Positions 1 to 64,000 of a stretch of 64,000 nucleotides of DNA are shown piece by piece. Position 1 is the first letter of the stretch; each line of letters starts with the position of its first letter. Under the pieces are notes generated by a model that had not been told where the DNA came from, did no database searches, and saw only the letters and a list, made by a program, of their open reading frames with translations. The position numbers were made by a program, and so were the translations under genes. This DNA comes from an uncultured Desulfosarcina sp. GTDB taxonomy: Bacteria; Desulfobacterota; Desulfobacteria; Desulfobacterales; Desulfosarcinaceae. The stretch spans positions 128,001 to 192,000 of the forward strand of contig CAXXWQ010000004.1 in assembly GCA_963674945.2 (NCBI GenBank), given 5' to 3'.

Positions 1-1
1 G

Positions 2-1906
2 CGCGACGGCTGTGCGGGTTTTTTCACCGAAGAAGAGGTGGCCAACTCCGGGGGCATCATCCTCACCGAAGAGGAGCGCCGGCCCGCTTCGGGGAAAACC
101 CCGGCCGGGTGGCGGACACCGGTGCCCATGGCCGAGGAATCCTTTTCGACGACCCAGCTGGATGCCCTTCGCCGGGGAGACCTCGCCGGATGTTTCGGTA
201 CCCCCTTCGAAGGCATCTCCCTTGCCGACGGCCTCTGCCTGCCCGACGGCCGCATGCGGTTGATTCACCGGATCGTCCGTCTGGAACCCGACGGTGGACG
301 ATACGGCATCGGCCTCATCCGGGCGGAAGCGGACATCCACCCCGATGACTGGTTTCTCACCTGTCACTTCGTGGATGACATGGTCATGCCCGGTACCTTG
401 ATGTACGAATGCTGCGCCCACACCCTGCGGGTCTTTCTCTTACGGATGGGATGGGTGACGGACCGGCCGGGGGCATGCCTGGAACCGGTGATCGGCAACG
501 GGGCGCGTCTCAAATGCCGGGGACCGGTCACTCCTTTAACGAAACACGTGCACTACGAAATCCAGATCAGCGAAATCGGCTACGGACCGGAACCCTATGT
601 GATTGCGGACGCCCACATGTTTGCAGACGACCACCCCATCGTCTTTTTCAAGAACATGTCCATGAAGATGACCGGTGTGGACCAACAGGAGATCGCCCGG
701 GTATGGCAACGCCGAAAAGCCAATGACCGTTCCCGGCGACCCGATACGGCAAAACCATTGTTCGATAAGGCTGCCATCCTGGCCTTTGCCGTGGGAAATC
801 CCTCCGACGCCTTTGGAGAGCCCTACCGCGTCTTCGATGAGAATCGATTCATCGCCCGGTTGCCCGGCCCCCCCTATAGTTTCATGGACCGGGTAATCCA
901 CGCACAACCCGAACCATGGGTGCTGAAACCCGGTGGCTGGGCCACGGCCCAATACGAAGTCCCAAAAACCGCCTGGTATTTTTCCGCCGACAGCAGCGGT
1001 GTCATGCCTATCTGCGTGCTTTTGGAAACCGCCCTGCAGCCCTGCGGCTGGCTGGCGGCCTATGCCGGATCATCTCTTCGAAGCGAGAAGGATCTGAAAT
1101 TTCGCAATTTGGGGGGAAGCGCCGTTTTGCACCGGCAGGTAACGCCGGAATCGGGAACCTTGACCATGCGCAGCCGCATGACGAAGGTGAGCGAGGCCAT
1201 GGACATGATTATCCAGAATTTCGACTTCGAAGTATTGGCCGGCGATGAACCGGTCTACACCGGCGACGCCTATTTCGGTTTCTTCTCCAAAGAGGCCTTG
1301 GATCAGCAAAGCGGCCTGGGTCACCAGGATTCACTGGTTCAGGCCATGGCGCCCTTTGAAGATGGCACGAAAAACGGTCGGGAACTGGAAAAAACCACCC
1401 CGATGACGCCCGATGCGGCAGAAGGCATGGATCCGTTCGTCGACCGGCTGCTTCTGCCCGCCAAAGCCCTGCTCATGATCGACGCCATCGAGGCACATAT
1501 TCAGGTTCCGGACGATCCCGCGTCGGACTACATCCGTGGCGTGAAACGGGTGGACCCCGGCGAGTGGTTTTTCAAGGCGCACTTTTATCAGGATCCGGTC
1601 TGTCCCGGTTCGCTGGGGATCGAATCCTTCATCCAATTGATGAAAGTCGTGGCAATGGAAAAATGGCCGCATTTTTGCGGTTCCCATCGATTCCGCCTGG
1701 TTGAAAAACGCCGGCACCAATGGACCTATCGCGGTCAGATCATCCCTGAAAACAAAACCGTCCGGGTGGTTGCCCGGGTCGTCTGTGTACGGGAAGAGCC
1801 ACAACCGATCCTGCGGGCAGAAGGCCTGCTCGAGGTGGACGGCCTGACCATCTACAAGATGGAAAACTTCGAACTGGCATTGGTGCCGGGATTGATGAAA
1901 GGTTGA
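2..1906 (+). CDS. pfaC: PUFA synthase PfaC/PfaBC-type subunit, C-terminal FabA-like dehydratase domains (5'-truncated by window)
   Basis: Frame is open from base 2 (RDGCAGFFTEEEVANSGG). Tandem hot-dog dehydratase motifs WFLTCHFVDDMVMPGTLMYE and WFFKAHFYQDPVCPGSLGIE flank a pseudo-DH (WYF...MPICVLLETALQPCG). Confidence 0.88.
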   Translation, partial: RDGCAGFFTEEEVANSGGIILTEEERRPASGKTPAGWRTPVPMAEESFSTTQLDALRRGDLAGCFGTPFEGISLADGLCLPDGRMRLIHRIVRLEPDGGRYGIGLIRAEADIHPDDWFLTCHFVDDMVMPGTLMYECCAHTLRVFLLRMGWVTDRPGACLEPVIGNGARLKCRGPVTPLTKHVHYEIQISEIGYGPEPYVIADAHMFADDHPIVFFKNMSMKMTGVDQQEIARVWQRRKANDRSRRPDTAKPLFDKAAILAFAVGNPSDAFGEPYRVFDENRFIARLPGPPYSFMDRVIHAQPEPWVLKPGGWATAQYEVPKTAWYFSADSSGVMPICVLLETALQPCGWLAAYAGSSLRSEKDLKFRNLGGSAVLHRQVTPESGTLTMRSRMTKVSEAMDMIIQNFDFEVLAGDEPVYTGDAYFGFFSKEALDQQSGLGHQDSLVQAMAPFEDGTKNGRELEKTTPMTPDAAEGMDPFVDRLLLPAKALLMIDAIEAHIQVPDDPASDYIRGVKRVDPGEWFFKAHFYQDPVCPGSLGIESFIQLMKVVAMEKWPHFCGSHRFRLVEKRRHQWTYRGQIIPENKTVRVVARVVCVREEPQPILRAEGLLEVDGLTIYKMENFELALVPGLMKG

Positions 1907-1908
1907 TC

Positions 1909-2823
1909 ATGCCCCCTTCCGGCAACCTCGTAAAACCTGCCGATTACCGCCCCCTCTATCCCTTCCGATCCGCTTTTCTGGATCGAAACGGACTCAAGTA
2001 CCACTACATCGACCAGGGAAAAGGAGAACCGATCGTGATGGTTCACGGCAACCCCACCTGGTCCTTTTTCTTTCGAAGACTCATCGAAGAATTCTCCGGC
2101 CGATACCGAACCGTGGTGCCGGACCACATGGGGTGCGGGCTTTCCGACAAACCGGGCGAAAGCCAGTATGGATTTGGTCTGCAAGACCGACTGGACGACT
2201 TTTCCGCCCTGATGGATCACCTGGTCCTGGACCGTGTCACCCTGCTGGTTCACGACTGGGGCGGCATGATCGGCATGGCATGGGCGCTGGCACACCCGAA
2301 ACGCGTGGCACGGTTGATCATCACCAACACGGCCGGCTTCTTCCCGCCGGGAAACAAGCGGATCCCCTGGCGTCTCTGGATCATCCGCAATTTCGCCTTT
2401 TTTGCACGCCCGGCGGTATTGCGGGCAAACCTGTTCGCCCGTTCGGCCATCTATGTGGCGCCCAAAAAATCCCTTTCTCCACAGGTTCGAAGGGGCCTGT
2501 TGGCGCCATACAACAGTCCGGTGAACCGACTGGCCACCTTGCGGTTCGTCCAGGATATTCCCCTGGCGCCGGGAGATCCCGGCTTTACCATCGTAGACCG
2601 GGTGGATCGAAACCTCGGTTCGCTATCCCATCTTCCCATGCTGATCCTTTGGGGAAGGCACGATTTCGTGTTCGATGTGGATTACTACCGGGAATGGTGC
2701 CGGCGTTTTCCCGGTGCGACGCACCATCTGTTCGACGACGCCGGCCACTATTTGATGGAGGACGTGCCGCAACAGATCATCGCCAGGGTGCGTGTCTTTC
2801 TGAAACAGAACCCCATAGCCTGA
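1909..2823 (+). CDS. oleB: OleB-type alpha/beta hydrolase (beta-lactone decarboxylase, haloalkane dehalogenase fold)
   Basis: HGNPTWS, nucleophile motif VHDWGG and DAGHY catalytic His; directly upstream of oleC/oleD. ATG 1909 preferred over TTG 1903 (GAAAGG upstream). Confidence 0.88.
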   Translation: MPPSGNLVKPADYRPLYPFRSAFLDRNGLKYHYIDQGKGEPIVMVHGNPTWSFFFRRLIEEFSGRYRTVVPDHMGCGLSDKPGESQYGFGLQDRLDDFSALMDHLVLDRVTLLVHDWGGMIGMAWALAHPKRVARLIITNTAGFFPPGNKRIPWRLWIIRNFAFFARPAVLRANLFARSAIYVAPKKSLSPQVRRGLLAPYNSPVNRLATLRFVQDIPLAPGDPGFTIVDRVDRNLGSLSHLPMLILWGRHDFVFDVDYYREWCRRFPGATHHLFDDAGHYLMEDVPQQIIARVRVFLKQNPIA

Positions 2824-2836
2824 AACGGGACGACCA

Positions 2837-4510
2837 ATGGAAAACAATCCGGAAACATCTACTTCCGATACCGTGAACGTTGCCACCCACCTTCGCAGGA
2901 TGGCCCTCATTCAGCCCTACAAGCGAGCCGTGGTATGCTCTGCCGGCAAGGATCGGCTGGGCCGCGTTGCCTACACCCACCTCACCTTTCGACAACTGGA
3001 CACGGAATCGGATCGCATGGCCATAGGACTGGACCAGGCGGGCGTCGGCCGCGGGGTCCGGACCATTCTCATGGTCAAGCCCAGCCTGGATTTCTTCGCA
3101 CTTGTCTTCGCATTGTTCAAAGTAGGTGCCGTACCCGTGGTGGTGGATCCGGGCATGGGGGTGCGTCGCATGTTGGACTGCCTTGCCGAAAGCCGGGCCC
3201 GCGCCCTGATCGGAATCCCCCCGGCACACGTCCTTCGGACCCTGGCGCCGTCTGCCTTTAAAACAGTCAAAACCTTTATCACCGTCGGACGCCGATGGTT
3301 CTGGGGCGGGCCGACGCTGGATCGGGTAAGAGAAAAGCCATGGGCCCCTTTTCCCATGGCCGACACGACGGCAGACGAGATCGCCGCCATTCTCTTTACC
3401 ACGGGAAGCACCGGACCGGCCAAAGGAGTGATTTATACCCATGGCGTATTCGATGCCCAGGTAACCAACATCCGTGCCCAATTCGGCATAACACCGGACG
3501 ACATCGATCTGCCCACCTTTCCCCTCTTCGCCCTGTTCGATCCGGCCCTTGGCATGACCGCCGTCATTCCGGACATGGACCCCACGAAACCGGCCCGGGT
3601 CGATCCAGAAAAAATCGTCGAAGCCATCGTCAATCACGGGGTAACCAACATGTTCGGCTCCCCTGCCCTGCTCGACCGGATGGGGCGCCATGGCGAGGCA
3701 AAAAAACTCACCCTTCCCTCCTTGAAACGTGTGATCAGCGCCGGTGCCCCCATCGCACCGTCCAATATCGAACGATTCGCAAATCTTCTCGAAGAAGGTG
3801 GCCTTTTGCACACCGGGTACGGCGCCACCGAAGCCATGCCGGTCAGTTCCTTCGATAGTGATCAGATCTTGAACGAAACACGAAAACGCAGCGAGAAGGG
3901 ATACGGTGTCTGCGTGGGAAGGCCCATTACCGGCATCGATGTTTGCATCATCCGCATCATCGACGGCCACATCAACCAGTTGCAAGAGGATATGATACTG
4001 CCCATGGGCGATATCGGCGAGATCACCGTTCGGGGCCGCCAGGTAACCCGTGGTTATTTCGACCAACCCGAAGAGGACATGTTGTCCAAAATTCTCGACG
4101 GTGATACATTCTGGCACCGCATGGGCGACCTTGGCTGGCTGGACACCAAGGGTCGCATCTGGTTCTGTGGTCGCAAGAGCCATCGGGTGGTGGGTGAGAA
4201 AAAGGTCTTTTACACCATCCCCTGTGAGGCCATTTTCAACAATCATCCGGATGTGTTTCGAAGTGCATTGGTGGGTGTGGGAAAAAAGGGGCAGCAGCGC
4301 CCTGTGATCTGTATCGAAAGGGAACACGGACGCCGGACCAAGAGGAAGAAAGCATTAAAAAAGGAACTGCTGGACCTTGCCAAATCCAGCCCCATCACCG
4401 AGGAGATCGATACGATTCTCTTTCACCCTGCTTTTCCCGTGGATATCCGCCACAATTCGAAAATATTCAGGGAAAAACTGGCGGTTTGGGCGAATAAAAA
4501 GACAAAATAG
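2837..4510 (+). CDS. oleC: OleC-type AMP-dependent ligase (beta-lactone synthetase)
   Basis: FTTGSTGPAKG P-loop, YGATEA, HRMGDLG, WFCGRKSHRV, and the C-terminal FPVDIRHNSKIFREKLAVWA typical of OleC. Confidence 0.9.
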   Translation: MENNPETSTSDTVNVATHLRRMALIQPYKRAVVCSAGKDRLGRVAYTHLTFRQLDTESDRMAIGLDQAGVGRGVRTILMVKPSLDFFALVFALFKVGAVPVVVDPGMGVRRMLDCLAESRARALIGIPPAHVLRTLAPSAFKTVKTFITVGRRWFWGGPTLDRVREKPWAPFPMADTTADEIAAILFTTGSTGPAKGVIYTHGVFDAQVTNIRAQFGITPDDIDLPTFPLFALFDPALGMTAVIPDMDPTKPARVDPEKIVEAIVNHGVTNMFGSPALLDRMGRHGEAKKLTLPSLKRVISAGAPIAPSNIERFANLLEEGGLLHTGYGATEAMPVSSFDSDQILNETRKRSEKGYGVCVGRPITGIDVCIIRIIDGHINQLQEDMILPMGDIGEITVRGRQVTRGYFDQPEEDMLSKILDGDTFWHRMGDLGWLDTKGRIWFCGRKSHRVVGEKKVFYTIPCEAIFNNHPDVFRSALVGVGKKGQQRPVICIEREHGRRTKRKKALKKELLDLAKSSPITEEIDTILFHPAFPVDIRHNSKIFREKLAVWANKKTK

Positions 4511-4612
4511 TGTTAAGCGATTAAGTTTTAAGTGTGAAGTTAATGTATTCTATCTATCTAAAATAGATCCTCATCCTTTCCTTAAAACTTAACCACTTAA
4601 CACTTAAAACTT
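4509..4612. repeat. AT-rich imperfect inverted repeat built from ~7-bp TTAAG units
   Basis: 4509-4532 AGTGTTAAGCGATTAAGTTTTAAG pairs 22/24 with 4581-4604. 4523-4535 pairs perfectly with 4600-4612. Confidence 0.75.
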
Positions 4613-4621
4613 TCTTTTATT

Positions 4622-5689
4622 ATGGAAACAAAAAAACCAAAAAACATATTAGTTACCGGCGGTGGCGGATTTTTAGGCAAAGCGATTATTGTACAGCTGA
4701 AGGAAAAGGGCCATACGATCACCAGCTTTTCCAGAAACCACTATCCGGCATTGGCGGATTTGGGGGTCGAACAGATCTCCGGCGACATCACAGATGCCGA
4801 GGCTGTAAAAAGAGCCGCAGTTGGACGGGACGTCGTATTTCATACGGCCGCCAGAGCCGGTGTGTGGGGTCCTGATGCCGAGTATTACGCAACCAACGTT
4901 ACGGGGACCCAGAACGTCATTGCCGCCTGTAAGACGGGCCATGTTCCCACGCTGATTCATACCAGCAGTCCCAGCGTGATTTTTGACGGCGGTGACATGG
5001 AGGGGGTGGACGAATCGTTTCCCTATCCGAAGCGTTACCATGCCCCCTATCCGGAAACCAAAGCCGCGGCCGAACGATTGGTCATGGCGGCGACAGATGA
5101 AAAGCTTGCGACCATCCTGCTCCGCCCCCACCTGATCTGGGGACCGGAGGACCCGCATCTGGCCCCTCGCCTTCTGAAAAGGGCCAAAAGCCTGAAAAGG
5201 GTTGGCAGCGGCGCCAATCGGGTGGATACGACCTATATCGATAACGCGGCCAGGGCACACGTATTGGCCATGGAAGCCCTCGATCGAAATCCGGTGCTTT
5301 CCGGCAGGGTCTATTTCATCAGCGACGACGATCCCATCGAACTCTGGACCATGATCGATCGAATCCTGGCCGCCGGCGGCAAACCGCCGGTAACCGGCCG
5401 TGTGTCACCCAAGGTAGCCTATTTCCTCGGTGTCGTTTTGGAGTGGGTGTTTGGTACATTGCACATTTCAAAAGAACCGAAGATGACCCGTTTCCTCGCA
5501 GGGGAACTGGCGACCTCCCATTGGTTCGACATCACCGCGGCCAAACGGGATTTGGGTTATTCCGCCGCCATTTCCATCGATGAAGGGATGAAGCGACTGG
5601 CCGACTGGCTCACAAAAACAGAGATGGCCAGCGTTGATGCAATGAGCATTTCAAACAAAAATGACAACGGACGGCAAAAAGGAGAGTGA
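4622..5689 (+). CDS. oleD: OleD-type NAD(P)-dependent 2-alkyl-3-oxoalkanoate reductase (3-beta-HSD/extended SDR)
   Basis: TGGGGFLG Rossmann motif, TSSPSV, YPETK catalytic YxxxK, LRPHLIWGP; located after oleC. Confidence 0.9.
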   Translation: METKKPKNILVTGGGGFLGKAIIVQLKEKGHTITSFSRNHYPALADLGVEQISGDITDAEAVKRAAVGRDVVFHTAARAGVWGPDAEYYATNVTGTQNVIAACKTGHVPTLIHTSSPSVIFDGGDMEGVDESFPYPKRYHAPYPETKAAAERLVMAATDEKLATILLRPHLIWGPEDPHLAPRLLKRAKSLKRVGSGANRVDTTYIDNAARAHVLAMEALDRNPVLSGRVYFISDDDPIELWTMIDRILAAGGKPPVTGRVSPKVAYFLGVVLEWVFGTLHISKEPKMTRFLAGELATSHWFDITAAKRDLGYSAAISIDEGMKRLADWLTKTEMASVDAMSISNKNDNGRQKGE

Positions 5690-6192
5690 TCGTGGAATTG
5701 ACAGAACTGCTTCCCCTGGAAAAATGGATGGAACTGGAAAAAGAGATTCAGGCCCGATCAGGCCTGGCGTCCAACGTGTTCGACACCGAAGGGATCCGCA
5801 TCACCGGCAACAAGGTCTGGGCCAACAATTTGTGCTCGGCCATCAAGGCCACAGACAAGGGGCGGTCCTCCATCTGTGCCGTGTGCCACAATAAACTCGC
5901 CAAACGGGCCACGGAAAAGAGGCAGACGGTCATTGAATCGTGTGAGGCCGGTTTTATGAAAATCGTCGTACCCATTATCGTCGATGGGAATATTATCGGT
6001 TCCGTTGACGCCTGTGGTCTGTTGCCTGCAGGCGGCGAAGTGGATACCGTGCTCGTAAAAAAGGTGATGGATATAAAGCAGTCCGAGATCGAATCGTTGT
6101 GCGACAATATTGCCGCCATCGAAAAGAACTCGGCCGAGGAGGTGGCGCAATTCATCTGGGAAAAAATCGAAGCCGTCGTATCCGAAGGATGA
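5686..6192 (+). CDS. Stand-alone PocR ligand-binding domain protein
   Basis: Cys pattern NNLC...SSIC...SCEAGFMKIVVPI...G. GTG start with GGAGA RBS overlaps the oleD stop. Confidence 0.75.
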   Translation: MIVELTELLPLEKWMELEKEIQARSGLASNVFDTEGIRITGNKVWANNLCSAIKATDKGRSSICAVCHNKLAKRATEKRQTVIESCEAGFMKIVVPIIVDGNIIGSVDACGLLPAGGEVDTVLVKKVMDIKQSEIESLCDNIAAIEKNSAEEVAQFIWEKIEAVVSEG

Positions 6193-6196
6193 TACA

Positions 6197-7141
6197 CTAT
6201 CGTAAATAATAATGGGCAGAGAAAAATAGAACCCCGACAGCCAACATGGCCAGAAGAAGATAGCGAATGGAATCCTTGAGAATAGAAATCGTGCGTCTGG
6301 ATCGATGTTGAATACGATTTTCCACGAGGACCTTTTTCTCTAATCCCACCATGTCCAACTCTTGAATCACAGATCGGACAAGTCGGCGAAGGTCCCTGGT
6401 GAAATTAATCAAACCGGCCGTGTAACGCCGGCAGCGTGTGCAATCTACCAGATGTGCCTTGAGCGCCCTCTTATCATCGGCTGTCAGGTCGGCATTGAGA
6501 TATCGGTCGATGAGGATTTCATCGCATCCGCCTTCCGTGAAAGGCTCGGCCTCATTTTCCGGATCGGAAAATCCCATGAAAAGAGTTTTTGCAATTTGTC
6601 GCCGGGCGTCACGCAGCCGGGAGCGCACAACGCCGATTTTTATGCCCATGACCTCTGCCACCGACGAGTGAGAAAGCCCTACGAGTTCACGCAGGATAAA
6701 CGCGGTCCTGATGGGATCCGGCAACCGTCTCAAAGCGCTTTCCATCTGAAACCGGCGTTTCTCGTCTTCTGCGGACTCTCTTTTCTCTTCAGAATCCTCT
6801 TTCGCCGGGATGACGGCTTCTTCATCCGCGGCCTTTCGCTTTTTCCAGCGTCTATGGATACGGTGCTTCCAATGAAGACAACGGTTGATCGCGATTCGAT
6901 GAAGCCAGATGGGAAGCGGCGTGTCCTGCCCGATGGCACCGACGGTTCGATACACCTCGGAGAAGACCTCGAATGTAATCTCCTGACTCTGTCTGGCATC
7001 TAATGTAATGCCGAAGGCAGTAGAAAAAATTTTCTCTCGAAAACGGCGTACCAGTAAATGAAAAACCCATTCATCTCCACGCTGTAAGCGAGTGATTAAC
7101 TCCTCGTCCTGAACGATTCGGTTTTGGATGGTATTGGACAC
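6197..7141 (-). CDS. ECF-type sigma-70 factor fused to a zf-HC2 (ZAS) anti-sigma domain and C-terminal TM helix
   Basis: Sigma2 (DEELITRLQRGD...WLHRIAINRC), sigma4 (LRRLPDPIRTAFILRELVGLS...VRSRLRDAR), C...HLVDCTRC zinc motif, hydrophobic tail YLLLAMLAVGVLFFSA. Confidence 0.8.
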   Translation of the reverse strand: MSNTIQNRIVQDEELITRLQRGDEWVFHLLVRRFREKIFSTAFGITLDARQSQEITFEVFSEVYRTVGAIGQDTPLPIWLHRIAINRCLHWKHRIHRRWKKRKAADEEAVIPAKEDSEEKRESAEDEKRRFQMESALRRLPDPIRTAFILRELVGLSHSSVAEVMGIKIGVVRSRLRDARRQIAKTLFMGFSDPENEAEPFTEGGCDEILIDRYLNADLTADDKRALKAHLVDCTRCRRYTAGLINFTRDLRRLVRSVIQELDMVGLEKKVLVENRIQHRSRRTISILKDSIRYLLLAMLAVGVLFFSAHYYLR

Positions 7142-7162
7142 CGCTATATTATTCTGATATTA

Positions 7163-7768
7163 TTAAACATTTGGCTGAATACGGATTTCCACGCGACGAT
7201 TCATCTTACGGCCTTGCAAGGTTGCGTTGGTGGCGACGGGCAGACGGGCGCCATATCCGGAAATTTTCATTCGTTGTGTCGGGACACCGTGCTCTGCCAG
7301 ATGCAGCATCACCATTTTGGCACGATGTTCGGAGAGTTGCTGGTTATAGGCATCGGAACCCGTATTGTCGGTATGCCCCTCGATAAGGATCCGCGTCTGG
7401 GAATACTTGATGAGAATCTGAGCGATTTTATCCAACTCATTGCTCAGCCCGATTCGAAGTGCGGCGGTTTCCGGATCGAAACGGACGTCACCTTTGAGTG
7501 TGATGGCCAACAATTGTCCGTCTCTTCGAATCGCCGCGTCCTCAGAGTTGGCCAGCGCTTCTCTCAGCTCGATCTCTTGTTGATCCATCATACGATGATA
7601 TGCGCTGCCGGCGCCGGTTGCATCGAGAACGGCGTCCCTGGCCTTGTCATCGATGGGGATACCCTGGATGCTTCTATCTTTTCCATGTGTTTCGCTCTTG
7701 GATTGGAAAGAGGCACATCCAGTACAAACCAAGGTTACAACAAAGGCAATCGAGACAATTCGTTTCAT
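7163..7768 (-). CDS. OmpA-family peptidoglycan-binding lipoprotein
   Basis: Signal peptide with lipobox (CTGC), IEGHTDNTGSDAYNQQLSEHRA and NRRVEI. Confidence 0.88.
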   Translation of the reverse strand: MKRIVSIAFVVTLVCTGCASFQSKSETHGKDRSIQGIPIDDKARDAVLDATGAGSAYHRMMDQQEIELREALANSEDAAIRRDGQLLAITLKGDVRFDPETAALRIGLSNELDKIAQILIKYSQTRILIEGHTDNTGSDAYNQQLSEHRAKMVMLHLAEHGVPTQRMKISGYGARLPVATNATLQGRKMNRRVEIRIQPNV

Positions 7769-8010
7769 TGTCCATTCTCCTTCCTACCGATCCCATGATG
7801 CGCACAAGAAGCTCTTTGGAATTCAAACCCTGAACACCATAATATAAACGAATCCATGATGGATGTCTAAACAAAAAAATCAAATGGATTTGGATTTTTG
7901 CCATCATCTCGTCCGGTTGCCTTTTTACAACGTTAGTGTTATTACCCCCAGAAATTGGGCACAACCGGTGAATTACCTTCATTTTGCGATACTTTCGCCT
8001 GGAGAGGGCC

Positions 8011-9540
8011 ATGATTCTCATTATCGATTTCGGATCCCAGTTCAACCAGCTTATCGCGCGACGCGTACGCGAATGTCGCGTGTATTGCCAGATTGAACCC
8101 CCTACCGTCACCGTAGAACAAATTCGTTTGTGGAATCCGGAAGGCATTATTCTCTCCGGTGGCCCTGCCAGCATATACGAGAAAGGAAGCCCCCGGGTGG
8201 ATGCCGCCATATTCGACCTGGACATTCCGGTGCTGGGAATCTGTTATGGAATGCATTTCATGGTGGACAGCCTGGGGGGAAAAGTAAAAAAGGCCGAAAA
8301 GCGGGAATACGGTTTCGCCTCCATGAAGATCAAAAAGGAAACAGGCCTGTTCGCCGACATGGAAAAAGAGACCATCACCTGGATGAGCCACGGTGATTCG
8401 ATTCAATCGTTGCCCCAGGGCTTTGCCATTACCGCTTCAACGGATAACACCCGGGTGGCGGCCATGGAACATCCACAAAAGAATTTCTACGGCCTCCAAT
8501 TCCATCCGGAAGTGGCCCATACGGTCAGGGGAAAGAAGATGATTCGTAATTTTCTTTTCCCAATCTGCGGGTGCAAAGCGTCATGGACCATGAAATCCTT
8601 TGCCGCCGAAACCATCGAGCAGATTCGCCAGACCGTCTCCGACAAGAAGGTGATCCTCGGCCTTTCCGGAGGGGTCGACTCTTCCGTGACGGCTCTTTTG
8701 ATCCACAAAGCCATCGGAAAGAACCTCACATGCATTTTCGTGGACAACGGATTGCTTCGAAAAAACGAAGCGGCACAACTAAAAGAGAAGCTTACGACCC
8801 ACCTGAAAATCAATATCCGCTTCGTCAATGCGGCTGGTCGTTTCGTCAAGTCACTGGCCAAGGTCACGGACCCGGAACGGAAACGAAAAATCATCGGCAA
8901 GGTCTTTATGGACGTTTTCGAGGCCGAAGCCAGAAAGATCAAGGATGCGAATTTTTTGGCCCAGGGCACCTTATATCCGGATATTATCGAATCCCAATCG
9001 GCCTTCGGCGGTCCGACCTCGGTGATCAAGTCCCACCACAATGTGGGTGGTCTTCCCAAAAAGATGAAGCTCAAACTGGTGGAGCCCTTGAAATACCTGT
9101 TTAAGGATGAAGTACGAAAGCTTGGGAAAACGCTGGGTCTGGATGAGGATCTGGTGTGGCGACAACCCTTTCCCGGGCCGGGGCTTGCCATCCGGATCAT
9201 CGGAGAAATAACGAAAAAACGCCTGGATGTCTTGCGGGAGGTAGACGCCGTGCTGCTAGAGGAGATCCGGGCATCGGGATATTATCGCAAGTTATGGCAA
9301 TCCTTCGCCGTCTTACTCCCCATCAAGAGTGTCGGCATCATGGGGGATGGTCGAACCTATGAAAATATCGTGGCCATTCGCGCCGTCACCAGCAAAGACG
9401 CCATGACGGCGGATTGGGCAAGGCTCCCGCACAAATTGCTCGGTCGAATCTCCAATCGGATCATCAACGAGGTGCACGGTGTAAATCGTGTTGTTTACGA
9501 TATCAGTTCCAAACCACCGAGTACAATCGAATGGGAATAG
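8011..9540 (+). CDS. guaA: GMP synthase (glutamine-hydrolysing)
   Basis: IIDFGSQ, GICYGM, QFHPEV, SGGVDS, IKSHHNVGGLP, KPPSTIEWE. ATG 8011 follows a GGAGAG RBS. Confidence 0.98.
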   Translation: MILIIDFGSQFNQLIARRVRECRVYCQIEPPTVTVEQIRLWNPEGIILSGGPASIYEKGSPRVDAAIFDLDIPVLGICYGMHFMVDSLGGKVKKAEKREYGFASMKIKKETGLFADMEKETITWMSHGDSIQSLPQGFAITASTDNTRVAAMEHPQKNFYGLQFHPEVAHTVRGKKMIRNFLFPICGCKASWTMKSFAAETIEQIRQTVSDKKVILGLSGGVDSSVTALLIHKAIGKNLTCIFVDNGLLRKNEAAQLKEKLTTHLKINIRFVNAAGRFVKSLAKVTDPERKRKIIGKVFMDVFEAEARKIKDANFLAQGTLYPDIIESQSAFGGPTSVIKSHHNVGGLPKKMKLKLVEPLKYLFKDEVRKLGKTLGLDEDLVWRQPFPGPGLAIRIIGEITKKRLDVLREVDAVLLEEIRASGYYRKLWQSFAVLLPIKSVGIMGDGRTYENIVAIRAVTSKDAMTADWARLPHKLLGRISNRIINEVHGVNRVVYDISSKPPSTIEWE

Positions 9541-9547
9541 GGAAACG

Positions 9548-10432
9548 ATGACAGAAAAAGACGATACCACCCGTTTCACCCTTCACAGCAGTGAAGATGA
9601 ACCCGAATCCCTGTACATGGCCGAGGCGGAAAACCTGCGAATCGAAAAATTGAGCACGCGGGTTACGCTGGTGGCCGTCCTCATTCCCTGCCTTTTGGCA
9701 ATCGTATTGGCCATCGCCTACCTTGATATCAAAAAGCGTGTGGTCCGAACGCAAACCACCGGTTCCATGGGTGTCCAAAATCTCTCCAAAGATCTGGAAT
9801 CACGATTTTCGACCCTCTCTTTGAAGCAGGCCAAATTGGAGGAGCAACTCGCGGACCAGGCCAATAAGTTGGACAATGCAACCGCCGCCATCCAAGTCAA
9901 ATTGAAAAAAGCCGCCGATTCTCTTCAAAAGACGATGGACGAAAAAATGGATAACGCCGCCCTGACGACCTTATCCCGGGAAACCGAGTCATCCATTGCC
10001 GCACTCAAGAAAGAGATGGGTGCCTTGCACCAGGAGGTGAAGGCGCTGGCCGATGCATTCAACAAATTTGACGACGAGCTTGCCGGCCAGATTCTCCTGA
10101 TGGCGGAAGGAATAAAGAAAGACCAGGGTCGTCTTGCAAGCATCGAGAAAAGGACCCAGCAACTGGAATCGGAAAAGCTCAGCAAGGAGGCCATGAATCT
10201 GGCCATCGGGCTGGAAAGGCTCGCCCTTCAGGAGATGATCAATGAACGGATCGGTTCGGTGGAAAAGAAGGTAGCGGCCCTAGGGAAGAAAGTGGAGAAG
10301 ATCGACAGAAATCTCAGCGAAGGGACAAGTTCGGCACCGCCGCCGCAACCCGCCGCCCCGAAGCCCGCCGACGTCACGCAGCCCGCCGCTCCGAGCGAAT
10401 CGGGGGGGATCGTCGAGCAGACGATAAATTAG
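9548..10432 (+). CDS. Hypothetical membrane-anchored coiled-coil protein
   Basis: One TM (VTLVAVLIPCLLAIVLAIAYL), long heptad-rich region and a Pro-rich tail; ATG 8 nt after the guaA stop. Confidence 0.7.
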   Translation: MTEKDDTTRFTLHSSEDEPESLYMAEAENLRIEKLSTRVTLVAVLIPCLLAIVLAIAYLDIKKRVVRTQTTGSMGVQNLSKDLESRFSTLSLKQAKLEEQLADQANKLDNATAAIQVKLKKAADSLQKTMDEKMDNAALTTLSRETESSIAALKKEMGALHQEVKALADAFNKFDDELAGQILLMAEGIKKDQGRLASIEKRTQQLESEKLSKEAMNLAIGLERLALQEMINERIGSVEKKVAALGKKVEKIDRNLSEGTSSAPPPQPAAPKPADVTQPAAPSESGGIVEQTIN

Positions 10433-11175
10433 CGAATCCCCTGCTTTCTTATTTTCTCTTCGATCCGCTGGATATCCACGGGAAGGTCCACCTCGGGGGA
10501 ATCGTAGGGCGTGACCACGACCCGGATACGATAGCCATGTTCCAGGGCCCGAAGCTGTTCCAGCTTCTCGATCTCCTCCAACCGTCCCGGTGGAAGGGAG
10601 CGAAAGCGGCCCAGAAAGTCCATGGTATACGCATATACCCCCAGATGCTTATAAACGTCGTATCCCTGCTGTGTGTCGCGGCCATGGGGGATCGTCGCGC
10701 GTGAGAAGTACAGCGCATCGCCGTTTTTGTCGAAGGTTACCTTCACATCTTTGGGATCGGTCCTTTCCCGTTCATCGACGACCGAATAGGCCAAGGTACT
10801 CATTTTTACCGTCGGATCCTCTTGAAACGGCCGAACCACGGCATCGAAACTGCGTGGATCGACCAGTGGCTGGTCCCCCTGGATGTTGATCACCACGTCT
10901 TTTGACGCCAGGCCGAGTTTCTCGGCGGCTTCGGCCACACGGTCGGTTCCGGAACGACAGTCCAAACTGGTCATGATGACCTTTCCCCCAAAACCGACGA
11001 CGGATTGACGAATCCTCGCATCATCTGTGGCCACGTAAACGGAATCAACGCAACTTGCCTGCGTGGCACGTTGAAAGACCCACTGAATCATTGGTATACC
11101 GCAAATTGCGGCCAATGGTTTGCCGTCGAACCGGCTTGACCCATAGCGCGATGGAATGATCACAACGACCGGCAT
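10429..11175 (-). CDS. kdsB: 3-deoxy-manno-octulosonate cytidylyltransferase
   Basis: IPSRYGSSRFDGKPL, SGTDR, INIQGDQP, ALYFSRA, HLGVYAY, EKLEQLRALE. Confidence 0.96.
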   Translation of the reverse strand: MPVVVIIPSRYGSSRFDGKPLAAICGIPMIQWVFQRATQASCVDSVYVATDDARIRQSVVGFGGKVIMTSLDCRSGTDRVAEAAEKLGLASKDVVINIQGDQPLVDPRSFDAVVRPFQEDPTVKMSTLAYSVVDERERTDPKDVKVTFDKNGDALYFSRATIPHGRDTQQGYDVYKHLGVYAYTMDFLGRFRSLPPGRLEEIEKLEQLRALEHGYRIRVVVTPYDSPEVDLPVDIQRIEEKIRKQGIR

Positions 11176-11213
11176 TTGAATATCCTCATCGATTTAATTT
11201 TGTCACGATACGG

Positions 11214-11546
11214 CTATTTTCTCCATCCACCGATCAGATGAAGATGCAGGTGAAATATGACCTGCCCCCCGCCTCTCTCCACGTTGAACAATAGTTTATA
11301 GCCGGATTCATTCACATTTTCCTGCTTTGCCATGTTTTTGGCCGTCTGGATCATCTCCGCCAAAATGGCGTCGTCGTGGTCCGTCAGATCGTTGATGCTG
11401 CGAATGTGACGCCTGGGGACGATTAGAAGATGCACGGGCGCATGGGGATTGATATCCCGAAAGACCACCAAGTTATCGTTTTCGTATAAAAACGCGGTCT
11501 CCGTCCAGCCTTGCGCAATCTTGCAGAAAAGGCAATCGGTTTCCAT
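11214..11546 (-). CDS. Histidine triad (HINT) nucleotide-binding protein
   Basis: DCLFCKI, FRDINPHAPVHLLIVP and GQVIFHLHLHLIGG. True start is ATG 11546 with an AGGAG RBS. Confidence 0.93.
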   Translation of the reverse strand: METDCLFCKIAQGWTETAFLYENDNLVVFRDINPHAPVHLLIVPRRHIRSINDLTDHDDAILAEMIQTAKNMAKQENVNESGYKLLFNVERGGGQVIFHLHLHLIGGWRK

Positions 11547-11720
11547 TGGCACCAGCTCCTGTGGGATGTCGGGTAATGGGTGTATTCGGATACGGGACTC
11601 CTGCTTCCTAACGGTACGATGAATTCTTGTCAAGCCGGCATTCCCATGGATGCCCCTGATGATTCGCCCCCCGCGCCCATTTCCAGTCACAATTCCGATA
11701 ACTTCCTTAAAATTCACCGT

Positions 11721-11747
11721 TTAAGTTTGAAATTCGGTTGCCGATAA
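11721..11747 (+). promoter_or_regulatory. Sigma28 (FliA) promoter of the REC/HD-GYP-motA-motB operon
   Basis: TTAAGTTT-N11-GCCGATAA versus the consensus TAAAGTTT-N11-GCCGATAA. Confidence 0.85.
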
Positions 11748-11853
11748 AAGCTAGCAAAGGGAGACCCGGTTTTTGGCGGACCGGTTCGACCATATACGAA
11801 AGACGGATTCATTGTAAAGCCATGCGTTACCCGGCGCATGGGGCAAGGCGACC

Positions 11854-13026
11854 ATGAATATCTTGATTGCAGACGACGACCCGGTCACGTTAAAGCTCTT
11901 GATGTCAAAAATAGCCGAGTGGGGTCATACGGTTCATCCGGCGGCCGATGGAAATGTAGCCTGGGACACCATCTTGCAGACCCCCATCGACATCGTCATC
12001 AGCGACTGGCTCATGCCCGGACTGGATGGATTACAGTTGAGCCACCTCATTCGGGAGCGTCAGGATCACCCCTATATCTATGTCATCGTAATCAGTGTAC
12101 AGAATTCAAAATCGGACATTATCCAAGGCCTGGAAAGCGGTGTCGACGACTACATCACCAAACCCATCGATATGGAGGCACTTCACGCCAGGATCAATAT
12201 CGGTGTCCGTATCGTGGAACTGGAACGGGCCCTCAACCGAAAAATCGAAATCATCACCGCCAATCATCATCAGACCATCCGCATGTTCTCCCAAATCATC
12301 GAAAGTTTCGATGAAGACTTGGGGGGCCATTGTCGCCGGACGGCAAAATTGGCGGTTTCCCTTGCAAAACGACATCCCGGTGTCGGTGAAGATGAGATTT
12401 CCGTCATCGAAACGGCAGCCCTTCTCCATGATGTCGGCATGGTGGGGATTCCCAAAACGATCTTGAACAAGCGGCGCACCGAGAGGATCAACTATGAAAA
12501 TCAATTATACCAATCCCATGCAGACATCGGTGCGAAAATCATCGGTGAAATCGAAATCATGCGACCTGCCGCTCGCCTGGTTCGCATGCACCACGAGCAA
12601 TTCAACGGGAAAGGATTTCCCGATGGCGTACAAGGGGACCAGATTCCCATCGGTGCCCAGTTGATCTCGGCCGCCTCCATCTACGACAACATGCATGTCA
12701 AAGGCAAAATCCCTTTCGAACGCATTACGGAAGAGCTCCAGCGGATCCGTGGATACCAATTGTCTCCGGCCGTTGTCGCCTTGCTCATCGAGCTCAATGT
12801 TCAACAGCAACAAGCCGCCAAGGAGAGGACGTCGGAACGGCTTTTTCTGGACAAGCTAATGGCCGGGATGGTGCTGGCCGATAATGTCTACATGAAAACC
12901 GGCGCATTCGTCATGGCCGGCGACACCATCTTGGACGACTATAAGATTGAGAAACTCAAACATTACCAAAACATCGGCGCCATCGACGAAAAGGTGCTCA
13001 TTCAAAAAAAACCCGCGAGGCGCTAA
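11854..13026 (+). CDS. Response regulator: REC plus HD-GYP-like domain
   Basis: ILIADDD...ISDWLMPGLDG...YITKP receiver; LHDVG, HHEQFNGKGFPDG and IPIGA HD-GYP motifs, partly degenerate. Confidence 0.88.
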   Translation: MNILIADDDPVTLKLLMSKIAEWGHTVHPAADGNVAWDTILQTPIDIVISDWLMPGLDGLQLSHLIRERQDHPYIYVIVISVQNSKSDIIQGLESGVDDYITKPIDMEALHARINIGVRIVELERALNRKIEIITANHHQTIRMFSQIIESFDEDLGGHCRRTAKLAVSLAKRHPGVGEDEISVIETAALLHDVGMVGIPKTILNKRRTERINYENQLYQSHADIGAKIIGEIEIMRPAARLVRMHHEQFNGKGFPDGVQGDQIPIGAQLISAASIYDNMHVKGKIPFERITEELQRIRGYQLSPAVVALLIELNVQQQQAAKERTSERLFLDKLMAGMVLADNVYMKTGAFVMAGDTILDDYKIEKLKHYQNIGAIDEKVLIQKKPARR

Positions 13027-13809
13027 ATGGATCTTGCAACCATAATCGGTCTTGTCAGCGGCAGCGTATTGATTCTGGTCTCCATCGTCGTTGGTGGAAG
13101 TGCCCTTATCTTTCTTAACATTCCCGGATTGTTAATCGTCGTCGGCGGTACCGTTGCCACCACCTTCATCAAATTCACCATGGCAGACGTCATCGGTTCG
13201 ATCAAAGTCGCCATGAAGGCCTTCATCGTAAAAATGGAGGATCCGGAAAACATCATCACGGAAATGGTCGAATTTACCCGTATCGCAAAAAAGGAAGGAC
13301 TCATCGCACTGGAAAAGGAGACCCCCTCTGATCCGTTTTCTGTAAAAGCACTGCGATACCTTTCCGACGGCTACGATGAGGGCCTTATTTCCGATATGCT
13401 CAGCAAGGATATCCGACTCATGGGACAGCGCCATGCCACCGGCCAGAATGTTTTCAAAGGCATGGGGGACAGTGCGCCGGCCTTTGGCATGGTGGGAACC
13501 CTCATCGGCCTCGTTCAGATGTTGGCCTCCATGTCCGATCCGGCCAGCATCGGACCGGCTATGGCCGTCGCCCTTCTCACCACCTTGTACGGTGCCGTTC
13601 TCGCCAACCTCGTCGCATTGCCCATTGCAGACAAACTGGCACTGCGCAGCGATCAGGAGAGACTGAACAAAAGCATTATCATGGAGGCCGCCATCGCCAT
13701 CAACCGGGGCGTCTCCCCCATGGTACTGGAAGAGTCACTCAAAATTTTTCTCTCACCCCAGGAGCGAAACCAGATCGAGGCCGAAGGCGAAGCCGGAGAG
13801 GCCGGATGA
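13027..13809 (+). CDS. motA: Flagellar stator A subunit (PomA/MotA)
   Basis: MDLATIIG, IVVGGT, APAFGMVGTLIGLV, AVALLTTLYG. Confidence 0.95.
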   Translation: MDLATIIGLVSGSVLILVSIVVGGSALIFLNIPGLLIVVGGTVATTFIKFTMADVIGSIKVAMKAFIVKMEDPENIITEMVEFTRIAKKEGLIALEKETPSDPFSVKALRYLSDGYDEGLISDMLSKDIRLMGQRHATGQNVFKGMGDSAPAFGMVGTLIGLVQMLASMSDPASIGPAMAVALLTTLYGAVLANLVALPIADKLALRSDQERLNKSIIMEAAIAINRGVSPMVLEESLKIFLSPQERNQIEAEGEAGEAG

Positions 13810-13820
13810 CAAGGTGAACC

Positions 13821-14627
13821 ATGAGTAACGAACACCAAGAATGCCCACCGTGCGATAAGGGCGCGCCGAGGTGGATGACAACATTCGGCGACCTGATGAG
13901 CCTGCTCCTCTGTTTTTTCGTGCTCCTGCTTTCTTTTTCTGAAATGGACCGACAAAAGTACAAGGTTGTCGCCGGCTCCATGGAGAAGGCCTTTGGCATG
14001 CAGCGCAAGAAAAACTTCGACGAGTCTCCCCGTCTGGGATTGAAAATTATCGCCCGGGACTTCGACCAGGAGGCCATCGCCACACGATTAAAACAATTCA
14101 TCGGGGAGCAGCTGAAGGAAAATTTCGGTGAACTCTACGAAGAGTTGGCGGAAGAGATCGAGATCGAGGCCGGGCAGGAAGAAGTGGTCATTCGACTCAT
14201 GGGAGAAAGTACGTTCGATTCGGGAAAGGCGGATATCAAGCCGGAATTGAAGCCGATGATCCGTACCATGGGAAAGATCCTTATCGAAATGGCCAAAGGT
14301 GACGTTGTCATTGCAGGGCATACCGACAACGTACCGGTCCGCCGCAACGGCCATTTCAAATCCAACCTCGCCCTATCCATGGCAAGGGCTGCGGCGGTAG
14401 CGGATTTCCTGCTCACACAGACCTCTTTGGATCCCAAGCGTGTCTCTACCATGGGATTCGGCGAGTACAGACCCATTGCCGACAATGCAACAGAAGCGGG
14501 CAGACGTAAAAACCGGCGCGTGGAGATCATCGTCGGCACCATTCCCCGACCCCAACCCAGCGAACTGTCAAATTTGAGGAATGAGGCGTATTTACGATAC
14601 TCCGTAGTGACGAAGGATGAAGCGTAA
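13821..14627 (+). CDS. motB: Flagellar stator B subunit (PomB/MotB)
   Basis: WMTTFGDLMSLLLCFFVLLLSFSEMD TM with the conserved Asp; OmpA-like domain GHTDN...NRRVEI. Confidence 0.95.
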   Translation: MSNEHQECPPCDKGAPRWMTTFGDLMSLLLCFFVLLLSFSEMDRQKYKVVAGSMEKAFGMQRKKNFDESPRLGLKIIARDFDQEAIATRLKQFIGEQLKENFGELYEELAEEIEIEAGQEEVVIRLMGESTFDSGKADIKPELKPMIRTMGKILIEMAKGDVVIAGHTDNVPVRRNGHFKSNLALSMARAAAVADFLLTQTSLDPKRVSTMGFGEYRPIADNATEAGRRKNRRVEIIVGTIPRPQPSELSNLRNEAYLRYSVVTKDEA

Positions 14628-15315
14628 CGCCGATATCGGACTTTTTACGAATCCGTCACTATTGGAGGCGCGCCAAACCTATCTTTTCACGATCTTTCAT
14701 CAACTCTTGACCCTGGCATGCGATCCATTCTATAATTTTTGGATACAATAATTTAGTTTCCCTTCCTTTTCCGAGTTCATCATGATTCCTGTGAAATCCC
14801 GGAATTTCGATAGTTGACCGGGTATTACCAAGATGCCACATTATGAACAAATATTCATAAAATATAAGAAAAGTATGTAACAATTCATTGCCACAATGGG
14901 AATTCGTGACTTTTCCGCCTTTGTTTTAAAAAAATTATAGAAATAGAAAAAATTTGTTAGCGTATTGTTAGACCGGCAACAACGATTAAACGAAGTGTTG
15001 CGATCGTTGTAAGATCGATCGTGACAGGCTTGTTGGTATTTTTTTTGCGTATTCATCAATTTTTTTAATTGAACCATCCAACCACACAACTTGTGAAAGA
15101 AAACCCGAGCAATGAGAACCGGCGTGGTAAAATGTCACCTCTGACAGGCTCGAAAGGAGTTAGATTCTGCCGTTTTGGCGACTGCAACAGGTTGAAACCG
15201 GTATACGGCAAATGGAGCACCGTATTATCATCCCACGCTGCTCGATGATACGGTTGGCTCACCATATAAAGATGAACCAGAATATTAACAAATAACGAAG
15301 AATGGGGCCGGGAAG

Positions 15316-18300
15316 ATGAATCAACTGTTTAAAGTCAAAACCTTTGCAATCGTAGGAGCTTTTCTTTTCACGATCTTCGTCGTCTGGTGCCCGCAGTCAA
15401 TGGCAACCGAGGCGGCATCAGAAGACATACAGCATCTGGCCATGGGGACCGTCGGCGATACGCCGCAGGATGTTTCAAAAGCACCGCAGGAAAATGCGCA
15501 AACCTTGATGATTCATTTGGGCACTGCGCATTTTGACCCGCTTGACCAGCAACCGGCACAAATATCCGGCCTGTCCACGATACAGACCTATACGGAGGAG
15601 ACCGCCGGTTACTACATTGTCCAATTCGACGGTCCGATCCAACCCGATTGGAAAACAACCTTGAAACAAGCCGGTGTGGAAATTTTTGACTATGTGCCGG
15701 AATATGCATTTATCGTTCGTATGCCTTCCGCAACGGCGACCAGCGTACGCGCAATGGCGCATGTGCGCTGGGTTGGGATCTTCCAGCCGCTTTACCGGGT
15801 CAGTCAAAGCGCCGTGGATATGATGTATGCCACGACCAGTGAAGAAGCGGCGGAACCCGTCACCCTGCGGGTCAACATTTTTCCGGGGGAAAGCCCGGAG
15901 CAGATGGAAAGCCTCATCCAATCTTTGGGCGGCATCGTCGAAGAAAAAAGCAGCACAGAACTGAAGACCACCTTCAAAATTAAAATTCCGGCCGATAAGA
16001 TCAAAGAATTGGCCGAGATCAACGGCATTAAATGGGTAGAACCGGTACCCCAATGGAAGCTTTTTAACAACAATTCGACAGACGTCATGAATGTGCGTGC
16101 ACCACGCAATACAAAAGGGCTCTATGGCAGTGGTCAGACTGTGGGAATAGCGGACACCGGCCTGGACCAGGGCTCCGTGAATCCGAACATGTTGCACGAT
16201 GACTTTGAAAACGGTTCGGGGGCCACACGGGTCCTCGCCATTATCGACACCGCCGGTGACGGCGATACCTCAGACACAAATGGCCATGGGACCCATGTGG
16301 CCGGATCGGTTTTGGGCAATGGCCGGATGTCGGGCAGCGATCCGGTCAGCAGCAACTTTCCGGACACTTGCTTCGCCGGTATCGCACCCAAGGCCAATCT
16401 TGTGTTTCAGGCGAGTTGGGATACAAGCGTCGATCCACCTGCCCTGAACAATCCAACGGATTTAAACAATCTTTTTCGTGTCGCCCGTTCGGCCGGAGCC
16501 GATTTGCACACAAACAGCTGGGGTGCCAGCTTGGCCGGCCAATATACCTCCACTTCTCAAGATGTGGATGAATATATGTGGAACAACAAATCGTTTTTCA
16601 TCCAGTTTTCCGCAGGCAATTCAGGGGTTGACATGGACGCCGATGGGGTCATCGATCTGTACAGTATCGGCTCACCGGCCACCGCAAAGAACTGCCTCAC
16701 CGTCGGGGCCAGTGAAGGCGACCGTCCCAGTGGCGCAGGATACGACATGGCATGGGGGACGTTTCACCCCTATAACTTTTCTGCCGCACCCATTGCCAGT
16801 GACCATGTATCCGACAATGATCGCGGCATTGCCGCCTTCAGTTCTCGCGGTCCTACTTTAGACGGTCGCCATAAACCCGATATCGTTGCCCCCGGAACCA
16901 ACATTCTTTCCACCCGTTCTTCTGTGGGTGGTAATATATGGGGAGCCTATCCTGCGAATTCAAATTATATTTGGGCTGGTGGCACGAGTATGGCCACGCC
17001 CCTGACGGCCGGTGCAGCCGCTCTGATGCGTGAATACCTGGTCAGCAAAAAGGGGTTCTCCCCTCCTTCGGCGGCATTGATCAAAGCGGCGCTGATCAAC
17101 AGCGCCGAAGATATCACCCCGGGTCAATACGGTTTCGGTTCAGACCAGGAGATCCCCGATTCACCTGTGCCGAACAATGTGGAGGGCTGGGGCCGGCTGA
17201 ACCTTGGTGATGGCGTCTTTCCGGAAACACCGGCCAATATCTTGTATTACGACCATACCGCAGGGCTCGATACCGGTGAGTACAACGAATACACCATCAA
17301 TGTGACCGATACCGGCGCACCCTTGAAGATCAATCTGGTATGGACCGACTATCCGGGCACACCGGCGGCACAGGGTGGATTGGTAAACGACCTCGATCTG
17401 AAGGTAATGGATACGAATGATGTGGCACACTACCCAAACCATGCCTCAAAAAAATCTTCGCTCAGCACGATGAACTACAATTCTGGTGTCAATCTCTCGG
17501 CGTCTACCAATAATAAAAGGGCAATACGGTTTACGCCAGCAGCATATCCGGCCTTTGTCGAATCAACCACATTTAATTTTATAAATAATGCCCCGGTCGG
17601 CACAAACGTGGACGTGGTTGTATATGATGACGATGACACAAACGGACTTCCCGGAACCGAGCTTTTCAGAAAAACCCTCGCCTATGTCCCGACAGGCTAT
17701 GTGAGCGTTGGTATCCAAGGCGTGGTTATCAATAATGGTGATTTCTACATCGCCATTGAAAAATCCAGTTCAATTCAGGCCATCGTCATTGATAACGACG
17801 GCAATCCAACGAACAGAAGTTACTGGCACAATGGATTGGAATGGGGCTTATCAAGCTATACCGCCTACATAAGAGCCAATATCAGGACAGCAGCGTATTC
17901 CACCAGCTTTGACCGCGTCAACAACACCCTGGGCATTACTTTCGATTCGCCGGTTGTGGGCAACTACACCATCCGGGTAGCCGGTTTTAACGTACCCCAA
18001 GGCCCTCAACCCTATGCACTGGTGGCCAGCGGTCACATCCAGGCAACCCAGGCCGGCGTGCTGCAGTTTGAGTCCGGCAATTTCAGCGTCGGTGAAAACG
18101 ACGGCGCGGCGACCATCACTGTGGTCCGCACCGGCGGTACCGAAGGAAATGTCAGCCTAAATTATGCGACCAGTAACGGTACGGCTACTGCAGGCAGCGA
18201 CTATACGACGGCCAGTGGAACGTTGAACTGGAGCAGTGGTGATGACAGCAAAAAACGTTTCACTATCCCGATCTCCGATGACAATACCATTGAATCGAGC

Positions 18301-18468
18301 GAAACGATCATATTGACGCTGAGCAATCCTAGCGGTGGCGCCGCCTTGGGTAGCAACGATACCGCGATTTTAACCATCAACGATAATGATAGCGCGAAAG
18401 AAGTTCCAGTTGAACCAGGTGGTGGTGGCGGTGGCGGCGGGTGTTTTGTCGACATGCTGCTTTACTAA
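15316..18468 (+). CDS. Secreted S8 (subtilisin, KP-43-like) serine protease with a Calx-beta domain and Gly-rich Cys C-terminal tail
   Basis: Signal peptide; catalytic triad IADTG / HGTHVAGS / GGTSMATP and oxyanion SAGN; Calx-beta (ENDGAATITVVRTGG...GTATAGSDY); ends GGGGGGGGCFVDMLLY. Confidence 0.92.
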   Translation: MNQLFKVKTFAIVGAFLFTIFVVWCPQSMATEAASEDIQHLAMGTVGDTPQDVSKAPQENAQTLMIHLGTAHFDPLDQQPAQISGLSTIQTYTEETAGYYIVQFDGPIQPDWKTTLKQAGVEIFDYVPEYAFIVRMPSATATSVRAMAHVRWVGIFQPLYRVSQSAVDMMYATTSEEAAEPVTLRVNIFPGESPEQMESLIQSLGGIVEEKSSTELKTTFKIKIPADKIKELAEINGIKWVEPVPQWKLFNNNSTDVMNVRAPRNTKGLYGSGQTVGIADTGLDQGSVNPNMLHDDFENGSGATRVLAIIDTAGDGDTSDTNGHGTHVAGSVLGNGRMSGSDPVSSNFPDTCFAGIAPKANLVFQASWDTSVDPPALNNPTDLNNLFRVARSAGADLHTNSWGASLAGQYTSTSQDVDEYMWNNKSFFIQFSAGNSGVDMDADGVIDLYSIGSPATAKNCLTVGASEGDRPSGAGYDMAWGTFHPYNFSAAPIASDHVSDNDRGIAAFSSRGPTLDGRHKPDIVAPGTNILSTRSSVGGNIWGAYPANSNYIWAGGTSMATPLTAGAAALMREYLVSKKGFSPPSAALIKAALINSAEDITPGQYGFGSDQEIPDSPVPNNVEGWGRLNLGDGVFPETPANILYYDHTAGLDTGEYNEYTINVTDTGAPLKINLVWTDYPGTPAAQGGLVNDLDLKVMDTNDVAHYPNHASKKSSLSTMNYNSGVNLSASTNNKRAIRFTPAAYPAFVESTTFNFINNAPVGTNVDVVVYDDDDTNGLPGTELFRKTLAYVPTGYVSVGIQGVVINNGDFYIAIEKSSSIQAIVIDNDGNPTNRSYWHNGLEWGLSSYTAYIRANIRTAAYSTSFDRVNNTLGITFDSPVVGNYTIRVAGFNVPQGPQPYALVASGHIQATQAGVLQFESGNFSVGENDGAATITVVRTGGTEGNVSLNYATSNGTATAGSDYTTASGTLNWSSGDDSKKRFTIPISDDNTIESSETIILTLSNPSGGAALGSNDTAILTINDNDSAKEVPVEPGGGGGGGGCFVDMLLY

Positions 18469-18545
18469 GACCCAAACGGAGCGATTTATGGGGAGAAGGG
18501 GGTACCCTAACAGCTACCCCCCCCAAGCAGCCTGGCATATGGATC

Positions 18546-18561
18546 ATCCACCATGGTGGAT
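18546..18561. terminator. Perfect 16-bp palindrome between the convergent protease genes (possible bidirectional terminator)
   Basis: ATCCACCATGGTGGAT; no adjacent U-tract, so the function is uncertain. Confidence 0.35.
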
Positions 18562-18610
18562 AATCACTGCCGCTTCGATCAAACAAAAGAAATGTTTTTT
18601 CCTTCGGCTA

Positions 18611-20308
18611 CTAGTAACGCATCAATTCGTTGATAAAACAACCTCCACCTGAAGATCCCTTTCCAACGGCGTTTTCGCCTCCGGACCAACCGGTACCTTT
18701 TCCCGTACCGTCACCGTCGATCTCTTTCGGCAGGTCGCCTTTCACCACGGCGTTCGGATCATGGGTAACGGCAACAACGACATCGTCCGTATCGGTGGCA
18801 CCCAGACTGTCCGTGACGCGAAGCTGAAATATCATCGACGTGCCTTCCGCCAGATCGGGAATGGTAATCTCGGTGACAGGATTGTGCGGATTGCCGATTG
18901 TGACGACGGGTCCTTCCAACTGCTTCCATTGATAGGCGGCAATGGAAGCGCCGTCCGGATCGATCCCGGCACCCGCCAGCGTTCCAATACTTCCCGAAAG
19001 AGCTACCTGATCGCCTCCGGCATTTGCCGTCGGCGCGGTGTTGAGCGGCTCGATTCCGGTGATGGCCACCTGTGAGGTACGATCCCATAGATACGACCCC
19101 GTGCTGAAGGCGTTGGTGATATCGTAGTATCCATCATAGGATCCGGATTGACCGAAATTGATGTGGATCTTATCCGTCGGACCTTTCTGGTAACCATCCA
19201 CGACGGTCTCATGCCCGCCGGAATAATCCGCAAGAAAGATCGAAAGGATCACCGGTCTCGGAGGATCCGCATCCAGTTCGGATGTAAACAGCGAAAACCA
19301 TTGGTCGGAGGTATAATTGGAACGATGGTGCTCTTCCATGGAGGGGGTATACCGAAAATAGACGTCGAGAATATCATCGGCAAACGCAGCGCTGCTGGAA
19401 GCCTTGCATCCGTAAGCCATGTTTGTGGCAATCCCCATATCCGATATCAGCTGCGCCACTGCCTCGATTTCCGATGTGCCGGACCGGCTGTCCAATGCCC
19501 TCGGCATGAGATCCCACTGGTACGCATGGGAAAAATTGGCGCTCAGCGTGATCGTCGAACCGTTTGACGCCTGCCACGAATAGGAATGAGAACCGGTTCC
19601 TTTGGGCGGCCAGTTCCAATAGGCGGCAAGTTGTGCAAATGCCGTGGCGACACAGCCGGTCAATGTGTGCGCACAGCCACCATCTGCGGGAGTGAAAGAA
19701 TTATAGGGATCGAATTGTCCCCAGGAGGTCATGAGAACCGGCCCGACCGACTCCATATTTTCACCCGATACGGACTGGCTGCCGGTGAAATCGTCGGCAC
19801 CCGAAGAAAAGTCAACAGGATCCGTTTCGGAATACAATCTCCATGCCCCCGCAATCCTTTTCCTTGAATCTGTCGATGCAGCGGTTTGCAGATCGAGTTG
19901 GATTTCCCCATCATCGTTTCCGGCATCGGCGATATTCTCGAAAATCTCACGTGCGATCCATGATTCGAGGGAGCCTATGATTTCAATGCGATCCTCTTGA
20001 AAATCGGATGTCTCCGAATAAAGAAGAACCGGACTGCTGCCGAAATGACCCGCGATCAAAACATGCCCTGCCGGTGAAACCTCAAAATTGAATGCAATGC
20101 GTTTTCCACCAAAAATGATTTCATTTCCTTCGATAATTTCGGCGGCAGCGGAATTTCCCCATTTGCCGTAGTGCGATACGTGGTATCGGACAGTATTTTC
20201 TGCGACGACCCTTGCCAGCTCTTCGCTTACGACCTCACCATGGCAAGGTGCAACGAAAACAGTGACAATGATCCATCCATAAAGCCAATTTTTCCATAAA
20301 GACGACAT
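18611..20308 (-). CDS. Secreted C10 (streptopain-family) cysteine protease with propeptide, PKD/Ig-like domain and Gly-rich Cys C-terminal tail
   Basis: WGQFDPYN, TGCVATA (Cys), GGHETVVDGY (His), HINFG; PTANAGGDQ...YQWKQ PKD-like domain; ends GSSGGGCFINELMRY. ATG 20308 has an AAGGAG RBS (alternative start 20338). Confidence 0.9.
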   Translation of the reverse strand: MSSLWKNWLYGWIIVTVFVAPCHGEVVSEELARVVAENTVRYHVSHYGKWGNSAAAEIIEGNEIIFGGKRIAFNFEVSPAGHVLIAGHFGSSPVLLYSETSDFQEDRIEIIGSLESWIAREIFENIADAGNDDGEIQLDLQTAASTDSRKRIAGAWRLYSETDPVDFSSGADDFTGSQSVSGENMESVGPVLMTSWGQFDPYNSFTPADGGCAHTLTGCVATAFAQLAAYWNWPPKGTGSHSYSWQASNGSTITLSANFSHAYQWDLMPRALDSRSGTSEIEAVAQLISDMGIATNMAYGCKASSSAAFADDILDVYFRYTPSMEEHHRSNYTSDQWFSLFTSELDADPPRPVILSIFLADYSGGHETVVDGYQKGPTDKIHINFGQSGSYDGYYDITNAFSTGSYLWDRTSQVAITGIEPLNTAPTANAGGDQVALSGSIGTLAGAGIDPDGASIAAYQWKQLEGPVVTIGNPHNPVTEITIPDLAEGTSMIFQLRVTDSLGATDTDDVVVAVTHDPNAVVKGDLPKEIDGDGTGKGTGWSGGENAVGKGSSGGGCFINELMRY

Positions 20309-20345
20309 CGAGCTGATCTCCTTCCATTTTTCCTTCATGGAAAAG

Positions 20346-20372
20346 TTATCGCTCGATGTTTTTAATTCTTAA
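20346..20372 (-). promoter_or_regulatory. Putative sigma28 promoter of the C10 protease
   Basis: Minus strand TTAAGAAT-N11-AGCGATAA; spacing is correct but the boxes are degenerate. Confidence 0.45.
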
Positions 20373-20451
20373 GTAATATAGTGAAGTTGCATGAAAGCTT
20401 TTGGCGCATATCGCCGATTTCAAATTTGCCGTGCCTGAGCCATCGATTTCT

Positions 20452-20478
20452 TAAAGTTTCAAGGGAATTTACCGATCA
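20452..20478 (+). promoter_or_regulatory. Putative sigma28 promoter of the PAS-LuxR regulator
   Basis: TAAAGTTT-N11-ACCGATCA. Confidence 0.65.
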
Positions 20479-20628
20479 TCATACTATGTGGTCCCCCTCA
20501 CCGCTTCCGCTCACTTTGTGAAAAGTGCCCCGTTTCATACAAACCACATTACCTTGCGTTTGAATTGGATATCAAAATCGGAATCGAAACCGATTCCATG
20601 GGCCGCAATGCCAGAACGATTTGGCAAA

Positions 20629-21969
20629 ATGGCATCGAAAACCAGCGTATTGAAAAACAATCTGACCATGGATTTACAAAAGACCAAAAATTGGGAAGAC
20701 GAAACCAGTAAACTGATGCAAATTCTGGAGGGCAATCCCGTCCCCACGTTTGTGATCGATGCGGACTCCAAAATCACCCACTGGAATCACGCCTGTGAAA
20801 TGCTGACACGGATACCGGCTTCTGACATCGTCGGCACGGACAAGCATCAGATGGTCATTTATCCTCGCCACAGGCCGCTTATGGCCGATCTTATCGTGAG
20901 CAACGCCGATGAAAATGAACTGCGCAGGCACTATGGCAATAGTTATCGAAAGTCTCAATTGATCACGGATGGATACGAAGGCGAAGCGTTTTTCCCGAAA
21001 ATGGGCGATAATGGCAAATGGCTGTTTTTCACCGCGGCCCCGATCAAGGATTCTGCCGGAAATATAACCGGCGCCATCGAAACCATTCAGGACATCACCG
21101 AGCAACGTGAGGCAGAAAAAAACCTTCGGGCCAGTGAAGCCCGTTATCATCAGCTTTTCGATTCCGCCAATGACAGTATTTTCGTGCTCAAAGACGGCAT
21201 TTTGGTCGATTGCAACCAGAAGGCCATGGAACTGTTCAACGATTCCCGAAAAAAGATGATCGGCCGGTCTCCCATTGATTTTTCTCCGCAGACCCAGCCC
21301 AATGGACAATCATCGATGGAGGAAATAAGAAAGCGGGAAGAAAATGCCCGACAGGGGATGCTTCAAATTTTCGAGTGGCGCTTTCTCCGAAGGGATGGAT
21401 CATGGTTTGATGCCGAGATCAGTCTGACCCATTTCCTGATCAATACGTCTTCACACACGTTGGCCATTGTTCGTGATATCACCGAACGAAAAAAAATGAT
21501 CCTCGCCCTTCAGGAGCGGGAAAAGGAACTGGACGAAAAGAGCCGCTACCTGGAGAAGGTCAACCAGGCGTTGAAAGCCTCTTTGGATCATCGGGAGGTC
21601 GAAAAACGGGCCGTGGAAGAAAATATGCTGGTCAACTTGAAACGGTTTGTCTTTCCCTATATAGAGGAGATCAGCCATTGCAGGCTGGACACCGATGCCA
21701 GAGCATACCTGAACATTATCGAAACCAACTTGAACGACATGGTTTCGCGATTTTCCAAAAGCATATTCTGGAAATACCTTGATTTGACGCCCACCGAAGT
21801 CCATATCGCCGACCTGATCCGCAGCGGGAAAAACTCCAAGGACATTGCCCAGATGCTGGGGTTGTCGCCTAGCTCGGTGCAGTGGCATCGCAAAAACATC
21901 CGTGAGAAGCTCGGATTGACCAATAAGAAGGTGAACCTTCAAATCTATCTGACATCCCTTTCCGAATAG
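20629..21969 (+). CDS. PAS-PAS-LuxR HTH transcriptional regulator
   Basis: Two PAS/PAC domains (ITHWNHACEMLT...DITE; DCNQKAMELF...RDITERK) and a C-terminal LTPTE...KDIAQMLGLSPSSVQWHRKNIREKLG. Start uncertain (20608/20629/20668). Confidence 0.88.
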   Translation: MASKTSVLKNNLTMDLQKTKNWEDETSKLMQILEGNPVPTFVIDADSKITHWNHACEMLTRIPASDIVGTDKHQMVIYPRHRPLMADLIVSNADENELRRHYGNSYRKSQLITDGYEGEAFFPKMGDNGKWLFFTAAPIKDSAGNITGAIETIQDITEQREAEKNLRASEARYHQLFDSANDSIFVLKDGILVDCNQKAMELFNDSRKKMIGRSPIDFSPQTQPNGQSSMEEIRKREENARQGMLQIFEWRFLRRDGSWFDAEISLTHFLINTSSHTLAIVRDITERKKMILALQEREKELDEKSRYLEKVNQALKASLDHREVEKRAVEENMLVNLKRFVFPYIEEISHCRLDTDARAYLNIIETNLNDMVSRFSKSIFWKYLDLTPTEVHIADLIRSGKNSKDIAQMLGLSPSSVQWHRKNIREKLGLTNKKVNLQIYLTSLSE

Positions 21970-22125
21970 ACAGCTCCGATTGTCGATGGACAAACAGGTG
22001 ACCGGTCGAGATGCAGGACGATTTGCAGCGTTTGTACGCGAGGCGGCGGCAACAGGGACATGGGATTCGTAAGGTGCCATGAAATGACTTCAGCTATGCA
22101 GTATGGCGGCAACGATCAGTACACA

Positions 22126-23013
22126 TTATCCGATAAAATTCACCAGGGTCGGTTGGATAACCTGCGCTGCCGTTGCCAAGAGCACCTCATATGCGGTCTG
22201 CTGAACTTGCATTTCTATTGCCGTTTCGGTGATATCGGCATCTTCAACATTCTGACGCATGGTTTCCACCGAATTACTGAAATTTTTCCAGTACTCTTCG
22301 GTTCTCTCCAATCTCTGATAATCGGAGGCATGATTGGCCCTGGCAAGCTCGATCTGTTGGGAGATGCGATCTAACGGTTCCAGGGCACTTTGGACGGCAT
22401 TCCGATCGAAGGGCTCTGTTGCAATGGCCGTTTCGAGATTGTCGAGAACCTGAAAGAGACTTATTTCTCCCGGTCCTCCGTAATCATCCACGAAAATGGA
22501 ACCATCCGCTTCGATCTTCACGGTGACGTCCGCACCGACCATGACCCGATGCGAACCGGCGTCACCTTGATACGTGTAAGGAGAAGTCTGGGTAAAAGGC
22601 TCGGTATCGCTCATATGGCCCGAAAAGATATAGCTTTCATCGTATTTGCTTTTTGACAAATTCAACACCTGATCTCGGATATTCCCAATCTCCTGGGCCA
22701 AAGCAGCCTTATCCTCCGTGTCCGGGTTTGCGGCAATGTCTCTGGCATCGTCGATGTAACTGTCCATCTGATCCAAGATGGATTCCGTGTATTCGATTCG
22801 TGTCTGGGCATCTACGATGTTTTCGCGATACTGTTCGATGGTCTGCAGCGTGGTCCGATAATCCAAAGCCTGGCCGACCCCGATGGGATCGTCGGACGGC
22901 TTGTTGATGCGCTTTCCGGTGGCAAGTTTTAATTGCGTCTCGATCAGCTGACTGCTCTGTCTGGCAAGGTTGGCCTTGATATGTTCGGCCATGATTCGGT
23001 TGCTGATTCTCAT
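22126..23013 (-). CDS. flgL: Flagellar hook-associated protein 3
   Basis: MRIS...LATGKRINKPSDDP, YIFSG, C-terminal TLVNFI; follows flgK. Confidence 0.95.
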   Translation of the reverse strand: MRISNRIMAEHIKANLARQSSQLIETQLKLATGKRINKPSDDPIGVGQALDYRTTLQTIEQYRENIVDAQTRIEYTESILDQMDSYIDDARDIAANPDTEDKAALAQEIGNIRDQVLNLSKSKYDESYIFSGHMSDTEPFTQTSPYTYQGDAGSHRVMVGADVTVKIEADGSIFVDDYGGPGEISLFQVLDNLETAIATEPFDRNAVQSALEPLDRISQQIELARANHASDYQRLERTEEYWKNFSNSVETMRQNVEDADITETAIEMQVQQTAYEVLLATAAQVIQPTLVNFIG

Positions 23014-23040
23014 CCTACTCTCCTAAGAAAACGTTTGCCC

Positions 23041-24435
23041 TTATACCAGGTTCAAAAGCGTCTCGAGCATTTCATCCACGGCGGTCACGATTTTGGAGGC
23101 AGCACTGTATGCACTCTGAAACTGGACCATGTTCACCATTTCCTCGTCCATGGAAACGCCGGAAATCTCCTCCCGGTATGTGTCCAACTGCAAAGAGACC
23201 GTTGACTGATGCTCCGCATTCACAATTGCCTGGGATACGTATCTTCCGACATCGCTCACCAAACCATTGTAAAAATCGTCCATGGTCGCGCTGCTTCCGC
23301 TCATCAGCAGTCGATTCTGGATGTCGGCAATTTCGATGGCGTTTCCGTTGCCCCCGGGTACGCTTTCGGTATTCAAAGCCGCCGCGATCAAATTGACATC
23401 TGCCGCAATCGAGCTGTTTACCCTGATATCCGAAGCACCCGCAGAAATCGTAAAGAATTGTGTTCCCGCATCGCCATTGAGATCCAGACCCAAAACGTGC
23501 TGATCATTGACGGCATCGGCCATGGCCACGGCCAACTCATCCAAATCGCTTTCATAGCCAGGTATAATCTCGTCCCGGGCTTCAATCCAGCCTTTCAATT
23601 TACCGGTGGAGATATCGTCGGTGATGTTCGTTAACGCGCCGGTACCACTTTCCCAGAACACATCCTGGAATCCTTCGGTGTTGGTATCGGTGACCAAATT
23701 CCACGATTGTTCCTGCTCCACCAGGTTGTGACCGCCTGCCGTCGAAACGATCAGATACCCGTCTTCATCCTCGAAACTACTGACATCGATCAGGTTTGCC
23801 AGTTCCTTGTACTTTAGATCCCGCTCATCCCGAAATTCGTTTGCCACGTGGTCGCTGCCGTTTTCCATTTCGACAATCTTCATATTCAACTCGGCGATTT
23901 CCCGGGTCAATGTGTTGATATCGTCCACCGCGCCGGTAATGGAAAGATTGCTGTCCTCCCTGACCTGATTCAGATCCCTGGCCAGCTGATTGAATACCAG
24001 GGTCATGTTCTCGGCGTTGGCCAAAAGTGTGGCCCGCTCCGTATATCCAGAAGGATTGTTGACAACTTCCTGCCAGGAATTCCAGAATTCCGCCATGGCA
24101 CTGTTCAGACCGTACCCGGAGACATCGTCGAACATCAGTTCCGCCTTCTCCAACGTCTCCTGCTGCGCCTCCCACCGCCCCTGCTGTGCCGCCGATTCGG
24201 CCATCTGGGCACCCAAAAATTTGTCGTATATACGCTGAATGGAGGTAGCCTGAACACCGGTACTCATGGTACCGCCGTTGTAGTCCACGTAGCCACTTTG
24301 ATCGAGCACCAGCCGCTGTCGGGAGTACCCCTCCGTATCGGCATTGGCGATGTTGTTGGCGGTGATATTCAACGCTTTCTGCTGGGTTGCCAGGGCGGAT
24401 TTGGCAATGTTCATCATGCCTGAAATCGATGACAT
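23041..24435 (-). CDS. flgK: Flagellar hook-associated protein 1
   Basis: NNIANADTEGYSRQR and SGVSMDEEMVNMVQFQSAYSAASK. Confidence 0.96.
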   Translation of the reverse strand: MSSISGMMNIAKSALATQQKALNITANNIANADTEGYSRQRLVLDQSGYVDYNGGTMSTGVQATSIQRIYDKFLGAQMAESAAQQGRWEAQQETLEKAELMFDDVSGYGLNSAMAEFWNSWQEVVNNPSGYTERATLLANAENMTLVFNQLARDLNQVREDSNLSITGAVDDINTLTREIAELNMKIVEMENGSDHVANEFRDERDLKYKELANLIDVSSFEDEDGYLIVSTAGGHNLVEQEQSWNLVTDTNTEGFQDVFWESGTGALTNITDDISTGKLKGWIEARDEIIPGYESDLDELAVAMADAVNDQHVLGLDLNGDAGTQFFTISAGASDIRVNSSIAADVNLIAAALNTESVPGGNGNAIEIADIQNRLLMSGSSATMDDFYNGLVSDVGRYVSQAIVNAEHQSTVSLQLDTYREEISGVSMDEEMVNMVQFQSAYSAASKIVTAVDEMLETLLNLV

Positions 24436-24556
24436 AACGCCTACCCTTTACGTTTTGGACGGTTTTTGGTACAAGTTGGTTTCAACGTATTCACCTCATC
24501 CCAATAATGCTGTGGGAAGAACGCATCTTTATTTTCGAAGACCCGCCGACGGCGTT

Positions 24557-25069
24557 TCAAATGGAACCACGTAACACCCTCCCCCCACCACTGCGGTAAC
24601 CGGTAGAGGGCCTGGGCACACCATTGTTATGATAGACAGCGCGATCTTCCGTAATGTGTGTCAGGATTTTAATGGCCCCTTTGACCAGGTCCAGCTGATG
24701 ATGGATCAGTTTTTGATTTCGGTTGTTCTTTTCCCGAACCCGGACGAGCGTCGCTCGCAGACGGTCGGCGCATTGGGTCAATTGTTCCCCGGATGAAGGT
24801 TCGAAGCGTTTGGCCAGCTGACGTACCGTCGACGTTTGATTCGTCAGTCCGTATGTCATCGACAACTCTTCCACAAGTGGCTTTCTCGTTTCTTCCAATC
24901 GATGGAGTCTGAACACAAGTTCATCTTTTCTCTCCTGCACTTGATCGAACTGTTCTTTTTTCGAAAAAAAGATCGAGTCCCCCTCGTCGCTGAGTACCTG
25001 TTCCATTTCGAGATAAGCCGCCGTCTCTTCATCTAACGTGGCAAATAGCTTCTTGATTTTAGGATCCAT
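24557..25069 (-). CDS. flgN: Flagellar export chaperone FlgN
   Basis: Helical protein with a KNNRNQKLI motif, between flgM and flgK. Confidence 0.8.
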   Translation of the reverse strand: MDPKIKKLFATLDEETAAYLEMEQVLSDEGDSIFFSKKEQFDQVQERKDELVFRLHRLEETRKPLVEELSMTYGLTNQTSTVRQLAKRFEPSSGEQLTQCADRLRATLVRVREKNNRNQKLIHHQLDLVKGAIKILTHITEDRAVYHNNGVPRPSTGYRSGGGRVLRGSI

Positions 25070-25093
25070 GTGGTATTGTCCTTGCCGATGCGA

Positions 25094-25426
25094 TTATCCG
25101 TCTGGGTTTACGCTTTCCATTGCCCTGTTGTTTTCCATTGTCTCGGCCATCAGATTCGATGCGATCCAATCTTTTTGTATACGATAGGTCCCCTGTTCGA
25201 TCTGCTGTTTTAAGGCACTGATACGATCTTCACGGACGTCCGGCATCTGACGGGATCGTTCGATTGCACTTTTCAGGCTCCGACCATGATTCGTCAGGTG
25301 AACGGCATCCGCCTGGGCCGAATGATCTTTCGACGCAATCGTTTCTCGTTTCGGTTTCGATACCAATGGCGACGATCGGGCATTGTCGACAAATGGTGGA
25401 ATTGAAAGTTTTTCGGAAAAGTCCAT
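25094..25426 (-). CDS. flgM: Anti-sigma28 factor
   Basis: DAVHLT...PDVREDRISALKQQIEQGTYRI...IA. ATG 25426 follows an AGGAG RBS. Confidence 0.9.
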   Translation of the reverse strand: MDFSEKLSIPPFVDNARSSPLVSKPKRETIASKDHSAQADAVHLTNHGRSLKSAIERSRQMPDVREDRISALKQQIEQGTYRIQKDWIASNLMAETMENNRAMESVNPDG

Positions 25427-25491
25427 TTCGGTCTCCTGATCCCCATTGTGGGGTATTCCCACGGTTGCCAAATCTGAATCGGCTGCATTTA

Positions 25492-25519
25492 ATATCGGCA
25501 CTTGCCGACGTTGGCTTTA
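25492..25519 (-). promoter_or_regulatory. Sigma28 promoter of flgM-flgN-flgK-flgL
   Basis: Minus strand TAAA-N16-GCCGATAT upstream of flgM. Confidence 0.7.
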
Positions 25520-25561
25520 GGATACCGATGGACCGAAACCACCTTTGTCCACTTGACGTTG

Positions 25562-25900
25562 TTATTGGCTCTCCCGTAACTGATCGAAAAGCAAACGAGA
25601 GATGCCGATCCCCCCGGTTTCCGACATTTCTACGGCTGTCTTTTCATCCATCATTCCGGTAAACACCTTTTGGGCCATGGAGGGTGGGAACAGCACGGAA
25701 TCCGGAACTGTTTTTCGCATCTCCCGAATCATCATATGAAGAAAAAGAGATTCGAATTGCCGGCATGCATCCTCCAGCTTTTCGTCGGAACGATTGTCGC
25801 CGGAAAGTTTTCGGTCGATATTTTCAACTGCACGTTCCTGGCCGGTCTGTCGCAAGGCAAAGAGACCGGAATCCATTTGCATTTGGCTTATGTCGGCCAT
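25562..25900 (-). CDS. flgJ: Single-domain FlgJ (rod-binding, no muramidase)
   Basis: KLEDACRQFESLFLHMMIREMRKT...GIGISRLLFDQL. Confidence 0.9.
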   Translation of the reverse strand: MADISQMQMDSGLFALRQTGQERAVENIDRKLSGDNRSDEKLEDACRQFESLFLHMMIREMRKTVPDSVLFPPSMAQKVFTGMMDEKTAVEMSETGGIGISRLLFDQLRESQ

Positions 25901-27006
25901 CAGATCACCTCCAGGTCCGCCTGCAAGGCGCCGGCCGCCTTGATGGCCTGAAAAATGGCAATCAAGTCCCGGGGCGTGACACCCAGCGCATTTAAGGCCT
26001 TGACCACCTGTCCGATACTCACTCCCTTTGGCACCACCATCAGCTGATTGGCGTCTTCCTGCACATCGAGTCGTGTATTTGGCGACACCACGGTTTGGCC
26101 TCTTGATAACGGCAACGGCTGAGAGACATCTGCCTCCTCCTTGACCACGATACTTAAATTGCCATGTGCGATGGCGATGGTGGAAATTCGTACCTGCTCT
26201 CCCATGACCACGGTTCCGGTTCTCTCGTTGATGACGACCTTTGCATCGTTATCCGGCTCCACTTCCAGCGTGCTTAAAGATGCCAACAAGGGAACCGTAT
26301 TTCCCAGGTATTGATCGGGGATCCGGATCTCGATGGTGCCGGCATCTTCGGCACGGGCAATGGGCTGTGCAAATTGCGCATTAATGGTCTCCACCACCCG
26401 CGCGGCCGTGTTGAAATCCGGATTGTGGAGGCTGAACATAAGGTTTTCTTGATCATTGAAGGCATTGGGAACTTCTCTTTCGATAATGGCACCGGAAAGG
26501 ACGCGACCGACAGTGGGGAAATTTTTCACAACGGATGACGCCGCTCCCCCGACTGCGAATCCACCCGTATTCACAGGTCCCTGGGCTATCGCGTAAATTT
26601 TTCCATCGACACCCTTCAGCGGCGTCAACATGAGTGTTCCACCCTGAAGATTCTTGGCATCCCCGATGGAACTGACCAATACGTCGAGTCGATTTCCCCT
26701 TCTGGAAAACGGCGGCAGCGTTGTGGTTACCATGACGGCCGCAACATTTTTTACCTGAATATCCTTCTGATCGATGGTGACGCCCATTTTTTCCAACATG
26801 GACGCCATGGACTGCAGGGTGAATGCAGCCTTCTTTCCATCCCCCGTCCCATCCAGCCCAACCACGAGGCCGTATCCGACCAATTGGTTCTTCCGGACGC
26901 CGTTGATTTCAGCAATATCCTTGAGACGGACGGCGAGCGCCGTATTGCTCCATACCATGGCGATTACGGTCAGGAGCATGATAATTCGGATACGTGTCGT
27001 TCTCAT
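25900..27006 (-). CDS. flgI: Flagellar P-ring protein
   Basis: RLKDIA...NQLVGYGLVVGLDGTGD and IKAAGALQADL. Confidence 0.97.
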   Translation of the reverse strand: MRTTRIRIIMLLTVIAMVWSNTALAVRLKDIAEINGVRKNQLVGYGLVVGLDGTGDGKKAAFTLQSMASMLEKMGVTIDQKDIQVKNVAAVMVTTTLPPFSRRGNRLDVLVSSIGDAKNLQGGTLMLTPLKGVDGKIYAIAQGPVNTGGFAVGGAASSVVKNFPTVGRVLSGAIIEREVPNAFNDQENLMFSLHNPDFNTAARVVETINAQFAQPIARAEDAGTIEIRIPDQYLGNTVPLLASLSTLEVEPDNDAKVVINERTGTVVMGEQVRISTIAIAHGNLSIVVKEEADVSQPLPLSRGQTVVSPNTRLDVQEDANQLMVVPKGVSIGQVVKALNALGVTPRDLIAIFQAIKAAGALQADLEVI

Positions 27007-27022
27007 GATGCAATCTTTCTAT

Positions 27023-27775
27023 TTAAAATGGCCACACTTTCAGCACCAACCCGGTAAGCCATCCCGGTTTTTGCCTGTCGTTGATCACCCCTGTGCCGCT
27101 GTAGGAAATTTTTGCATCGGCCACATAGGTAGACAATACCTGATTGGCGGCATCGATGTCCCTGGGACGTACGACACCGGTCAACTCGATGATCTGATTT
27201 TCGTTGTTGATCAAGACTTCCCGGGAACCGGTGACCACAAGGTTGCCGTTGGGCAATACCTGGGTGACCTTTGCGGTAATGTAGGCATTCAGATCGCCGC
27301 TTCTCTGTGTTGCACCGTTGCCTTGGAATTCACTTTCGAGACCGCCTGCCACTTTGGAAAAGGGGTTGAAAAACGGTTGATCGGATGGGAACCGCTTCTC
27401 GGCGTTAAAGAAAGCGTCCACACTGGCACTGAGCGAAGAGGTCCGATCCGTTGCCGTACTTGCCGAGTTGGAAGCCGTGGACGATTCGGTAATTTTTATT
27501 GTAACGATGTCTCCCACGGTGCGTGCCTTCTGGTCCTCGAACATGGAAATCAATGGTGCATTCTCCCGCCACAGGGAACCATCTGCATTTTCCACAGCTG
27601 CCGTCTCTTGCAGCACTACCGTCTGTGGCAAAGGCATCGTTTCCGGACCAGTGGTCAGATCTGCCCTCCCCGTTTCCGATTGTGCTGCACAGCCGACCAT
27701 ACTGACGATCAGAATCGTGAATACGACAATCGGCCCAAAACGATTGTAAACAAAGGATTTGTTTTTCGTTTGCAT
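27023..27775 (-). CDS. flgH: Flagellar L-ring lipoprotein
   Basis: Lipobox MVGC, DQKARTVGDIVT, VLPNGNL, C-terminal WPF. ATG 27775. Confidence 0.95.
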   Translation of the reverse strand: MQTKNKSFVYNRFGPIVVFTILIVSMVGCAAQSETGRADLTTGPETMPLPQTVVLQETAAVENADGSLWRENAPLISMFEDQKARTVGDIVTIKITESSTASNSASTATDRTSSLSASVDAFFNAEKRFPSDQPFFNPFSKVAGGLESEFQGNGATQRSGDLNAYITAKVTQVLPNGNLVVTGSREVLINNENQIIELTGVVRPRDIDAANQVLSTYVADAKISYSGTGVINDRQKPGWLTGLVLKVWPF

Positions 27776-27785
27776 TCTTTTCTCC

Positions 27786-28793
27786 CTAAAACTCGACGAG
27801 CACCGCATTGGAACCGGTGACGCGGGCCGTTACCATGCGATTGGAATCCATGTTGACCACGCGAACCAGATCTCCTCTCCGGCCTTGATTTTTCACCATA
27901 CCGGTTGCGGTGATGGTCATAGGCCCGCTGCTGGCGACAATCTTCACGATGTCTCCCCTTTTGACCAGAGGCGGCGTGACGATCATGCTCGATTGCAAAA
28001 TGGTATTGGGGTAGATCATGCGCGTGGTTCTATGGCCCAAGGCCTCTTCCATACTCCGGATGGTATCCTTTGGTAATTTTGCCAGATCCCGACGTTCCAC
28101 GGAAAGGTCGGCAAGTTCCACATGCTGGTGTTTCCCCAAGGGACGGACGACGGTTACCACATCGGTTTCAACGCAAATGGTGGCATTCACCCACAATTTC
28201 CGCACCGGTTTTCCGTCCACGTACAGGTGCAGCGCCAGAAGCGTTCGACCCAGAAAGTCTTCTTTGCCGTTGGTCTCGACACGATAGGACAATCTGCCCG
28301 CCGGCAGATCGACGGTATCATCGAAGGAAATATTGGTTATGATGACATTTTCGTCTTTCCACGGCATCCGACTGCGAATTGTCCTTTCCACTTCCCGACG
28401 GAGTTGTCCGATGGGCAGGACTACGGCACGACGGGTAATGCGGATGTCCGTTGCACCGCGAAATTCGATGATATCGGGATCGATACCCGCATTCTTCAGG
28501 CGGATCCGGATATAATCGACGCCTAAAAATCTCGTTTGGCCGGCACGAGGGGAAGTCGCCACAACGATCTTCTCCAGATCGGTTACGTTCATCCCCGAAC
28601 CACCGGTGAGCGTCGCCACGTCAGACATGAAGACCGAATCGGTATCGACAACCACAGCGGCTTTTACCGTGGCGCGAACCGAAGGCGCGCCAAAGCAGGT
28701 TGAAACCATTGCCATGGAAAGGAAGATTCCAGCCAGGCAGCGGTGCAAACCAAGCCATACGTTAATCCGGGTTTGTGGGGCTTGTCGTTTCAT
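27786..28793 (-). CDS. flgA: P-ring assembly chaperone
   Basis: Signal peptide, SAF domain, LVKRGDIV...G...VRVVNMDS. Confidence 0.92.
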   Translation of the reverse strand: MKRQAPQTRINVWLGLHRCLAGIFLSMAMVSTCFGAPSVRATVKAAVVVDTDSVFMSDVATLTGGSGMNVTDLEKIVVATSPRAGQTRFLGVDYIRIRLKNAGIDPDIIEFRGATDIRITRRAVVLPIGQLRREVERTIRSRMPWKDENVIITNISFDDTVDLPAGRLSYRVETNGKEDFLGRTLLALHLYVDGKPVRKLWVNATICVETDVVTVVRPLGKHQHVELADLSVERRDLAKLPKDTIRSMEEALGHRTTRMIYPNTILQSSMIVTPPLVKRGDIVKIVASSGPMTITATGMVKNQGRRGDLVRVVNMDSNRMVTARVTGSNAVLVEF

Positions 28794-28801
28794 GGCAAAG
28801 A

Positions 28802-29590
28802 CTACCTTCTCAGGGTGGTGGCCGTTTTCAGCATATCGTCTGCGGCCTGTATGGTCTTGCTGTTGGTTTCATATGCCCGCTGGGCAACGATCATATTGAC
28901 CATTTCATCCACCACGCTCACGTTGGATAGTTCTAGATACCCCTGGGAGATCGTTCCGTACCCATCCTCCCCCGGTGTACCCGTGGTGGCATCTCCGGAA
29001 GCGGCCGTGGGGATATAAAGGTTTCTTCCGATGCTTTTCAAACCGGTGGGATTGATAAACTGGGCCAATTCGATAGTACCGATTTCGGAGGGCTGGTTGT
29101 CACCGGCCAGAAGCACGGAAACGGTACCATCTGTACCGATAGAAATGGATATGGTATCGGTGGGGATGGTGATTTCCGGCTCCATGGGATACCCATCCGA
29201 GGTAACGATCCGGCCTTCGCTGTCCAATTTGAAAGTTCCGGCACGGGTATAGCCGAGTTCTCCATTGGGCTGGATGACCTGAAAGAATCCGTCCCCTTCG
29301 ATGGCCATGTCCAGTTGGTTTTCGGTATTGTTGTACTCCCCCTGGGTGAACATCTTCTGGGTGGCCGCCGGTCGGACCCCGTGCCCCACCTGAATTCCCG
29401 TGGGCACCTGGGTGTCCGCGGAAGAAGAGACACCGGGCGATCGCAGTGTCTGGTAAAGGAGATCCTGGAAATCCGCCCGGCTCTTTTTGAAGCCGGAGGT
29501 TCCCACATTGGCCAGGTTATTGGAAATCACATCGATATTTAATGTCTGGGCCTGCATCCCCGTGGCTGCCGACCAAAGGCTTCTAATCAT
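28802..29590 (-). CDS. flgG: Distal rod protein
   Basis: [12 protein letters not shown]...NNLAN...FQDLLYQ and [20 protein letters not shown]. Confidence 0.97.
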
Positions 29591-29673
29591 GAAAACCTCC
29601 TATCTGCTCTCTTTTTTCCGCAAGGGCCGATGTTCGAAAACTTGCCGATGGATATAAAAGGCATGTACGAAAG

Positions 29674-30417
29674 CTACGCGATCGTGCCCACATCCTTGAT
29701 ACTCTTTCCCGTAGCTTCGTCGGCGCTTTGGATGACTTTCTGATACGCGTCGAAGATCCGGGATGTTTCGATCATCTCTGTCATGGCCCGAATGGGATTC
29801 ACATTTGCGGTCTCGACAAATCCTTGAGAAATTGTGTAATTTTCCGGCCGTGTCTGAACCGCTTCGGGATCGGTCGTGACGAATCGGCCGTTTCCCACCT
29901 TCATGAGTTGATTCCGCTTTTCAAAATCGATAATTTGCAGCTGCCCCACCTCGTCACCATCCACGTAGATGACGCCTTGTGAATCGATCTCGACGGTTCC
30001 CTGTGTTATCGTTATTTCTCCCCCCTCGCCAAGAACCGGATACCCATCGTGTGTTGTCAACACACCTTCGGAATTTACGGTAAAGCCACCCTGGCGGGTA
30101 TATTGCTGCCCGTCGGGGGTTTCAATGGAGAAAAATCCATCTCCGTCGATGGCCACGTCCAGCGGATTTCCCGTTTGTTGAAGAGCTCCCTGGGAAAAAT
30201 CGATGGCGGTTTCGAAAGGCGGCGCATAGGGAGACAATGTCTGAACCTGATCAACCGAGGCCAGTATCGGTTCCCGATCCTCTTGCGGCATCCGAAAAAC
30301 GGATCGTTCCCCTTTGTACCCGAGGGTATTGACGTTGGCAACATCGTTGGCCAACATCTCCAATCGCAATTGTTGGACCAAGGCACCGGCTGCGGCGAGG
30401 TACATGGCACCACTCAT
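29674..30417 (-). CDS. flgF: Proximal rod protein
   Basis: ANDVANVNTLGYK, TGNPLDVAIDGDGFF, ETANVN. ATG 30417. Confidence 0.92.
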   Translation of the reverse strand: MSGAMYLAAAGALVQQLRLEMLANDVANVNTLGYKGERSVFRMPQEDREPILASVDQVQTLSPYAPPFETAIDFSQGALQQTGNPLDVAIDGDGFFSIETPDGQQYTRQGGFTVNSEGVLTTHDGYPVLGEGGEITITQGTVEIDSQGVIYVDGDEVGQLQIIDFEKRNQLMKVGNGRFVTTDPEAVQTRPENYTISQGFVETANVNPIRAMTEMIETSRIFDAYQKVIQSADEATGKSIKDVGTIA

Positions 30418-30494
30418 GTGTATTCCCCTTGTTGGTTGATAGGCTGTTTTTTTTTCATCAGCTGTTTTTTCTGTTCTTTTTTCTCTGCGTAATA

Positions 30495-30510
30495 TGCAAT
30501 CCTTGTACCA
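30495..30510 (-). promoter_or_regulatory. Sigma54 promoter of the flgF operon
   Basis: TGGTAC-AAGGA-TTGCA (GG-N10-GC). Confidence 0.8.
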
Positions 30511-30630
30511 AACAAAAGAGACCCTGATTTTGCAGACGCATTGTCTGTGGTTCACGCCAAACGGTGGGCAATCGTTTCCCCGACCGGTCGTTTTTTCCCA
30601 ATTCATGCACTTTGCGAAGAAAGGGCATTT

Positions 30631-31080
30631 TCATGCCGCTTTCAGACGAAGAACCATGGCAACTTCATCTTCGGGTAACTGCAATTGCCGGGAAATATGG
30701 GAGGCGTCGGCTCCTTTTCGTGACATTGACAAGATTCGGTCATGGATTATTTCGTCTTCTTTCGCCCAACCAGCCATACCAGGAATTCCGTTTGTCTCGA
30801 CACGTTCGCTCATCGCCGGATTTCTGGCGACGACGCCCAGTTTTTGGCGCTCCCTGTCTATGGTTTCCGACAATGCAGCAAGCATGGCATCGGTCTTTTG
30901 GTCCATGAGATGGATCAATGCACGGTGCACCAATTCTTGTTCCTGCTGGGCAATATGGATTGCACCATTGTTCGATAAACCCTCTTTGCCCGGGCCGACA
31001 AATGTATCAGAACTGCGGTTTTTCCCGCTACGCAGCAAGGTTGCGACGAGCAACCAGATTTTATAGCAGGCACGTAACAT
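30631..31080 (-). CDS. Hypothetical protein with a C-terminal HTH-like tail (DUF2802-like), downstream of fliA
   Basis: Ends KGADASHISRQLQLPEDEVAMVLRLK; GAGG RBS before ATG 31080. Confidence 0.6.
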   Translation of the reverse strand: MLRACYKIWLLVATLLRSGKNRSSDTFVGPGKEGLSNNGAIHIAQQEQELVHRALIHLMDQKTDAMLAALSETIDRERQKLGVVARNPAMSERVETNGIPGMAGWAKEDEIIHDRILSMSRKGADASHISRQLQLPEDEVAMVLRLKAA

Positions 31081-31133
31081 GTTGACCTCTCTCTTGGTGG
31101 ATTACCGAAATCGTTTCAAAGGGATGCATACCA

Positions 31134-31904
31134 TCAATCTTCCAGCAATCCTTCCTTGCGGAGCTTGCTGCGCAGATGGATAATGGCTTGGGCATGAATT
31201 TGCGACACACGGGATTCGGTGATATTCATCACTTTTCCAATCTCTTTCATGGTCAATTCTTCTGAATAATAAAGGGATACCACGAGCCTTTCTTTCTCCG
31301 GCAACAAGTCGATGTTTTTTGCGATGGTATTTTTTATCTCTTTCATTGTCGTCAGTGACAATGCATCGTCGGCATTTCCGCTGGCCATGGCACTCGAAAT
31401 TGCAGTCGTGTCATTGCGTGAAGGGTAGCCAACCTCTTCAAAACTGACGAAGGAGATACTTGACATGCGTTTGATCTTGTAAAACTGCTCCATGTCCATG
31501 TTCATCTCGGCTGCGACCTCTTCGTCCTCTACTTCTCTACCCAGTTTTTGCTCGAGCTTCATATATGCTTTTTCCAGATCCCTGATTTTCCTTCTGGTCG
31601 TGCGTCCCAAAAAATCTCTTGATCGAAGTTCGCTGAGCACGGCCCCCTTAATCCTGAATACGGCATACGTGATGAACTTGTTGTCCCTCATCGGATCGTA
31701 TCTTTCAATGGCTTGGATCAACCCGATGATACCGACATTGATCAAGTCATCCACCTCTATGGTCGCCGGCAGATAGACAGCAATACGGTTAACGATTCGC
31801 TTCACATAGGGTAGGTACTCGTTAATGATCTGATTTCGAAGCAAATGGTTCTCTTTTCCAAAATTTTCTTCTCTTGATTGCGCCAGATCCATTTTTTTCT
31901 CCAT
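31134..31904 (-). CDS. fliA: RNA polymerase sigma28
   Basis: DDLINVGIIGL, FITYAVFRIKGAVLSELR, LPEKERLVVSLYY, ITESRVSQIH. Confidence 0.97.
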   Translation of the reverse strand: MEKKMDLAQSREENFGKENHLLRNQIINEYLPYVKRIVNRIAVYLPATIEVDDLINVGIIGLIQAIERYDPMRDNKFITYAVFRIKGAVLSELRSRDFLGRTTRRKIRDLEKAYMKLEQKLGREVEDEEVAAEMNMDMEQFYKIKRMSSISFVSFEEVGYPSRNDTTAISSAMASGNADDALSLTTMKEIKNTIAKNIDLLPEKERLVVSLYYSEELTMKEIGKVMNITESRVSQIHAQAIIHLRSKLRKEGLLED

Positions 31905-32042
31905 GTTTAGGAATTCTTCCGATGTTCATCGACCTACCGACATTTATGGCAAAAATCTGATGAATGCATATCAGGCCATTCTGGCCACCTCCATGAAATA
32001 AAGCTCAACTTTTATGAGTTGTCTCATCTTTCCTCGCTCTGC

Positions 32043-32930
32043 TCATAAAAGATCCTGCCCGATCAACGGACGGTTATCGTTTTCATCGTTAAACGGTTGT
32101 GACCGCAAGAGCTTGTGAACCAGCTCTGAAAAATCCCTGCTGGCTTGCGTCATTGGGGCCATCTCGCTGACGACTTTTTGTTTTTTAACACCCACTTTCA
32201 CTTTTTCATCGATCAAAACACTTCCAAAATATTCGATGGAAACATCCAGAAATCGATCCGCAACGAGACAGAGTTGCCGGCTGACTTCGTCGGCTTCTCT
32301 ACTATCCTTTGCCAGGTTGACGAGCAACCGGAAGTGTTTCTGCTGATATCGCACGGACAAAATCTTCATCAACGCATATGCATCGGTGATGGAAGTGGGT
32401 TCCGGTGTTACGACGACCATGATTTCGTTTGCCATTGCAGCAAAGTAGAGGACATTGGATGAAATCCCGGCGGCCGTGTCGATCAGCACGACATCGTAAT
32501 CGCACACCAATTCATTGAGCTTCTGCATGATCGCTTCTTGCTGATCGGATGTCAGCCGGGTGAGTTCCTGAATTCCGGACGACGCAGGAAGAATCTTCAA
32601 ATTTCCAGGCCCCGAAACGATGATCTCGGAAAGGGTTTTCGTGCCTTCGATCACGTGGGATAGATTATACTTGGGCACCAGTCCCAAAAGGACATCGAGA
32701 TTTCCCAATCCCAGGTCCGCATCGAAGATAAGAACGCGTTTTCCCATCTTGCACAGGGAGTATCCCAAATTGGCAACGATGTTTGTTTTTCCAACCCCAC
32801 CTTTGCCACTTGCGATGGATATGACCCGTGTCATAAAAGCTTTACGTCTATTTTTTTTCGATAAAGAATTTTTCTTGCTTCTGATTTGATTCAACCGAAT
32901 AATCTGACCGGTGTTGGTAGAATTTGGCAT
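32043..32930 (-). CDS. flhG: MinD-like flagellar number regulator
   Basis: SGKGGVGKT, DADLGLGN, IDTAAGIS, PEPTSITDAYA. ATG 32930 follows AGGAG. Confidence 0.95.
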   Translation of the reverse strand: MPNSTNTGQIIRLNQIRSKKNSLSKKNRRKAFMTRVISIASGKGGVGKTNIVANLGYSLCKMGKRVLIFDADLGLGNLDVLLGLVPKYNLSHVIEGTKTLSEIIVSGPGNLKILPASSGIQELTRLTSDQQEAIMQKLNELVCDYDVVLIDTAAGISSNVLYFAAMANEIMVVVTPEPTSITDAYALMKILSVRYQQKHFRLLVNLAKDSREADEVSRQLCLVADRFLDVSIEYFGSVLIDEKVKVGVKKQKVVSEMAPMTQASRDFSELVHKLLRSQPFNDENDNRPLIGQDLL

Positions 32931-32949
32931 TGCCGTTGGTTCTCCTGGA

Positions 32950-34359
32950 TTAAAGGGCTTTTGCTCGTTGAAAATGAAACGATTCGGTTTCCGTCTTTTC
33001 GGCAAAAAAATCGGCGCAACACGCCTGGCACGGTTTGAAACCATGGGTTATGGCTTTTTCCATGCTGCTAAATGTGGTAACGTTTCGCGTCTTCATTTTC
33101 GTAACCGATATGCAATCGGGACGGTGAAACAATTCTGAATTTCGATTGACGATAAAGTTATCACCTTCACCGTCAGGAGTATTTTCCATTGGTGAAAAAT
33201 GGTTTGCACCGCCAGATGGTAAATCATCTATTGTTTTTCCATTTGCCGATTTTTTATTCGTAGCATCCTCCGAGGCCCACATCGATGCGGCCTCTTTCAA
33301 CCCGTCGAACAAATTCGCCCCATCACCGAAGAATGAGGAAGGAATCTTCGCATTTTCCAATGCTTTTTGTATCCAACAAGTCTGAAAATACTCATCTACG
33401 TGAGTAAAGAGAAGTCTATCTACACCAAGAGGAGAGAAGGCATCGATATTCTTTGCCGTTATCTCCTCACGAACGGTGGCATTTACCACCATATGGATTT
33501 CATCCGGATTTGCCAAATCGAGAAGGTTCCCAAGATCATCAATTTTGGTCTCTTCTATATTGTCTATTCCAGGAGTATCTATGAGAACAACCTGCGCCTT
33601 ATCAAACTGCTTCATCGCACGATGCATCTGATCTTTATCATGCACAACCGATAAGGGGATTCCCATTATTTTCGCCACACCCGTGAGAAGGCCATTACCG
33701 CCAATTCGAAATCGATCGAGGCTGATGAGTGCCGTTGGCCTCTTCTCGTTTACATGACAATGCCAGGCCAGTTTGGCTATCGTGGTGCTCTTTCCCACAC
33801 CACATGAACCGACCAGTGCGATAATTTTACGGCAGGTGGCATTCCGATAAAATGGGGGGGCGATCAAATGCGTTGCGCCGCAGGAATGCTGCGCTGGACC
33901 GAATGTTTTCGCGGCCGCCACATATGAGCGCACCGGCTTTCTTGAACTTTCCTTTTTCTTTTGTTCCGGATCAGATAACGGGGGCAGGGTCTTTGCACCA
34001 TCCTTTTTGAAAAAGCATGACGATGGTGCTGTTGAAAGAGATGTAACGGATTTTTGTCGTGACCCTTTGGTTTTTTGCGCATTTGCTTTGCTGGAAAGGG
34101 AAACGCGATCGGTTTCTGAATCCGCTTCCAGCTGTTTTGAAAGTTCGCTGGAAAAAGAGTTGCAGTCCGTATCGATATCCGCGTCTTTCATATAATCGAC
34201 GGCAGCGGTAATCTCAACGCTCTTTTTCTTCAACGGGTTGAAAAAACCTCCCAATCGAATTTCCTTGGCCGACAAAATCACTGCCTCTTCGCCGAACTCG
34301 TCTTTTACCAGGCGAAGTGCTTCTGTCATGTCGGCTGCTTCAAAGCGCTTAACTTGCAT
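32950..34359 (-). CDS. flhF: SRP-family GTPase FlhF with an extra C-terminal Ada-like Zn-binding domain
   Basis: MQVKRFEAADMTEALRLVK...AVILS N-terminus, GSCGVGKSTTIAKLA, DTPG; tail FHRPDC...GFKPCQAC. Located between flhA and flhG. Confidence 0.88.
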   Translation of the reverse strand: MQVKRFEAADMTEALRLVKDEFGEEAVILSAKEIRLGGFFNPLKKKSVEITAAVDYMKDADIDTDCNSFSSELSKQLEADSETDRVSLSSKANAQKTKGSRQKSVTSLSTAPSSCFFKKDGAKTLPPLSDPEQKKKESSRKPVRSYVAAAKTFGPAQHSCGATHLIAPPFYRNATCRKIIALVGSCGVGKSTTIAKLAWHCHVNEKRPTALISLDRFRIGGNGLLTGVAKIMGIPLSVVHDKDQMHRAMKQFDKAQVVLIDTPGIDNIEETKIDDLGNLLDLANPDEIHMVVNATVREEITAKNIDAFSPLGVDRLLFTHVDEYFQTCWIQKALENAKIPSSFFGDGANLFDGLKEAASMWASEDATNKKSANGKTIDDLPSGGANHFSPMENTPDGEGDNFIVNRNSELFHRPDCISVTKMKTRNVTTFSSMEKAITHGFKPCQACCADFFAEKTETESFHFQRAKAL

Positions 34360-36460
34360 CTGAGGCCTCCACGTTTCCCACGATATGGATCTTGGCACTG
34401 CTAACAATCTCGTCGTAGGAAAGTATTGTCAGTCCGGGAACGAATCGATCCGTCAATTTTTTAAACTGACCGCGAATGTGGGCCGAACAAACCAAAATGG
34501 GCTGTGTATCCAAGGACTTGAAATCTTCCATTTTCACGGTCAGGTCATCCATAATCGATTTCGCATATGCCGGATCAATGGCAATAAATTGTCCTTGATC
34601 GCTTTTTTGCATGCTTTCGATGACTTTTCGTTCCACCCGCTGATCCAGGGTGAGCACGTGGAGTTTTCCTTCTTCCGTCTGATATAGACGCGTAATCGTG
34701 CGTGCCAGTGACTGTCGCACGTGCTCCGTCAACATATCCAGGTTTTTGGTACTCGGTGCCCAATCAGCAAGCGTTTCCACGATCGTTAGAAGATCCCTTA
34801 CAGGTACTTGTTCCACCAACAGATTCTGTATCACACGAACAACGCCGCCGAGGGTAACGAGGTTGGGAACCAGTTCCTCGACAACCTTTGGATGACTGTT
34901 TTTGAGAGTGTCCAACATCCGCTGAACTTCCTGCCGGCCAACCAGTTCATGTGCGTGACGGCGAATCACATCGGAAATATGTGTGGTCATGATCGTGGGC
35001 AGGTCCACCACGATGTACCCTTTGGAAGAGGCATCATCACGAGCCGATGGTTTGATCCAATAGGCCTGTAGCCCGTATGTGGGCTCACGGGTTGCCATTC
35101 CGTTGATTTTGGCACCCACATTTCCAGGATTCATTGCCATGAGGTGGTTGACCATCAGTTCACCGCTAGCGATCTCGATTCCCTTCAACATGATGGAATA
35201 AGCCCCCGGTTTCAGTTTCATGTTATCCTGGATATGGATGGATGGAACGATGATGCCGATCTCTTGGGCAATCTGAAGGCGAATCGATTTGATGCGCTGT
35301 AAAAGTTCCCCATTTTGTTCAGTATCCACAAGCGGGATGAGACCATATCCCACCTCAAGGGCCAATACATCTACTGGAGGCAGAGGCTTAAAAACTTCAG
35401 GCTGCGTTTCCTTCGCCTCCGTTTCCTGCCGCAGGGCCAACTCTTCAGACGCAAGGACTTTTTCTTGCTGTGTTTGGCGAATCAAGTAGGAAACGAAACC
35501 GGCGGTAACGGACAGGATGAGAAATGGAAGTGTCGGCAACCCGGGGACCAACGCCAGACCGATAAGAATCGCGGAGGCGACCCCAAAGGCTCTGGGTTGA
35601 ACCAGCAGTTGCCCTCCGATCTCCAAACCCAGACTCTTGTCTGACCCGGCCCGCGTGACGATGATACCGGCAGCGGTTGAAATGATAAGGGCCGGTATCT
35701 GGCTGACCAGCCCATCCCCAACGGTAAGAAGGGTATAGGTCTGTGCCGCATCAAAGAAGTTCATGTCTTTTTGGAACACACCGATGGCAAACCCGGCAAG
35801 GATGTTGACCAGTGTAATAATGATTCCGGCAATGGCATCACCGCGAACAAACTTGTTGGCACCATCCATTGCACCGTAATACTCTGCTTCCTTGCTGATC
35901 TGTTCCCGTCGTTCCCTTGCCTCGGCCTCTTCGATGAGTCCGGCATTCAAATCCGCATCGATAGCCATCTGTTTGCCGGGCATGGCGTCCAGCGTGAATC
36001 GTGCCGCCACTTCTGCAATCCTGCCGGCCCCTTTGGTAATGACCATGAAGTTGATCACTACGAGAATGATGAATACGATCAATCCGACCAAGAAGTTGCC
36101 ACCAACCACAAAATTACCGAAGGCCATGATCACCTTACCGGCAGCGTGGGTTCCCTCGTGGCCGTGGAGCAGGATCATCCGTGTGGAGGCAACGTTCAAA
36201 GAAAGACGAAACAAAGTAGAAAGCAAAAGCAATGAGGGAAAGGAAGATAGATCCAATGGTTTGAGCACATACATGCCCACCAACAAGATGATCAGGGAGA
36301 AAGTGATGTTGAAGGACAAAAACAGGTCCAACATCATTGTTGGAATGGGGATCACCATGATCATCAAAATTGCCATGGCGGCCAATCCCATCATTACATC
36401 GGTATTTTGCGTAATGAAGGCAAACCGGTCGAGAAAAGTTTTGCGTTGTGCAAGTTCCAT
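34349..36460 (-). CDS. flhA: Flagellar export gate protein
   Basis: RIAEVAARFTLDAMPGKQMAIDADL and GAMDGANKFVRGDAIAG. Confidence 0.98.
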   Translation of the reverse strand: MELAQRKTFLDRFAFITQNTDVMMGLAAMAILMIMVIPIPTMMLDLFLSFNITFSLIILLVGMYVLKPLDLSSFPSLLLLSTLFRLSLNVASTRMILLHGHEGTHAAGKVIMAFGNFVVGGNFLVGLIVFIILVVINFMVITKGAGRIAEVAARFTLDAMPGKQMAIDADLNAGLIEEAEARERREQISKEAEYYGAMDGANKFVRGDAIAGIIITLVNILAGFAIGVFQKDMNFFDAAQTYTLLTVGDGLVSQIPALIISTAAGIIVTRAGSDKSLGLEIGGQLLVQPRAFGVASAILIGLALVPGLPTLPFLILSVTAGFVSYLIRQTQQEKVLASEELALRQETEAKETQPEVFKPLPPVDVLALEVGYGLIPLVDTEQNGELLQRIKSIRLQIAQEIGIIVPSIHIQDNMKLKPGAYSIMLKGIEIASGELMVNHLMAMNPGNVGAKINGMATREPTYGLQAYWIKPSARDDASSKGYIVVDLPTIMTTHISDVIRRHAHELVGRQEVQRMLDTLKNSHPKVVEELVPNLVTLGGVVRVIQNLLVEQVPVRDLLTIVETLADWAPSTKNLDMLTEHVRQSLARTITRLYQTEEGKLHVLTLDQRVERKVIESMQKSDQGQFIAIDPAYAKSIMDDLTVKMEDFKSLDTQPILVCSAHIRGQFKKLTDRFVPGLTILSYDEIVSSAKIHIVGNVEASDAS

Positions 36461-36508
36461 GGTGTGTGTAAGGGCTCCTAGCGGTCGTGTCGGTTAGACA
36501 GCTGAAAA

Positions 36509-36524
36509 AGCATTTTCCATGCCC
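36509..36524 (-). promoter_or_regulatory. Sigma54 promoter of the flhA operon
   Basis: GGGCAT-GGAAA-ATGCT (GG-N10-GC), with a GTCAA-N4-TTGTC box at 36655-36668. Confidence 0.6.
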
Positions 36525-36717
36525 AGAAATGTCTTTTTTCGAATGACCAAACGAATAAGTTTATAAAATCTCGGTAATATTATAGATTTTTATTGTTGAA
36601 GCGATCTATGGGAGTCTGTTTTCGCGGTTTTGCACCGATGGGAAAAACCGAAGCGTCAATTTTTTGTCCGATCGCCAATTCGGCGAAATAATATGGATGG
36701 ATACATAAACGATCGTA

Positions 36718-37782
36718 TTAGCTGACATGTCCCTTGAGCCTGTACACATAGGCAAGGATTTCCGCCACCGCCTGGTATAGTTCCACGGGAATAAAATCAC
36801 CGATTTCGGTAGATTTGAACATGGCCCTTGCCAGTGGTTTATTTTCCACCAGTGGCACATCGTTTTCCTTTGCGATGGCCTTTATCTTCTGGGCGACGTA
36901 ACCTGCTCCTTTGGCAACGACCCTGGGCGCTGGCAAGCCTTCATCGTATTTCAGGGCAATCGCCAGATGGGTGGGGTTGGTGATCACCACCGTCGCTTCC
37001 GGAACCGCCTCCATCATCCGCTTTCTGGCCATTTCCCGTTGTACCGCACGGATTCGGGCCTTGACCTTTGGATCACCCTCCCGGTTCTTGTATTCGTCCT
37101 TGACCTCCTGTTTGGTCATCCGCAGGTCCTTTTTGTACTGCCATTTCGAATAGGTAAAATCCGCCACGGCAAGCAATACCAGAGCGAGACAGACATAGAA
37201 ACAGACCTGGAAGGAGACATGACCGATGAAAGACAAGATCTGTGGAACGTTTAGTTGCATGAGGCCGGGAATCTGATCCTGGTATCGTTGAACGACGGCA
37301 TAGGCAACACCGCCGATGATCACCAGCTTTATGATGGATTTGAAAAGCTCCACCAAAGAATTCAGTGAAACGAATTTCTTGATGCCCTTGATGGGATCGA
37401 GTTTGGTAATATTAAATTTTAACTTTTCACCGGTGATCAGAAAACCGAACTGGGCCACGTTTCCGACCACGCCGGCAACAAGAACCGGCACCATCAGCGG
37501 TAGTAATACGGTAGCGCAGCTCAGGAACATCTCCCAGAGCAATTCGTTCATATTTCCCGGCACCATATGCAAGGTCCCTGCCCGCTGGTACATGCCGCGC
37601 ATGGTGTTGATCAGATGATCGAGTATCCAGGAGCCGGCAAAAAATAGGACGCCGATGCTGGAGAAGAGAATCAATACCGATGGAATTTCCTTGGTCTGGG
37701 CCACGTTGCCCTTGTGTCGGGCATCGGAAAGTTTCTTTCCGGTCGGTTGTTCGGTTTTTTCCTGGCTCGAATCACCTGACAT
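36718..37782 (-). CDS. flhB: Export substrate-specificity switch
   Basis: EKTEQPT and the NPTH autocleavage motif. Confidence 0.97.
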   Translation of the reverse strand: MSGDSSQEKTEQPTGKKLSDARHKGNVAQTKEIPSVLILFSSIGVLFFAGSWILDHLINTMRGMYQRAGTLHMVPGNMNELLWEMFLSCATVLLPLMVPVLVAGVVGNVAQFGFLITGEKLKFNITKLDPIKGIKKFVSLNSLVELFKSIIKLVIIGGVAYAVVQRYQDQIPGLMQLNVPQILSFIGHVSFQVCFYVCLALVLLAVADFTYSKWQYKKDLRMTKQEVKDEYKNREGDPKVKARIRAVQREMARKRMMEAVPEATVVITNPTHLAIALKYDEGLPAPRVVAKGAGYVAQKIKAIAKENDVPLVENKPLARAMFKSTEIGDFIPVELYQAVAEILAYVYRLKGHVS

Positions 37783-37785
37783 ATA

Positions 37786-38574
37786 TCACCTCGGGGCCAT
37801 CAATCGAATCACATCAACGAGCGTCACTTGATAGGAGGAGAATAGATCTATCAGAAAAGCTGTCAGATACGGAGCGACGACGACCATGAAAATCAGCCCG
37901 ATGACGATCTTGAGCGGCATGGCGACGATGAAGACATTCATTTGAGGAACGGTACGTGCCACCAGTCCGAGACCCACTGTCACCACCAACAAGGCGGTAA
38001 TCAACGGAGCCCCCACCTTGATGGCGACGATAAACATATTGGTTGCCAGTTTCATGATCATCTCAACCAATTGAGGGTTCATATGCATGGTCAATGGCGG
38101 GAGTATCGTGTAGCTGTCCACAAGAGCCCAGAAAAACATGTGGTGGGCGTTTATGGCCAAAAAGACCAGCATCGCCGTCAAGTTGTAAATCTGGGCAATG
38201 ATGGGGATCTGCATGCTGGATGCGGGATCGATCACGTTTGCCACGGCAAACCCCATCTGGTAGCCGACCATCTGCCCGGCCAGTTGGATACCGGCGAAAA
38301 GCAGTTTAACGGTCATGCCGATGGTTACACCGATGGCAACCTCGGAGATTATACCGATCACGAAGGTGAACAGGGTCAGATCCGAAACGGTAACGATTGT
38401 CTTGACCGTCGGAAGCACCAGAACGCTGACGGCAAGGGCGAGACCCGCCTTGAACACAACGGGAATACTACTGGATTCCAAGATGGGTGCTGTGAAGATG
38501 ATGGCCGCCACGCGAAGAAATACGAGGATCAGGCCGTAGAACAGATCCATGGGGATGTTAAGGGTCGCCATCAT
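37786..38574 (-). CDS. fliR: Flagellar export protein
   Basis: Hydrophobic; AGQMVGYQMGF and RTVPQMNVF. Confidence 0.95.
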   Translation of the reverse strand: MMATLNIPMDLFYGLILVFLRVAAIIFTAPILESSSIPVVFKAGLALAVSVLVLPTVKTIVTVSDLTLFTFVIGIISEVAIGVTIGMTVKLLFAGIQLAGQMVGYQMGFAVANVIDPASSMQIPIIAQIYNLTAMLVFLAINAHHMFFWALVDSYTILPPLTMHMNPQLVEMIMKLATNMFIVAIKVGAPLITALLVVTVGLGLVARTVPQMNVFIVAMPLKIVIGLIFMVVVAPYLTAFLIDLFSSYQVTLVDVIRLMAPR

Positions 38575-38596
38575 GCTTCACCCCAGCGTCGCATGT

Positions 38597-38866
38597 TCAA
38601 CGGATGTAGCTGGGCAGACTGGTGAAAAGATTCTGGGTAAACCCGATGATCAAATCCATCATCCATGGAAAGAAAAACAAAAGTGCCAGTCCCACACATA
38701 ACATCTTGGGAACGAAGACCAGGGTCATCTCGTTTATGGAAGTGGCCGCCTGAAACATGCTGACCAGCACACCGGTGATCAGCCCTACGGCCAGCATGGG
38801 AGCGGCCAGAAGAATGGCGGTCTTTATGGCCTCCATGAAAAATCCGGTAACGAATTCAGGGGTCAT
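38597..38866 (-). CDS. fliQ: Flagellar export protein
   Basis: VSMFQAATSINEMTLVFVPK. Confidence 0.96.
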   Translation of the reverse strand: MTPEFVTGFFMEAIKTAILLAAPMLAVGLITGVLVSMFQAATSINEMTLVFVPKMLCVGLALLFFFPWMMDLIIGFTQNLFTSLPSYIR

Positions 38867-38878
38867 GGGAATCTCCTT

Positions 38879-39685
38879 CTAAGCGAAGCTCTTCACCAGT
38901 GATCCGACGATCAGATACCAACCGTCGGAAAGTACGAAAATCATCAATTTAAAGGGCAAGGAAACCATAATCGGTGGCAGCATCATCATGCCCATGGAAA
39001 GCAAGACACTGGCCACCACCATATCGATGATCAAAAAAGGAACATATAACATGAATCCGATCTGAAAGGCCGTCTTGAGTTCACTGATGATAAATGCCGG
39101 TATCAATACCGTTGTAGGGACTTCACCCACATTGGCGGGACGCTTCATTTTGGCAATGCCAACAAGAAGCGAAAGATCTTTCTCCCGCGTCTGGGAGATC
39201 ATGAACTTGCGAATGGGTTCGACGGCCTCGGTCAGGGCTTGATTTTGATCGATCTTCTTTTCAATCAGGGGCTGAAGGGCGTTATCATTAACCTGATGCC
39301 AGACCGGCGCCATCACGTAAAAAGTCAAGAACAGGGATAACCCGATAACCACTTGGTTTGGCGGCAGTTGGTTGGTTCCCATGGCCTGACGCAGCAGGGA
39401 AAATACGATTGCGATGCGGGTAAAGGAGGTCAGCATGATGAGGATCGAAGGCGCCAAAGAGAGCACGGTCATCAGCAGAAACAATTGCATGACCATCGCC
39501 ACTTTGCCCTGATTGTCCCCTTGATCGAGGCCGATGCTGACCAATGGTGCGGCACTTTGCGCCCATGCGGCGCCGGCAAACAAGACCGTGCCGACCACAA
39601 TGAGCAGAATCAGCAACAACCGGGCCTTGTCCTTGTCACCGTTGTGTATACGAGATGTCGGTAAAGGAGTGGTAGTGGCGCTCAC
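38879..39685 (-). CDS. fliP: Flagellar export protein
   Basis: LTSFTRI, PPNQV, AFIISELKTAFQIG, MGMMMLPP. Confidence 0.97.
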   Translation of the reverse strand: MSATTTPLPTSRIHNGDKDKARLLLILLIVVGTVLFAGAAWAQSAAPLVSIGLDQGDNQGKVAMVMQLFLLMTVLSLAPSILIMLTSFTRIAIVFSLLRQAMGTNQLPPNQVVIGLSLFLTFYVMAPVWHQVNDNALQPLIEKKIDQNQALTEAVEPIRKFMISQTREKDLSLLVGIAKMKRPANVGEVPTTVLIPAFIISELKTAFQIGFMLYVPFLIIDMVVASVLLSMGMMMLPPIMVSLPFKLMIFVLSDGWYLIVGSLVKSFA

Positions 39686-40059
39686 GATGGGTTCCTTCCC
39701 CGAAAACCACTGCCGATTTTCTTCAATCGGTCGGTCAACATCGGTCCGAAAGCGGAAGCTTCCTTGGATGACGGATCCGGATCGACACTTGACTCATCGA
39801 GGGTATCCAAAAGCGTGATGTTGTCTCCACAGACGCCGACAACCAGTACCCTGCCCGGCACATGCACCAGGGAGATATTCTTTTTTGCCCCCATGTAATG
39901 GCTCTCGATGACCCGGATCTGCCGACCGACACGGGATGTCAGTCGTTGGCGGGTCATTTTCTTGATACCATATAAGAGAAAAAACATGACGGCCAACACC
40001 GCCCCCAAAGAGGCGATCATTTTCAATCCAGCCGTCACCATGTCCGGCGTACCGTTCAT
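39682..40059 (-). CDS. fliO: Flagellar biosynthesis protein FliO
   Basis: TM followed by IRVIE...ISLV...LVVGV...ITLL; between fliN and fliP. Confidence 0.88.
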   Translation of the reverse strand: MNGTPDMVTAGLKMIASLGAVLAVMFFLLYGIKKMTRQRLTSRVGRQIRVIESHYMGAKKNISLVHVPGRVLVVGVCGDNITLLDTLDESSVDPDPSSKEASAFGPMLTDRLKKIGSGFRGRNPS

Positions 40060-40430
40060 CCCAGCTTCTCCAATCGTTCTACGGGACTGATCACTTCCGT
40101 TAATCGGATGCCGTACTTCTTGTTCACAACGACCACATCCCCTTTGGCGATCAGCCGGTTGTTTGCCAGAATTTCCAGAGTATCGCCAGCTTCCTTCGTC
40201 AATTCGATGACCGAGCCCTGGCCCAGCTTCAGTAAATCATTGATTAGCATTTTCGTTCGCCCCAACTCGATGGTGATCTCAAGCGGAATATCGAGCAGCA
40301 GATCCAGGTTGGTATTTCCCCCCTCACCACCGGCATCTTGGGTCTTCGATGGTTTCGTGCTGGATGGTGCACCTGCGGCTTTTTCATCGGCACCCGGTTC
40401 GATGGCAGATTGCGGATGATTGTCGGCCAT
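40056..40430 (-). CDS. fliN: C-ring switch protein
   Basis: LLDIPLEITIELGRT...GDVVVV...YGIRLTE. Confidence 0.96.
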   Translation of the reverse strand: MADNHPQSAIEPGADEKAAGAPSSTKPSKTQDAGGEGGNTNLDLLLDIPLEITIELGRTKMLINDLLKLGQGSVIELTKEAGDTLEILANNRLIAKGDVVVVNKKYGIRLTEVISPVERLEKLG

Positions 40431-40432
40431 GT

Positions 40433-41416
40433 TTACCTCTTTGTCTGTTCCGTATCCACCAATTCGGTGATTTGTACGGCTTTGTTCCCCTTGACGACAC
40501 CAGGCATCCCATAGAATTTGGGAACCTTCTCAATGTTCACCACGACATTGTTCTCGGGACCGGTATTCAAGCGAAGAATGTCATTTACTTCGAAATTCAG
40601 GATTTCCTGGACGGAGTAGACACTTTTTCCGAGTTCGGCAACGATCTTGACCTCGGTCCTTCCAAGCAGGTTCCGAATCTCATCTCCGAAGGAGCTGGCA
40701 CGATCCTTTTCACGAAGGTAATTGGAGCTGAGCTGATCCTTTATTGGTTCAAGCATCAGGTACGGCAAACATAGATGTATATTTCCTGAAAACGATTCGG
40801 TACTGATGGCGAAGACAACGATGATGAGCTGATCACTTGGGTTGACCAAGTAGACGAACTCTGGTTTCGTCTCAATTTTGCGCAATGAGAGGCGAACGCG
40901 ATAGGCGACGTCCCAGGCGGTCTCCATATCCGAAAGGAATGCATTGGCAATTTTCTGAAGCATCCTTTTCTCGATGGTGGTAAACTCCCGAATTTTCTCT
41001 ATTGGTTTTCCTTCTCCGCCGAACATACAGTCGATCAGGAGAAAAACCAAATCGGGTTCAAATGCCATGAGTGCCGATCCGATCAACGGTTCCATACCGA
41101 AAATGATGAACCCCGTCGGATTGGAGAACGCTTTAATAAACTCACCGAATTTGACCGTTTCCCTTGAGATGATTTTTACTGAAATCACGCGCTGGAAAAG
41201 GCTGGAAAGTGTCGTCTGAAAAAGGTTTATGAACTTATCATACACTTCATCCAGCGCATCAAACTGGCCACGCTGCATGATATTTTGGGCGGTGAGATCG
41301 TAGGGACGGACTTCGACTTCGACTTCCTGTTTTTCTTCTACGACATCGAGTTCGCCTTTGTCCATGGCAGACAACAGCGCATCGATTTCCTCCTGGGATA
41401 GGATCTGATCAGCCAT
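40433..41416 (-). CDS. fliM: C-ring switch protein
   Basis: ILSQEEIDALL CheY-binding peptide and LPYLMLEPI. Confidence 0.96.
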   Translation of the reverse strand: MADQILSQEEIDALLSAMDKGELDVVEEKQEVEVEVRPYDLTAQNIMQRGQFDALDEVYDKFINLFQTTLSSLFQRVISVKIISRETVKFGEFIKAFSNPTGFIIFGMEPLIGSALMAFEPDLVFLLIDCMFGGEGKPIEKIREFTTIEKRMLQKIANAFLSDMETAWDVAYRVRLSLRKIETKPEFVYLVNPSDQLIIVVFAISTESFSGNIHLCLPYLMLEPIKDQLSSNYLREKDRASSFGDEIRNLLGRTEVKIVAELGKSVYSVQEILNFEVNDILRLNTGPENNVVVNIEKVPKFYGMPGVVKGNKAVQITELVDTEQTKR

Positions 41417-41425
41417 GGTCGATTC

Positions 41426-41881
41426 CTATTGCACGACGAATTCAGTAAAGTAGATATTTTTGACGCTTCCGACGGTGATCAGTTCGTTGATCTTCTCCAT
41501 AATCTCGGTCCGAAGGGCAATCTTTCCTTCGGTCGTTCCTACATCCTCGTAGGTCTTTGTCGGCAGTACCGTCAATATGGCATCACGAACCTGTGGAAGC
41601 CGGCTTTCAATGGTTAACGTGACCTCCGGGTCGCTGAGTTCCAATGCCATGGTCACACGAAGATAGCGTTTCCCCCCATGATCGGCCAAGTTAACGATCA
41701 TCGTATCCAAAGAGTACAAAGGACCCATAGCGGCCTCTTCCTCTTCGGGCATGTTTTCAACCATCGCCGAATTTTGTGGCATCTGGGAAATCTTGTTCCA
41801 TAGAATAAAAAAGCCGGCCCCCATCATTGCCATGAAAAGAAAGATAACCGTAGAGATTATCGTAATAACGGTTTTCGACAT
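41426..41881 (-). CDS. fliL: Flagellar basal body-associated protein
   Basis: N-terminal TM, IVNLAD, VRDAI, IYFTEFVVQ. Confidence 0.95.
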   Translation of the reverse strand: MSKTVITIISTVIFLFMAMMGAGFFILWNKISQMPQNSAMVENMPEEEEAAMGPLYSLDTMIVNLADHGGKRYLRVTMALELSDPEVTLTIESRLPQVRDAILTVLPTKTYEDVGTTEGKIALRTEIMEKINELITVGSVKNIYFTEFVVQ

Positions 41882-41952
41882 ATATCGCCCTCCGTCGAAG
41901 GATAGGATCGAAATGGATGAATCGGAACAGCCAATTAACTTCGGATAAGATT

Positions 41953-41968
41953 AGCAGGTTGTGTGCCA
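41953..41968 (-). promoter_or_regulatory. Sigma54 promoter of the fliL operon
   Basis: TGGCAC-ACAAC-CTGCT; GTCAA-N4-TTGAC palindrome at 42144-42157. Confidence 0.78.
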
Positions 41969-42181
41969 ATTGCGATCAGCAGGCCAAAACAAATAGGCGA
42001 TCGTCGATAAAGCCGCCGCCGAATCGCCAAACCACGCACAATTTCGATGGTTCATACCGAAAAAGCTGTTTCGGCAACGGTTTTCAACTGCGAAGGGTAG
42101 CGGTCAGGAAGATGAAATGAAGTGTCAATTATCGATATGAGGAGTCAAGCCGTTGACACGAATATATTTTTTAAGAGGAAT

Positions 42182-42231
42182 GCCGGCCATGGCCACCCGG
42201 TATACGGTAAGTACGGGTGCCTGTGGCCGGC
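42182..42231 (-). terminator. GC-rich stem-loop downstream of flgE
   Basis: GCCGGCCA...CACCCG / CGGGTG...TGGCCGGC imperfect inverted repeat about 110 nt after the flgE stop. Confidence 0.5.
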
Positions 42232-42339
42232 GTAGGGAATACTGAGGGAGTTTTTCGTTCCATTTCCCCGACGTATAGGGAACTTCTCAATCAAAACAAT
42301 GTAAGAGTTTTTTAAGGGTGACCGATCATGCCGTCATGC

Positions 42340-43662
42340 CTACCGCTTGATGTTGATCAGTTCGTTTAAAAGCTCATCGCTGGTGGTGATGACCTTCGAG
42401 TTGGCCTGATACGCCCGCTGGGTGGTAATCATCTCGACGAACTCCGTTGCCAGGTCCACGTTGGAAAGTTCCAGGGAACTGGGTGCAATGGATCCCAGGC
42501 CGCCCGAATTGGCAACGCCAATCAAGGCATCCCCCGAGTTCATGGATTGGGCGTACAAATTGCTTCCCATCTTGGTAAGACCGGAATAGCTGGGAAAATC
42601 GGCAAGGGCCAGCTGTGCGAAGGGAATAATGGCACCATTGGAATAAATACCGGAAAAAACTCCCTCCTCATCAACGGCCACACTCTGAAGCACTCCGGAA
42701 GGAAGGCCGTTCTGGCTCTGGGCCGTCTTTGCCGACTCGGAGCTGTATCCGGTCACGGTGCCGTCCGAGTCAAAAGTCGAGGGCGTGGCTGTCGGATCAC
42801 CATCACCAAGAACCCAGTCAATCTCCAAATCATCGGCGCCTTCCAGGTTTCCAATAGTGATATGCGGATTGCCTCCTGCGCTCATATAAGTCCCCGTTGC
42901 CGGTGTAGCCGTCGGGTCAGGAGGCGTATACGTAGTGCCCGACCAGCTACCCTCACCAAAATAGGAGGTGCTTACATTTAAACTCCCGTCGGTGTCGAAT
43001 TCAAGATATCCACCTGTATTGCAGGTAGCCGTACTTGGATCCGTTTCGACGTACCAATCCCAACCAGTCGCATTCCGCGTAAACACCACATCCACAACGA
43101 CTTCAGAACCCAACGAATTGTAGGTTGTGATGGAACTGGTGAAGGTGTCGTCAACTTCGGCATCACTGTTCAAATTGAGGCCAAAGGTGATCTCATCGGT
43201 CGCCTGCGGATCGTTGGTGTCCAAAGGCAAAGTGATGTTCCCCACACGGCCGACCGTCCCGTCTTCCGTATCGATTTCGTATCCCTGCACGACGAAGCCA
43301 TCGGAGTTGACCAGATTTCCATCCTTGTTCCATTCGAATTGGCCGGCGCGGGAGTAATAGGTCAAACCCTTGGAAGAGTCGTTCACAATGAAGAGGCCGG
43401 TACCATTGATGGCGAAATCCGTGGCGCTGTTGGTATTTTCCAATGAACCGGATTCCCATTGGGCCTGAACCGACTGAAGTGATGCCCCACGGCCCGTCTG
43501 AGGGCTATGGGTGGACAGCGAAGCGCTGAAAATGTTTGCAAAGGACACCCTGGAGGCCTTGAAACCGGTGGTGTCGACGTTGGCAATGTTATCACCGATT
43601 ACTTCCATGGCACTGGTATTGGCCTTCAACCCAGAGATTCCTGAATACATTGAACCGATCAT
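42340..43662 (-). CDS. flgE: Flagellar hook protein
   Basis: IGDNIANVDTTGFK and LELSNVDLATEFVEMITTQRAYQANSK. Confidence 0.96.
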   Translation of the reverse strand: MIGSMYSGISGLKANTSAMEVIGDNIANVDTTGFKASRVSFANIFSASLSTHSPQTGRGASLQSVQAQWESGSLENTNSATDFAINGTGLFIVNDSSKGLTYYSRAGQFEWNKDGNLVNSDGFVVQGYEIDTEDGTVGRVGNITLPLDTNDPQATDEITFGLNLNSDAEVDDTFTSSITTYNSLGSEVVVDVVFTRNATGWDWYVETDPSTATCNTGGYLEFDTDGSLNVSTSYFGEGSWSGTTYTPPDPTATPATGTYMSAGGNPHITIGNLEGADDLEIDWVLGDGDPTATPSTFDSDGTVTGYSSESAKTAQSQNGLPSGVLQSVAVDEEGVFSGIYSNGAIIPFAQLALADFPSYSGLTKMGSNLYAQSMNSGDALIGVANSGGLGSIAPSSLELSNVDLATEFVEMITTQRAYQANSKVITTSDELLNELINIKR

Positions 43663-43697
43663 GGTTTTTCTCCTTTCCTGACAAAAATAAAAATAAA

Positions 43698-44384
43698 TTA
43701 TATCTCTTCTTCGGAGGATGTTTCGACGATGCGAATCACCGAAGAAATGGAAACTTCCCGTCCGTTGACGAGTAAACTGGTTTCGCCGCTTTCATAGTCG
43801 ATGCCGCTGACGATACCGGTTGTATAGCTGGTGGATCCGACGGTCTCACCATCGGCACCGGTTGCCATGACGCTAAAGGTATAGACCCCGTCATCCACGG
43901 CCGTGCCATACTCATCCTCTCCGTCCCACGTCACTTGCTGCTCCCCAGCCGCCTGAAAACCCGCATCGATATCGGTGATGAAATTTCCGGCGCTGTCATA
44001 TATCTGGATGTACACGGAATCCGCGTCACCTTCCAAATCGTATCGAATCGTATCCGCAACCCCTTCGTTGACACCGAATGTATCGCCGGTAGCCGTGATG
44101 GTTTTTCCGATGAAACCGGCCGCCTGGATATTGTTTGAGACGGATTGATAGACTTCGAAATCTTCCAGGGTGCTTCCGATGTTCTGGAGCTGTTCCAAAG
44201 AGCTGAACTGTGCCAACTGAGCCGTAAACTCCGTACCATCTGCAGGATTCAGCGGGTCTTGATTCTGCAATTGTGCCACCATCAGGGTCAAAAAGGCGTC
44301 TTTGCCCAGGGTATTGTTGTCCGCGGCGGATTTTGTTGTACTGCTGGCGTCACTGGCGGTTTGCGATATACCGGCGATCGTCAT
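43698..44384 (-). CDS. flgD: Hook capping protein
   Basis: FLTLMVAQLQNQDPLNP...AQLAQFSSLEQL. Confidence 0.97.
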   Translation of the reverse strand: MTIAGISQTASDASSTTKSAADNNTLGKDAFLTLMVAQLQNQDPLNPADGTEFTAQLAQFSSLEQLQNIGSTLEDFEVYQSVSNNIQAAGFIGKTITATGDTFGVNEGVADTIRYDLEGDADSVYIQIYDSAGNFITDIDAGFQAAGEQQVTWDGEDEYGTAVDDGVYTFSVMATGADGETVGSTSYTTGIVSGIDYESGETSLLVNGREVSISSVIRIVETSSEEEI

Positions 44385-44473
44385 GATTTTCTCCTATCAG
44401 TCATCGATTGATTCTTTATCAATCCTTATTATTGGGCTTTGCCATTGCTCCTGCCGTTGCTTTTGCCAGTGGA

Positions 44474-47400
44474 TCAGGCAAAATGACTAATCCCGTTCCG
44501 ACGATGCGGATTGCGTTTTGGATGTTCGTCGCGGGCATGTTTTCCCCGCCCCCGACCTTCCGAATCTGTCTGCTGTCCATCACCTGCCTGCCGTCCGTTA
44601 TGAGATGTGGTATTTCTTTGCATCTGGGAAGATTGCTCATGACCCGAATGATGATCGGCCTCCGAATGGACCGTCACTTCGAATTTATCGATGGTCAGAC
44701 CCTGATTGTGGAGTTCGGCTTTCAGTTGATGAAGATGGCTGTCGATTGTCTCCTTGACGGCTGCGGAATCCGTCACGATCCGAACCATGATTTGGTCCTT
44801 TTCGGTCGCGATGTTCATGCGAACATTTCCGAGAAACTCGGGTTTCAATTGAATCTGCACTTCTGATCGTCCCTTGAGAGAACGCACGACCGTATGCCGA
44901 ACGACCTGGTCCATCACCGAACTCTGATAGGCACTGCCGGGCATGAATGGCCTTGGATTCGAAGCTGCCGCATGCCCTGTGGATGTCCCACCCGTATTTG
45001 CAGTTGTCGGTGCCGGCTTTGCGACCTCATCATGGGCGGTATGCAGCCGTGCTGGATCCGGTCCATTGCTTTTCATGTTATCTGAAAGATGTTCGGCTTG
45101 CCGCTGGTTTTCTTCCCGCACGACAATTTCCTCTTGCGGAGGAGCCGGTGTCGTGCCTTTCATCTTATCGGCAAAATCTCCCTTTGGGGACCCGACCGGA
45201 TTTTCTGAAAATTCAGTATTTCTTATGATCTTAGTCGCTTGTACTACAACCGGTTCTCGAAACCCTTTTTCGTTTGCGCCGGTCTCTTCAACCGGCTGAT
45301 CCCCTGCAATATCTATCCGCTCCTTCTCGAACCTGGTTTTTGTAGCGAAGGCGGATACCGTTTCTGTGGCTGCTTGAAACGATTGTCCGCCATCGAATCG
45401 CCGCAGAATCGCAGACGGGTCGGCCGCAGGCCTGCTCGACTGCAATGCCGCAGCTTCCTGGTTTGGGGACGATGGTGTCTGCCCGGTCTCCGTCTTTCCA
45501 TTCTTCGATTCAATGGGCTGAAAAGAAAATGAGTCTACCGTTTTCATCCCTCTTTGTGGTGCTTTTTCAGTCAGATTGGACGTAGATGTGGTATCGCCAG
45601 CCAAATTCGGATCTGTCTTTCCGTCCCTGGAATCGATATGGTTTGGCGCCAAGCGAAAAGATCTCGTTTTACCATCCAATTGATGTTCTCTGCCATCGTT
45701 TTTCGTTTGTGCCTTGGTATCTTCTGAATCGTCCAGCAGGACTGCCCGGGACGATGCTTTCATTTTCTCATGTTCTTCGCCTTGGATGGCGCTTTCCGTA
45801 TTTTTCGCTTCTTCGGTGATCTCTGGCTTTTCCCCTTTGCCCATCGGCAGAACCGTATCCAAACCGTCATCGGAAGCGGAAACTTGGTTCAGAGTCGATC
45901 TTGCAGTGTCCTCTGCCGCTTTTGTTCTCCACGAAGAAGAGAAAGGCACAGTACTCTCAGTGTTCTCGACGACCTTTGCCTCAACTGCTTTCAAATCGGA
46001 TTCACCTTTTGAAGTTACTGGTGAAACGGCAGATCCTGAACGAAAACCACCTTGGGATAGAGTAGATCCGATTGTACGGAAAGCGCCAGGCGCGACGGCG
46101 GTTCGATTCTCGACACCCGAGGAACCCTTGGAAACCATGGTTTTCGAAGTGTCCTCGGCAACCGGATCCGTCACCTCTATAAACTGCGAAGCCACTGGCG
46201 GTCGAAGTGACTGACTCTCCCCCCCCCCACGATACTCGTTCCCCTGGACTGTTTCCGCGACCAGATTTTTGGATAACCTTTCGGGAACCTGATTCTTGGC
46301 CCCGGTAGATGACGAATCCGTTGCCAATTGTTGTGTGGATCGATTCTCACCACCGGCATTGTTATCGTGACCCGTTGCCGTCTTTGAAATCAAATTTTTC
46401 AACGGACTTTCGGGGACCACGCCGGCGGCCTTATTGGGAATTCCTGTCTTTTGATCCGGACTCTTTGAAATGCTGCCATCTTTAAGCGACGGGAATTCGG
46501 TATCCAACCCGTTTTCCAAGACAGCCGAAGCTGAATTGGTCCGCTCCCCCAATATCTCCTGTTGCATTGCGGTTCTTTTTTCAAGGGACGGTGAATCATC
46601 AAGGGATGCATTTCGGGCCGCACCGGATTCTTTCCCGGTCGACGTGATTTTGGACTGGCTTTCCAAAACAACGTCTCTTTTCATGTCTTCGGAATTGGAA
46701 ATGAAGCTCGAGTTCTTCGCATCACCGAAAGCCATCCCCCTTGTAGAAAAATTCTGGATTTTCTGCGTCTCTGCCACGATCGGAGATTCTGTGTCAGCAG
46801 GCGTGATCGGTTTCGTTGTCTCTTCAATGGGTGATTGACTGCCGAACGCGGGAACCGCAACCAACCGGGGCTTATTTCCCGGGGTATCATCGAATGGAGT
46901 CGAATCGGACAGAACGGATCCGCCGTTTTTCTCATCTTCCAGCGGCGCGCCGGTGACCGGTTCAGAATACGGTTTTTCATCTGTCGTGTGCGCGTCGGTA
47001 TCTGGACCGTTGGCCGATGGTACTGGCATCTCGGTCGATATGTCCCGTATCGCGCTTTCGATCCCATCTGGGAGCGTCGTATCGACGACTGCATCCGCTT
47101 TCAGCTTCTCAATGCTCTCCCATCGTGGCTTTTTTGAGGAACATGAATCATTTTGTTGCGATTCAAATTGCTGTGTAATGGATGCCTCTTTACCCGTTTG
47201 GGCAGGAACGAATAGAGTCGTAATTTCGTCAGGCGTTTCGGATGGCGGATCCAGTTGCTCTGAAACCATCCGTTTCAATTGATTGAATGTTGGCAAATCC
47301 GGTCCAAATTCATTACCGCGAAAATCTGGATCACTATGGGCAGCCGATCTTCCCGTAACGTCGTATCCCATCAGCTTCCGAATCGAGTCGTGAAATTCAC

Positions 47401-47539
47401 TCGATTTTCCGTCCCTTGGGAAAGAATCGAAATCTTTCTTTTGGCGCCAGGGCAGGCGGTTGTTTTTCCCCGACGCTTTGCCATCTGCAATTGTATCGGG
47501 ATTGGCAAGATTTTGAAGAAATCCTTGTAATGGTATCAT
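44474..47539 (-). CDS. fliK: Hook-length control protein (unusually long, 1021 aa)
   Basis: Long low-complexity S/T/E/P/K-rich N-terminus and a C-terminal Flg_hook domain (QIQLKPEFLGNV...LKAELHNQGL); between fliJ and flgD. Confidence 0.88.
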   Translation of the reverse strand: MIPLQGFLQNLANPDTIADGKASGKNNRLPWRQKKDFDSFPRDGKSSEFHDSIRKLMGYDVTGRSAAHSDPDFRGNEFGPDLPTFNQLKRMVSEQLDPPSETPDEITTLFVPAQTGKEASITQQFESQQNDSCSSKKPRWESIEKLKADAVVDTTLPDGIESAIRDISTEMPVPSANGPDTDAHTTDEKPYSEPVTGAPLEDEKNGGSVLSDSTPFDDTPGNKPRLVAVPAFGSQSPIEETTKPITPADTESPIVAETQKIQNFSTRGMAFGDAKNSSFISNSEDMKRDVVLESQSKITSTGKESGAARNASLDDSPSLEKRTAMQQEILGERTNSASAVLENGLDTEFPSLKDGSISKSPDQKTGIPNKAAGVVPESPLKNLISKTATGHDNNAGGENRSTQQLATDSSSTGAKNQVPERLSKNLVAETVQGNEYRGGGESQSLRPPVASQFIEVTDPVAEDTSKTMVSKGSSGVENRTAVAPGAFRTIGSTLSQGGFRSGSAVSPVTSKGESDLKAVEAKVVENTESTVPFSSSWRTKAAEDTARSTLNQVSASDDGLDTVLPMGKGEKPEITEEAKNTESAIQGEEHEKMKASSRAVLLDDSEDTKAQTKNDGREHQLDGKTRSFRLAPNHIDSRDGKTDPNLAGDTTSTSNLTEKAPQRGMKTVDSFSFQPIESKNGKTETGQTPSSPNQEAAALQSSRPAADPSAILRRFDGGQSFQAATETVSAFATKTRFEKERIDIAGDQPVEETGANEKGFREPVVVQATKIIRNTEFSENPVGSPKGDFADKMKGTTPAPPQEEIVVREENQRQAEHLSDNMKSNGPDPARLHTAHDEVAKPAPTTANTGGTSTGHAAASNPRPFMPGSAYQSSVMDQVVRHTVVRSLKGRSEVQIQLKPEFLGNVRMNIATEKDQIMVRIVTDSAAVKETIDSHLHQLKAELHNQGLTIDKFEVTVHSEADHHSGHEQSSQMQRNTTSHNGRQAGDGQQTDSEGRGRGKHARDEHPKRNPHRRNGISHFA

Positions 47540-47551
47540 CTGCCGATCCTG

Positions 47552-47995
47552 CTATTCGATAGTTTTTCTGACAAACTGGTTGATGGCAATTTCATCGATG
47601 AATTTCGTTTCCTGCGCCAGCATCGATTTCCGGTAGCGTTCGAGCCCCTGCTCTTTCAATTTCTCCAAAATTTTCCGTTTTTTTACGGCTTCTATCATTT
47701 CTTTTTGTACCGTTGATACCTGTGCCTCTATCTTTTCGGCCTCTCTTGCCTGTTCGACGATTCGTTCGGAGAGGACTTTCAAGTATTGGTGATAGGCGAC
47801 CACCTGTGCACTGGAAAGTCCGTTTGCCTGCTCCTCGGCCAGCGTCTGGTTTGTTATCATCTCTTTTCGTTTCATCGCATCTAACCGCTCCAGGGCTGAA
47901 AGTAGTTTCGTCTTAATTTCGGCAAGTCGCTTTTTCAGATCGTCTTCGAGAAATTTTCGATGATCCAGGACCGGCTGTAGTTTAAACTGATACAT
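47552..47995 (-). CDS. fliJ: Flagellar export protein FliJ
   Basis: MYQFKLQPVL...LEKLKE...IDEIA. Confidence 0.92.
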   Translation of the reverse strand: MYQFKLQPVLDHRKFLEDDLKKRLAEIKTKLLSALERLDAMKRKEMITNQTLAEEQANGLSSAQVVAYHQYLKVLSERIVEQAREAEKIEAQVSTVQKEMIEAVKKRKILEKLKEQGLERYRKSMLAQETKFIDEIAINQFVRKTIE

Positions 47996-48062
47996 GGTAC
48001 GATCACTTCCTGCTATTTACCATCGTGAAATCCAACCGGTGTCTCATCGTGACTTTTCTATA

Positions 48063-48078
48063 AACAAATTACATGCCA
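48063..48078 (-). promoter_or_regulatory. Putative sigma54 promoter of fliJ-fliK-flgD-flgE
   Basis: TGGCAT-GTAAT-TTGTT in the 228-bp fliI-fliJ gap (the -12 box has GT instead of GC). Confidence 0.6.
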
Positions 48079-48223
48079 CAATTTTAAAATCATTGTTTTG
48101 CCTGATCTACCCTGCTTTTCGATCGATTCTGGCGGGTCTTGCCGCTCCATACGGCCCGCATTGTGGGCAATTATTTCCGGCGATGGATGATTTTTCCTCT
48201 CTTCTATGGCTACGGTGCGACAC

Positions 48224-49543
48224 TCATCCCATCATGGATGTCATTTCATCGACACTGGATTCAAAAGTAACCGACTCGCTTATGCCCTGTCGAAGAAAGC
48301 GATTAATGGGTTCGATCATCTCGATGGCCTGGTCGATCTTCGGATTGCTGCCCGCCGCATAGGCACCGATGTTGATGAGGTCTTCTGCTTTGCGGTAGGT
48401 GGCCATTAACTCTTTGATCCTGCCCGCGTTGAGCTTGTGTTCGAGATCGGTGATGTCTTCCATCACACGACTGATGCTTCTAAGGACGTCGATGGCAGGA
48501 TAGTGATTTTGGTTGGCCAGGTCCCTGGTGAGAACGATATGACCATCCAATATGGATCGTACCGTATCGGCAATGGGTTCATTCATATCGTCGCCTTCCA
48601 CAAGGACGGTGTACAAGCCGGTAATGGTACCCCGATGGGAAGAGGTACCTGCCCGTTCCAGCAATTTGGGCAACATGGAAAATACGGACGGGGTGTACCC
48701 CTTGGTAGTCGGTGGTTCCCCCAAGGAGAGACCGATCTCCCGTTGAGCCATGGCCAATCGCGTCACCGAATCCATCATCAGATTCACGTGTTTTCCCTGG
48801 TCACGGAAATATTCAGCAATGGCAGTGGCGATAAAACCGCCGCGCAATCGGACCAATGGAAGATGGTCGGAAGTGGCGACGACCACCACTGACTTTTTCA
48901 GTCCTTCCTCTCCGAGATCTTTCTGGATGAACTCATTGAGTTCCCTACCCCGCTCGCCGATAAGGGCAATGACATTCACCTCGGCAGAGGTGTATCGAGC
49001 GATCATTCCCAACAATACGCTCTTCCCGACGCCTGATCCGGCGAAGATGCCCATGCGTTGCCCACACCCCACGGTGAGTAATCCATTGATGGCACGAATG
49101 CCGAGATCCAATGGCTGCTCGATTCGATTCCGCAATAACGGATTTACCGGATTCGCATAGATGGGATACGCATCTTCGTCAACAATGGGTCCTTTCCCAT
49201 CGATTGGATTTCCAAGCCCGTCGATAACCCGTCCCAAGAGTCCCGGCCCAACTCCTACCTGGGCTTTCTCTTTTCGTGCAACCACCTTGCATCCAGGACC
49301 GAGACTACGTATATCCTCCAATGGCATCAGCAGAACTGCGTCTTCCTTGAACCCCAAGACTTCTGCACTGACCCCGCGGTTTCCGCCCTCGGTCAGGATA
49401 TCGCAAACGGCTCCGATTTGTGATGCCGGTCCGGTGGCTTCGATTACCATTCCGACGACCTTCTGGATGCGACCGCTGGCCCGAATGGGAACGCTGGCAT
49501 CCACGGCATCGATGTATTTATCCAAAAAGAAAGATTGGAGCAT
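48224..49543 (-). CDS. fliI: Flagellar export ATPase
   Basis: [31 protein letters not shown]. Confidence 0.97.
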
Positions 49544-49641
49544 CGTATTGGTCTTGTTTCATTATCGAATCGGTTCGAGATTTCATGTCGGCACAAACGG
49601 TCCTGTCAAGTGGAAAGGTTGTCACTTGTCACCATTGACTG

Positions 49642-50352
49642 TTATGAGGCTGGCGTCTTCGGCAGTTGGGCATCGAGCATCTCTTCAATGACTTTCATCT
49701 GTTGATCGATTCTGGCATCCACATCCCCGAGTTTGGTCTCGATGATACACCCCCCGCGTAAAATCGCATCATCGGCTTCGATTTTAAGAAAGGCGGCCAT
49801 ATCATCACCTGACACCAGATCTCCCTGGAATTCTTTCACCGTTTCCACATCTTCGGGATGCAGCCGCAATGTTATTTGGCGCTGATCGGACACCTTTTCC
49901 ATGGCCAGCTTGACCACCTGGCGGATGACCTTGCCATTTTCAGCCTCCTGCCCGATGATTCGTTTTGTGATTGCCAATGCCAACCGGACGGTTTCAATCT
50001 CCATCAGTTCCACGTCCCGTTGCCGTACTCTCTTCATCTCCTCGACCACCGTTGTCAGGGCAATTGTTGCCTGATGGACTTTTTCCCGATGCGAAGCGAT
50101 GACCTCATTGCGTCCTTTATCCACACCTTCATTGAAGGCCGCTTGAATTGCCTGTTCATCCATTTTCGGCGCATGGGAGTCTTCGACGGGAGGTGATGGC
50201 GCCTTTTCATTTCGCGCGGCCCCTTGCGTAAACATTTCAGAATTGCCGGATACGCTTGAGGCCTTTTTTGTATCGCAGGAAATTTCCGGGAAAAGATACA
50301 GCTCGCAGGAATTTTTAGATTGCTGAAGATTATTTTTTTGTGAATCAGCCAA
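49642..50352 (-). CDS. fliH: Flagellar assembly protein
   Basis: AFNEG...G, LRLHPED, GGCIIET...DARI. Confidence 0.9.
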   Translation of the reverse strand: MADSQKNNLQQSKNSCELYLFPEISCDTKKASSVSGNSEMFTQGAARNEKAPSPPVEDSHAPKMDEQAIQAAFNEGVDKGRNEVIASHREKVHQATIALTTVVEEMKRVRQRDVELMEIETVRLALAITKRIIGQEAENGKVIRQVVKLAMEKVSDQRQITLRLHPEDVETVKEFQGDLVSGDDMAAFLKIEADDAILRGGCIIETKLGDVDARIDQQMKVIEEMLDAQLPKTPAS

Positions 50353-51313
50353 CGAATTCCTCCCCTCCCCTTCCGCTAATCACCAATTCACCTTTTCTTT
50401 CCATATCCTGAATGATTTTTGTTATCTTGCGCTGCGCATCGGCCACTTCTTTGATCCGAACGGCACCTGACACTTCCATCTCTTCTTTCAGTATCTCGCT
50501 TGCCCGCTCAGACATGTTTCTGAATATCTTCTCTTTTACGTCGTCTGCAGATGCCTTAAGAGCAACAGCCAGCTCCTGGGACTCCACGCTGCGAAGTACC
50601 TTTTGCAGCCCTCTATCATCAACGAGTATGATGTCATCGAAAACGAACATGTTCTGACGGATCTCTTCGGCCAGGTCCGGATCCTCTTCCTCAATATCTT
50701 CGATGATCTGCTCCGTCGTTGTCCCGTCGATCATATTCAGTATTTCCGCGAGGCGAGGTACACCGCCGGCCTTTTCGACGGTGGACGTTTCATTTTTCGA
50801 TAGGATCTCTTCAAATACATGGTCGATCTCTTCCAACATGCCGGAAGATACGTTATCCAGATTGGCGATTCGCCAAGCGACATCGGACTTCAATTCGTCC
50901 GGGAGAAGCGTCATCACATCGCTCGCATGCTGCGGCTCAAGATGGGCAAGAATCAAGGATATTGTCTGGGGATGCTCATTTTGAATATGCTGGATAAGCT
51001 TATCGGGAGCAATGGATTGAATGGATTTTAATTTCTTATCCTTCAGATCATCTAAAATGTCGTCGGGGATGCCGTCACCCTTGCTCTCGCTTTTATTCTC
51101 GATTTGCTTTGGCGGTGTTGCTTTTTCCAAAAACTCCTTGGCAACACTCTCGACCAATGCCGGCGATATTTCCCCGAGCCTGGATGAGAGCTTGAAAATT
51201 AAATTTCGCTCCGATCGATTGAGTTGGCTCATCACCGGACTTAGGACATCCCATCCCAAGGCATGTACGAGTATAGCCGCCTTTAACGATCCGATAAGAT
51301 TTTGTGGGTCCAT
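50345..51313 (-). CDS. fliG: Rotor/switch protein
   Basis: KAAIL, EHPQTI, MFVFDDI, NMSERA. Confidence 0.96.
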   Translation of the reverse strand: MDPQNLIGSLKAAILVHALGWDVLSPVMSQLNRSERNLIFKLSSRLGEISPALVESVAKEFLEKATPPKQIENKSESKGDGIPDDILDDLKDKKLKSIQSIAPDKLIQHIQNEHPQTISLILAHLEPQHASDVMTLLPDELKSDVAWRIANLDNVSSGMLEEIDHVFEEILSKNETSTVEKAGGVPRLAEILNMIDGTTTEQIIEDIEEEDPDLAEEIRQNMFVFDDIILVDDRGLQKVLRSVESQELAVALKASADDVKEKIFRNMSERASEILKEEMEVSGAVRIKEVADAQRKITKIIQDMERKGELVISGRGGEEFVG

Positions 51314-51373
51314 GGTTTTCTATTTTTCTATGGCGCCGTATTCCAATGGGCACATTACATCGCCTGTGTTTCT

Positions 51374-52969
51374 TCAGGTCTCTTGAAGCCAGGACTTCAT
51401 CAGTTTGGTTGAACCGGTATTATTATCGGTGATCAGATTTTTCAGTTGTCCCGTGTAGCTATTCTCGTCTTCCGCCTGAGCATAACGTCGTTCTAACTCC
51501 TTGATCGTTTGGGGAAGCTGTTCTATCATCTGAATTTCCTCCATGGGAGTAGATGTGAGCCATCTTGCCAACGGTTTTACGACCATAAAGTAAGACAGAA
51601 GAATAAATAATCCCGCCGCACCATATTTTATCAATGTCTGGTTGTTGCGGATCATCTCCATCCAGGCAATCGCCTTGGGTTCTTCTTCCAACTCAGGCAT
51701 CACGTCCACCTGGAAGGGAATGTTTACCACTTCGATCCTATCACCGCGGGACTCATCATAATCGACGGCACTTTTCACGATATTTTCAAGTTTTGCCATT
51801 TCCACTTCGCTTCGGGGAACATATGTGGCTTGATCCGATTCGGCGCCCTCCTCCGGTGGCTTATAGGTACCGTCGACGACCACGGCAACCGACAATCGCT
51901 GGATACTTCCCACCGGCATAATCTGCCGATTGACCATTTTTCCTACTTCATAATTTTTCGTAAATTGCTGTTTCTGGCTGCTTATCCCATCTTGTGTCTC
52001 AGATGTCGTCGTTCCTGGAACGACATTTGATTGAAGACCGGGAATACCGGCGACGCGATCAGAATCATTTGCAATTGAATTAGAACTCTGCTCGCTTCGA
52101 ATGACAGAGTTTTCCGGAAGGTAGAGTTCCTCTGTTTTTTCCTGCTGTGTAAAGTTGAGAAGACAGGACACCCGGACGATGGCCTTATCCATTCCAAGAA
52201 CGCTTTCCAGCATTGTTTTGACCCTGTTCTCCAAAAGTCTCTCTTTTTTCTCTTGGAAGGCGAGCTGGTTGGATGTGATCTGTTGGATACCATTTTCTTC
52301 TTTCATACCGGCAAGCATCTTCCCGGTATCATCGACAATGGTTACATCTTCCGGTTGAAGCCGGGAAACACTCGATGAGATCAGGTGCACGATACCCTGG
52401 ATCTGCTCCTTACTAAGATATCTACCTCTTCTCAACTTCAGGATTACAGAGGCGGTGGCGGGTTCTTCCTCCTCGATGAATAAGGATTTAGCAGGCATGA
52501 CGATGTGAACACGTGAACTCTCCACTTCCATCAACGTGTTGATGGTCCGGCTCAATTCGCCTTGAAGCGCGCGTTGATAGTTGACGTTCTGAACAAACTC
52601 GGTCATCCCCAATTTTGCATCATCAAACACCTCGAAGCCGATTCCCGTTCCGCGGGGCAAACCCTCGGAGGCCAATTGTAAGCGCGTCTCGTAAATTTTC
52701 TCATAGGGTATGAGTACGCCTTTCCCATCCATTGTTAGCTTGTATGGAATCTGATTTTCCTTAAGCTTTGTTACGATTTCGGCGGCATCTTCCGGTGCCA
52801 AATTGCTGTATAAGGGATGAAGATCGTCGGTTCCCGACCAAGTCAGAAAATATACCATTCCAGCAATGGTCCCACCGACCAAAATGGCCATGGTCACCAA
52901 TTTGCCTGTAGAGAGGCCCCTTATTGCCAACTTTGCTTGCTGCGGAAACATTGCTAGAGAAAAAGCCAT
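51374..52969 (-). CDS. fliF: MS-ring protein
   Basis: GFEVFD...NYQRALQGELSRTI, ASVIL, RLSVAVVV, two TMs. Confidence 0.96.
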   Translation of the reverse strand: MAFSLAMFPQQAKLAIRGLSTGKLVTMAILVGGTIAGMVYFLTWSGTDDLHPLYSNLAPEDAAEIVTKLKENQIPYKLTMDGKGVLIPYEKIYETRLQLASEGLPRGTGIGFEVFDDAKLGMTEFVQNVNYQRALQGELSRTINTLMEVESSRVHIVMPAKSLFIEEEEPATASVILKLRRGRYLSKEQIQGIVHLISSSVSRLQPEDVTIVDDTGKMLAGMKEENGIQQITSNQLAFQEKKERLLENRVKTMLESVLGMDKAIVRVSCLLNFTQQEKTEELYLPENSVIRSEQSSNSIANDSDRVAGIPGLQSNVVPGTTTSETQDGISSQKQQFTKNYEVGKMVNRQIMPVGSIQRLSVAVVVDGTYKPPEEGAESDQATYVPRSEVEMAKLENIVKSAVDYDESRGDRIEVVNIPFQVDVMPELEEEPKAIAWMEMIRNNQTLIKYGAAGLFILLSYFMVVKPLARWLTSTPMEEIQMIEQLPQTIKELERRYAQAEDENSYTGQLKNLITDNNTGSTKLMKSWLQET

Positions 52970-52990
52970 TTCGACTCCTTACCCTTTATT

Positions 52991-53293
52991 CTATATGGAC
53001 ATCTTACGAATTTCATCATAAGCGGAAACGAGTTTATTTCTAACCTGCATCACCAATTCGAAGGAAACTTCGGCTTTTTGCATGGCAATCATGGTGCCGT
53101 GAATGTCCTTGTTCCTTCCAGTGGTCAGGTCCTCGATGGCCTGGTCCGCATCAACAAGTTCTCGATTAACCTCTTTCAACGACTGTTTCATATAGTCGCC
53201 GAAGGATTCTTTGGGCTGTTCCATTTGCCCCTTCTCAGGTGCATTCAAGGAAGGGAAGACAGTTTGTAGGTTAGATATTGTCAGATCGTTCAT
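52991..53293 (-). CDS. fliE: Hook-basal body protein
   Basis: MIAMQKA...QVRNKLVSAYDEI. Confidence 0.95.
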   Translation of the reverse strand: MNDLTISNLQTVFPSLNAPEKGQMEQPKESFGDYMKQSLKEVNRELVDADQAIEDLTTGRNKDIHGTMIAMQKAEVSFELVMQVRNKLVSAYDEIRKMSI

Positions 53294-53730
53294 GAATTCC
53301 TTCCTATATCCAGGGCCATACCGGCCATGTCCTTGGTAGCCCGTATGGCAGTTGTATTGGCTTCGAAACTTCTGCTTGCCGAAATCATGTTCACCATCTC
53401 TTCGATGATATTGACATTCGGCAATTGGATGAACCCGTTCTCATCCGCATCGGGATGGCCCGGATCATATTTTTCCACGAAAGGTTTTTCGTCTTCGATA
53501 ATCCGCGAAATCTTAACGCCACCGGCCTGTGCATCCAGTTGCGATTGTAACTCTTCCTGAAAATTTGGGGTTGAGACCGCTTCGAAGATCACGTCCTTGC
53601 GTTTGTATGGCTCCCCGGTTTCCGTTTTTGTCGTGTTCACATTGGCCATGTTGCTGGAAATCAGGTTCATTCTGAGCCGCTGTGCGGCAAGACCCGTCGA
53701 ACTAATGGATAGGCTGTCGAAAAAATTCAT
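53290..53730 (-). CDS. flgC: Proximal rod protein
   Basis: YDPGHPDA...PNVN...EMVNMISASRSFEAN. Confidence 0.97.
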   Translation of the reverse strand: MNFFDSLSISSTGLAAQRLRMNLISSNMANVNTTKTETGEPYKRKDVIFEAVSTPNFQEELQSQLDAQAGGVKISRIIEDEKPFVEKYDPGHPDADENGFIQLPNVNIIEEMVNMISASRSFEANTTAIRATKDMAGMALDIGRNS

Positions 53731-53731
53731 T

Positions 53732-54163
53732 TTACGGCTTCCCTTCGGCCAGAGCCTTTTTCAGCCCCTTGAATTTCGATGAAATAATCTGGGCCGATGC
53801 TTTGTACAGCAGGCTGTTTTTGGCAAGCTCGGCCATCTCTTCATCGATGTTTACCCCATTTTTATCTCCCCGAATGAGCAATGCATCGTCCGCAGTCGTT
53901 CTTGCATGCTTTTTCGCATCATCTACTGAACTTTGTGTTCCGGGAAGGTGTTGATCGTCCGTTTGCCGTAATGTCGTGTCAGGAGGCAGGGACGAATTTT
54001 GTTGAAGTGCCTGTTCAACATTTAAAGCAAAGGGCTTGTAATTGGGTGTATCGGCATTGGCAACATTGTTCAGAATCATCTCGTGGTTTCGGGCACGCAA
54101 ATCCATCGAACGGGACAAGACGGCGATGGTGCCACCAAATAAATCTACTGGATTGTTTCCCAT
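53732..54163 (-). CDS. flgB: Proximal rod protein
   Basis: NNVANADTPNYK and NGVNIDEEMA. Confidence 0.95.
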   Translation of the reverse strand: MGNNPVDLFGGTIAVLSRSMDLRARNHEMILNNVANADTPNYKPFALNVEQALQQNSSLPPDTTLRQTDDQHLPGTQSSVDDAKKHARTTADDALLIRGDKNGVNIDEEMAELAKNSLLYKASAQIISSKFKGLKKALAEGKP

Positions 54164-54202
54164 GGTAAACCCCTTGTCATTGCATTTGTTATCGTTTCGT
54201 TG

Positions 54203-54218
54203 AGCAAGTTATGTACCA
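54203..54218 (-). promoter_or_regulatory. Sigma54 promoter of the flgB operon
   Basis: TGGTAC-ATAAC-TTGCT; GTCAA-N4-TTGTC box at 54304-54317. Confidence 0.8.
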
Positions 54219-54315
54219 CTCTTCCAGCAACAATTTAACAACCTGTTATTTTAGGATATTTTTTTTGTCTCGCTTTTCTTCTCATTCTTCAACCGGTAAA
54301 ACCGTCAATGTCTTG

Positions 54316-55743
54316 TCATCGTTCTTCGGTTGCCGTCTCATTTCGGTATTCGTTCAGTTTGTTCCGAAGGGTGCGTATGCTGATTCCCAGCATTTTGGCG
54401 GCATGGGTGCGGTTGTCATCGACCTTGTTCAACGTGTCGAAAATCAATTTCTTTTCCATCTCTCGAACGGTCAATCCCGTTGTTAACGGATCCATGGCGT
54501 CTGCAGGTGCATCCGCATAATCCAAAAGAAGGTGGCCGGGTTGTAGCTCTGGACCGTCACCGATCAAGACCCCACGTTCCATGGTATTTTCCAGCTCACG
54601 GACGTTTCCAGGCCATGTCCGCTCCGAAAGTTTGGCCATGGCTGCCGCAGAAATCCTTTTCATGGGAATCTTGTTTTTGCCGGTGAAACGACGGAAAAAA
54701 TGCTCGGCAAGCAACGGAATGTCGCCTTTTCGTTCACGTAGTGGTGGAATCGTCAAAGGAATGACATTGAGCCGATAGTAGAGATCTTCCCGGAAATCTC
54801 CCATCGTTACGGCTTTTCTCAAATCACGATTGCTAATGGCAATAATCCGGGTATCGATTGGGATGGAGGCGTTTCCTCCTATCCGAACGATCTCTTTTTC
54901 CTGTAAGGCACGTAGCAATTTGGCTTGCAGCGGCAATGCCATCTCCGTGACCTCATCGAGCACCAGTGTTCCGTTGTGAGCGATTTCAAATTTGCCGATC
55001 TTTCTGGAAACAGCCCCCGTAAAAGCGCCTTTTTCGTGCCCGAACAACTCGCTTTCGGCCAGATGGTCCGGCAGGGCTGCGCAATTCACCGCTACATAGG
55101 CGTTCTTTTCCCGGCCACTGCAACTGTGAATAAATAGTGCCAGGAGTTCCTTGCCGGTTCCACTTTCACCGGTCACCATGACCGTCGCCGTACTCGATGC
55201 GACTTTCTTGGCAATCTCGAGCAAGTGCAAAAGCGCATGGTCCTGCGTGATAAAGGATTTTTCATCACCGGAAGGGTATGCACCGGATGCGTTGCCGTTG
55301 ACGCTTTTTTTTGCGGCCCTTGCAAATGCCTGTTCGACCAATTCGGAACATGTAATATCAATAATGTAATCGGTTGCCCCCGCTTGCATGGCCTCTATTA
55401 CATCGTGGGCAGAGCAGTGACCCGATCCCATCATCGCATATACCGACGACGATGCCTGCTTGATCTGCCCGATCAGATCCACGCCAGGCATGTCCTCCAG
55501 TATCTGGTCCGTGTACATGATTTGAAACGATTGTTTTCGTGCCAGTTCCCATGCTTCTTTACCGCTGTGGCAGAAAACACATTGAAAAGTATTGGTTTTT
55601 GACAGGATCTTGGCCATATGCGTTTGCATTTGTTGGCCATTGACCGCCAATAATACAGAAAGTTTTCTCTCTTCGTCCATTCGCCGCTGGTTTTCTGGGT
55701 TCATCGTATATCGGAAAAACCTTGCCTGCTCTGTCATCCGCAA
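54316..55743 (-). CDS. Sigma54-dependent activator (FleR/FlrC-like) with an atypical receiver domain
   Basis: GESGTGKE, ESELFGHEKGAFTGA, WPGNVRELEN and Fis-HTH LGISIRTLRNKL. Start uncertain (55737/55704/55680). Confidence 0.9.
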   Translation of the reverse strand: MRMTEQARFFRYTMNPENQRRMDEERKLSVLLAVNGQQMQTHMAKILSKTNTFQCVFCHSGKEAWELARKQSFQIMYTDQILEDMPGVDLIGQIKQASSSVYAMMGSGHCSAHDVIEAMQAGATDYIIDITCSELVEQAFARAAKKSVNGNASGAYPSGDEKSFITQDHALLHLLEIAKKVASSTATVMVTGESGTGKELLALFIHSCSGREKNAYVAVNCAALPDHLAESELFGHEKGAFTGAVSRKIGKFEIAHNGTLVLDEVTEMALPLQAKLLRALQEKEIVRIGGNASIPIDTRIIAISNRDLRKAVTMGDFREDLYYRLNVIPLTIPPLRERKGDIPLLAEHFFRRFTGKNKIPMKRISAAAMAKLSERTWPGNVRELENTMERGVLIGDGPELQPGHLLLDYADAPADAMDPLTTGLTVREMEKKLIFDTLNKVDDNRTHAAKMLGISIRTLRNKLNEYRNETATEER

Positions 55744-55804
55744 GTGAGACTCACCATTTAAAAATATGGCCGACGCCCGACCTGGACGCCGCGTAAATAC
55801 TTAT

Positions 55805-55820
55805 AGCAAATATGTTGCCA
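55805..55820 (-). promoter_or_regulatory. Sigma54 promoter of the FleR/FlrC-like gene
   Basis: TGGCAA-CATAT-TTGCT; GTCA-N6-TGAC box at 55974-55987. Confidence 0.75.
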
Positions 55821-55934
55821 TACATTCTTGTGGAGGGAATTGAATGGGATAGTTTTATGATATAATTGAATAACTATTTAATATAAAAGCTTTTTAATAG
55901 TTTGTGGGTAAGGTGTGAGATTGGTGGCATACGC

Positions 55935-55959
55935 TTGCAGGCGGGCAACCCGCCTGCAA
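55935..55959. terminator. 11-bp stem hairpin downstream of the FleQ-like gene
   Basis: TTGCAGGCGGG-CAA-CCCGCCTGCAA; no U-tract on the minus strand. Confidence 0.45.
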
Positions 55960-56056
55960 AAGGCAGAAGTGGCGTCATGGGATTGACAGAACAAAAATTG
56001 GTGAAGAAGCGGGCCAAAGGAAGGACAGGGGATCGTTTAGCCTGTATGTCTCCCCT

Positions 56057-57103
56057 CTATGCGCATTGTTGAAGTTCGTACCGTTTGATTTTTTCCACAA
56101 GGGTAGTGCGTTTCACTTGAAGCAGCTTGGCGGCCTGGTTTTTTACCCATTTGGTCTTTTCGAGAGATTGATAGATCAATCGTTTTTCAAATTCACTCAC
56201 TGCCGTATTCAGACAAAGCCCATCACCCGTGATTTCGGGAATCGGCATGCAGGAATTCGGCGCTTGGGCTTTCATCTTAACCGGCAGGTCGTCGACGTCG
56301 AGTTCGCCCTCTCCTTTAATCACCACCAATCGCTCCATGAGATTGGAGAGTTCCCTGACATTTCCGGGCCAATCGTGGTGCATGAGAACGTTGATTGCCG
56401 CATCGGAAATAGAATCGACATGGGTATTGAGACGATGGTTCAGTGTTTTCAAAAAATGAGAAACAAAGTGTGGAATATCCAAGTTGCGCTCGCGCAATGC
56501 GGGAAGTTTTATTGGAATCACATAGAGCCGATAAAACAGATCTTCACGAAAGTTGCCTTTTTGCACCTCCTCTTCCAGATCACGATGGGTGGCTGCGACG
56601 ATACGCACATCGACGGTAACGGTCTTGCAACTGCCAACGGGTTCGAAGCAGCGTTCTTCCAAAACCTTCAGGATCTTGACCTGGAGATCCGGGCTCATAT
56701 CTCCGATTTCATCCAAAAATATCGTTCCACCGTTGGCTGCTTCGAACTTGCCGACTTTGTTTGCCGTAGCACCGGTAAACGCACCTTTCAGATGTCCGAA
56801 GAGTTCACTCTCCAGAAGGTTTTCGGGAATGGCACCGCAATTGATGGAGACAAAGGGTTGGTCTCGGCGGTAAGACTGCTTGTGGATGGCATGGGCGATC
56901 ATCCCTTTTCCGGTTCCGGTCTCACCATTTATTAAAATGGTACTGTCGCTGTCCGCCACCCGCTCGATCAGACGAAAGATTTTTTTCATCTGTTGGCTTT
57001 CGCCGACAATTCCTCTGAAAGCGTCGATCTCCTTTGCCTCCATCGGGTTACCGTCCACAATATCTTCCCTGACATCACCGTCAATTTTTGCAAATGCTTG
57101 CAC
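56057..57103 (-). CDS. Sigma54-dependent activator (FleQ/FlrA-like), AAA+ and HTH only
   Basis: GETGTGK, NCGAIPENLLESELFGHLKGAFTGA and the HTH KRTTLVEKIKRY resembling FleQ; no N-terminal sensor. GTG start follows AAGGAGG. Confidence 0.88.
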   Translation of the reverse strand: MQAFAKIDGDVREDIVDGNPMEAKEIDAFRGIVGESQQMKKIFRLIERVADSDSTILINGETGTGKGMIAHAIHKQSYRRDQPFVSINCGAIPENLLESELFGHLKGAFTGATANKVGKFEAANGGTIFLDEIGDMSPDLQVKILKVLEERCFEPVGSCKTVTVDVRIVAATHRDLEEEVQKGNFREDLFYRLYVIPIKLPALRERNLDIPHFVSHFLKTLNHRLNTHVDSISDAAINVLMHHDWPGNVRELSNLMERLVVIKGEGELDVDDLPVKMKAQAPNSCMPIPEITGDGLCLNTAVSEFEKRLIYQSLEKTKWVKNQAAKLLQVKRTTLVEKIKRYELQQCA

Positions 57104-57734
57104 TCCCCTGCCTCCTTGAATTCAGTAATGTGAAAAAGACAAAGCTACTGTATGCATTTTGTTTGCCGGAATTGTAAGGCTTCGTCACGATGGACTGCGT
57201 TCAGCGGTTCAGCGGGGCAACGGACAGGACGGGTCACACAAGATGTTGATGCGCTTTTTTCAGCAAGCCTCATGGATTGTATTCGACCTTCAATGAAACA
57301 AAATCCGTACCAACGCAACAAAATGCCGAAATCGTCAATAATATGACAAATACAGTCGGTTCCCAGATATCCATCATTGCAATTTGCAAAAACAAGGGTC
57401 ACTCGCCATTTCATCCCAACCGTACTATCGTCCACTTTGCAAAGCTGTTCAAAAATCTTTTATTTAATGTTTTTCCAGAGTGTTACTACATTTGCCAATC
57501 CTGAGTAAGCTCATTTTCACCGCAGCATGCGAAGGATGCAATAACACCATTTGCACCTTTTGCAAATTGCAACTATTTGCAAATTGCACATACATGTCAG
57601 CAGTTCCGGTCACTCCTATCAAAGCTGACTTCTCGTACTGGAACAATTGGATTTTCATTGGGTTTTCGCACAACGATGTGTCGTTCTCTTTATGGGCTCG
57701 CTTTCATTTGGTTCATCCGCACCCACATTTTCCC

Positions 57735-57761
57735 TAAAGAAAAAATCCCATAGATCGATAA
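57735..57761 (+). promoter_or_regulatory. Sigma28 promoter of flagellin
   Basis: TAAAGAAA-N11-ATCGATAA, about 120 nt upstream of the ATG. Confidence 0.75.
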
Positions 57762-57879
57762 TAGGGTTGTACGGCGCAAATACAAAATGAAAGGGGGCGT
57801 TGATCAATCCGAAGTACCAGGCGCCATCCAAAACAAATGGCAAGAATGCCAACACTACACCTAGAAAAGGAGAAAGACC

Positions 57880-58704
57880 ATGAGTATCGCATTAACCGCA
57901 GGAATGAGAGCAAATCTTCTGAGCTTGCAGAACACCTCCCAAATGATGGAGAACACCCAGAAGAAACTTTCCACCGGTAAAAAAGTCAACACCGCCCTGG
58001 ATGATCCAGTCAATTTCTTCAAAGCAAAAGACCATAATGACCGTGCAGATGATTTGTCTGCCAAGAAAGATGGTATGAAGGAAGCGATTCAGACCATTGA
58101 GGCGGCAAACACGGGTATCGAGTCCATTTATGATCTGCTGGACCAGATGAAATCTCTTGCCCAGGCCGCAAAAACTTCTGAGAATACGACTGACCTGGAA
58201 GGACAGTTCAACACAATCCGAAGTCAAATCGCCGACCTGGCAGCAGATTCGAATTACGGCGGGAAAAATTTACTGGAAGGCGACGACCTGGCAGTCGAAT
58301 TCGACGAAAGCGCAACGCACAAACTGACCGTTTCCGGTTTTAATGCCAACAATGCCGGTACGATCGTAACCTCTGGCTCTTCTCCACAGACGATTATTAT
58401 CGCTGCTGCCGACTTTTCCGGTGCAACAGGGGTCGAAAGTGCCGTTGCGGAAATTGACAGTGCCGTCACCGCGATGCGCACCGAAGCACAAAAGCTTGCC
58501 TCAAACCTGTCCACCATCTCCATTCGCGAAGATTTCACGGACAACATGATTACCACATTGAACACCGGTGCCGATAACCTGACACTGGCGGATATGAATG
58601 AAGAAGGTGCCAATATGCTGATGCTGCAGACAAGGCAGCAGCTGGGTACCACTTCCTTGTCCATGTCCTCCCAGGCGGCCCAAGCTGTATTAGGGTTGTT
58701 CTAA
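57880..58704 (+). CDS. fliC: Flagellin (short, alphaproteobacterial type)
   Basis: LTAGMRANLLSLQNT...LSTGKKVNTALDDPVNFF N-terminus and LTLADMNEEGANMLMLQTRQQL...VLGLF C-terminus. Confidence 0.93.
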   Translation: MSIALTAGMRANLLSLQNTSQMMENTQKKLSTGKKVNTALDDPVNFFKAKDHNDRADDLSAKKDGMKEAIQTIEAANTGIESIYDLLDQMKSLAQAAKTSENTTDLEGQFNTIRSQIADLAADSNYGGKNLLEGDDLAVEFDESATHKLTVSGFNANNAGTIVTSGSSPQTIIIAAADFSGATGVESAVAEIDSAVTAMRTEAQKLASNLSTISIREDFTDNMITTLNTGADNLTLADMNEEGANMLMLQTRQQLGTTSLSMSSQAAQAVLGLF

Positions 58705-58755
58705 TAATCTTCCACGTTGACAGCAAGTCTCGATGATGCATTAGATGACAGATGA

Positions 58756-58785
58756 CCGGAGGGGAAATTTCCCCTCCGGCTCTTT
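58756..58785 (+). terminator. Intrinsic terminator after flagellin
   Basis: Perfect palindrome CCGGAGGGGAAATTTCCCCTCCGG followed by CTCTTT. Confidence 0.7.
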
Positions 58786-58865
58786 CATCAAACAATATTT
58801 CGATTAAATAAAAATTTGCGCCCTATCCCATTTCAATTGCAAAGCAAGATGCAAGGGATCGTTCC

Positions 58866-59282
58866 ATGTCACTAAAAATTTCATTAAAACCAAATGAGAG
58901 AATCATTATCGGTGGAGCGGTTGTCACCAATGGTAACAGTCGTTGCGATCTGAGTTTTGAAAACAAGGTTCCTTTGCTGCGGGAAAAGGATATTTTGAGT
59001 GAGTCGATGGCCAATACGCCGGCTCGTCGGATCTACTTTGTGATCCAACTCATGTATATCGATGAGGGAAATCTGGCGATTCATCATCAGACGTACTGGA
59101 ACCTGGTAAAACCCTTCCTCGAAGCCGTCCCCAGCGCCCTGCCATTGATCGATCAAATCAACGATTCGATTTTGAAGAACCAATATTACGCAGGACTGAA
59201 GACTGCCAAAAAATTGATTGAATATGAACAGGAGATCATCGCACGTGTATCGAAACCCACTAAAGGCGTATCAAAGTGTTGA
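58866..59282 (+). CDS. flbT: Flagellin post-transcriptional regulator FlbT
   Basis: MSLKISLKPNERIIIGGAVVTNG...LLREKDIL...ANTPARRIYFVIQLMY...YYAGLK...LIEYE. Confidence 0.92.
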   Translation: MSLKISLKPNERIIIGGAVVTNGNSRCDLSFENKVPLLREKDILSESMANTPARRIYFVIQLMYIDEGNLAIHHQTYWNLVKPFLEAVPSALPLIDQINDSILKNQYYAGLKTAKKLIEYEQEIIARVSKPTKGVSKC

Positions 59283-59625
59283 ACAGCAGACCGCGACCGG
59301 CCGAAAAATGGAAGCCCGGGTGCTCACGCAAGCCGCGCACAAACTGAAACATTGCCAGGAAAACTGGGATGCCGCTGATCGGAAAGAGCGGCTGGATGAA
59401 GCCATCAGCTACAACCAACGAGTATGGAGCATTATCCAGGCAGAGTTGCTAGACGAAGAGAACCCGATGCCGAAAGAGCTAAGAAAAAATATTTTATTGC
59501 TAAGTGCGTTTATCGACAAACGAATTTTCAATGTATTGGCCTATCCCGACCCGGAAAAACTGACCATCATTATCAATATAAATCTCAATATCGCAGCCGG
59601 ATTACATGATGATCCAGGAGAATAG
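59245..59625 (+). CDS. flaF: Flagellar biosynthesis regulator FlaF
   Basis: AY...R..EA.VL..AA...L.EA..YNQRVWS...ENPMPKELRKNI..L..FI...LIININLNIAAGL. GTG 59245 follows an AGGAG RBS. Confidence 0.9.
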   Translation: MYRNPLKAYQSVEQQTATGRKMEARVLTQAAHKLKHCQENWDAADRKERLDEAISYNQRVWSIIQAELLDEENPMPKELRKNILLLSAFIDKRIFNVLAYPDPEKLTIIININLNIAAGLHDDPGE

Positions 59626-59781
59626 CACACTACAAAAACGAAACTCCACTGACAGCAGGGGTCTTATCCAAGAAAATTCATCTCAATTGTAAGTAACTAT
59701 CTATTTTTCACTTCGAATCCGACGATTTCACAAATTTTGATACATTGATCCAAATCCCCATGATTTTGTTAAGGTTACGGA

Positions 59782-61809
59782 TCAAGTCTTTGAAGAAACG
59801 TTCATCAATCCCAATGCAGCCTCTTTTTTTCCAGTCGCCTCCAGCGCCCTTGCATGCTGTTGGACAAATTCACGGCTGTTATACCCCATCTTCACGATCT
59901 CGTTCAAATATTGTAAACCGATTTCATTTTGTCCTGAGAGACAATATGCCACACCCAAAGTTCCGAGGGCCATGGGATGATCAGGATATCGAGTCAAAAA
60001 CGTCTCAAGGATTTTTTTGGCATTGTTAACATTTCCCATCCGCATTTCGCATAGGGACAGATTCAAGAAAGCTTCCTTTAAATCAGGATCGAGTTCTATC
60101 GCTTTTTGCGAAACTCTTTTCCCCTGTTTATACTTTCCCAATTGAATATACGCATAACCTAAATTAAAAAAACCCTTTGCATAATCAGATTTTTTGCTTA
60201 AAACCGTTTTCCATAAGTGGACGGCGTTTTCATAATCTCCGACTTCACCCGCCTGGATTGCATGCTCTATAACACTATACAGATTATTTTCGTTTATCGT
60301 TAATTTTTCATGACCCAATTGGTAATATGCACTCTTTTTCTGTGAACGATTTTCATCCAGTTCACCAAAATGATGAACTGGGACAGCCCCCAAAACCATC
60401 TTAACACCTTCTTTTTCCAGACTCTTTTCCACTTTTTCATGCAGACGATTTTCAAACCGGATCGACGGCTTATTCGGAAACAATCTCACTTTTACGCTGG
60501 GGTACCACCCTTTTCCTTTTTCTTCAGGATAATGTCCTTTGTTCGCCTGCCATCCCTCTACCCCCACCTCGTCCACGTAATTTCGGGTGATAAAGGAATA
60601 AGCGACGTTCTGATCAGTTCCTTGTTTCACCATTTCCTTTATTTTCCGATGGTCCGATAAAGAGATTTGTTCGTCGGCGTCTAAAATGAAAACCCATCGT
60701 CCTTTGGCCTTGTTTAAAGATTTATTTCTTGCATCGGCAAAATTGTTGTTCCAGGAAAAATCAAAGATTTTTGCTCCGAAAACAGTGGCAATATCTTTGC
60801 TATTGTCCGTAGACCCGGTATCGACAATGATGATTTCATCAACCAGTCCTCTGACGCTATAGAGGACCTTGGCAATCCGCTCTTCTTCATTTTTAACGAT
60901 CATGCATAAAGAAATCTGAGGCTCTTTATTGGATAATTCCTCTTTAAGAGAGTTGAGTTTTTGTTTTATCATCAAGGCTGGATTTAAAATACCATCGGAG
61001 GCTCCAAAATTAGCAATGACGCGTTGAATGGCTGACAGGGCTTCAGTATATTTCTTTTGTTGAACGAGAATATCAATATATAAATAATTCAGCTTCTTAG
61101 AATTCGGAAATGAATGAAGCGCCTGCCTAAATCGTTTTTCAGCATTTATGTAATCACCGAGTTCTGAAATGACTGAATGGTATGTCTCTGATACCTTAGG
61201 ATTACAGGAAGATTTTATAAATCCCTCTTCTATAAGTGCTAAGCCCTCTTGAACATCTCCATCTTCAATCTTTAGTAGTCCTTTATTCAAATAAGCGGGT
61301 CCGTACCCGGAATCTAATTGAATCGCTTGTTCAAAGAGTAATGCCGCCTTTTCTAATTTATTTTTGTTGTAAGCAAGCACACCGGAAGAATTTGTAAATA
61401 CAGGCGACTCTAAACCAAAAGACATAATTATTGATAGCTCATCTTCTAGTTCCGTAAATTTTTTAGCTCTTTCCAATGCAATAACCATTAGTTCGAATGT
61501 ACGAATGCACCATTCCGAATCATCAATCTTTTCCAATACATCGATTGCTTCGCTAAATTGCTCAGCTTCGATTAAAATACTACCAAGTCTCTCACGAAAT
61601 ATATTAATTGATGGATATTGAATAATTGCCCTTGCTAATAACCTAGTACCTTTAACAAAATCTTCCTTTAGTTGGTATTCAAATGCTGAATTTATAATCT
61701 CATTAACCATATCTTGATTGGTAAAAGTGATACTTTCGTTTCCACAATCATCTGTTCGATAATTATTTGATCTTTTTTCAAAATCTGATTTTTTATATTT
61801 TGTTTTCAT
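59782..61809 (-). CDS. TPR-GT2-TPR glycosyltransferase (probable flagellin glycosylation)
   Basis: ISLCMIVKNEE, VDTGSTD, FADARN, ILDADE, RLF...HE, flanked by TPR repeats. Confidence 0.9.
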   Translation of the reverse strand: MKTKYKKSDFEKRSNNYRTDDCGNESITFTNQDMVNEIINSAFEYQLKEDFVKGTRLLARAIIQYPSINIFRERLGSILIEAEQFSEAIDVLEKIDDSEWCIRTFELMVIALERAKKFTELEDELSIIMSFGLESPVFTNSSGVLAYNKNKLEKAALLFEQAIQLDSGYGPAYLNKGLLKIEDGDVQEGLALIEEGFIKSSCNPKVSETYHSVISELGDYINAEKRFRQALHSFPNSKKLNYLYIDILVQQKKYTEALSAIQRVIANFGASDGILNPALMIKQKLNSLKEELSNKEPQISLCMIVKNEEERIAKVLYSVRGLVDEIIIVDTGSTDNSKDIATVFGAKIFDFSWNNNFADARNKSLNKAKGRWVFILDADEQISLSDHRKIKEMVKQGTDQNVAYSFITRNYVDEVGVEGWQANKGHYPEEKGKGWYPSVKVRLFPNKPSIRFENRLHEKVEKSLEKEGVKMVLGAVPVHHFGELDENRSQKKSAYYQLGHEKLTINENNLYSVIEHAIQAGEVGDYENAVHLWKTVLSKKSDYAKGFFNLGYAYIQLGKYKQGKRVSQKAIELDPDLKEAFLNLSLCEMRMGNVNNAKKILETFLTRYPDHPMALGTLGVAYCLSGQNEIGLQYLNEIVKMGYNSREFVQQHARALEATGKKEAALGLMNVSSKT

Positions 61810-61836
61810 TTTATTATTCTATATAGAAGACTATTT

Positions 61837-62466
61837 TTACCACCATTTAAACTTTTCCGTTAACTTTTTATAGTTTTCGATATCTTTTGAGAAAGAATGT
61901 TTGATATAACTTAGTTCATCACGTGTTACTATTCTTCTGTTTGAATAAAGTTTATTGATCACTTTCATATTTGTATGTTGTAGGCGACCTTTTAAAAAAA
62001 TATTTAATCTACTTACACTTTCTTCCATTCTATCCTGAAAGCCTACAAAATCATATAAATCCAAATTATCTCCAAGCATTATGCTCGCGGTATTTCTTCC
62101 TCTTTCCTTAATATATTTTTCTATTGGATATCCGGAATAGTAACGAAATTTCTTTTTAATACTTTTATTAGTAACATCATAGTGATAATGAGAAATGAAT
62201 CTTTCCACCGGTTCTCTTAACCAAGTAACGAACTTCCAACCTTCATTTTTCAAATGTTCATACTTTGCAATTGGAAAGTGGCCAATGATAAAATTATAAT
62301 CTTTGTAGTTATTTGGGTAGACGAAAACAGGAAAACTTTCCATATCATAAAACTTGAAATTATGATGATAATAATCTTCCAATAACTCATCTTTATAATT
62401 TCTTTTCAGCATTTCTCTTAATGCAGTTCCAGCCGTTTTATAAATGTGTAGAAAAACAATTTTCAT
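61837..62466 (-). CDS. Sulfotransferase family 2-like protein
   Basis: FLHIYKTAGT (5'-PSB-like) and WLREPVERFISHY (3'-PB-like). Confidence 0.8.
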   Translation of the reverse strand: MKIVFLHIYKTAGTALREMLKRNYKDELLEDYYHHNFKFYDMESFPVFVYPNNYKDYNFIIGHFPIAKYEHLKNEGWKFVTWLREPVERFISHYHYDVTNKSIKKKFRYYSGYPIEKYIKERGRNTASIMLGDNLDLYDFVGFQDRMEESVSRLNIFLKGRLQHTNMKVINKLYSNRRIVTRDELSYIKHSFSKDIENYKKLTEKFKWW

Positions 62467-62505
62467 TTTACACCTAAACTGAGAATTTCGCTGAATAATA
62501 GATAA

Positions 62506-63999
62506 TCAAAGAAGCATCCTTTCTCGAAGAGATCTTAATTTTTTCCTATATTTTTCATTTTGCACATAGTTAAATGAATTTTGAAATACAATATCGTTAT
62601 CAGGGTTACATTGAACAGCTTTAAGTAGGTATTTTTCGCATTCTGGATGTTTACCGATTCTCTTTGCCAAAACTCCGAGAAGACACATCAAATCTGAATT
62701 TATATCGAAATTTCGTATTGCCGTAATTACTTTATCACCCGCTCTTTCAATTTTATAATCATCTATTAATTTTTTTATTTCATTGACCGTATTATTATAA
62801 GATTCAATTGTAATCCCTACATTATTTTTATATTTTTCATCTAAATAATAAAAACCTGAATTATTTAAGAGCCTAAATATGAACTTTTCTCTTCCAAGAT
62901 TTAAGCAGCAACGCAAAACAAGTCGAAAAATCGGCTCATTCATGTTTCTTCTTGATATCTTTAATAAATATCGTAAGGCATTATGATAATCGTGATATTT
63001 AAGAAAGATTTGTCCGACTCTTTTATGAAACTCATCATTCAGATCATTTTTAGAGACTTTTTTCAAATCAGGAAAAATAACTTCCGGATCCCACTTTTCG
63101 ATAATCTTTCTAACGATCTTCGACTCATATGAATATTCCATACACTCAGAAAAAGAAGCGTTGTCATCATGCCACCTGTAACGACAAACTACCATATCTG
63201 CTTTATAAGGCACTAACCGAGAAGAAGCTCTTACCCAAAAATCGTAATCCTCCGCTCTTTCAAATTCAACATCATATTCTCCAACCTCCTGATATAGCTC
63301 TTTTTTTACCAAACTACAAGGATTTGGAATCTTACAACCTGTTATCAAATGTCCGATTAAACTTCCATTGACCTTTGAAAAATCCAATGGATCAAAAAAG
63401 TCAACTTCAATATTTTTCGTATTTCCGAAATATCGTAACTTTCCATAAATCAAGTTGATATTTGGTATCATATCAATGATTTTATGATATTCTTCGACAA
63501 TCATTGGTTCCATTACATCATCATCATCAAGCCAAAGAATATACTTCCCTTTTGCCTCCAAAATTCCACGATTCCGTGCTTCTGGCCTGCCTAAATTGAC
63601 AGAGTTCTTTATATATCTGATTGTATTTTCTCTAAAATTATTTACAACTTCTCTTGTATCGTCAGTCGAGCCATCATCTACAACGATAATTTCCGTAGCT
63701 GGAAATGTCTGATTTATTGCACTGGATAGCGATTCGGCTAAGAAATGACTTCGATTGTAGGTTGTGATTACAATACTAATGATTGGAGCATTGTCTGTTA
63801 CTGAAATATGGTTTTCAACAGGCGAAATGAAATATATTGGTACCTCCTGATGGCAACTCTTTATATCCGATTTTTCATAGTTGTCTATATCAATTCTATA
63901 TCCTTGTTCGAACTTTTCTGAAAGAAACTCAATATTGTAGGAAATTTTCGATCCACTTCTATTACTCCAGGATGTTTGTACAATATTAATTGGATTGCA
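62506..63999 (-). CDS. GT2 glycosyltransferase with a C-terminal TPR-like region (5'-truncated by window)
   Basis: Frame is open to the window edge. ISIVITTYNR, IIVVDDGSTD, ARNRG, WLDDDD, AEDYDFW; longer than the ORF track's TTG start at 63561. Confidence 0.88.
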   Translation of the reverse strand, partial: CNPINIVQTSWSNRSGSKISYNIEFLSEKFEQGYRIDIDNYEKSDIKSCHQEVPIYFISPVENHISVTDNAPIISIVITTYNRSHFLAESLSSAINQTFPATEIIVVDDGSTDDTREVVNNFRENTIRYIKNSVNLGRPEARNRGILEAKGKYILWLDDDDVMEPMIVEEYHKIIDMIPNINLIYGKLRYFGNTKNIEVDFFDPLDFSKVNGSLIGHLITGCKIPNPCSLVKKELYQEVGEYDVEFERAEDYDFWVRASSRLVPYKADMVVCRYRWHDDNASFSECMEYSYESKIVRKIIEKWDPEVIFPDLKKVSKNDLNDEFHKRVGQIFLKYHDYHNALRYLLKISRRNMNEPIFRLVLRCCLNLGREKFIFRLLNNSGFYYLDEKYKNNVGITIESYNNTVNEIKKLIDDYKIERAGDKVITAIRNFDINSDLMCLLGVLAKRIGKHPECEKYLLKAVQCNPDNDIVFQNSFNYVQNEKYRKKLRSLRERMLL

Positions 64000-64000
64000 G

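Follow-up and report, generated by a model that had tools for sequence, protein, structure and literature searches.

Two putatively exported proteases of an uncultured Desulfosarcina carry a helix-free cysteine tail that a two-gene HEAT-CPBP module may read

In Haft's list of C-terminal sorting signals (10.1101/2023.06.07.544157), every entry has a membrane helix followed by a basic tail. Several known systems are close to the tails described in this paper. The MYXO-, JDVT-, Synerg- and CGP-CTERM signals likewise have an invariant Cys close to the C-terminal end of their exported carriers (here in 47 of 47 aligned short tails and 30 of 30 long ones, both sets having been selected for the motif and the former also for shortness), co-occur with a CPBP glutamic intramembrane protease and are linked to type II secretion. 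They differ in having a TM helix and an Arg cluster, which are absent from 14 short tails of our genome and present in three other carriers, and in lacking the second conserved gene of the system proposed here. For MYXO-CTERM, the CPBP enzyme MrtX is reported to perform a Cys-dependent cleavage (PMC11980579). The GlyGly-CTERM/rhombosortase system shares the flexible Gly linker ahead of the signal, the protease cargo and type II secretion, but it has no Cys and its enzyme is a rhomboid; its order of GG followed by a TM helix and basic tail is not found in the short tails, which have no TM helix. The eukaryotic CAAX/Rce1 pathway also joins a TM-less Cys tail to an Rce1-family protease, but there the Cys is fourth from the end, whereas 6-10 residues run from Cys to end in the 47 tails picked for shortness, so that the CAAX-reminiscent geometry of the original prediction does not hold. 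A CAAX-like step would here be periplasmic, because the cargo is exported, and no prenyltransferase is implied. Finally, the motif class is already catalogued in NCBIfam as NF041763, the 'CFI-box putative sorting motif' (sort_motif_CFI, 14 positions), and the long CFI-box-CTERM domain as NF041770 (69 positions). No paper on the CFI-box motif was found in the freely accessible literature searched.

The window, a stretch of 64,000 nucleotides from one contig of the Desulfosarcina assembly, holds two convergent protease genes with the following features.

15316..18468, plus strand: S8 subtilase gene, 1050 aa, with a Calx-beta stalk, a signal-peptide-like N-terminus and a short CFI-type tail
18418..18441, plus strand: Gly8 linker of the S8 protease, read from the sequence
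18442..18468, plus strand: S8 tail CFVDMLLY and stop; invariant Cys codon at 18442-18444, stop TAA at 18466-18468
18611..20338, minus strand: C10-family cysteine protease gene, 575 aa, with a PKD stalk and a signal-peptide-like N-terminus
18611..18640, minus strand: C10 tail CFINELMRY and stop; invariant Cys codon at 18638-18640, stop TAG at 18611-18613
18641..18658, minus strand: GSSGGG linker of the C10 protease, read from the sequence

The two linker-Cys-Phe-Ile/Val ends that had been noted are confirmed at the sequence level: the S8 protease ends in PGGGGGGGG-CFVDMLLY and the C10 protease in GKGSSGGG-CFINELMRY. Pfam assigns S8 and Calx-beta domains to one protein and C10 and PKD domains to the other, and catalytic motifs are found in both. 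As also noted before, both satisfy a crude signal-peptide rule and neither tail contains a TM helix or a basic cluster. No promoter- or terminator-like site lies between the two genes. The S8 tail matches tail profile A2 with an E-value of 2.6e-5, the tail itself being included in A2. Both tails are letter-identical in contigs of two public runs, an agreement that is not independent because these runs are possibly the source sample.

The tail is not confined to the window. We find a Cys-Phe-Ile/Val tail behind a Gly-, Ser- or Asp-containing linker in 18 proteins of the genome: 14 are short and free of a membrane helix, three have a TM helix and basic residues, and one is of another kind. The pattern G{2,}CF[IV].{3,8}$ matches seven genes, compared with a mean of 0.005 (maximum 1) when the 60 C-terminal residues were shuffled 200 times, so that chance does not account for it. 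Four carriers missed by the gene caller were put back into the gene set for this count and for the enrichment that follows. Signal-peptide-like N-termini are found by the crude rule in 15 of the 18 carriers and in 979 of 4251 other genes, and the former count rises to 17 once two start calls are corrected by eye. Outside the tail the short-tail carriers resemble each other in only 8 of 91 pairs. This enrichment supports the original idea that unrelated exported proteins share a signal at the C-terminus, with the amendment that the linker need not be Gly, since Asp/Ser-rich variants exist.

The window tails belong to the same motif class as NF041763, and are not members by its cut-off of 15.9 bits: the C10 tail scores 13.8 bits, the S8 tail gives no match, and 8 of the 18 tails of the genome reach the cut-off. 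They share with that model the C-F-[IV] after an acidic/Gly, low-complexity linker near the C-terminus, and the occurrence on several unrelated exported proteins per genome; the model line names no enzyme. As NF041763 is too insensitive for profiling, we built our own tail profile from 44 tails. The short motif had been thought distinct from the longer CFI-box, but it is not separate, as it matches the first helix of the long domain (tail profile against long profile 96%). Both forms have the linker, C-F-I and a short helix, and the S8 protease has homologues with either one. The short form is without the helical core LRxFRD..G..YY..SP..A that follows CFI in the long domain, the window tails stopping 8 and 9 residues on, and without the C-terminal TM helix and basic cluster typical of most long forms. 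No NF041770 match above cut-off is found in the genome. Among 120 homologues of the S8 protease, 28 have the short tail, 4 the long form with core, 3 a TM helix without core, 4 another end and 81 none; for the C10 protease the short tail is found in 29 of 34 homologues.

In this genome the core of the long domain sits in a separate membrane protein instead, encoded 1.6 Mb from the window beside a protease gene.

G000:C4:1758441-1759949, plus strand: HEAT membrane protein gene, predicted 7-TM with HEAT repeats; candidate machinery, outside the window
overlapping the HEAT gene and ending at C4:1760596, plus strand: Rce1/CPBP protease gene, directly after the HEAT gene

The HEAT protein aligns without gaps to the RD-L-G-YY-A core that the long domain carries right behind CFI: R33-D34-L37-G43-Y50-Y51-A58 of the long domain correspond to R182-D183-L186-G192-Y199-Y200-A207. 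Profile comparison with hhalign gives probabilities of 96% (E 4.7e-9) and 95% (E 2e-8), and among 4779 called genes the HEAT protein is the best match to the long-domain profile (E 3.8e-4, the next at E 1.4); reciprocally, it matches 14 of 30 long-domain loci. The residues R, D, G, Y and Y are conserved to 99-100% in both families, and HEAT protein residues 174-309 are predicted to lie outside, like the core of the long domain, by hydropathy and the positive-inside rule. No Cys is conserved across the HEAT family. Structure searches say little about the N-terminal 360 residues. The fold matches of the HEAT-protein model arise only via the HEAT repeats (VIA rows span residues 365-502), Foldseek gives no match at E<=0.001, and the ESM Atlas yields only HEAT-bearing clusters, with no usable match for residues 150-300. 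Pfam searches of 27 members find only HEAT/ARM families recurring in more than one. For the long domain, the best fold match has Z 4.5 and no PDB sequence match was found.

The neighbouring gene encodes a CPBP protease (PF02517, 70.4 bits against a cut-off of 22.4) with the EExxxR, FxxxH and HxxxN motifs, each of which is found in 73 of 74 relatives. It stays below the cut-off of every sorting-protease model tried: MrtJ (49.5 of 75), Mrt_core (39.7 of 100) and MrtS (30.5 of 130). Of 80 HEAT loci, 69 have a CPBP gene directly downstream and 5 have it elsewhere in the locus, 4 run into a contig end and 2 are without it; no third neighbour is conserved beyond the genus. The genome has two further CPBP genes, neither of which is matched by the subfamily profile.

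The processing enzyme had been predicted to lie beyond the window, with CPBP/Rce1-family proteases among the candidates to profile, and this subfamily does co-occur tightly with the tails. In 300 genomes of the phylum, with tails read in DNA and a subfamily threshold of at least 112 bits (24 genomes), 23 have both, 1 only the CPBP, 2 only the tail and 274 neither. These counts treat related genomes as separate although kin are not independent, and the CPBP scores are partly circular because 16 of the 24 proteins sat in the training alignment (the remaining 8 reached 112-268 bits). The single CPBP genome without a strict-threshold tail, G077, shows two short tails once the threshold is relaxed, and in all 24 CPBP genomes both the HEAT protein and core-less tails are present. 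A short tail without the subfamily is found in 2 of 276 genomes; the lenient search took in 70 of the 277 genomes that are not among the 23 strict double positives, and a 65-genome tail search was read for its best 30 matches only. In the two exceptions, G316 and G052, neither the HEAT nor the CPBP gene was found, and these assemblies are fragmented (92% and 97% complete).

It is very unlikely that the long domain has decayed to leave the short tails behind and that common descent alone accounts for the co-occurrence. The genomes are related, and intermediate truncations are seen (CFIATAAHGSL and CFIATAAQESWMAKETE, each before a stop, and remnants with ILRRFR). But the short tails have a pattern of their own, with Leu at position +5 in 31 of 47 and Ala in 30 of 30 long forms, a narrow length and unrelated carriers. 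CPBP and tails moreover fall in the same 13 of 94 families in a patchy profile, mixed within families, and the same-genus genome G012 is without tail, HEAT protein and CPBP alike.

We consider it somewhat probable, from these sequence comparisons, that the tails are a sorting signal read by a two-gene module in which the HEAT protein binds and the CPBP protease trims after the Cys has been modified. Because the tag travels with the pair across the phylum, the pair likely recognises it. The cargo would be exported by Sec, and its tail helix would dock on the core within the HEAT protein, which is predicted to be periplasmic, and so rebuild in trans what the long domain arranges in cis; on this proposal the HEAT protein would complete the tail, and the cargo could do without a membrane helix. 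The Cys would then be lipid-modified, either by an ordinary Lgt or aided by the RD/YY site, the CPBP protease would cleave distal to it, and the protein, once anchored, would reach the outer surface by type II secretion. Binding, lipidation and cleavage are inferred steps. More tentatively, the system may have arisen by fission of CFI-box-CTERM, its first helix becoming the Cys tag of 7-10 residues on the cargo and the remainder the periplasmic reading head of the 7-TM HEAT protein. The invariant Arg-Asp/Tyr-Tyr site of that head may itself put a lipid on the Cys, with Rce1-type trimming to follow; we would sooner doubt than assert this reading.

The long domain bears on whether cleavage might instead fall before the Cys. 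Of 68 long-domain genomes, 66 are without the CPBP subfamily, so that CFI-box proteins do not in general require it for cleavage, and 30 long-domain loci have no CPBP gene within 1.5 kb. The missing dedicated protease would be explained if the long domain processed itself. In this reading the Cys thiol or the RD/YY site could drive Gly-Cys scission, with the new C-terminal residue joined to lipid. Hedgehog/Hint autoprocessing occurs at GG-CF, in GlyGly-CTERM proteins the cut comes after the GG and a new C-terminal moiety is added, and Gly stands at -1 in 37 of the 47 short tails. We find this improbable, as the remaining tails have Ser, Asp, Glu, Ile and others at -1, where Pro also occurs outside this set, the partner protease is a CPBP and not a rhomboid, and the long domain is predicted to be all-helical, whereas Hint is a beta-fold.

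For the lipidation step, no transferase was identified in our searches. A divergent Lgt-like gene (G000:C3:12390-13439) was rejected for this role, since it occurs in only 5 of the 24 genomes with short tails and in 5 of 44 others. The missing transferase would also fit docking without lipid. In that case the retained tail helix would tether the cargo to the HEAT protein, through a disulfide or non-covalent contacts, or deliver it to the type II apparatus, and the CPBP protease would do no more than release or clear it. The mostly CPBP-free long form would be expected of a plain anchor module, and six genomes (G100, G135, G227, G257, G249 and G197) keep the HEAT protein and showed neither the CPBP subfamily nor a short tail, so that this protein can exist alone. 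We nevertheless judge docking without lipid to be rather unlikely. The Cys is invariant in both motif-selected sets and finds no conserved partner Cys in the HEAT family; the short tails follow the protease (24 of 24) better than the HEAT protein (24 of 30); and characterised CPBP enzymes are reported to act distal to a Cys.

GspD is found in 24 of 24 short-tail genomes and in 18 of 28 genomes with neither tail form, and the HEAT-CPBP pair lies near gsp genes in 4 of 80 loci, as in the order gspD-gspE-HEAT-CPBP of G187, and not in this genome. Such observations could suggest that the tail is a type II targeting word only and that the proteins are freely released. We give this little credence, as it leaves unexplained the invariant Cys, the membrane protease and the swap with TM-bearing forms on homologous proteases.

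The motif itself is known from the catalogue, and the chemistry is entirely what we infer for it. With the HEAT-CPBP pair, an orphan NCBIfam motif gains a candidate two-gene machine, and the split-domain match gives a first handle on the widespread long CFI-box-CTERM domain. C-terminal sorting would have a second design in a Cys tag that lacks a membrane helix and is paired with a candidate reader and a candidate protease. If the fission reading is true, this would be a periplasmic CAAX-like pathway without a membrane helix on the cargo, and the HEAT protein would be a candidate for the missing type of Cys acyltransferase in myxosortase systems. The system may govern the surface display of sulfate-reducer relatives, since its cargo includes proteases, Ig/PKD-rich proteins, a GDSL lipase (in the TM form) and a diheme protein.

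The motif closes two proteases, predicted to be secreted, that are encoded in the window:

15316 to 18468, plus strand: S8 protease gene, C-terminus Gly8-CFVDMLLY, Pfam Peptidase_S8 and Calx-beta
18611 to 20338, minus strand: C10 protease gene, convergent to the S8 gene, C-terminus GSSGGG-CFINELMRY, Pfam Peptidase_C10 and PKD

The original prediction was that a Gly-linker-Cys C-terminal motif is common to both, and the coordinates it gave (18418 to 18658) have as their exact limits the first Gly codons of the S8 and C10 linkers. We call such an ending, a linker, C-F-[IV] and a few residues lacking a TM helix, the short tail, and the CFI-box-CTERM domain (NF041770) the long form. Homologues of the two proteases exchange tail forms: among 120 S8 homologues there are 28 short, 4 long-core, 3 TM-without-core and 4 other endings, with none in 81, and 29 of 34 C10 homologues have a short tail (by a linker rule that misses the paralogue's tail). 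This paralogue (locus L015, G000:C3:83961-85682, minus strand; G000 is the genome itself and C3 and C4 its contigs) is 99.8% identical to the window C10 protease over 520 residues and is a recent duplication of it, although its linker and tail, RRG-CFIYVLMHQP, have diverged. The protease genes and a PAS/LuxR-type regulator are flanked by motA/motB-like and flgL/flgK-like genes (window 13027 to 14627 and 22126 onward; all these names were read by eye from translations), and were probably inserted among flagellar genes.

The tail motif is real and not a product of chance. The regular expression proposed with the prediction finds 7 genes in the genome, against a mean of 0.005 in 200 shuffles. CF[IV] directly after a G/S/D-rich octamer occurs 18 times in called genes; 12 of these occurrences are within 20 residues of the end (expected share 5.4%) and 16 within 46 residues. 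A position matrix seeded with 14 manually chosen tails gives 18 carriers, with a score gap from 21.5 to 16.2 bits; the gene caller is crude, and four carriers that it overlooked were put back into the gene set. Fourteen carriers are short (7-18 residues from Cys to end), three have a TM helix followed by a basic end; one is of another kind. The expected enrichment among exported proteins is borne out, with 15 of the 18 carriers signal-peptide-like by a crude rule, compared with 979 among the 4251 remaining genes; in two of the three failures the start was called too far upstream, and one appears N-terminally truncated. At L009:4593-5426 (G000:C4:1014593-1015426) lies a tail-bearing ORF without signal peptide, an apparent N-terminally truncated remnant. 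The cargo, as we call the tail-bearing exported proteins, includes heme proteins, since a short CFI tail ends a diheme protein with the GEGP motif (above the NF041762 cut-off; L013:3140-5056, G000:C4:2001140-2003056) that also has a choice-of-anchor U domain. Of 40 tails from relatives, 32 have 7-11 residues, 4 a TM helix, 2 have 15-26 residues, and 2 are non-terminal or doubtful. Motif searches also meet a decoy: a family of ~440-residue membrane proteins (L362, L365, L367, L368, L372, L377), presumably TRAP DctM-like, has GG-CFIDAL in its interior, roughly 99 residues before the C-terminus.

The best genome match of NF041770 is not cargo but a 502-residue membrane protein (G000:C4:1758441-1759949), predicted to have seven TM helices and HEAT repeats (the HEAT protein), in which just model positions 21-45 are covered. 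The next gene, overlapping it, is the genome's best Rce1-like match, the CPBP protease. The original prediction placed a processing enzyme outside the window, and this gene is a candidate for it. Among 47 distinct loci of relatives, 42 have the protease gene together with the HEAT gene. In 80 loci of genome contigs, a set that overlaps the former within the genus, CPBP is the next gene downstream in 69, stands at another place of the locus in 5, is lost to a contig end in 4 and is absent in 2. Each of the three CPBP catalytic motifs is present in 73 of 74 copies, and the partner protease reaches the cut-off of none of the named sorting proteases. Named relatives of the HEAT protein carry the labels Desulfosarcina, Desulfobacterales and Thermodesulfobacteriota. 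One 809-residue relative (L139:499-2928, genome G197) is extended at its N-terminus, and a segment ahead of its RD/YY core seems to have been reordered or duplicated.

Co-occurrence was profiled in 300 genomes from the phylum, each with a completeness of 90% or more; the genome itself was left out. The HEAT protein, for which a match had to extend past the HEAT repeats, was found in 30 (one partial). The protease subfamily (at least 112 bits, on a profile that 16 of the 24 proteases had trained) was found in 24, all among those 30; below this lie a contig-edge fragment in G180 at 87.6 bits and otherwise scores of at most 70 bits. Tail-profile matches at E<=0.05 were sorted into long forms and the rest; where the rest lay in long frames, they were inspected in the DNA of each genome. 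Tail and CPBP protease are associated: both in 23 genomes, protease only in 1, tail only in 2 and neither in 274, with the two in the same 13 of 94 families, although Fisher values overstate this because related genomes are not independent. In the protease-only genome (G077), a laxer threshold brings out two short tails. Tails of at most 14 residues occur in 23 of the 24 CPBP genomes, the exception being G345, whose tails are all longer core-less forms or decayed ones. As a control, lenient matches were taken from 65 other genomes, and among the best 30 of 61 there was no long frame ending in a short linker-tail. The long domain is over cut-off in 68 genomes, 2 with this protease and 6 with the HEAT protein. 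Two observations count against the link: in G316 (phylum sample) and G052 (order sample) there is a short tail but neither gene was found, and six genomes encode the HEAT protein but showed neither the protease subfamily nor short tails. Four of these six belong to one family (f72: G100, G135, G227, G257; loci L119, L121, L122) and encode several long CFI-box-CTERM proteins. Similarity outside the tail is found in just 8 of 91 pairs of short-tail carriers, and that short tails reflect decay plus shared ancestry seems to us very improbable. A functional link between the tail and the HEAT-CPBP pair, taken alone, we regard as quite probable.

The nature of this link is suggested by the long form. 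Across 30 long forms, the residues after CFIATA read L-R-x-F-R-D..G..V..YY..SP..A, and then come a third helix and, in most cases, a TM helix with a basic end; the model predicts helices at 12-18, 24-37, 41-63, 65-83 and 85-113. The core, the RD-L-G-YY-A helical part behind the CFI motif, aligns to HEAT-protein residues 169-214 (probability 96%, E 4.7e-9; 95%, E 2e-8 with 145 sequences). The register is gap-free, with R33/R182, D34/D183, G43/G192, Y50/Y199 and Y51/Y200 conserved 99-100% in both families and A58/A207 100% in the long domain and 94% in the HEAT protein. Searched against 4779 called genes, the long-domain profile finds the HEAT protein first (E 3.8e-4; next E 1.4), and the reverse profile matches 14 of 30 long-domain loci. 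The short-tail profile aligns with the beginning of the long domain (96%) and has no counterpart in the HEAT protein (0.2%). Since the tail matches the start and the HEAT protein the core, cargo and partner hold complementary parts of one domain, which they may reassemble. From the seven hydrophobic segments of the HEAT protein and the charge bias of its loops, residues 174-309 and the repeats are predicted to lie outside the cytoplasm, and the structural model (pLDDT 89) places helices 177-186, 190-202 and 204-210 in this region. Forms between long and short occur at L388, L383, L381, L382 and L152 (CFIATAAHGSL, CFIATAAQESWMAKETE, LRxFR-helix remnants), in genomes that have the gene pair.

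By analogy with known systems, cargo would be exported, its tail would dock onto the HEAT protein's core, the tail Cys would be modified, the CPBP protease would cleave, and type II secretion would carry the product onward. We lean slightly towards this as one pathway, of which the chemistry is the weak part. According to PMC11980579, MYXO-CTERM cleavage by MrtX requires the Cys; lipidation is proposed there, with Lgt as leading acyltransferase candidate. That the tail docks without any lipid is an unlikely alternative that still deserves weight, and cleavage ahead of the Cys is more doubtful again. A divergent Lgt-like gene (within G000:C3:8906-14000, L413; 25.4 bits, cut-off 24.9), whose operon partner resembles phosphatidylserine decarboxylase by eye, was rejected as a candidate, being patchy in the phylum with no tie to CFI tails.

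Cargo with MYXO-CTERM or GlyGly-CTERM requires type II secretion (10.1101/2023.06.07.544157; abstract of 10.64898/2026.02.05.703148). The genome's gspD is over cut-off inside an apparently full gsp cluster, and GspD occurs in all 24 of the short-tail genomes, in 15 of 16 with long forms and in 18 of 28 that have neither form. In G187 the order gspD-gspE-HEAT-CPBP runs along a single strand, the protease gene faces gspE in G345, and the pair lies beside gspF in G279; gsp genes occur in 4 of 80 HEAT loci and 3 of 19 larger loci, a weak link of the pair to type II secretion. With the HEAT-CPBP pair accompanying the tail, we would hardly expect the tail to be purely a secretion word.

NCBIfam lists the motif as NF041763 ('CFI-box putative sorting motif') and NF041770. 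Of the 18 genome tails, 8 attain the cut-off of NF041763, 4 fall short of it and 6 have no match. The C10 tail of the window scores 13.8 bits (cut-off 15.9) and the S8 tail has no match, so both are of the same motif class, yet not formal members. Our literature searches found no paper on the CFI-box motif; the available text of the Haft preprint (10.1101/2023.06.07.544157) describes tripartite sorting signals, and the term 'CFI' is absent from that portion. The motif class is thus catalogued but unstudied, and the proposed two-gene machine, with its unusual split-domain logic, is testable.

Follow-up and report, generated by a model that had tools for sequence, protein, structure and literature searches.

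How does a filament module of alphaproteobacterial appearance come to stand beside the flagellar genes of a Desulfosarcina, and what would it do there? In the window (the whole 64,000-nt stretch of DNA that was analysed, from an uncultured Desulfosarcina sp.), flagellin, flbT and flaF genes adjoin, in divergent orientation, a flagellar cluster that bears FliA and FlgM (window gene calls and profile search). The reading that we favour, at a probability of about 70%, is that the region is an alternative filament cassette, fitted to a basal body native to the Desulfobacterota in place of fliC-fliD-fliS and csrA-fliW, and that it is likely equivalent to those genes part for part.

All three cassette genes are present where the original prediction had placed them. 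The flagellin (57880..58704, plus strand), with the termini that had been quoted for it, has 274 aa, a minimal size; it resembles PRK12688, the alphaproteobacterial polar type, and is the sole flagellin of the genome. Its best NCBIfam matches, PRK12688 and PRK14708, both lie under their cut-offs; its best PDB matches are Caulobacter FljK/L/M/N (E 1e-20), and it is 40%–48% identical to Azospirillum polar, Methylobacterium and Pelagibacterium flagellins. A perfect 24-nt inverted repeat followed by CTCTTT (58756..58785, plus strand; found by eye) separates it from flbT and is likely an attenuating terminator. The product of flbT (58866..59282, plus strand; PF07378, E 3e-43, over cut-off) is a predicted translational repressor. 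The 5′ part of flaF (59245..59625, plus strand; PF07309, E 3e-33, over cut-off) overlaps the end of flbT, with a GTG at 59245 as the likely start (the ORF was called from 59218); its product is a predicted flagellin export chaperone.

The remainder of the flagellar cluster (11854..57103) holds motAB, the rod, ring, hook and export genes, including fliQ, and the two sigma54 activators, flhF and flhG that had been listed for it. The fliA (sigma28) gene (31134..31904, minus strand) scores over the TIGR02479 cut-off, and flgM, the anti-sigma28 gene (25094..25501, minus strand), was recovered by profile search; both belong to the native cluster, and the window FlhA groups with the FlhAs of its own phylum. 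The flgK-flgL pair (22126..24435, minus strand) is not followed by csrA-fliW, unlike its counterpart in FliD-type relatives.

The lack of fliD, fliS, csrA and fliW that was originally noted for the cluster holds for the whole genome (7.08 Mb in 4 contigs, 98.7% complete, 5.7% contamination). Whole-genome profile searches gave no match over cut-off for FliD_C, FliS, FliW or CsrA, all four of which were detected in positive controls, and none for DUF1217, a family that had no positive control. The Flagellin_N profile matches only the window flagellin and flgL in the whole genome. A hidden canonical fliC/fliD/fliS/fliW/csrA locus, which could have supplied the filament from elsewhere, was not found by these profile searches; a FliD_C match at E 0.009 (57 of 236 positions, under cut-off) and a CsrA match at E 0.27 were taken as noise. 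Of the canonical FliC-FliD-FliS/CsrA-FliW module, FliD, FliS, FliW, CsrA and canonical FliC are thus not encoded, and FliA, FlgM and a sigma28 flagellin promoter are the features kept in common.

The system is no one-off chimera, as it had first been taken to be. We searched the same 301 genomes of the phylum with three profiles and found FlbT in 24, FliD_C in 145 (143 over cut-off) and FlgK in 174. Among the 174 FlgK-positive genomes, 21 have FlbT only, 138 FliD only, one both and 14 neither; most of the surveyed genomes are fragmented, and the Fisher p-value for exclusivity (7e-17) is overstated because kin are not independent in such tallies. The cassette occurs at this count in about one in eight of the flagellated relatives sampled. 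FlbT genomes span ten families (by family code), four of which also contain FliD genomes. Of the other 23 FlbT genomes, 21 have FlgM, 19 a FliA match that passes the cut-off and two more a partial FliA-like match; FliW, FliS and CsrA appear once each, all in the single genome that has both FlbT and FliD, where a partial flbT lies at the end of a small contig. Four FlbT-type loci retain csrA nearby, and some related loci have the cassette immediately after flgKL. Among named genomes, a scan gave at least 538 confirmed relatives, and the titles of the best 80 of these are mostly Desulfobacterales, Syntrophales, Geobacterales or Nitrospirota; FliD_C was not found in five of the best-matching named genomes, including Desulfosarcina widdelii PP31. 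In the phylum of one Nitrospirota locus, FlbT is present in 8 of 121 genomes, and FliD_C in none of those eight. The flagellin-flbT-flaF unit is an old and widespread alternative cassette of Desulfobacterota and Nitrospirota. The near mutual exclusivity of FlbT and FliD/FliS/FliW/CsrA across genomes agrees with replacement of the filament module as a unit, and most FlbT genomes have kept FliA and FlgM beside it.

The gene complement itself has already been tabulated for two Desulfobacterales in the supplement of a 2026 preprint (PMC13277936). Among nine of the 12 Desulfobacterota rows of its Table S1, Desulfatitalea tepidiphila and BuS5 are listed with FliA, FlgM, FliC, FlbT and FlaF, the same complement as in the window, and their cells are empty for FliD, FlaY, DUF1217, FliS and FliT. 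In the portions of the preprint available to us, the main text does not contain "desulfobacter" and treats FlaF–FlbT solely as a co-presence link, and no operator, paralog or swap analysis of this complement is given.

How often the exchange took place can be approached through FlhA, a gene of the export apparatus on which the cassette would be mounted. In a tree of 16 FlbT-type, 12 FliD-type and two alphaproteobacterial FlhAs, the FlbT- and FliD-types interleave, with five changes of type, three of them forced by starred branches; a single FlbT-type clade is rejected (p-AU 5e-56), and the FlhA of genome G277 sits among FliD-type FlhAs. The interleaving suggests that the cassette was swapped repeatedly, probably in several exchanges between lineages of the Desulfobacterota and Nitrospirota. 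Ancient coexistence of both cassettes followed by differential loss may account for the same pattern instead of repeated exchange. The FlhA tree also splits some host families (f37 and f74), so whole flagellar clusters may move as well.

The flagellin has a history apart from that of the basal body. In a tree of 133 flagellins rooted on FlgL (long-branch warnings were raised), native FliC falls on one side, and the alphaproteobacterial flagellins, with the FlbT-type group nested among them, on the other. FlbT-type flagellins share a 100*-supported clade with the polar flagellins of Methylobacterium, Methylorubrum, Pelagibacterium and Azospirillum, and other alphaproteobacterial flagellins lie outside it. 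AU tests on 50 selected rows (20 FlbT-type, 13 native, 13 alphaproteobacterial, four FlgL; quick LG+G4 trees) reject a grouping of the FlbT-type with native Desulfobacterota FliC (p 4.9e-5), which is where an ordinary deltaproteobacterial FliC would have been placed. They also reject monophyly of the alphaproteobacterial flagellins (p 0.013) and do not reject that of the FlbT-type flagellins (p 0.31). One ancient transfer, in which an alphaproteobacterium with a polar PRK12688-type flagellin gave rise to the cassette and Desulfobacterota and Nitrospirota then spread it, would fit these results and is compatible with the mechanism proposed below; the fla-flbT gene order is found in Pelagibacterium and Azospirillum too. 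Against this, FlbT is 27%–38% identical to plasmid-borne alphaproteobacterial relatives (among the 60 of 73 matches listed) versus 43%–84% within the group, alphaproteobacterial sequences fall inside or beside the FlbT-type group from run to run, and long branches are involved. We hold such a transfer to be slightly short of an even bet. The alphaproteobacterial sample consists of 12 plasmid or chromid loci, without Caulobacter, Bradyrhizobium, Magnetospirillum or Magnetococcus, and for this reason the flagellin tree fixes no direction of transfer. The original description of the module as alphaproteobacterial is sustained for the affinity of the flagellin, which groups with the alphaproteobacterial polar type, and an alphaproteobacterial donor stays a candidate.

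Whatever its source, the cassette appears to be wired into the native transcriptional cascade. A sigma28-type promoter, as had been claimed for the flagellin, is present at 57735..57761 (plus strand; TAAA at 57735-38, a 15-nt spacer, ATCGATAA at 57754-61, 118 nt before the ATG) and would place the start of transcription near 57768. Promoter calls used sigma consensus sequences. The pattern TAAA-N15-GCCGATAA, at two or fewer mismatches, occurs in 56 of the 81 related flagellin upstream regions that have a placeable start (some of them near-identical), compared with 0–6 in 20 shuffled sets, and lies mostly 120–155 nt upstream. A sigma54 promoter for the flagellin was considered and dropped, with 0 of the 81 regions matching at one mismatch or fewer. 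The conservation of the site suggests that sigma28 transcribes the flagellin.

The leader that follows would be the point at which FlbT acts. Immediately before the start codon, related loci share an element in which an A-rich linker joins an AGAA-loop hairpin to a second one, CCU-AGAAA-AGG, that covers the Shine-Dalgarno. In the window these are hairpin 1 (57838..57851, plus strand; UGGCA-AGAA-UGCCA) and hairpin 2 (57860..57872, plus strand; CCU-AGAAA-AGG, with the Shine-Dalgarno AGGAG as its 3′ arm), the first and second candidate FlbT sites. Hairpin 1 is supported by covariation. Its mean stem is 5.5 pairs in the 73 distinct anchored leaders (of 79) versus 4.2 ± 0.1 with the arms permuted, and five of six pairs change on both sides in 28 hand-picked four-loop leaders. 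In hairpin 2, 96% of cells are paired across relatives, and one of its three pairs shows changes in both partners. The covariance model trained on these leaders gives 92 matches in 97 loci and a single strong match in the genome, at the window leader; in the alignment fitted to the model, pairing holds in 93% of cells, and the covariation score of 0.34 compares with 0.17 for shuffled and at most 0.12 for slid alignments. Rfam has no match to the leader, and taken whole, its 133 nt fold no more stably than shuffled versions (z 0.14). The covariance model does not detect alphaproteobacterial leaders, in which an AGAA hairpin is seen by eye in 4 of 15. Of 12 native fliC leaders inspected, four carry GCA-AGGA-UGC, which keeps the stem and has AGGA in the loop, and seven have a GGA loop; GGA hairpin loops are a CsrA signature (PMC13443453). 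The two-hairpin AGAA leader is likely an FlbT operator, one letter away from the native CsrA site AGGA, and co-occurrence and position suggest that FlbT binds both hairpins.

From these elements a sequence of events can be proposed. The sigma54 activators, by gene content, would drive the early genes together with fliA and flgM; on completion of the hook, FlgM would be exported and sigma28 would transcribe the flagellin. FlbT likely binds the two AGAA-loop hairpins, one of them over the Shine-Dalgarno, and would lower translation while unexported flagellin accumulates. In Caulobacter, FljJ is the one flagellin to which FlbT binds, and FlbT represses together with this paralog until FljJ export lifts the repression (PMC7591256), so that repression through a single flagellin is an extrapolation; the window genome has no FljJ-like paralog, and its sole flagellin is for that reason the likely co-repressor. 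FlaF, by homology to Caulobacter, likely takes flagellin to the export gate in the place of FliS, and polymerisation would proceed without FliD, by self-assembly or with another factor. Brucella FlbT has been proposed as an activator (PMC4347634).

The original prediction had seen here two checkpoints, FlgM/sigma28 at transcription and FlbT/FlaF at translation. The first layer stands. FlaF as a translation checkpoint does not, because all six Caulobacter flagellins have FlaF as their secretion chaperone (PMC7591256); FlaF would instead replace FliS, and it is tabulated as the FliS analogue, with FlaY as that of FliD, in PMC13277936. Two checkpoints are moreover the native logic too, as FliD-type relatives pair FliA/FlgM with CsrA/FliW: the cassette swap changes the parts and not the number of regulatory layers. 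The CsrA-FliW partner switch is characterised in Bacillus and Campylobacter.

The parallel between the two modules invites a further idea, that the cassette is not foreign at all: FlbT and FlaF would be strongly diverged descendants of CsrA and FliS, AGAA a loop variant of the native AGGA operator, and the two modules ancient alleles of one homeostat, one of them fixed by Alphaproteobacteria. CsrA is a five-strand intertwined dimer with an RNA-binding Arg44. An AlphaFold model of a relative's FlbT (pLDDT 93.6) begins with five strands followed by a short helix, in the order familiar from CsrA, and continues in a four-helix bundle. By hhalign, FlbT aligns with CsrA over its first 39 columns at E 7e-4, with the invariant FlbT R39 on the invariant CsrA R44, and FlaF with FliS over 111 columns at E 0.009, compared with 0.35 and 0.087 in cross-controls, yet at probabilities of 27% and 5%. 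The CsrA HMM scores at P<0.01 in 13 of 47 FlbTs and in 0 of 47 reversed ones, and the FliS HMM in 19 of 39 FlaFs and in 0 of 39 reversed ones; however, Pfam CsrA matches 0 of 47 FlbTs, and Pfam FliS 3 of 39 FlaFs. FliS supplies the only PDB matches of window FlaF (E 0.24 and 0.68) and its second Pfam match (E 0.028), but the FlaF profile finds no FliS in PDB. Foldseek with the FlbT monomer model returned nothing at E ≤ 0.001 and no CsrA; the VIA fold search with the monomer gave generic four-helix bundles, almost exclusively over the helical bundle, and no CsrA. FlbT has no PDB relative by sequence, and an Atlas search gave no usable match outside its own family. A literature search, of which part was listed, showed no discussion of FlbT-CsrA homology or of FlbT/FlaF in Desulfobacterota. 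With all of these signals weak, and with the FlbT-type flagellin nested among alphaproteobacterial flagellins and rejected as sister to native FliC, we lean against this common descent, and homology of FlaF to FliS and of FlbT to CsrA is hinted at as a lead and not a result.

A cap-less filament, which the original prediction had raised as possible, is one conceivable outcome. A different alternative is that the filament is capped or polymerised by a protein that profile searches do not recognise (a FlaY-like factor elsewhere, or a flagellin paralog present in relatives), so that the missing genes are just those for known caps. FlaY serves Caulobacter as an analogue of FliD (PMC13277936; bioRxiv 2024.09.25.614892), and in Phaeobacter, without FliD, loss of CP1 leads to secreted FliC and no flagella (PMC11974857). 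Between fla and flbT, 38 of 94 loci (~40%; from 101 examined, those with the flagellin 6 kb or less from flbT, where a species may recur) carry an unnamed degenerate flagellin paralog, here X, including a relative whose FlbT is 82% identical. X has about 180–280 aa and a KNYPPFP..S.ER motif, no Pfam match in the four members searched and a profile that matches flagellins weakly; the termini of some members are still flagellin-like, the C-terminal part is missing in many, and long helices make up most of the predicted model (pLDDT 72), whose N-terminus is of low confidence. X is, however, absent from the window genome and from 56 of the 94 loci and so cannot be a universal cap. In addition, DUF1217 has no match in the window genome, no FlaY is tabulated for the two Desulfobacterales of the same type (in the part of the PMC13277936 table used here), no other unknown neighbour is conserved in 21 loci, and 28 further sigma28-like sites in the genome gave no candidate by eye. 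An unrecognised cap seems a real option, if one a shade less probable than its contrary. A FljJ-like role for X is a guess; a complex prediction for FlbT with X (Nitrospirota locus) scored 0.00, which speaks neither way.

A third possibility, of a vestigial system or one without a normal filament (a relic cassette in non-motile cells), is suggested by split frames in the flagellin, X or flaF of several related loci and by a literature search that found no motility record for any cultured carrier. All window genes are intact, though, and the export, rod, hook and stator genes form a full set; both phyla conserve the promoter, the operator stems and the gene order; and MCP-like genes carry sigma28-like sites. 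We consider a relic highly improbable.

Set against known systems, the window system brings known parts together in an uncharacterised combination, with a second, exchangeable filament module placed under native sigma28/FlgM control. With the FlbT/FljJ/FlaF system of Caulobacter crescentus (which also has FlaY and FlmG) it shares the FlbT and FlaF families, a related minimal flagellin and the lack of FliD/FliS. It differs in placing the flagellin under FliA/FlgM, both missing from the Caulobacter control genome by profile search, in having one flagellin and the order fla-flbT-flaF, and in the absence of FlaY from the tabulated rows for its relatives (PMC13277936). With the native Desulfobacterota module it has in common sigma28/FlgM transcription, a chaperone and an RNA-binding repressor adjoining the flagellin, and an operator laid out as a hairpin, with an identical GGCA/UGCC stem, plus the Shine-Dalgarno; the cassette differs in its AGAA rather than AGGA loop, in FlbT/FlaF rather than CsrA/FliW/FliS, in having no FliD and in a flagellin from another clade. 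Alphaproteobacterial polar PRK12688-type loci (Azospirillum polar, Methylobacterium, Pelagibacterium) offer the closest flagellin clade and fla-flbT adjacency, on another host phylum and basal body, and the sigma28 promoter and X belong to the Desulfobacterota/Nitrospirota version.

The system indicates that filament, chaperone and translational control are exchangeable as a unit, with the export apparatus and sigma28 cascade unchanged. The system bears on filament growth without FliD and on the RNA recognised by FlbT, whose mechanism a 2015 review calls an open question (PMC4347634); it has a single flagellin, and its candidate operator is sharply delimited. Cultured carriers include D. widdelii PP31, Desulfatitalea alkaliphila and D. 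tepidiphila, with close relatives bearing the canonical module as controls. A far-reaching extension, which we think unlikely, is that bacteria have two interchangeable homologous filament cassettes: FlbT/FlaF would be deeply diverged CsrA/FliS, with one loop letter (AGGA to AGAA) switching the regulator; the FlbT version would lack FliD and FlaY alike and be self-capping or use a third class of polymerisation factor; X would be a degenerate, secreted, independently evolved FljJ-like checkpoint; and Desulfobacterota would swap both cassettes on the same basal body, providing natural matched pairs.

Two neighbours of the cluster deserve mention. The convergent gene directly after flgL, a PAS-LuxR gene, is there as originally described, but may not be unrelated, because its sigma28-like site outscores that of the flagellin itself. 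A genome-wide sigma28 matrix scan, uncalibrated and judged by eye, also has matches at MCP-like, PilZ-like and motAB-linked genes. On the other side, convergent with the cassette, profile matches identify GT2-TPR, sulfotransferase-like and GT2 genes (59782..64000, minus strand), a candidate flagellin-modification island that recalls the TPR-glycosyltransferase genes of Caulobacter; ORFs related to these genes were found in 18 of the 21 loci clustered.

A degenerate, unnamed flagellin paralog carrying the motif KNYPPFP..S.ER lies between the flagellin gene (fla) and flbT at L042 (9038–9880) and L066 (9156–9995), and is found at 36 further loci. The window has no flagellin paralog with this motif. 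We regard the paralog as a candidate secreted co-repressor.

At L048 and L053 (genomes G099 and G028), flgL is followed directly by flbT-flaF, and the flagellin genes lie 7–9 kb away; G099 has three flagellin copies, at least two of which have the leader motif, the hairpin element that is a candidate FlbT operator. Five loci, mostly Syntrophales-titled (L120, L123, L133, L137, and L138), have a second flaF-like ORF 3' of flaF. On the 22-kb Methylorubrum plasmid pCMU02 (L209), two flbT genes flank a flagellin gene and an integrase adjoins them, which shows that genes of this kind move on mobile DNA.

The FlbT-type genome G202 (L060; 100% complete, 8 contigs) has neither an FlgM nor a FliA match, and its flaF lies apart from flbT on the opposite strand; it is possibly a sigma28-free version of the FlbT-type system. 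csrA is kept near four FlbT-type loci (L102, L114, L124, and L129), three of them titled Smithella. Among the sampled genomes, only G260 (L028, L163, and L202) has both the FlbT-type and the FliD-type module. Its flbT-flaF pair sits on a contig of ~1.7 kb, and G260 is therefore either a dual system or a case of binning contamination.

In the window, strong sigma28-like sites occur on the plus strand at 11720, ahead of HD-domain response regulator-motA-motB genes, and at 20451, ahead of a PAS-LuxR gene convergent on flgL. Genes for an S8 peptidase (Calx-beta domain) and a C10 peptidase (PKD domain) at 15316–20338 separate motAB from the remaining flagellar cluster. On the minus strand, FliK is very long (1021 aa; 44474–47539), and FlhF (32950–34407) bears an Ada-type zinc-binding domain at its C terminus (PF02805, over cut-off). 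At 2–5689 on the plus strand, a FabA-domain gene is followed by oleB/oleC/oleD-like genes (NCBIfam matches, partly below cut-off), a set that resembles an olefin biosynthesis cluster.
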